Source of the DNA: Pseudomonadales bacterium
Lineage (GTDB): Bacteria > Pseudomonadota > Gammaproteobacteria > Pseudomonadales > UBA7434
Direction: 5' to 3'
Length of the DNA stretch: 24,000 nt
NCBI GenBank assembly: GCA_049665845.1
Contig: JBATGO010000211.1
Span: 1,640-25,639 of the forward strand
The notes under the pieces are model-generated. The model did no database searches. It saw only the letters and a program-made list of their open reading frames with translations, and was not told the origin of the DNA. The first letter of the stretch is position 1, and every line of letters starts with the position of its first letter. Position numbers and translations under genes: made by a program. Of this stretch, positions 1-24,000 are shown in pieces.

Positions 1-1071
1 CTCGACGCTGGGCTCGCCCACATCGATTTTCTGGAACCTGCGCGACAGCGCCCTGTCCTTGTCGAATATCGTGCGGTACTCCTGGAAGGTGGTTGATCCG
101 AAGCAACGCATATCGCCGGAACTGAGCAGCGGCTTGAGCAGGTTGGATGCATCCATCACGCCGCCGGACGCTGCGCCCGCGCCGATGATGGTATGAATTT
201 CATCGATAAACAGGATGCTGTGCGGGGTTTTTTTCAATTCGCCCAGCAGCGCCTTGAAGCGTTTTTCAAAATCGCCACGGTACTTGGTGCCTGCCAGCAA
301 TGCACCCAGATCCAGTGAATACACTACGCTCTCTGCGAGAATTTCCGGTACTTCGCCGATCACGATACGATGCGCCAGTCCTTCCGCGATTGCGGTTTTA
401 CCAACGCCCGCTTCACCTACCAGCAAAGGGTTGTTTTTGCGACGGCGGGACAGGACCTGTACCACGCGTTCGACCTCGCTTTCACGACCGACCAGCGGAT
501 CGATGCGACCGGCACTCGCTTCAGTATTCAGGTTGAGCGCGTAGTTTTCCAGCGGGCTCTTGCTGGTACTTTCGCCGCCCAACTCATCTTCATGCTGGTT
601 TTCGCTGGGCTGTACGTTGTTTGATTCGGAACCCGACACCTTTGATATGCCGTGGCTGATATAGTTGACGATGTCGATACGCTGCACATCGTGCTGCTTG
701 AGAAAATAAACCGCCTGACTCTCTTGCTCGCTGAAAATAGCAACCAGCACGTTGGCGCCGCTCACTTCCTTCTTGCCAGAGGATTGCACATGAAATACCG
801 CACGTTGCAGCACGCGCTGGAAGCCAAGCGTGGGTTGGGTATCGCGATCCTGTTCGCTCGCACCCAAAAGAGGCGTTGTCGATTCAATAAATTCTGACAG
901 CGACTTGTTGAGGCTCTCTATTTCGACACCACATGCGACCAGCACTTCGGCTGCTTCATCATTCTCGAGCATGGCTAGCAGCAGGTGCTCGACCGTCATG
1001 AATTCGTGGTGCTTGCTCCTGGCCATCTTGAAAGCCGTGTTGAGCGTATTTTCAAGCTCTTTGTTGAGCAT
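1..1071 (-). CDS. clpA: ATP-dependent Clp protease ATP-binding subunit ClpA, N-terminal 357 codons (the 3' part runs off the left window edge)
   Basis: Hand translation of the minus strand from ATG at 1071-1069 gives [35 protein letters not shown] (Clp N-domain). Further on it gives [40 protein letters not shown] (Walker A of AAA+ D1) and [20 protein letters not shown] (Walker B). It is missing from the ORF track only because no stop lies in the window. It sits 37 nt downstream of clpS, as in other bacteria. Confidence 0.93.
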
Positions 1072-1108
1072 ATCTTGTACAGCCTCGTTAAAAATTCTCG
1101 TTCCCGGT

Positions 1109-1480
1109 CTAATCGGATAATGCTTCGACCTCGCAAAGCAGGGGATGTTGGTTCTCCTGCGAATACTGGTTGACCTGGGCGGCCTTGGTCTCGGCGATAT
1201 CCCGAGTGAAAACGCCACACACCGCTCTCCCCGAAGTGTGGACCGTAAGCATCAACCTTGTCGCGGCTTCGCGATCGAAACTGAAAAATGTTTCAAGCAC
1301 TTCAACAACAAATTCCATCGGCGTGTAGTCATCATTTAACATGACCACCTGGTACATCGACGGCGTTTTCAGCTTAGGATCAGCGGGCTTTTCGACCACC
1401 TGGTCTTCAATGCCCACATCGGCTGCATCGTCACTCATGAATAATGGTAGTAGAAGATTTTTCGCGAACGGCGTTTTCAT
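1109..1480 (-). CDS. clpS: ATP-dependent Clp protease adaptor ClpS
   Basis: The 123-aa ORF contains [29 protein letters not shown]...[40 protein letters not shown], the ClpS core. An alternative start at the internal Met (1438, MSDDAAD...) would give an E. coli-like length. The start is unresolved because neither has a clear SD. Confidence 0.9.
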
Positions 1481-1867
1481 AGGGTTTTAGCGCGATTTTC
1501 GAGGTTCCGCACATATCATACAGGGTTGCCATCAGCTGTGTTACAGATGTGCTACTTGACTATTGAGCGCGGGCACGTTAAAAATAGGCTAAGCGCCCCG
1601 CTCGAGCAGCTAAGACATTGAAAGTTAAACGAATAGCATAGCTGGCCTGCACACTTTACGCGGATTGGGCGGAAACTGTACCGTAGCCGTAGTAACCTTG
1701 CTCCCGCAACATTACGCTACCATGCGGGAGGTACAAGTGCGCGAAAAAAAGTACCTTTTGTAGAATGCTCCGTGTCAACTGCGAAGCAGTCGCATAAGTG
1801 TCTGGCTGGACAGTAAGAGAGCGGCTCCTCGGAACACCTGCGTTGCCTGCCCAGCCTGTGCGAAATT

Positions 1868-1875
1868 TGTATAAT
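1868..1875 (+). promoter_or_regulatory. Candidate extended -10 promoter element (TGTATAAT) for cspD
   Basis: tgtataat lies at 1868-1875, about 50 nt upstream of the cspD ATG in a locally AT-rich stretch. There is no convincing -35, which is compatible with an extended -10 promoter. This is a motif match only. Confidence 0.35.
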
Positions 1876-1926
1876 AATGTTATTCATAAAAATACTACGC
1901 GACTTCTCAGCCGAGGGATCATAAAA

Positions 1927-2253
1927 ATGAAGACAGGTGTGGTGAAGTGGTTCAACAACGCCAAGGGATACGGATTTATTCTCAGCGACGACGAGAGCAA
2001 GGATGTCTTCGCGCATTATTCATCGATCGAGATGGATGGTTATCGCACGCTTCGCGCCGGCCAGTGTGTGGCTTTCGATGCGATTGACGGGCCCAAGGGT
2101 TTGCACGCGATGAGTATCAAGGTGCTCGAGGAAGTCACCCTTACCGGCGTTCCAGAACAACAGGCCGCAGCCCAGCAACCGGATCCAAACAGGGAAGCAG
2201 CGAACAGCCAGGCGCATGCAGCGACCCCTGAAGATTCCGAGTCGCCGGCCTGA
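1927..2253 (+). CDS. cspD: Cold-shock-domain protein, CspD-like, with a roughly 40-aa low-complexity C-terminal tail
   Basis: Within ORF 1798..2253 the real start is ATG 1927, preceded by gaggga. The product MKTGVVKWFNNAKGYGFILSDDESKDVFAHYSSIEMDGYRTLRAGQCVAFDAIDGPKGLHA carries the RNP1 motif KGYGFI and the CspD-type FAHYSxIxMDGYRTLxAGQ signature. It is divergent from clpS-clpA, the arrangement seen in E. coli. Confidence 0.9.
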   Translation: MKTGVVKWFNNAKGYGFILSDDESKDVFAHYSSIEMDGYRTLRAGQCVAFDAIDGPKGLHAMSIKVLEEVTLTGVPEQQAAAQQPDPNREAANSQAHAATPEDSESPA

Positions 2254-2386
2254 AGCAAACTTCACCGCGCGAACCTGCGCAGGATATACACGGCGCTTCA
2301 CGACTTAAATAAAACAACAAGCGCTTGCAAGCGGCGAACCCAATGGCCTTCCTGCTTCGCAAGGGCATGGCAAAGCATCTTTTCCT

Positions 2387-3004
2387 GTGGCAAAACTACT
2401 GCTGTTCAACAAGCCCTACAAAGTGCTGAGTCAGTTCAGTGCGCCGCGACCCGACGATACTGCAGGCGAGCGCCTGACGCTCGCAAACTTTATCAAAGCC
2501 CCTGGTTTCTATCCCGCCGGTCGACTCGATTACCATTCCGAAGGACTGCTGTTACTTACCGACAACGGCAATCTGCAAGCGCGTATAGCCTCGCCCGGTT
2601 TCAGGACCTGGAAGTACTACTGGCTACAGGTAGATGGGCAGGTATCGCAGCAGAAGCTGGATACCCTCCGGCAAGGTGTGGCGCTGAAAGACGGCAAAAC
2701 CCTCCCCGCTCGGGTTGAAATGCTGGCTAATGAGCCCACGCTTTGGCCGCGCCTGCCCACAGTTGACCCGACCCGGGCGAAACGGGCATGCTGGCTTGAA
2801 TTCACAATTTGCGAAGGTCGCAATCGCCAGTTACGCCGCATGTGTGCGGCGGTAGACTTGTCGGTTCTAAGGCTGGTGCGCCACCGTATCGGCGACTGGC
2901 GCATCGGGAACCTGCTGCCAGGCCAGCAGCGCGAGATGACAATACATCTTCCCGTTAAAAGGAATAGTGCGGCAACGCGTCGCACCGCCAGGATCACCCG
3001 CTAA
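2387..3004 (+). CDS. rluE: 23S rRNA pseudouridine synthase, RluE-like (RsuA/RluBEF family)
   Basis: The ORF starts at GTG. LLLFNKPYKVLSQFS...AGRLDYHSEGLLLLTDNGNLQARI contains the catalytic-Asp motif GRLDxxSEGLL. ICEGRNRQLRRMCAAV matches the EGRNRQVRRM motif of RluE. The gene lies next to NUDIX and mnmA genes, as in enterobacteria. Confidence 0.85.
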   Translation: MAKLLLFNKPYKVLSQFSAPRPDDTAGERLTLANFIKAPGFYPAGRLDYHSEGLLLLTDNGNLQARIASPGFRTWKYYWLQVDGQVSQQKLDTLRQGVALKDGKTLPARVEMLANEPTLWPRLPTVDPTRAKRACWLEFTICEGRNRQLRRMCAAVDLSVLRLVRHRIGDWRIGNLLPGQQREMTIHLPVKRNSAATRRTARITR

Positions 3005-3040
3005 ACGCAGTGTCGCATCAACCTCCCGGAGTAAACTGCC

Positions 3041-3496
3041 TTGAAAGAGGACGAATCAGGCGAATTCACACCGCACGTAACGATAGCAACCATTATCGAA
3101 CGCGATGGAAAACTGCTGTTTGTCGAGGAAATGAGCGGTGGGGAGCGCGTGCTGAACCAGCCTGCGGGGCATCTGGAAGCTAACGAGTCGCTGCTTGAAG
3201 CGGCCGTACGGGAAGCCTATGAAGAGACCGGCTGGCGCGTGGCCATCACCGCGCTGCTCGGTATTGCACTGTATCGCTCGGCGCAAAGCGGTATCACCTA
3301 CTGTCGCACAACCTTAATCGGCGAAGCGCTGTCCTTCGATCAAAACGCGCGTATCGATAGCGCTATTGTCGACACACACTGGCTGACCCTTGACGAAGCG
3401 CGACAGCACGCAGTCCGGCCGCGCAGTCCACTGGTGCTAGCCTGCGCCGAGCAATTCCTGCAAGGCGTGGCCTACCCCCTCGATATACTCTCCTAG
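3041..3496 (+). CDS. NUDIX hydrolase (NudJ-like by position)
   Basis: The NUDIX box GHLEANESLLEAAVREAYEETGW (Gx5Ex7REUxEExGU) is present. The ORF starts at TTG in the track. Its position between rluE and mnmA mirrors nudJ in E. coli, but substrate cannot be inferred. Confidence 0.8.
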   Translation: MKEDESGEFTPHVTIATIIERDGKLLFVEEMSGGERVLNQPAGHLEANESLLEAAVREAYEETGWRVAITALLGIALYRSAQSGITYCRTTLIGEALSFDQNARIDSAIVDTHWLTLDEARQHAVRPRSPLVLACAEQFLQGVAYPLDILS

Positions 3497-3684
3497 CGCA
3501 GCGTTTCCGGCTCCGCATTTTCGGCGCCACCGTTGAACACCGCGTTACAACACCCTGCCTGCGGCATTTGTTACAGCCGTACAACGCAGTAATTGATAGA
3601 CTCCCCCTGCTGGTCCAATCATGTCATGCGAGGTAGTGGCCGCCGCATCCATACGCAAACAATCCGGGTGGCAAAACTAGCGCA

Positions 3685-6218
<2,534 letters not shown>

Positions 6219-6310
6219 TTCGCTGGCGGACAGCCTGCGCTGGCTGACGCGGGCAGACCGGGTCGCGGCGCGATCTCCCGAAGTGCGAAGGCCCGGTCGG
6301 ATCGGCAATG

Positions 6311-6844
6311 CTAGTGCAGCGCGAGGATCTGCGCTGAATAGTTAAGAATATTTTCCATCCAGTCGTACAGCGGTTCTTCCGCGCCCGGCAGGAAGGTCAC
6401 CAGCTGGTCTGACGCAAGAATCGACTCAAACGGCTGGCGGCTGTCAATCAGCACCACTGCGGGCAATTGCGCCTCGCTGGTGGAACCTTCCGAATCGACC
6501 AGCGCCATGCCTACATCGATATCCAGCACCACAAAGCGTTCATCGAGACGCCCCCGCAATGCCGGGTCAGCCATGTAATGGGATAGCAGCGCACAGCGAT
6601 CGCAAGTTTCGGTGCGCAACACGACCAGCACAGGCTTCTGCTGCGCGCGGCCCGTATGCCAGGCAGATTCAAGCATTCGCAGGGTTTCCCCGGGTGCCGC
6701 ATCGCGCTCGTCGGTGGTTGCGGTGGATTGCCTGACCTCGCGATCGAGTTGGTCGGATGCACCTGCTGCAAGCAGCGCAGGCTCGGTTGCGCAGGCGGTG
6801 GCGAACAGTGTCAGCGCGGCTAGCGTCAGTATTATTTTTGGCAT
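6311..6844 (-). CDS. Secreted (possibly lipoprotein) thioredoxin-fold protein with a CxxC motif
   Basis: The N-terminal signal peptide is MPKIILTLAALTLFATAC, ending in either the possible lipobox ATAC or an AxA signal-peptidase site. Further on, KPVLVVLRTETCDRCALL resembles the thioredoxin-like strand-CxxC-helix arrangement. No closer family could be assigned by eye. Confidence 0.6.
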   Translation of the reverse strand: MPKIILTLAALTLFATACATEPALLAAGASDQLDREVRQSTATTDERDAAPGETLRMLESAWHTGRAQQKPVLVVLRTETCDRCALLSHYMADPALRGRLDERFVVLDIDVGMALVDSEGSTSEAQLPAVVLIDSRQPFESILASDQLVTFLPGAEEPLYDWMENILNYSAQILALH

Positions 6845-6971
6845 AGCGATACCCTTTGGCGGAACGCCGGGACAACGCGCCCCGACTGATCACTTAATAG
6901 CCAGCGAATACCGTGCCGCAATTATTTAACTTGTTTTTTTACAATTAGTTATAGAGATAATATACAGTACT

Positions 6972-7001
6972 TTATTAGACAAATGACTGGTTAACAGTCA
7001 A
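6972..7001 (-). promoter_or_regulatory. Candidate sigma-70 promoter (TTGACT-N18-TAATAA on the minus strand) inside an AT-rich island upstream of the thioredoxin-fold gene
   Basis: The reverse complement of 6996-7001 is TTGACT and of 6972-6977 is TAATAA, with an 18-nt spacer. The -35 overlaps the small inverted repeat gactg-gttaa-cagtc (6985-6999). This is a motif match only, and it would imply a leader of about 120 nt. Confidence 0.3.
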
Positions 7002-7112
7002 ACAATTCGACAGTCTCTATGCTTGCAGGCCCGCCTCGTCCAGCTCCGGTATTACAGGCGCAAACACTGCGCCAGGGATAATTACAGCAGCCAACGGCGC
7101 GGTGACAGAAGA

Positions 7113-7739
7113 TCAGGCCGAGGTGTGCAGGCCGCACTCACGGCCGTCCTGGACTTTGGTTGGATCAAAATACTTGCGCGTACTGGGCAGCTCGTGGGCC
7201 TGCATATAGTCCTCGACCTGTGCGTCACTCCAGTAAAAGATTGGCGCAACCTTGAGAATACCCCGCGCGTCCATGCTGACGATATCAAGGGTTTTGCGAT
7301 GCTCGGTCTCGTGCTGGCGAATGCCGGTCAGCCAGATCTCCGGCTGCAGGGTTTTTAATGCGCGGTCAAAAGGTTCCAGTTTTACCTGCCGCGTGAACTG
7401 CGCATGCGCTTCTTCCTCATCGACAGTCGGGATACCGCCCATAATGGCGTTGCGTCGCTCCGCGGTGATTGCCGGAATGAAGACCTGCATATTCAGTGAC
7501 ATTTGATTGATGAGGCGCTCGGCAATGACATAGGTTTCGCGCAGGTTGTAGCCGGTATCTACCCATACCACCGGCATTTCCGGCGCTATCTGCTGCGCGA
7601 GATGCAGCATCACGGCCGCGTTGACACCGAAGCTGGTGGTCGAAATAGTGGCGCGGTTTTGCGCGACCGCCCAGCGAATAACATCTTCCGCACTGGCATC
7701 GCGCAGTTGCCTGTTGATAGCGGGTAAATCCATATCCAT
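7113..7739 (-). CDS. cysH: Phosphoadenosine phosphosulfate (PAPS) reductase family protein, CysH-like
   Basis: TTSFGVNAAVMLHLA...VVWVDTGYNLRETY...KLEPFDRAL...WLTGIRQHET and the C-terminal RECGLH motif are typical of thioredoxin-dependent CysH. The CC...CxxC Fe-S cysteines of APS reductases are absent. At 208 aa it is shorter than E. coli CysH. Confidence 0.75.
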   Translation of the reverse strand: MDMDLPAINRQLRDASAEDVIRWAVAQNRATISTTSFGVNAAVMLHLAQQIAPEMPVVWVDTGYNLRETYVIAERLINQMSLNMQVFIPAITAERRNAIMGGIPTVDEEEAHAQFTRQVKLEPFDRALKTLQPEIWLTGIRQHETEHRKTLDIVSMDARGILKVAPIFYWSDAQVEDYMQAHELPSTRKYFDPTKVQDGRECGLHTSA

Positions 7740-7856
7740 TGCAAGGGTTCTTCAGGTCGAAAAGCTGCGGCGCGAAGATAATGGAAAAGTGGCGCGAGTG
7801 CCAATAACCTGCGTGAATAACCTTATAACCGTGCCAGGCGCACTATCAGTACAGCA

Positions 7857-8606
7857 TTATTTCGGCTGGCTCAGCCTGCCCAGCGTCATGGTGACCGGCA
7901 GGCGAGCGTTTCTTTTTCCCCAGTGCGCGGCCATCAATGCTGCATAGCGACGCTTCAATGCGGCCATATCCAGCGGCTGCTTCGAAGCCAGCACGACGCG
8001 ATTTTCGTAACCCGCTTCACGCAGGCCCAGTGCGTGGGGAAAACCCGCCGTATCCTGCTGGTACAGCGCCCTTGCCTCACGGCTGTGCACACAGTTGGCG
8101 ACCAGCAATCCAGCCGGAGCGAGGTGCCTTTGCAGGGTGCGGCGCCATTTATCGTCCAGCGCCACTGCGCGCTGCGGCCCTGCTTCGCCCTCGCCAAACA
8201 GGTCGTCGATAATCACATCGAAGCGCTGCCCGCCCGCGCGCTGCAGCCAGGTGACCGCATCACTGCAATGCAGGCTACAGGCATCACTGCCGAGACCCAG
8301 ATAGCGTTTCGCCAGCCAAAGGTGAAGCGCATCGAGATCGACACCGGTGAGTTCGGCAGCGGGAAAATAATCGGCAATCTTTTTTAGCGCGGCACCGCAG
8401 CCGACGCCGAGCATCAGCACGCGGCGCAACGATTGGGGGGGGCGCGCGCACAGCGGTATCCACAACATATCCCAGACGCCGCCATTCAATGGCCGCGCGC
8501 CGTTGTACTGGGAGTGGAATACACCGTTGCGGTACAGGCGCAACGAATGGCCGGCGCGACGCAGCTGGTAGTGTGTTCCGGCGTACTGCGCCGACCAGAG
8601 CAGCAC
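7857..8606 (-). CDS. Class I SAM-dependent methyltransferase / spermidine-synthase-like protein
   Basis: VLMLGVGCGAALKKI is SAM motif I (GxGxG). It is followed by ELTGVDLD and FDVIIDDLF (acidic loops) and preceded by LRLYRNGVFHSQY, resembling the spermidine-synthase N-terminal hairpin. The track ORF starts at ATG 8675 but would overlap the degQ-like 3' end by 65 nt with a Cys-rich, non-native-looking N-terminus. GTG at 8606-8604, just after the degQ stop, is the more likely start. Confidence 0.7.
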   Translation of the reverse strand: MLLWSAQYAGTHYQLRRAGHSLRLYRNGVFHSQYNGARPLNGGVWDMLWIPLCARPPQSLRRVLMLGVGCGAALKKIADYFPAAELTGVDLDALHLWLAKRYLGLGSDACSLHCSDAVTWLQRAGGQRFDVIIDDLFGEGEAGPQRAVALDDKWRRTLQRHLAPAGLLVANCVHSREARALYQQDTAGFPHALGLREAGYENRVVLASKQPLDMAALKRRYAALMAAHWGKRNARLPVTMTLGRLSQPK

Positions 8607-8610
8607 TGCG

Positions 8611-9984
8611 CTAACGCAGCACGAGATAGAGCGCGGTATTGCCGCGGACAATTCGCAACAACAGGTTACCTGCACTTCGACTCGCCACGTTGCTCATTTC
8701 TTCGAGGCTGGCAACGCGCACGCGGTTTACCGACACGATCAGGTCGCCCTCACGCAAGCCGGTACCGGCAGCTGGCGAATTAATTGCGATTTTTTCCACC
8801 AGTACGCCTTCAGCTTCTTCGCTATCTCGCAGGCTCGCGCCTTCGAGCGAGGGATGCAGCGCTTCGGCATTGCGCACAACTTCCTGATGGCGCTCACCGA
8901 CTCGCACCTTGATCTCGCGTGTTTTGCCATCGCGCAAAATACCCAGTTCGAGCTTGTCGCCGACCCGCCTTGCACCGACCTTGTTGCGCAATTGGCCGGC
9001 CGTATCGATCGGCTTGCCATCCACCGCAATGACGATGTCGTCGGGCTTCAGGCCGGCTTTTTCTGCCGCGGAACCCTCCTGCACTTGCGCGATCACAACG
9101 CCACGCTGGTTTTTATCAAGCTTGAACGCTTCGGCCATTTCCGGGCTGAGGTCCTGTATCACCACACCGAGCTGGCCACGGCGCACCTCGCCATGCTCGA
9201 GAATCTGCTCGACACTGTGCCGCGCCATATTGACGGGTATCGCCAGGCCAATACCGACATTGCCGCCGGTCGGCGCAATGATCGCCGTATTGATGCCGAC
9301 CAGTTCGCCGCGCAGGTTGACCAGTGCACCACCTGAATTGCCCGGGTTGATCGATGCATCAGTCTGGATAAAGTTTTCGTAGCCTTCAATGCCGAGGCCC
9401 GAACGACCCAGCGCGCTGACCACGCCGCTGGTCACCGTATTCTGCAGGCCAAAAGGGTTGCCGATCGCAATAACGAAATCGCCCTGCTGGAGGTGGTCCG
9501 AATCGGCTATCGGCAACTCAACCAGGTTTTTCGCAGTGATTTTCAGCACCGCTATATCAACTTCGGGATCCGAGCCGACCAGCTCGGCCTCGAAACTGCG
9601 GTTGTCTGCGAGCGTAACCACAACCTTGTCGGCGCCATCCACAACGTGCGAATTGGTTACCACCGTGCCCGCTGCAGCGTCGATAATCACACCGGAGCCT
9701 GCGCTCTGCGCGCGGCGCCGCTGTGGCTGGCTGTTTTGGGGCACGTCAAAAAAGCGCCGGAAAAACGGGTCCTGCAGTAATGGGTTAGCAACTGTGCGCA
9801 CGGTGGTTTCGGTAGAGATATTGACTACCGCAGGGTTCACACGCTTGAGTAATGGCGCGAGGCTGGGTACCGGTTCGCCACTGCTGTCGTAGGCAGGCAA
9901 ACCGGCCTGCAAGGCGGGACTATGCACTGCAAAGGCAAATATCAAAAAGTATAAAGCGCGTCTGGCATGCTCGTACATCGGCAA
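8611..9984 (-). CDS. degQ: Periplasmic serine endoprotease of the DegP/DegQ/MucD (HtrA) family with two PDZ domains
   Basis: The signal peptide is ARRALYFLIFAFAVHSPALQA. The trypsin-like triad context is TNSHVV (His), DIAVLK (Asp) and TDASINPGNSGGALVN (Ser). Two PDZ-like segments follow (GVVIAQVQEGSAAEKAGLKPDDIVIAVDG and GVLVEKIAINSPAAGTGLREGDLIVSVN). Confidence 0.92.
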   Translation of the reverse strand: MPMYEHARRALYFLIFAFAVHSPALQAGLPAYDSSGEPVPSLAPLLKRVNPAVVNISTETTVRTVANPLLQDPFFRRFFDVPQNSQPQRRRAQSAGSGVIIDAAAGTVVTNSHVVDGADKVVVTLADNRSFEAELVGSDPEVDIAVLKITAKNLVELPIADSDHLQQGDFVIAIGNPFGLQNTVTSGVVSALGRSGLGIEGYENFIQTDASINPGNSGGALVNLRGELVGINTAIIAPTGGNVGIGLAIPVNMARHSVEQILEHGEVRRGQLGVVIQDLSPEMAEAFKLDKNQRGVVIAQVQEGSAAEKAGLKPDDIVIAVDGKPIDTAGQLRNKVGARRVGDKLELGILRDGKTREIKVRVGERHQEVVRNAEALHPSLEGASLRDSEEAEGVLVEKIAINSPAAGTGLREGDLIVSVNRVRVASLEEMSNVASRSAGNLLLRIVRGNTALYLVLR

Positions 9985-10046
9985 TCCTCAATGTCTGGTT
10001 GGCATATTCCGAATAGGTACCTGCGCCCGTTTGCGCAAGGCCTGTT

Positions 10047-11216
<1,170 letters not shown>

Positions 11217-11288
11217 TGTAATACCGGAACTCCCGTCGTGAGGCAGTCAGCAAGACTTTGAATCCCGGTTGATGGTTTTTGTGGCGAT

Positions 11289-11407
11289 GCCGGGATCCGT
11301 ACGTGCTGGCCTTTCCATGACCGTCCGGCGGCATGGACGCCGCCGGCGAGCGTACACGGATGTATTTACAGCGTGTCATGGAAAGGCCAGCACGCACGGG
11401 TACCGGC
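11289..11407. repeat. Nested imperfect inverted repeat (33-nt arms with 3 mismatches, 53-nt centre carrying its own 8-bp hairpin) between convergent hemB and the acyltransferase gene
   Basis: The left arm is gccgggatccgtacgtgctggcctttccatgac (11289-11321). The right arm is gtcatggaaaggccagcacgcacgggtaccggc (11375-11407). The inner 20 nt are perfectly complementary. The centre contains ccggcggc-atggac-gccgccgg (11325-11346). There is no flanking U-run typical of an intrinsic terminator. Confidence 0.8.
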
Positions 11408-11453
11408 TGCTCCTCATATACTCACGCACCAGGCGCTTCACTTGCCGAAAATT

Positions 11454-13265
11454 CTAGCTCGCTTCGGATTGCAGTGCCGGGGTTTCGCGCTCTAGCCAGT
11501 AGGCCATGTAATCACTGGCGCCCTGTTTCCCGAGGTAACGATTCAGGTAACGCTTTGGCACCTTGCACAGATCGACCAGGATCAGCCCATCCAGTGAATC
11601 GTTGAAAACCTTGTTTATTGAAAAGCACACGAACTTGCCGTTCAGCGAAAGGTAATGACGCAACAGCGTTGGCAATGCCTTGCCCGGGTCGCAGCAACCC
11701 ACAAGCTTGTTGACCAGCGGCACATGGCTTAGCGCTTCCAGTTCCTTGCGACTCCAGATTTTGCCGGATACTTTCAGCGGTGCCAGCGGTGCAACGTCCT
11801 GCAGGAATTTCTGTTCGGCGCGAAACGACGCGAGCATCGATTCGGCGATCAGCGCGCGCGACATATCGGAGTGCTCGCGCGAAATGCTGACCGCGCCGAA
11901 AAGCGTATTGAATTCCGGTCGCGCTGCAACATAGCGCCCGATGCCGCGCCACAACAGGTCCAGCGCGGCGGGTTTGCGCTGGTAGTCGGGGTGTACAAAG
12001 GAGCGGCCGAGTTCCAGCGGGTTGCCAAGCTTCTCGATATACGCTTCGTCCAGCGAATACAGGGTGCGCGCATACAGGCCGTCGATACCGCGCGCGGCAA
12101 TGATTTCGCGCACGCGACCCAGCCGGTAACCACCAACCACTTTGTGGGAGCTTTTATCCCAGGCAAATACGTGCAGGTAATCGCGGTCAAAGCGATCGAC
12201 ATCGAGCCGCTTGCCAGTACCTTCGCCGGCTGCGCGAAAGGTCTCTTCGCGCGCCAGTCCAATCGCATCCATCAGCGGGCCCAGTTCGGCAAAGCTTGCG
12301 ATATAAACGTCGAAAGGATCGGACTCAACCACGCGATTTGCACGCAGTGTGTCGAGCTGCAACTCGAGGCTGCCGCGATGCTCGCTGGCGTAGTCGCCCG
12401 ATGATTGCAGCAGCGGTTCCAGCGCGAGGGTCTGTGATCCGGGAGCACCCGCTTGCCTGCCCACCAGTTCGCAGGCCAGCCGCAGGCAGGCACTGATTTC
12501 GGCGTCCGACTCCAGATGGCTGAATTCGCGCGCACCGAGTAATTCGCCAACAATAAGCCGCAGTTGCGTACCGCGCTTGTTGGTCAGCTCGCGCGGCAGC
12601 ATTGCAGTGCGAAGTACGGGATGCACCAGCGACAAGGTGTAAAAAGCAGCGCTGTTGCGCGCAGCGACGTTTACCGGCAATACCGTGGCGCCGGTTTTGC
12701 GCAGCAGCGATCCGACAAAGCGATGCCAGGGATGCTCACTGACGCGCCGCTCACCGGGATTGAAGGTCGCCACTTTACCGGCGGGAAATACCAGCAGCGC
12801 AGCACCGCTGGCAAGGTGCCGCCTGGCTTCGCGAATGCCTGCAATATTTTCCCTGGCTTGCTGGGGCGAGAGGATATCGACGCCGATAAAAACGTCGCGC
12901 AATTCAGGAATGCCGTCCAGCAGCCGGTTGGTCACCACGCGCGTATCGGGCCTGTAACGCAGCATCTCGCGCAACAGGGCGATACCTTCCAGCCCGCCGA
13001 GGGGATGATTGGCGACCACCAGCAATGGTCCGTGTTGCGGCAAGCGCGGCAAGACCTGGCGCGGGTCATCGAGCTGCACACGCACGTCAAATGCGCGCAG
13101 CGCGCTATCGAGGAAACGGTCCGGCGGCGCGCCGTGTTCACAGCGCTGGTAAACTGCCGTGAGCTTTCTAAGGCCCAGCACGTGCTCGGCAATTCTTGCC
13201 AGCAGCGGGTTCGCCAGCGGCAAACTGAATGGATTAATGTTGCTGCCGTTCATTGACACGCTCAT
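11454..13265 (-). CDS. Fused lysophospholipid-acyltransferase-like (N-terminal) and GNAT/OlsB-like N-acyltransferase (C-terminal) protein, with the OlsF-like aminolipid synthase architecture
   Basis: The N-terminal half has LLVVANHPLGGLEGIALL (acyltransferase His motif, here H-x5-E) and ALLVFPAGKV (FPxG block). The C-terminal half has YLHVFAWDKSSHKVVGGYRLG...GLYARTLYSL...LELGRSFVHPDYQRK, typical of OlsB/'hemolysin-like' GNAT N-acyltransferases. At 603 aa its length is similar to OlsF. Confidence 0.75.
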   Translation of the reverse strand: MSVSMNGSNINPFSLPLANPLLARIAEHVLGLRKLTAVYQRCEHGAPPDRFLDSALRAFDVRVQLDDPRQVLPRLPQHGPLLVVANHPLGGLEGIALLREMLRYRPDTRVVTNRLLDGIPELRDVFIGVDILSPQQARENIAGIREARRHLASGAALLVFPAGKVATFNPGERRVSEHPWHRFVGSLLRKTGATVLPVNVAARNSAAFYTLSLVHPVLRTAMLPRELTNKRGTQLRLIVGELLGAREFSHLESDAEISACLRLACELVGRQAGAPGSQTLALEPLLQSSGDYASEHRGSLELQLDTLRANRVVESDPFDVYIASFAELGPLMDAIGLAREETFRAAGEGTGKRLDVDRFDRDYLHVFAWDKSSHKVVGGYRLGRVREIIAARGIDGLYARTLYSLDEAYIEKLGNPLELGRSFVHPDYQRKPAALDLLWRGIGRYVAARPEFNTLFGAVSISREHSDMSRALIAESMLASFRAEQKFLQDVAPLAPLKVSGKIWSRKELEALSHVPLVNKLVGCCDPGKALPTLLRHYLSLNGKFVCFSINKVFNDSLDGLILVDLCKVPKRYLNRYLGKQGASDYMAYWLERETPALQSEAS

Positions 13266-13274
13266 TGTTATCTT

Positions 13275-14018
13275 TTACGCGCAGACGCGACGCTGCAGCA
13301 ACAGCGGCGCGCCGGCCCTGTTTTCGCAGGGCGGTCCGTCGGTATAACTGATCGATACCTGTTCGGGCCACACCTGTACAAAACTCTGGCTCACGGTTTG
13401 GGCAAACTCGCGGTGCATACACACGGAGCTGACCGCCAATGGCTGGCCGGAAATTTCGTGCAGTTCATGGTCGATATGACAACAGTGAAAATGTTCAAGC
13501 GCCGCAAGATCGCCTTGCGCACCAACGCGTTCAAAAAACTCGCGCCGCACCGCCTGCACGCCGCCGGTTTCGTAGGATGATGAGGTGATCGGCATCTCTG
13601 CGGGCAAGCGCTCGAGCCTGCGCGTGTCCCAGCGCCAGTGCGCAACCGTGTTGGCGAACACCACCAGCTCAAAACCGCGAAATCTTTGCAGCGGCAGTTT
13701 TTCCAGCGAATCCATAAAGTCGTCGATGCTTTCACTACCTGCGAGCGCAGTGACGACTTCGCCGCGGCTCACCACGTCATCGTGCCCGGGTTCAGGCGCA
13801 GCGTAGTTGTTCAGCAGGCAGATGGTGAGGCCAAACTGGTTGACTGCCAGCCAGGTGCCACCTGCGTCTGCATCGGTGGGTGCAAGGTAGGCAACCCCGC
13901 TAGCGGTAAATTTGCGCGAAGGCGGCGCTGCACGCTGGCGTGTTTTCAACTCATCGCGATTGAAAAACAACGCGTAACCGTCGCCCGAATTATTGTAGCG
14001 CCAGGTCAGCGTGCACAT
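13275..14018 (-). CDS. NRDE family protein (TANGO2 homologue)
   Basis: The product starts MCTLTW (Met-Cys N-terminus) and contains ALFFNRDE (the eponymous NRDE motif) and DADAGGTWLAVNQFGLTICLLNNY (the GGTWL block also seen in human TANGO2). At 247 aa its length is typical of the family. Confidence 0.85.
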   Translation of the reverse strand: MCTLTWRYNNSGDGYALFFNRDELKTRQRAAPPSRKFTASGVAYLAPTDADAGGTWLAVNQFGLTICLLNNYAAPEPGHDDVVSRGEVVTALAGSESIDDFMDSLEKLPLQRFRGFELVVFANTVAHWRWDTRRLERLPAEMPITSSSYETGGVQAVRREFFERVGAQGDLAALEHFHCCHIDHELHEISGQPLAVSSVCMHREFAQTVSQSFVQVWPEQVSISYTDGPPCENRAGAPLLLQRRVCA

Positions 14019-14542
14019 CGCTCAGCCCCCTTGTATTGCAAGGTGGCAGGCGCAAACCCGAAATCGTCCGGCGCCAGCTCACTGACGCCCAGCAGGCGCA
14101 GCAGCGCTGCAATACTTGCCTGGTGATGTACTGTGTGACTATGCAGGAATACCAGCTCGCGCGCCACCGATGAACGCAGCGGTATTTGCCCGCTGGTACC
14201 GCTTGCCTGCCTGACGAGCAGATCGCGGTCGGCCAGGTCGAGCTCCTGTATTGCATTGCGCAGATTGTGCAGGCGCTGCTGTGCGCTTTCAGAACTGGCT
14301 TCTACCTGCGCATCGCGCGCCCTGGCATCGTAATCGATCAAGCCGGTTGTAAGTCCATGCAGAAAACAGGCGTAGTGATCAAGTGCGTGGCGCACATGCA
14401 AACCTACCGGGGAGTCGAACAGCGCAGATTCGTTATTGGTATACAGCACATCGTCGAGCGCCAGCAGCACCCCGTCGAGCTGGTCCAGCAACTTCACGTT
14501 ATCTTCGACAAGAGTGGATAGATTGACAGGCAAACTAGGCAA
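14006..14542 (-). CDS. DinB-superfamily (DinB_2-like) four-helix-bundle protein
   Basis: His-rich helices VGLHVRHALDHYACFL and ELVFLHSHTVHHQASIAALL match the DinB/YfiT-type metal-binding His pattern. The track start is TTG (14542) with a weak SD, so the exact start is uncertain. The 3' end overlaps the NRDE gene start by 13 nt. Confidence 0.6.
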   Translation of the reverse strand: MPSLPVNLSTLVEDNVKLLDQLDGVLLALDDVLYTNNESALFDSPVGLHVRHALDHYACFLHGLTTGLIDYDARARDAQVEASSESAQQRLHNLRNAIQELDLADRDLLVRQASGTSGQIPLRSSVARELVFLHSHTVHHQASIAALLRLLGVSELAPDDFGFAPATLQYKGAERCAR

Positions 14543-14559
14543 TGCAAGCGTCCCGCGGA

Positions 14560-14581
14560 GTACTGCTCCAGGCGGCAGTAC
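14560..14581 (-). promoter_or_regulatory. Hairpin (7-bp stem gtactgc/gcagtac, 8-nt loop) between the addA-like stop and the DinB-like start, with a possible extended -10 TGATACAAT (reverse complement of 14624-14632) upstream
   Basis: Both are seen directly in the sequence. No U-run follows the hairpin, so it is not a canonical terminator. It could be a leader structure or an RNA-processing or stability element. Confidence 0.25.
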
Positions 14582-14648
14582 AGGAAATATACCTGGCCGG
14601 TGGCCGCCCGGCGACCGCTGCGAATTGTATCACCTGCCTCACTTCGCA

Positions 14649-17600
14649 TCAGACCCCGGAAATTGGTAATAGTCGATCCAGCAGGGGGTAGTAAAGCGCG
14701 GCCACGATCTCCTGCGGCGCACAATGGTCGAAGCTTGCCAACAACGCACGATAGCGCAGCACCTGGTCGCGATAGTGGCCTGCCTGCTGCTGCAGGAAGT
14801 CTGCGACTGCTTCGCCCGCAGCTGGTTCCGCAATCTTGTAATCGACCAGCCAGCGCCTGCCTTCCGGGTCGATAAATGTGAGGTCCATCCTGGCTCGATG
14901 CCGCACGCCGTCGGCATCCCGATACCACAGTTCCCACTCACAGGCTGCGCCCTGCGCCGCGCGTTGCAACAGCTTCCTTCCTTCGCCAGCCTGCGTAACG
15001 CCGCGCACAGCGCGCTGCAAACGCTGCACTGCCGCTTCCATACAGTCAGGCGTGACGCCCAACTGCCTTAATCGTTCGCGCCAGTGTCCATCCTGAGCAC
15101 CCGGATCCAGCCCCTTGCAGTGCCCAGGCCCCTGCTCGACCGCTAGCTGGAGCAGTTCATGCACGCAGCTGCCAACAGCCTGCATCCAGCGCGGCTGTGC
15201 ATACAGTATCGCGCGCGCTGTATTCATTTCAGCCTCGTTTACCCCTGCGGCAGGAAATTCCGCGGTAGCCAGGGGCATACCGGCCTGCTCGACCGCAAAA
15301 CCAGCCAGCGGTGCGTCACCGGTGGGCGCGGCTGCGGTGGGACGCTCGTCATCCAGCCAATGCGGCCGCGCGAACAGCGCCGCTGAGCTAAATCGTTTTA
15401 ATGGTCGATAGTACGGTTGATCGACCACCCCGGTTTGGGCTGCCGAAGCGGTCGACACCACCAGCTGTGCCTGCTCGCGTAGTGCGGGCCACAGTTTCGC
15501 GAGCAAACTCCTTTGCGGCGGCGGCTGTAATGATGCGGCATCGACTTCACCAACATGACCCACGGCACAACGCATTGTCGCGGTCAACAGCAAACGACTC
15601 CTCGCCCTTGTTGCAGCTACGTAGAGCAGTCGCGTACTTTCATAATCGCCCTGCAACTTTTTTTCGCTGCGCAGGAATTCGTAGATGCCGCGCGCCTTTT
15701 TGTGCTTGCCGTCGCCGGCCGCTTTTGTGCTTGCATCAGGCAAGGCACCGATTGACTCACTCCATGCAGGGTATTCCTCATCGCCAAGGGTTTTCGGATA
15801 AAGCAATACACCGCTGCTGCCATCGGCAAAAACGCGCTCGCCGAACTCGAGCAGGGCGCTGTCTTCACTGCGCGGCAGGCCCGCCAGGCCGGGTAGAATC
15901 ACGGTGTCAAACTCCAGCCCCTTGGCTTTGTGCATGGTCATTGCGTGCACGCCGCCTTTGCTCAGTGAGGCTTGCTCGGCGCGCAGCATATCCATGCGCT
16001 GCTGCAGTAATTCGCCGTGCAGGATTTCACCGCGATGCCGACACTCGGCGTCGAATTGTTCAAGCTCGGTAAAATATTGCGCCACGACCGCTGCGGCGTC
16101 CGGTTCAGCAGCCAGCGCCATCAGCGCCTTGCCACCCAGCGCATGCCAGCATTGCTCCACACTGTCGCGCAGACCTGCGCGCTGCCGCAAGCGCCAGGCA
16201 TCGCCAACAATATTCGCCAGCCGCAGCACACGCGCTGCAGCATCGTCTGCAAGCAAACCCTGCATATGCGGACAAAAAGAACCGCATTCGCAGGCAGATA
16301 CCAGCAACTGCGGCAGCGCTTCACATTGCGCACAGCTGTCCAGGTGATCGCGAAGCACTTGTAACTCGGCGAGCGGCAATCCACACCAGGGCGCGCGCAA
16401 CAGCGCCCACCAGGCGATATCGTCGTTAACCGACAGCAGCGCCCGGGTCAGGGCAAGGCAATCGGCGACCTCCTCGCGCTCTGACAGCGCATCGATACCG
16501 CTGTTCTGTACCTCGATACCTGCGGCCCGCAACACCGGCAGTATTTTTTGCAGGTGACCGCGCACGCGAACCAGGATAGCAATGCTGGCATGCGGCCGTA
16601 CGGCGAGCTCGCGCTGCACCAGCTCGAGCACCTTGTGCGCCTCCAGCACATCCGCGTCCTCCCCAACGCAGGCATAAAATGCCACCGGTCCCGCGGCGGC
16701 TGTTGCGGCGCCGGCGGCAGCCGTTGCAGTGCCGGCAACTGCAGCAGGCACCGGCTCCGCCTCTGCAGTACCGGGCGGCGCCACCGCAACTGCCCTGGAG
16801 AAGGTAACTGCGCCGCGCGCACTGTCCTCGCGCTGCGGAAATGCAGCGCCCAGGTAGCGATTGAACCAGTCGACCAGCCTGGCAGAGGAGCGAAAATTCT
16901 GCACCAGGTCAATGCGCTGCAACGGCAAATCACCGAGTGCACCGCGTCGGGCCTGCAAAAACAGTTGCACCCTGGCGGCGCGAAAAGCATAGATCGATTG
17001 CATCGCGTCGCCGACAATGAACAGCGTCCGAGCGGGCTCATTTTGCGTGGCATTGAGCTGCGCCCATTCACCGCTTAGCGCGCACAGCAAACGGTACTGT
17101 GAAATTGACGTATCCTGGTATTCGTCGACCAGAATGTGGCGCAGCCGACGGTGCCAGGCATAGGCAGTGCCCACCGGTACCGTGGTGGCAGGGTCGTATT
17201 GCGCGCCGCCGGCCTGTGGCTGATTCGCACCGAGCACGCGCAATGCTGCTGCGGTAATTTCACTGTGGTCACAGCGACGCTGTTCGGCAAAAACCAGTTG
17301 CAGGTGAGCGTACAGTTGCACCAGGCAGTGCGCCATTGCAGCCAGCAGTTCATCCTGTGCCTGGCCGTAACCGCTGCTCGGCAGGTTTGACAAGCTCTGC
17401 AGTGCTGCCAGTGTTTCCTCATCGGCGGCGATTTCTGCGCAGATCTGCAGCAAGTGCTGTTTGTTTGCGGCGCTGCGCGTACGCATCTCGGCGGGCCAGG
17501 ATTTGTCAATCGGAAATCCCTGGCGTTTATCGATCGTGCGGCGCGGCCCGGACTTGCCGGTAAGCAGCAATGCCAGCAAAGCGCGCCATTGCGGTAATGC

Positions 17601-18527
17601 TGCGATCGTATTTTCCGGCAAGGCCTGCAGTCCAGCCAGCTTCGCAATCGGGCTGGAGTTCGCGAGCGCCGGGTTGTCGCGCAATACGCTGCCAGCAAAG
17701 CCGGCGATTGCGACGAGCTCAGCTGCGTAACGCTGCAGCTGTTGCCGCGCATGCGCGAGCAGCTCTGCAATCCATTTTTCCAGACATTGCGCGAGTTCTG
17801 CAGCGCTGTCGCGACCTGCTTGCGCTGCGCGGGTAAGATCCACCATCGACGCCAGCCACTGGTCCCGGCCCTGCAGCATTGCAGCAAGCATTCCCGACAA
17901 TCCCTGCACATCGCCGCGGTAATAAGCGAGCAATCGCCGCAGCGCCCGGTCATCGCTGCCCGGCTCGCCCAGCGTCGCAAGCATTTCGCCAACCGCCTGC
18001 TTGTACAGCCGCTGCGGATCATCCACGGGTTGCAGTGCAGCGCCGAGCAGGCTGAGTACCGGTTGTTCGCTGGCGACGCTGTAACAGAAACTGTCGATAG
18101 TCTGCAGGCGCAGGCGCGCGGGGTTGTGCAGCAACTGCCAGTTGCGCGCGCTGTCACGTGCCAGCGCTGCACGCGCAAGTTGCCAGGTAGCCCGGCGGTG
18201 CAAAGCTTCGGGGGCTTCAGCCTGCATGCCAAGCGCGAGTGCGCCAAGCAAGCGCTCGCGCATTTCTGCCGCCGCCTTGCGCGTGAACGTGATCGCGAGA
18301 ATCTCTTCGGGTTCATCGACAACAGCCAGCAAACCGAGCATGCGCTGCGTCAGCAGTTCGGTTTTTCCCGATCCGGCTGGCGCCGTCACGACACAGGAAA
18401 CTGAAATATCCAGTGCATGCGCACGCGCGCCCGCATCGACGGGCAGCGCGCTGCCGGTTGCTGCCACAGCGGGCAGCTGAATTACAGGCACAGCGTCGCC
18501 AGGCACGAATTCACCGCCTTTACTCAC
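14649..18527 (-). CDS. addA: UvrD/Rep-type helicase fused to a C-terminal PD-(D/E)XK (RecB-like) nuclease, AddA-like
   Basis: The ORF starts at GTG. Motifs are Walker A VVTAPAGSGKTELLTQR, motif Ia ILAITFTRKAAAEM, motif II ILVDEYQDTS, FIVGDAMQSIYAFR, MTMHKAKGLEFDTVIL and LLYVAATRARSRL. The C-terminal nuclease motifs are GSCVHELLQ, RMDLTF...WLVDYKI and QVLRY. The length is 1292 aa. Confidence 0.85.
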   Translation of the reverse strand: MSKGGEFVPGDAVPVIQLPAVAATGSALPVDAGARAHALDISVSCVVTAPAGSGKTELLTQRMLGLLAVVDEPEEILAITFTRKAAAEMRERLLGALALGMQAEAPEALHRRATWQLARAALARDSARNWQLLHNPARLRLQTIDSFCYSVASEQPVLSLLGAALQPVDDPQRLYKQAVGEMLATLGEPGSDDRALRRLLAYYRGDVQGLSGMLAAMLQGRDQWLASMVDLTRAAQAGRDSAAELAQCLEKWIAELLAHARQQLQRYAAELVAIAGFAGSVLRDNPALANSSPIAKLAGLQALPENTIAALPQWRALLALLLTGKSGPRRTIDKRQGFPIDKSWPAEMRTRSAANKQHLLQICAEIAADEETLAALQSLSNLPSSGYGQAQDELLAAMAHCLVQLYAHLQLVFAEQRRCDHSEITAAALRVLGANQPQAGGAQYDPATTVPVGTAYAWHRRLRHILVDEYQDTSISQYRLLCALSGEWAQLNATQNEPARTLFIVGDAMQSIYAFRAARVQLFLQARRGALGDLPLQRIDLVQNFRSSARLVDWFNRYLGAAFPQREDSARGAVTFSRAVAVAPPGTAEAEPVPAAVAGTATAAAGAATAAAGPVAFYACVGEDADVLEAHKVLELVQRELAVRPHASIAILVRVRGHLQKILPVLRAAGIEVQNSGIDALSEREEVADCLALTRALLSVNDDIAWWALLRAPWCGLPLAELQVLRDHLDSCAQCEALPQLLVSACECGSFCPHMQGLLADDAAARVLRLANIVGDAWRLRQRAGLRDSVEQCWHALGGKALMALAAEPDAAAVVAQYFTELEQFDAECRHRGEILHGELLQQRMDMLRAEQASLSKGGVHAMTMHKAKGLEFDTVILPGLAGLPRSEDSALLEFGERVFADGSSGVLLYPKTLGDEEYPAWSESIGALPDASTKAAGDGKHKKARGIYEFLRSEKKLQGDYESTRLLYVAATRARSRLLLTATMRCAVGHVGEVDAASLQPPPQRSLLAKLWPALREQAQLVVSTASAAQTGVVDQPYYRPLKRFSSAALFARPHWLDDERPTAAAPTGDAPLAGFAVEQAGMPLATAEFPAAGVNEAEMNTARAILYAQPRWMQAVGSCVHELLQLAVEQGPGHCKGLDPGAQDGHWRERLRQLGVTPDCMEAAVQRLQRAVRGVTQAGEGRKLLQRAAQGAACEWELWYRDADGVRHRARMDLTFIDPEGRRWLVDYKIAEPAAGEAVADFLQQQAGHYRDQVLRYRALLASFDHCAPQEIVAALYYPLLDRLLPISGV

Positions 18528-21520
18528 AGCGTTTCCCGACCGCCAGACGGTGCTGCGTTGTGCGCAGTCGCCGTGCGCTGTGCAGTGGAGGGGGCGGCGC
18601 GCTCAAACGTCGTGCGATCGACAAAATCCCTTGCCAGCAATATGTAGGGCGCGTCCTGTGCGTCGCGCGTCTTGCGCAAACCGGGCTCGTGCGCAGCGAA
18701 GCCCCGGACTGCTTCTGTCAGGAGTTTCTGCAGGGCGTCGCGCCAGTGCAGCAGCAATGTGTCGAAGTTGCGGCGGTTCGCAGTTTTGCGCGCTGCAGGA
18801 TCAGCCAGTCCGTCGTGCGCAGCCGCGGCGGATGCCGGAGAGGCAATACCGGACAGGCCTGGCTCACTACCACCAATCCGCGCATAGGCAACACCGGCGA
18901 GGGCTGCATTATCCTGCAGCAGTGCCAACGCGTAAGCCGGCAGTTGCGGTGCACTGACACGTGCATCGAACCAGCCCGCTAGCGACACACCACCCGTTTT
19001 ATAATCAAGCAGCAGCTGGCTGCCGTCGGCAAGCCGGTCGACGCGATCGGCCTTACCGACCAGGTGTGCATCTGCTGTACGGTAAACCAGCTTTTGCTCG
19101 AGCGCGCTAACTTCAAACGCTGGCCGCTTGGCTTCAAGCGACAACCAGGCGAGTATTTCACGCTGCAACACCTCAAGCTGAAGCGCCAGTAATGTGGGTG
19201 GCACAGGTCGAAACCTGGCGCGTTGCACGCGTGTTGCTGCCGCCTGCAGCGCAGTGTCGACGCGTGCTGCGCGCACATGCGCAGGGCAATGCAGCAGTGC
19301 CTGCTGCGCCTGCAGTTGTTGCCAGATGCTTTGTAGTGTCGCGTGCACAACGATACCGCGCGCCCGGTAGCCCAGGCCCTGCTCGAGCGGCTGCCATGGT
19401 TCAACCCCGAGGCGATGGCGCAGGTAAGCATGCAGCGGGCTGCGCGCGTAATCGCCCAGCATCCTGACGCTGACTTGAGCGGGCCCGTCGTCCGGCTGTG
19501 GCAGCAGCGGCAGGCCGTAACTGTCTTCTACCTTTTCCAGCAAATCCTGCGCTATACCAGTGCGATCGCGCTGCAAGCTGGCGGCGCAGGATTCATTGCG
19601 CTCGCGGACCTCGATCTGCGCGAGCTGTAATTGCGCGCGCACCAATGGCGACAGGCCGCACGGTACCGCATCAAGCTGCAACACGCAGGACATTACCAGC
19701 TGCCTGGTGCTGGAAAGCAGCCTGGCCGTGCTGTTACTGGCATATGCGAGCTCGCGTTCTGCGCTGGCGCCGGGCATCTGCCGAGCGGCCTGGAAACCCG
19801 CAGGCAACAAGGCAGCACTGCCAGCGCGCAGCGGCCACTGCTGGTCCGACAGGCCGCAGATCCAGAGGTAGTCGAACAGCTGCCCCTCGGCCTCCAGCAC
19901 ACCGAGTAACTGTACCGGCGGTCGTGCCGGGTCGCGCCGTGTTTGCGCATGAAATACTTCGCCTGTGAGCTGCTGCCTAAAAAAATGCAGCGCATGGGCT
20001 GCATCGATATCCCCCAGCAGCGCGTCGGCGCGCCACACCTGTTCGCACCATTCCAGCAGCGCCGCGTGTTGCTGGTACTCTGTGCTATCAAGCGCGCGCG
20101 CGCCCGGCCAGCCAAAGGCGCGCAGCAACGCCAGTGTGCGCTGCAGCCAAAGCGATACCGGCGCCCTGCTCCGCGGCTGGTCTATCCCACTGGCGACGCC
20201 ACCGACCTTGTCGCGAAAACAGCCCAGCAAAACTTTTTCGGCACGCGCCAGCGCGGCACTGTGTGCACCGGGTTGCGCTGCAAACCAGGCCAGCAATTCG
20301 CTCAACTCATCGAGCCGGAAGGATTCTTCGCCACTTGCATAGATCGCCTTGAGCACGGCAGCGCGCGCCGCGCAATCGAGTCCTCGCGGCCACAGATAGG
20401 GCGTGTTCAGCAGCGCGCTCCAGCTCCCGCGCGACAGCGGGCCGATCGCCGCTGCGAAAAAATCGAGAAAAACCCGCACCAGGCCTACCGACGCCAGCGC
20501 TTCGCCTGCTGAAATCTCAAAACGGTCATACGCATCAGGCGCGGCCTCCGCACGCGCCGCGACGCCAGCATCGGCTGCTGCTGAAAATACAGCGCGAAAA
20601 ATTCGCGCCAGCGCAGCGCGCTGGCTTGTAAGCTCGGGCACTACCACGGCAACACGCGCGGCCGGCTCGCCAGTTTTCAACTGCCGCGCCCATACAGCAG
20701 CGCGCTGCCATTCCTGTTGCTGTTCGGCGCAGCCTAGAACCTCTGCGTGGTATGGCCTGCGCGCTAAACAGTAACTGGCGTTGGCACTATCCTGCAGCAG
20801 CACATCATCGCTTCCTTGCGCGCCTGGCAAGGCAGTCGTGGCAGGTGCTAGTTTGCAGTCAACTTGTGCGCCAAAAGCCTTAGCGAGTGCAAGCTGGATT
20901 GGTGTCGGCGAGTTGAAACCGTACAACGCCAGGCCGCCAGGCGCGCCGCCAGAAGCATCGGCCGACGCATGGCCTGCGGCGCCTGCATTAGCGACACAGC
21001 GATGCAGCAGTTGTCTGTCAGTTTCGGCAAGCGCAAGTAATTGCTGCTGCAGCTGCCAGCGTGTAAGCAGCCCGCGATCCTGCAATTCGCGCTGCAGCGT
21101 CGCGTACCAGCGCAGGAAAACCTCGCCATCACTGAAACTCCCCAGCTCGAAGCGGTGCACATCCGGGTCCAGCTGCCATTCGGCCAGGCGGGTCGCGGCG
21201 CGCTGGCACTCCGCAGCGACCTGCGAGGTGGACAGCAATCCGGGGGGTGCGTCGGCAGCAACAACCTGCTGCCAGAGCAACAGTTCTTCCGCAACATCAA
21301 GCTGGCGCGCGACCGGCAACATACCCGCGAGCAACGCCTTGCGCGCGAGTTCGTCCACCCATGCAGAAAACGGCAGAGCCCGCGGCAAGCGCCACACTGC
21401 ATCCGGGTCGCGAACTCCCTCAGCGAGATATTCGAGCAGCCAGGCCGCGAGACGATTGTTCGGCGTGATGATAAGGCCGAAGTTGCACAGTGGAATTAGC
21501 GCCGCGTTGCCCGATGACAT
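18524..21520 (-). CDS. addB: AddB-like PD-(D/E)XK nuclease family protein (probable partner of the AddA-like helicase-nuclease)
   Basis: The protein is 998 aa. The C-terminal nuclease motifs are GKADRVDRL...LLLDYKTG and QLPAYALAL (QxxxY). I found no Walker A GxxGxGK[ST] anywhere in the protein, and no Cys residues after the DYK motif. Its stop overlaps the addA-like GTG start (GTGA, 18524-18527), implying translational coupling. Confidence 0.75.
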   Translation of the reverse strand: MSSGNAALIPLCNFGLIITPNNRLAAWLLEYLAEGVRDPDAVWRLPRALPFSAWVDELARKALLAGMLPVARQLDVAEELLLWQQVVAADAPPGLLSTSQVAAECQRAATRLAEWQLDPDVHRFELGSFSDGEVFLRWYATLQRELQDRGLLTRWQLQQQLLALAETDRQLLHRCVANAGAAGHASADASGGAPGGLALYGFNSPTPIQLALAKAFGAQVDCKLAPATTALPGAQGSDDVLLQDSANASYCLARRPYHAEVLGCAEQQQEWQRAAVWARQLKTGEPAARVAVVVPELTSQRAALARIFRAVFSAAADAGVAARAEAAPDAYDRFEISAGEALASVGLVRVFLDFFAAAIGPLSRGSWSALLNTPYLWPRGLDCAARAAVLKAIYASGEESFRLDELSELLAWFAAQPGAHSAALARAEKVLLGCFRDKVGGVASGIDQPRSRAPVSLWLQRTLALLRAFGWPGARALDSTEYQQHAALLEWCEQVWRADALLGDIDAAHALHFFRQQLTGEVFHAQTRRDPARPPVQLLGVLEAEGQLFDYLWICGLSDQQWPLRAGSAALLPAGFQAARQMPGASAERELAYASNSTARLLSSTRQLVMSCVLQLDAVPCGLSPLVRAQLQLAQIEVRERNESCAASLQRDRTGIAQDLLEKVEDSYGLPLLPQPDDGPAQVSVRMLGDYARSPLHAYLRHRLGVEPWQPLEQGLGYRARGIVVHATLQSIWQQLQAQQALLHCPAHVRAARVDTALQAAATRVQRARFRPVPPTLLALQLEVLQREILAWLSLEAKRPAFEVSALEQKLVYRTADAHLVGKADRVDRLADGSQLLLDYKTGGVSLAGWFDARVSAPQLPAYALALLQDNAALAGVAYARIGGSEPGLSGIASPASAAAAHDGLADPAARKTANRRNFDTLLLHWRDALQKLLTEAVRGFAAHEPGLRKTRDAQDAPYILLARDFVDRTTFERAAPSTAQRTATAHNAAPSGGRETL

Positions 21521-21575
21521 TGCGTCAATCGTGTCTGACCGGCCTGCAGCAGGTATGCAGCAGTAAAATGATTTT

Positions 21576-21595
21576 GCGCGTGCAAAGCAACGCGC
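21576..21595 (-). terminator. Possible weak terminator hairpin after gspB
   Basis: gcgcgtgc-aaa-gcaacgcgc is an 8-bp stem with a one-nt bulge. It lies next to the 12-bp perfect palindrome cgcgctagcgcg (21591-21602). On the minus strand it is followed by aaaatcatttt, which is only a poor U-tract. Confidence 0.3.
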
Positions 21596-21610
21596 TAGCG
21601 CGATGAGCCG

Positions 21611-22363
21611 CTACCACTTTTCGACTACGTCGACATGAAAGAATTGCCCGCGATAATGGCAGATAACGCCAGTGTCGGTTATTGAGCGCAGGCGCAACTG
21701 GCTGGTGATCATCTGCCCTTCCCGCAGACGTCTGCCGTTGATAATAATCGTGCGTTTTTCCGGTGCCTTGCTGAAAACATGGAATGAAAATTTCAGATCC
21801 GGCACCGTGGACTGGTAATCGGCCGGAAACTCCCACAACTCTTTGACCAGGTGCCGTGGCGGCAGCGGGTCATCGCTTGCATACAGGCGACTGCCAGCCT
21901 GGAATTCGCCTGCCTGCGCGGATACCGGATCGACAGGGATCTGCCCGGCCTGGCTATAGCCTTCGCCGGAATGCGCCCCGGCCTGGTTCGCCCGTTCCTG
22001 TGATACTTGCTGCAACGCTGCTTGGCCAGGTTGTTGTGACGGCTGTTGTGACGGCTGATGTGGCGGTGGTTGCAACGATTGCTGCGAAGGTTGTTGCAAG
22101 GATTGTTGCGATGCCGGCTGCTGAGCGTTACCCCGCAATGCTTGCGCCTGCCCTGCGGCAAACTGATCGTGCAAACGTGGCCACAACCAGCTTGCAATAA
22201 ACACCAACAATACCATCGATAGCAACAATAGCAGCGCGCGCGCCCAGGCCGGCGCGGGTTGCCTGTGCCGTGCCGCACCCGCTTGCAGCGAATAAACGTC
22301 AGGCCCCTTGCTGCGCTGGCGCTCGTCCTCGGATTTCTTGATCGCATCCAGGATAAATGACAT
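21611..22363 (-). CDS. gspB: Type II secretion assembly factor GspB (ExeB-like)
   Basis: The N-terminus MSFILDAIKKSEDERQR is typical of GspB. A single TM segment follows (ALLLLLSMVLLVFIASWLW), then a Q/P/S-rich linker and a C-terminal domain PDLKFSFHVFSKAPEKRTIIINGRRLREGQMI...VICHYRGQFFHV. It lies immediately downstream of gspA. Confidence 0.8.
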   Translation of the reverse strand: MSFILDAIKKSEDERQRSKGPDVYSLQAGAARHRQPAPAWARALLLLLSMVLLVFIASWLWPRLHDQFAAGQAQALRGNAQQPASQQSLQQPSQQSLQPPPHQPSQQPSQQPGQAALQQVSQERANQAGAHSGEGYSQAGQIPVDPVSAQAGEFQAGSRLYASDDPLPPRHLVKELWEFPADYQSTVPDLKFSFHVFSKAPEKRTIIINGRRLREGQMITSQLRLRSITDTGVICHYRGQFFHVDVVEKW

Positions 22364-22365
22364 CG

Positions 22366-23382
22366 CTACACCCGCCGCTCGTTTTCAGTGAGTGTTTGTC
22401 TCGAGGCAAAACCGGTCTCTTCGCCCGGCGTAATAAAATAATCCTGCAAGCGTTCGTGAAACCCGTTCACGACGGCGAGATAAAGCAGGGCAATCAGCAG
22501 TACCGCTGCAAAAAGCCCCCAGCCGAGCATGCGCCCGCTGCCCTGCGCCAGCCATGCCAGGCGACTGCCGGACGGTGCAACCTGCAGCACTTCCTTGCAG
22601 GCAGTGGCTACCAGCGGATATTCAACCGTGAGCAGGCCGGCCGTGTAGGCACCGAGCATGGCGCGGTCGCAGATCACGTTCACCAGCCGCGGTACGCCGC
22701 CGCTGCGCGCATAAATATGCTTGAGCGCAGGCCGCGAAAATATTCCACCGCGGAAACCTGCCACATGCAGGCGATGCGCAATGTATTCGACCATCTCTCC
22801 ATAGCTCAATGGCTCAAGGTGAAAACGCGCGGTCACGCGCTGCGCGAGCTGGCGCAAGTTCGGCCTCGCGAGTTTGTCGTTCAACTCTGGCTGGCCCAGC
22901 AAAATAAGCTGCAGGAGTTTTTTCTCGCTGGTTTCAAGGTTGGTCAGCAGGCGCAGCTGCTCGAGCACTTCATCGGAAAGATTTTGCGCTTCGTCGATAA
23001 TCAGGATCGTGTTGCGCCCGCGCGCGTAGGATTCGAGCAGGAAGGCATTTAACGCGTCGACCAGCACCTTGAGCGAAGCGCCGTCAGCGTAATCAATACC
23101 GAGATCATCGCAAACCGACTGCAGCATTTCGCTCGCAGAGAGGCGCGGGTTGATGATGAACGCGATATCGACATCATCAGGCAACTGGTTTAAAAGTCCG
23201 CGACAAATAGTGGTTTTGCCGGTGCCAATTTCCCCGGTGAGCAGGATAAACCCACCCTCCTCACTGATACCAAACAGCAGGTGCGCCATCGCCTCCTTGT
23301 GCTGCTCGGTCATATACAGGTAGCGCGGATCGGGTGCGATCGAAAAAGGTTTTTCGTGCAGCCCAAAAAAATCGAGGTACAT
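22366..23382 (-). CDS. gspA: Type II secretion AAA+ ATPase GspA/ExeA-like, short form (338 aa, no periplasmic peptidoglycan-binding domain)
   Basis: MYLDFFGLHEKPFSIAPDPRYLYMTEQHKEAMAHLLFGI...GFILLTGEIGTGKTTICRGLL carries the Walker A motif and ILIIDEAQNL the Walker B. A C-terminal TM segment (WGLFAAVLLIALLYLAVV) is followed by only about 36 residues. Confidence 0.85.
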   Translation of the reverse strand: MYLDFFGLHEKPFSIAPDPRYLYMTEQHKEAMAHLLFGISEEGGFILLTGEIGTGKTTICRGLLNQLPDDVDIAFIINPRLSASEMLQSVCDDLGIDYADGASLKVLVDALNAFLLESYARGRNTILIIDEAQNLSDEVLEQLRLLTNLETSEKKLLQLILLGQPELNDKLARPNLRQLAQRVTARFHLEPLSYGEMVEYIAHRLHVAGFRGGIFSRPALKHIYARSGGVPRLVNVICDRAMLGAYTAGLLTVEYPLVATACKEVLQVAPSGSRLAWLAQGSGRMLGWGLFAAVLLIALLYLAVVNGFHERLQDYFITPGEETGFASRQTLTENERRV

Positions 23383-23400
23383 AACGACGACCCCTGGCGA

Positions 23401-23955
23401 TCAGCCCTGTAACGTGAGGCGCACACTCACGTAGCCTGGTGCTGCACTGTCGAGCGAAATATCAATCGCACTGACGCCGTGCTGCTCTTCGAGCTCACCC
23501 AGCCAGCTGACAACATTATTGAACTTCACCTGCTCCAGCCACAGGCGCACGCGATCATCGCCGATCGGCTCAAAACGACTGAAACTCAGCTCGTAGTTCT
23601 TCGCCGAAGCGGACGCGACACTCAGCAGCGAGCCCTCGCGAACACTGGCACCGGCATCCAGCAGCGCGCGCGTTTTCGGCACTTCTTCTACCATCCATGC
23701 ATAGTTGGCAAGCTGCTTCTGGTAATGCTCGCTGGCGCCATCGAGATAGCCCAGCGCGGGCCCTATCAGCAATCGCCAGGCCAGCAACAGCGCCAGCAGC
23801 AGTGCTAACAGGTTAACCATGTTGCGATCGCGGTCGCTGAGCCCGCGATAGCGGCGCTCGAGTTGCTGATAACCTGGGTTTGAGCGCACGCGCGCAACGG
23901 TCTGTTCGAGCTCTTCGTCGAAGCGTTCGCGCAGGGCGGCAATGCGGCTGTTCAT
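23401..23955 (-). CDS. gspM: Type II secretion system protein M (GspM)
   Basis: The protein has a cytoplasmic N-terminus, one TM segment (MVNLLALLLALLLAWRLLIGP) and a periplasmic domain. The periplasmic domain ends ...RVRLWLEQVKFNNVVSWLGELEEQHGVSAIDISLD...GYVSVRLTLQG, which aligns by eye with V. cholerae EpsM (...MQVWIQPLPFSQLVSWIAYLQERQGVSVDAIDIDR...). Confidence 0.85.
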   Translation of the reverse strand: MNSRIAALRERFDEELEQTVARVRSNPGYQQLERRYRGLSDRDRNMVNLLALLLALLLAWRLLIGPALGYLDGASEHYQKQLANYAWMVEEVPKTRALLDAGASVREGSLLSVASASAKNYELSFSRFEPIGDDRVRLWLEQVKFNNVVSWLGELEEQHGVSAIDISLDSAAPGYVSVRLTLQG

Positions 23956-24000
23956 GAGCGACCTACCTGGATACGACCTTTGATTATGTCGCCGTCCTGG
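23952..24000 (-). CDS. gspL: 3' end (16 codons) of the upstream T2SS gene, presumably gspL
   Basis: The minus-strand frame reads ...QDGDIIKGRIQVGRS*, with its TGA overlapping the gspM ATG (ATGA). The identity is inferred only from the canonical gspL-gspM order, because the fragment is too short to recognise. Confidence 0.45.
   Translation of the reverse strand, partial: QDGDIIKGRIQVGRS

Follow-up and report, generated by a model that had tools for sequence, protein, structure and literature searches.

A DinB-like/NRDE gene pair packed with an OlsF-like acyltransferase gene in a Pseudomonadales bacterium: a candidate aminolipid module

The ornithine/lysine lipid synthase OlsF of Serratia proteamaculans, Vibrio cholerae and Flavobacterium johnsoniae joins an N-terminal PlsC-type O-acyltransferase domain to a C-terminal OlsB-like GNAT N-acyltransferase domain, and a two-gene OlsB/OlsA pathway is known from Sinorhizobium, Rhodobacter and Brucella. 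OlsF homologues have been reported in Pseudomonadales and Cellvibrionales (PMC12971839). The accessory enzymes described for the OlsF, OlsBA and OlsHI pathways comprise hydroxylases, a methylase and a taurine transferase yet to be identified, with no NRDE, DinB or ATP-grasp protein among them. [quoted passage not shown] To our knowledge, enzymatic activity has been demonstrated for no NRDE/TANGO2 protein. No lysophospholipid acyltransferase activity was seen with human TANGO2 (PMC11867700), and its residues C2, N25-R26-D27-E28 and N75 have been equated with the catalytic residues of bile-salt hydrolase, BSH (PMC13044924). The choloylglycine-hydrolase group, comprising penicillin V acylase (PVA), bile-salt hydrolase/amine N-acyltransferase, NAAA, acid ceramidase and isopenicillin-N acyltransferase, acts on amphiphilic amides that resemble the bond made by OlsB-type enzymes. 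The DinB/YfiT superfamily of four-helix bundles includes the bacillithiol and mycothiol S-transferases and the DinB domains of EgtB and OvoA.

The window analysed here, a stretch of 24,000 nucleotides from a Pseudomonadales bacterium, brings these families together in three minus-strand open reading frames: a DinB-like gene (14006..14542; 178 aa, TTG start), an NRDE/TANGO2-like gene (13275..14018; 247 aa, opening with ATG-TGC for Met-Cys) and a gene for an OlsF-like bifunctional aminolipid synthase (11454..13265; 603 aa, or 599 aa from the ATG at 13253). The TGA of the DinB-like gene (14008-14006) falls within the NRDE gene, whose ATG lies at 14018, so that the two share a 13-nt overlap, ATGTGCACGCTGA (14006..14018, minus strand). 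The NRDE TAA (13277-13275) is followed by a spacer of 9 nt (13266..13274) and then by the first OlsF-like ATG at 13265; the identical protein in the public annotation (P0165, 599 aa) begins at the next ATG, 13253, which widens the gap to 21 nt. The tight packing recorded in the first-pass annotation was reproduced from the open reading frames and by base-level reading, and it holds with either start. It goes beyond chance: 42 of 75 related loci, drawn from several phyla, have the same 13-nt overlap, and in 68 of the 75 the two genes overlap or lie no more than 12 nt apart. The junction reads as a conserved translational-coupling junction, and the overlap with the NRDE start accounts for the 'CA[RQ]' that DinB-like proteins of this family keep at their C terminus.

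Independent promoters or terminators between the three genes were looked for and none was predicted: there is no predicted sigma-70-like promoter in 11000-15000, and the terminator-like matches are at chance level (4 against 3.8 expected), with none at a gene junction. The three genes are packed for co-expression. Upstream, 106 nt (14543..14648, minus strand) separate the stop of an AddA-like helicase gene from the DinB-like start; as no terminator is predicted there, the transcription unit may reach further upstream, and the interval is either a promoter region or a read-through junction.

Profile-HMM searches returned all the domains that had been called for the three products. In the OlsF-like protein these are a PlsC-type O-acyltransferase domain (residues 46-256; 12498..13130, minus strand; Pfam PF19576 and PF01553, with Acyltransf_2 spanning 46-256) that contains the motifs NHPLGGLEG (H87) and FPAGK (residue 160) in its translation, and an OlsB/GlsB-like GNAT N-acyltransferase domain (residues ~302-578; 11532..12362, minus strand), recognised by Pfam Acetyltransf_5 (PF13444, 339-439), by the NCBIfam models GlsB (302-576) and OlsB (352-577) and, at 11529-12263 of the window, by a custom GNATc2 HMM. 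The NCBIfam OlsF model NF052615 aligns over the full length of the protein, and the GlsB, GlsA and OlsB models match it more weakly. The architecture proposed earlier, that of OlsF, is therefore upheld; the score of 355 bits, however, falls under the equivalog cutoff of 620, so that an ornithine-lipid label is unjustified.

The NRDE product matches Pfam TANGO2 (PF05742; 50.6 bits against a cutoff of 22.6, E 3.8e-13) in its N-terminal half only, and its profile matches TANGO2 PDB chains at E 4e-5. The NRDE motif occupies residues 20-23, and the family alignment shows as invariant C2, N20, R21, D22, E23, D49, GGTW, LLN70, SRG, SSS and R203. The AlphaFold2 model (pLDDT 93) finds human TANGO2 (9bwa) and CV2077 (3gvz) as its best Foldseek matches, followed by PVA, BSH, NAAA and acid ceramidase; the closest characterised relatives by this fold all cleave or transfer lipid-like amides. 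C2, N20-R21-D22-E23 and N70 align with C2, N25-R26-D27-E28 and N75 of human TANGO2, thereby placing C2/R21/D22/N70 over TANGO2 C2/R26/D27/N75. Among the top 150 representatives, drawn from 2,182 clusters at E<=1e-30, nearly all profile matches begin at residue 1 or 2. The protein is thus predicted to be a Cys-N-terminal-nucleophile enzyme with Cys2 at the catalytic-cysteine position of a predicted Ntn-like fold, in agreement with the fold and active site that had been suggested before structure prediction and Foldseek were run. It shares with the choloylglycine-hydrolase group the fold, the N-terminal Cys nucleophile and the Arg/Asp/Asn constellation (PMC13044924), but at 9-14% identity and TM-scores of 0.44-0.53, and its predicted activity would require only removal of Met, without internal autoproteolysis. 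Sequence matches in Pfam and the PDB are confined to the N-terminal half, which keeps the second oxyanion residue and the basic residues from being mapped with confidence. With 14% identity to TANGO2 it represents a distinct subfamily, and its strict coupling to a DinB-like gene is unreported for TANGO2 or HtpA.

The DinB-like product matches Pfam DinB (PF05163; 28.4 bits against a cutoff of 23, E 1.9e-6) as well as DinB_2. The family alignment retains the histidines H52, H136 and H140, together with H49 and H139, and the invariant residues R51, Y71, R74, R76, R128 and E129. Its AlphaFold2 model (pLDDT 93.5) is matched by YfiT/DinB metal-dependent enzymes, mycothiol and bacillithiol S-transferases and the DinB domains of EgtB, OvoA and OvsA, albeit with weak Foldseek E-values (2e-3 or worse) and 11-16% identity. 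A four-helix-bundle metalloprotein with the H...HxxxH triad of the superfamily is predicted; a beta-hairpin insertion and an arginine cluster set this family apart.

The neighbourhood of the pair was surveyed, as the first-pass annotation had proposed, in 80 species-level genomes, the best 80 of 360 relatives retrieved via the NRDE profile. Roughly one in four of these carries the label Arenicella, and a similar share are unclassified gammaproteobacterial MAGs. A DinB-like gene adjoins NRDE in 76 of them. An OlsB-type GNAT gene is found no more than 5 kb from NRDE, on the same strand, in 66 of the 80, and in 54 of the 60 loci whose flanks both extend for at least 2.6 kb; a PlsC-type acyltransferase is present at 62 of the 80 loci. 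Six well-flanked loci (L017, L037, L051, L071, L074 and L076) have no same-strand GNAT within that distance, although L037 has a PlsC-type gene there. As an OlsB-like gene is rare and single-copy, chance proximity within 5 kb would be expected in well under 1% of genomes, an estimate from genome size. The functional link between DinB, NRDE and N-acyl amino-acid lipid synthase postulated in the first-pass annotation is strongly supported by these figures.

At least four gene orders occur, with different flanking genes: DinB-NRDE-OlsF; DinB-NRDE-(ATP-grasp)-OlsB-OlsA-YHS-c9; OlsB-(OlsA)-DinB-NRDE-c17; and ATP-grasp-OlsF-DinB-NRDE-YHS-c9. They span Gammaproteobacteria, Acidobacteriota, Calditrichia, Planctomycetota, Gemmatimonadota and Chloroflexota, with at least seven phylum-level labels in all. 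The association of DinB-NRDE with an N-acyltransferase is therefore conserved across phyla, whereas the adjacency of NRDE to an OlsF fusion is confined to one Pseudomonadales/Cellvibrionales clade and, because that clade is syntenic across the whole region (an AddB-AddA...hemB-DegQ block), is weak evidence on its own. The stronger evidence comes from distant lineages, in which DinB-NRDE accompanies split OlsB- and OlsA-like genes or an OlsF in another order. The split genes, which adjoin the pair in most other lineages, match the OlsB and OlsA models best, at 144-157 and 144-168 bits against cutoffs of 320/350 and 300; all synthases, fused and split, thus lie below the NCBIfam equivalog cutoffs. 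OlsF has its domains in the opposite order to the genes OlsB->OlsA, so that the fusion is not a read-through of the pair. In the reverse direction, a DinB-like gene adjoins OlsF in all six OlsF-like homologues looked up (47-53% identity) and NRDE is present at four, the check having covered homologues of at least 46% identity and left out the canonical Serratia and Vibrio loci. Sessilibacter and Exilibacterium, both Cellvibrionales, keep ATP-grasp-OlsF-DinB, with NRDE absent from the locus.

The loci elsewhere, often with an ATP-grasp ligase, outline a larger module with a membrane-anchored ATP-grasp ligase, a VTT/DedA domain, an alpha/beta-hydrolase, a YHS protein, a small membrane protein and DoxX. 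The window locus is a reduced three-gene form of it, the conserved core being DinB-NRDE and the GNAT N-acyltransferase. The c17 protein of related loci, absent from the window, joins ATP-grasp and alpha/beta-hydrolase to a VTT/DedA, UptA-like domain. Like MprF (lysyl-phosphatidylglycerol synthase and flippase), it unites lipid-modifying and membrane lipid-translocating domains in one polypeptide; the likeness is an analogy only, as the domains are unrelated and c17 has ATP-grasp chemistry where that of MprF is tRNA-dependent.

Taken at a probability of roughly 55%, the three genes represent a reduced version of an aminolipid module that is widespread and has not been described before. Translational coupling joins the DinB-like and NRDE genes into a pair that is conserved across phyla and is accompanied by an OlsB-type N-acyltransferase and an O-acyltransferase, fused or separate. 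In the proposed scheme the GNAT domain would N-acylate an amino acid with a 3-hydroxy fatty acid, and the PlsC-type domain would then esterify a second fatty acid to give an acyloxyacyl aminolipid with an unspecified head group. Once Met1 is removed, NRDE, its catalytic set C2/R21/D22/N70 intact, would use Cys2 to attack the lipid-amide bond formed by the GNAT domain, giving an acyl-thioester intermediate. Hydrolysis of this intermediate could clear or recycle a detergent-like lyso-aminolipid; transfer to another amine, as by isopenicillin-N acyltransferase and bile-salt hydrolase/transferase, could exchange head group or acyl chain. The DinB-like metalloprotein would be the obligate partner of NRDE, held at a fixed ratio by the overlapping stop and start codons; its His-bound metal and arginine cluster are probably what binds or activates the substrate at its polar half. 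Extension or modification of the head group is the probable task of the membrane-anchored ATP-grasp ligase found in other lineages, in some cases as a fusion with a DedA-type domain and an alpha/beta-hydrolase. Our best guess for DinB-NRDE is an amidase or transacylase with the N-acyl amino-acid bond as its target, a chemistry read solely from fold, conserved residues and neighbours; head-group choice, amide hydrolysis and turnover, the roles first put forward, are not separated by any computed result. The searchable literature yielded no description of DinB, NRDE and an aminolipid synthase in combination, in line with the earlier remark that no pathway combining the three families was known. 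The reading places a bacterial protein related to TANGO2, which is linked to human disease, beside enzymes that build amino-acid lipids in many bacterial phyla, and offers a concrete, testable lipid-related role for a family whose function remains disputed.

Of the other explanations the one that fares best, though it is improbable, has NRDE leave the amide alone and serve as a chaperone or proofreading thioesterase, which would bind or hydrolyse the acyl-thioester donors (acyl-CoA or acyl-ACP) that the GNAT and PlsC domains use. The DinB-like protein, whose family activates thiols at a metal, would deal with the thiol of CoA or phosphopantetheine. Binding of C16:0- and C18:1-CoA by human TANGO2 is lost on mutation of the NRDE motif (PMC11867700), and TANGO2 loss raises lysophospholipids and lowers phosphatidic acid (PMC10042531), which points to a defect at the PlsC-family acyltransferase step. 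The frequency of PlsC-type neighbours, the predominance of thiol S-transferases among DinB-fold enzymes of known function and the fact that the acyl donors of OlsF are not yet determined (PMC12971839) also agree with it. Against this, the characterised Cys-Ntn enzymes include no dedicated thioesterase (discussed in PMC12359130); the association of DinB-NRDE with GNAT is at least as strong as that with PlsC and remains where an alpha/beta-hydrolase domain replaces PlsC. CoA binding by the bacterial DinB-NRDE proteins is putative.

Somewhat less probable still is a route to an unusual, possibly sulfur-containing amino acid that is then acylated by the GNAT, with the DinB-like protein as a thiol S-transferase or sulfoxide-synthase-like metalloenzyme and NRDE as a conjugate-trimming amidase, modelled on EgtC acting after EgtB or on a mercapturate-type pathway. 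Ergothioneine synthesis is a precedent for a DinB-domain enzyme paired with a Cys-Ntn amidase and counts in its favour, as do the structural matches of the DinB-like model, the recurrence of DoxX-like and YHS proteins in the module, the position of all synthases outside the ornithine-specific cutoffs and the sulfur-containing aminolipids known in marine bacteria (PMC8319176). Yet the DinB-like protein consists of a DinB domain only and lacks the FGE-sulfatase domain needed by EgtB and OvoA; the fold of NRDE resembles that of the PVA/BSH/NAAA branch, whereas EgtC belongs to the glutamine-amidotransferase branch; and the surveyed loci have no thiol-biosynthesis or sulfur-assimilation genes as conserved neighbours.

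Far less credible is a heme chaperone of the kind proposed for Shewanella SO0126, with functional proximity to hemB and incidental lipid genes. Heme binding and a rise in cytochrome c content have been reported for HtpA (PMC10470608). A convergent hemB follows the OlsF-like gene downstream in the window, as it does in 11 of the 12 syntenic loci (L001-L012; those with a contig that reaches it). The heme role of TANGO2 is disputed (PMC12782551), however, and its heme binding was nonspecific in a crystal study (PMC13044924). Adjacency to hemB is limited to the single syntenic clade and absent in every other architecture, the HtpA gene adjoins a metal transporter gene and not a DinB gene, and a passive chaperone would not need the complete catalytic constellation that is invariant in the NRDE subfamily.

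The dinB gene name comes from damage induction, which counts for an equally faint reading without any functional link, that of inherited synteny beside a pair that serves general stress responses or detoxification and may be SOS-controlled. The confinement of the exact DinB-NRDE-OlsF order to a clade with the entire block syntenic is consistent with it, as is the LexA-box outline of a TACTG-N10-CAGTA palindrome (14561-14580, 19 nt upstream of the DinB-like start, unique in the window), but this reading is largely refuted by the survey: the palindrome is conserved in none of the 12 syntenic loci, PADLOC gave no match, and the association outlasts changes in gene order, synthase architecture and flanking genes over all those phylum-level labels.

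Three minus-strand genes are packed closely in the window: a DinB-like gene (14542..14006, 178 aa, TTG start), an NRDE/TANGO2-like gene (14018..13275, 247 aa, starting with Met-Cys) and an OlsF-like gene (13265..11454, 603 aa). Reading of the coding strand places the DinB-like stop codon, TGA at 14008-14006, within the NRDE gene, whose ATG at 14018 generates a 13-nt overlap; the NRDE gene ends with TAA and is separated by 9 nt from the OlsF-like ATG at 13265. In the public annotation of an identical protein (P0165, a database homologue of 599 aa) translation begins one ATG later, at 13253, and with that start the gap would widen to 21 nt. The coordinates proposed for the three ORFs in the first-pass annotation were reproduced exactly by the ORF listing and the junctions as read, and its expectation that no independent promoter or terminator lies between the genes is borne out by a consensus scan of 11000-15000: no sigma-70-type promoter was detected, and terminator-like hairpins occur at chance level (4 versus 3.8 expected), none of them at a gene junction. 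Upstream, the stop codon of a UvrD/AddA-like helicase-nuclease gene (1292 aa) is located 106 nt from the DinB-like start with no terminator predicted between them, so that the transcription unit could start further upstream. Downstream, the same-strand series stops at hemB (porphobilinogen synthase), which is oriented convergently on the opposite strand.

Profile searches uphold the three domain calls that had been made by inspection, namely an NRDE/TANGO2 protein, a DinB-like protein and a fusion of an acyltransferase with an OlsB-like GNAT. The NRDE protein matches Pfam TANGO2 PF05742 above the gathering score (50.6 bits versus a cutoff of 22.6), the alignment covering only the N-terminal half of the profile (positions 1-126 of 257), and the DinB-like protein scores 28.4 bits against PF05163 (cutoff 23), with homologues also matching DinB_2 (PF12867). 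In the OlsF-like protein, Acyltransf_2 is recognized at residues 46-256 (E 1.8e-15; the PF01553 match is weak) and corresponds to the N-terminal PlsC-type O-acyltransferase domain of OlsF, with the motifs NHPLGGLEG and FPAGK, the first of which is H-x5-E, not the classic H-x4-D. The same polypeptide carries a C-terminal GNAT, detected as Acetyltransf_5 at residues 339-439 (E 2.6e-21), and the NCBIfam OlsB and GlsB models match residues 302-578. The NCBIfam OlsF model NF052615 aligns over the full length with 355.1 bits, a score higher than those of the GlsB, GlsA and OlsB models and below the equivalog cutoff of 620; the name ornithine-lipid synthase is therefore not warranted, and on these profile scores the protein is placed within the OlsF architecture family and outside the trusted ornithine-lipid equivalog. 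Identical database proteins from a Pseudomonadales MAG are annotated as 'NRDE family protein', 'DinB family protein' and 'GNAT family N-acyltransferase', and the homologue P0001 is identical to the NRDE protein of the window.

The conservation of this arrangement was surveyed by scanning an NRDE profile against one genome per GTDB species, which returned 360 relatives; the best 80 loci (L001-L080) were taken with 10-kb flanks. A first tblastn pass found the full OlsF fusion after NRDE only in the 12 closest loci, in which the entire AddB-AddA-DinB-NRDE-OlsF-hemB-DegQ block is syntenic; on its own, this synteny is weak evidence for a functional link. ORF clustering combined with Pfam and NCBIfam scans and cluster-derived HMMs revealed split OlsB-like genes that tblastn with the OlsF of the window had missed: in most other loci NRDE is followed by a 271-aa Acetyltransf_5 protein, best matched by OlsB models, and a 263-aa PlsC-type protein, best matched by OlsA models, encoded by separate genes. 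A DinB-like gene adjoins NRDE in 76 of the 80 loci, and the same strand harbours, within 5 kb, an OlsB-type GNAT in 66, a PlsC-type acyltransferase in 62, a YHS-domain gene in 39 and an ATP-grasp gene in 22, raw counts that overstate independence since, of these best 80 of 360 relatives, roughly one quarter carry the label Arenicella and a similar share are unclassified gammaproteobacterial MAGs. When the count is restricted to the 60 loci whose flanks extend 2.6 kb or more in each direction, GNAT is present in 54, the PlsC-type gene in 50 and DinB in 59. The anticipated conservation of the adjacency thus holds for the DinB-NRDE pair and its link to a GNAT, whereas the exact order of NRDE followed by the OlsF fusion is confined to the syntenic 12. 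The probability of an OlsB-like gene, a rare single-copy gene, falling by chance within 5 kb of a given gene is estimated at well under 1% of genomes, and the association of DinB-NRDE with aminolipid synthases is accordingly neither a product of chance nor merely inherited synteny. ORFs in the exceptional loci that lack acyltransferases (L048, L064, L071, L076) were uninformative.

At least four gene arrangements join DinB-NRDE to synthase genes. The order DinB-NRDE-OlsF characterizes the window and its 12 syntenic relatives. In Arenicella and other Gammaproteobacteria the order is DinB-NRDE-[ATP-grasp]-OlsB-OlsA-YHS-small membrane protein, with at least two flanking gene sets. A third arrangement, OlsB-[OlsA]-DinB-NRDE-c17, c17 being a fusion protein of ~860 aa, extends to Acidobacteriota, Calditrichia, Gemmatimonadota, Planctomycetota, Chloroflexota and a Chlorobi-labelled MAG; some of these phylum-level labels derive from MAG binning, which could be in error, and the argument rests on how many distinct architectures and phylum labels there are. 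The fourth, ATP-grasp-OlsF-DinB-NRDE-YHS-small membrane protein, occurs in the cultured genera Agarivorans and Psychromonas, and a Porticoccus-like isolate displays DinB-NRDE-ATP-grasp-OlsF. Across phyla, the pair is hence linked to enzymes that make and esterify N-(3-hydroxyacyl) amino acids. The domain order of OlsF, PlsC followed by GNAT, is the reverse of the split order of OlsB followed by OlsA, which, together with the full-length OlsF alignment, indicates that two different synthase lineages are linked to the same DinB-NRDE pair. It is highly probable that the pair is connected with aminolipid synthesis at the level of the module.

The association was also approached from the synthase side. 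Seven OlsF-like homologues with 47-53% identity, a sample that canonical OlsF loci fall outside, were selected and six could be located: a DinB-like gene and an ATP-grasp gene reside beside OlsF in all six, and NRDE in four. NRDE was not found in the 11.8-kb loci of Sessilibacter corallicola (L085/L086) and Exilibacterium tricleocarpae (L087), which retain ATP-grasp-OlsF-DinB, with YHS also in the latter; the DinB-like gene can thus accompany the synthase with no NRDE gene next to it. All six loci, from five isolates and one 4.6-Mb genome, contain a stand-alone ATP-grasp gene.

This membrane-anchored ATP-grasp protein (~365-395 aa; L021, L027, L040, L047, L054 and the additional loci L081-L088) shows weak similarity to cyanophycin synthetase, Ddl and RimK and is found in a subset of the Arenicella-type loci; it is absent from the window and from L001-L012. 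The c17 gene lies directly after NRDE, from about +750 to +3450 relative to the NRDE start, in L026, L033, L038, L043, L058, L070, L073, L075, L077 and L080. Its product combines an alpha/beta-hydrolase, a VTT/DedA (UptA-like) domain and an ATP-grasp domain, the hydrolase domain giving a faint match to the OlsI O-acyltransferase model; by analogy with MprF, c17 may likewise combine lipid modification and flipping. Two apparent gene fusions were discarded as over-extended ORFs of the kind produced in high-GC loci: one of NRDE with ATP-grasp in L079, where the HMM matches are in different frames, and one of NRDE with c17 in L070, as indicated by coordinate arithmetic. The window contains a reduced, three-gene form of an aminolipid cluster that carries the conserved DinB-NRDE accessory pair.

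The junction between the two accessory genes is itself conserved. The exact 13-nt overlap of the window is shared by 42 of 75 loci, in taxa ranging from Gammaproteobacteria to Acidobacteriota, and in a further 26 of the 75 the genes overlap differently or are separated by no more than 12 nt. The NRDE start, ATG-TGC-AC.., is read as ..TGT-GCA-C..-stop in the DinB frame (window 14006-14018): the C-terminal 'CA[RQ]' of the DinB-like family arises from overlapping NRDE start codons read in another frame and is an apparent protein conservation imposed by the neighbouring gene. That this overlap of stop and start codons is conserved speaks for translational coupling and for production of the two proteins in a constant ratio, and a complex between them is therefore probable.

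A search of 1.84 billion representatives with the NRDE profile returned 2,182 clusters at E<=1e-30. Nearly all of the 150 best-scoring representatives are matched from residue 1-2 onward, which is what an N-terminal nucleophile requires, and none of the 150 is a fused DinB-NRDE protein. In an alignment of 36 homologues M1 and C2 as well as N20, R21, D22 and E23 are invariant or nearly so. [quoted passage not shown] The modelled fold falls in the Cys-N-terminal-nucleophile branch, members of which cleave or transfer amphiphilic amides. TANGO2 PDB chains are also retrieved by the family profile at the sequence level (E 4e-5), and in the profile alignment C2, N20-R21-D22-E23 and N70 of the window protein pair with C2, N25-R26-D27-E28 and N75 of TANGO2. 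A 2026 crystal paper equates C2, R26, D27 and N75 of TANGO2 with C1, R17, D20 and N81 of BSH, which serve as catalytic Cys, Arg, Asp and oxyanion Asn (PMC13044924). The corresponding predicted catalytic residues are intact in the NRDE subfamily, where C2, R21, D22 and N70 are invariant or nearly so, and spacing suggests S146/S147 and R158 or R203 as tentative candidates for the second Asn and the C-terminal basic residue.

The DinB-like protein is likewise modelled with confidence by AlphaFold2 (pLDDT 93.5) as long helices. In the family alignment H52, H136 and H140 are invariant and spaced as in the metal triad of DinB proteins, R51, Y71, R74, R76, R128 and E129 are conserved as well, and the model is a four-helix bundle with a putative metal-binding His triad. 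Foldseek matches, with weak E-values, comprise YfiT/DinB 'metal-dependent hydrolases', mycothiol and bacillithiol S-transferases and the DinB domains of EgtB/OvoA; the YfiT, DinB and MST matches have a TM of about 0.6.

We favour, with a probability of roughly 0.55, a mechanism in which the OlsF-like enzyme would produce an acyloxyacyl aminolipid and the NRDE protein, its Met1 removed, would attack the lipid-amide bond through Cys2. The attack might lead to hydrolysis, clearing or recycling a detergent-like lyso-aminolipid, or to transfer of the acyl group to another amine, resulting in head-group or acyl-chain exchange; the DinB-like metalloprotein would act as an obligate partner of NRDE for the polar half of the substrate. 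Isopenicillin-N acyltransferase is a precedent for acyl transfer. Bile-salt hydrolase is cited in PMC13044924 as having recently been shown to transfer acyl groups. A less probable alternative is that NRDE and the DinB-like protein handle acyl-CoA or acyl-ACP donors: TANGO2 binds acyl-CoA via the NRDE motif (PMC11867700), and lysolipids accumulate on its loss (PMC10042531). Another less probable alternative is a thiol-based head-group synthesis on the EgtB/EgtC pattern. Heme trafficking of the type proposed for Shewanella HtpA is unlikely: the link that hemB adjacency might offer is ruled out as synteny limited to one clade, SO0127, the HtpA neighbour, is a metal transporter and not a DinB protein, and the heme role of HtpA/TANGO2 is itself contested. 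An anti-phage defence system has no support and was dropped, as PADLOC gave no match for the DinB-like, NRDE or OlsF-like protein and only generic UvrD/GajB matches for the upstream helicase.

In environmental bacteria, aminolipids are a major class of membrane lipid devoid of phosphorus, and to our knowledge few tailoring enzymes are known for the OlsBA, OlsF and OlsHI pathways. These are the three synthesis pathways described in a 2026 review of ornithine and related aminolipids (PMC12971839). The review further names hydroxylation, N-methylation and a taurine transfer that depends on ATP and has no assigned gene, and it makes no mention of TANGO2, ATP-grasp, NRDE or DinB. No description of the DinB-NRDE/aminolipid-synthase association was found in the full text of open-access papers and preprints; within this literature the cluster is one for aminolipid synthesis whose conserved accessory pair is undescribed. 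That several phyla contain the DinB-NRDE set, with or without ATP-grasp, suggests biosynthetic steps that have gone unnoticed or lipids of novel structure, a possible role being an ATP-dependent head-group extension like that of cerilipin, the gene for which is still to be found. Human TANGO2 is the cause of a severe metabolic disease; what it does biochemically is under dispute, with proposals that include heme transport, binding of acyl-CoA and a hydrolase role. The bacterial context puts the NRDE family beside the same acyltransferase classes that are implicated by lysolipid accumulation in patient cells. A broader and doubtful extension holds that NRDE/TANGO2 was ancestrally an acyl-lipid enzyme beside GNAT and PlsC-type acyltransferases, the bacterial DinB-NRDE unit editing, exchanging or recycling the N-acyl amino-acid bond or the acyl donor and, with the membrane ATP-grasp, yielding an uncharacterised aminolipid class. 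If this were true, such a class would exist in marine Gammaproteobacteria, Acidobacteriota, Calditrichia, Planctomycetota and other phyla, and the bacterial operon would be a tractable model for human TANGO2 biochemistry. Cultured, genetically accessible carriers (Agarivorans, Psychromonas, Arenicella) allow substrates and partners to be identified directly.

Several features of the flanks merit mention. An exact palindrome, TACTG-N10-CAGTA with a GC-rich centre, sits at 14561-14580, 19 nt upstream of the DinB-like TTG; it is the single exact match in the window, three matches being present at one mismatch or fewer versus 0.31 expected. We take this pattern to be the outline of the gammaproteobacterial LexA/SOS box; a LexA box was dropped from consideration, the palindrome being missing upstream of DinB in 12 of 12 syntenic loci. 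The hemB ORF is listed at 10065-11216 on the plus strand (GTG 10065, 383 aa); its ALAD domain match starts at residue 60, and the true start is probably ~170 nt downstream of the GTG. In L003, L005, L007, L008, L010 and L011 the OlsF-like gene is met just downstream by a convergent gene on the other strand that encodes a secreted START-domain (lipid-binding) protein, and in these loci and L081 a DoxX/MauE-like membrane protein gene diverges from DinB; the window harbours neither. At 6311-8675 (minus strand), beside a DegQ-like protease gene, thioredoxin-like, PAPS-reductase-domain and spermidine-synthase-like methyltransferase proteins are encoded, and this seems to be a plain housekeeping neighbourhood. 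Next upstream of the DinB-like gene, 14649-21520 (minus strand) encodes the AddA-like UvrD helicase/PD-(D/E)XK nuclease (1292 aa) and an AddB-like PD-(D/E)XK protein (998 aa) with a 4-nt overlap; only about half of the syntenic loci preserve this neighbourhood of AddA/AddB and DinB, and in the remainder an opposite-strand DoxX-like gene intervenes. Further upstream, at 21611-23955 (minus strand), the type II secretion accessory genes T2SSB/ExeB-like, AAA_22 ExeA-like and T2SSM appear in the same order in L001, L002, L004, L009 and L012.
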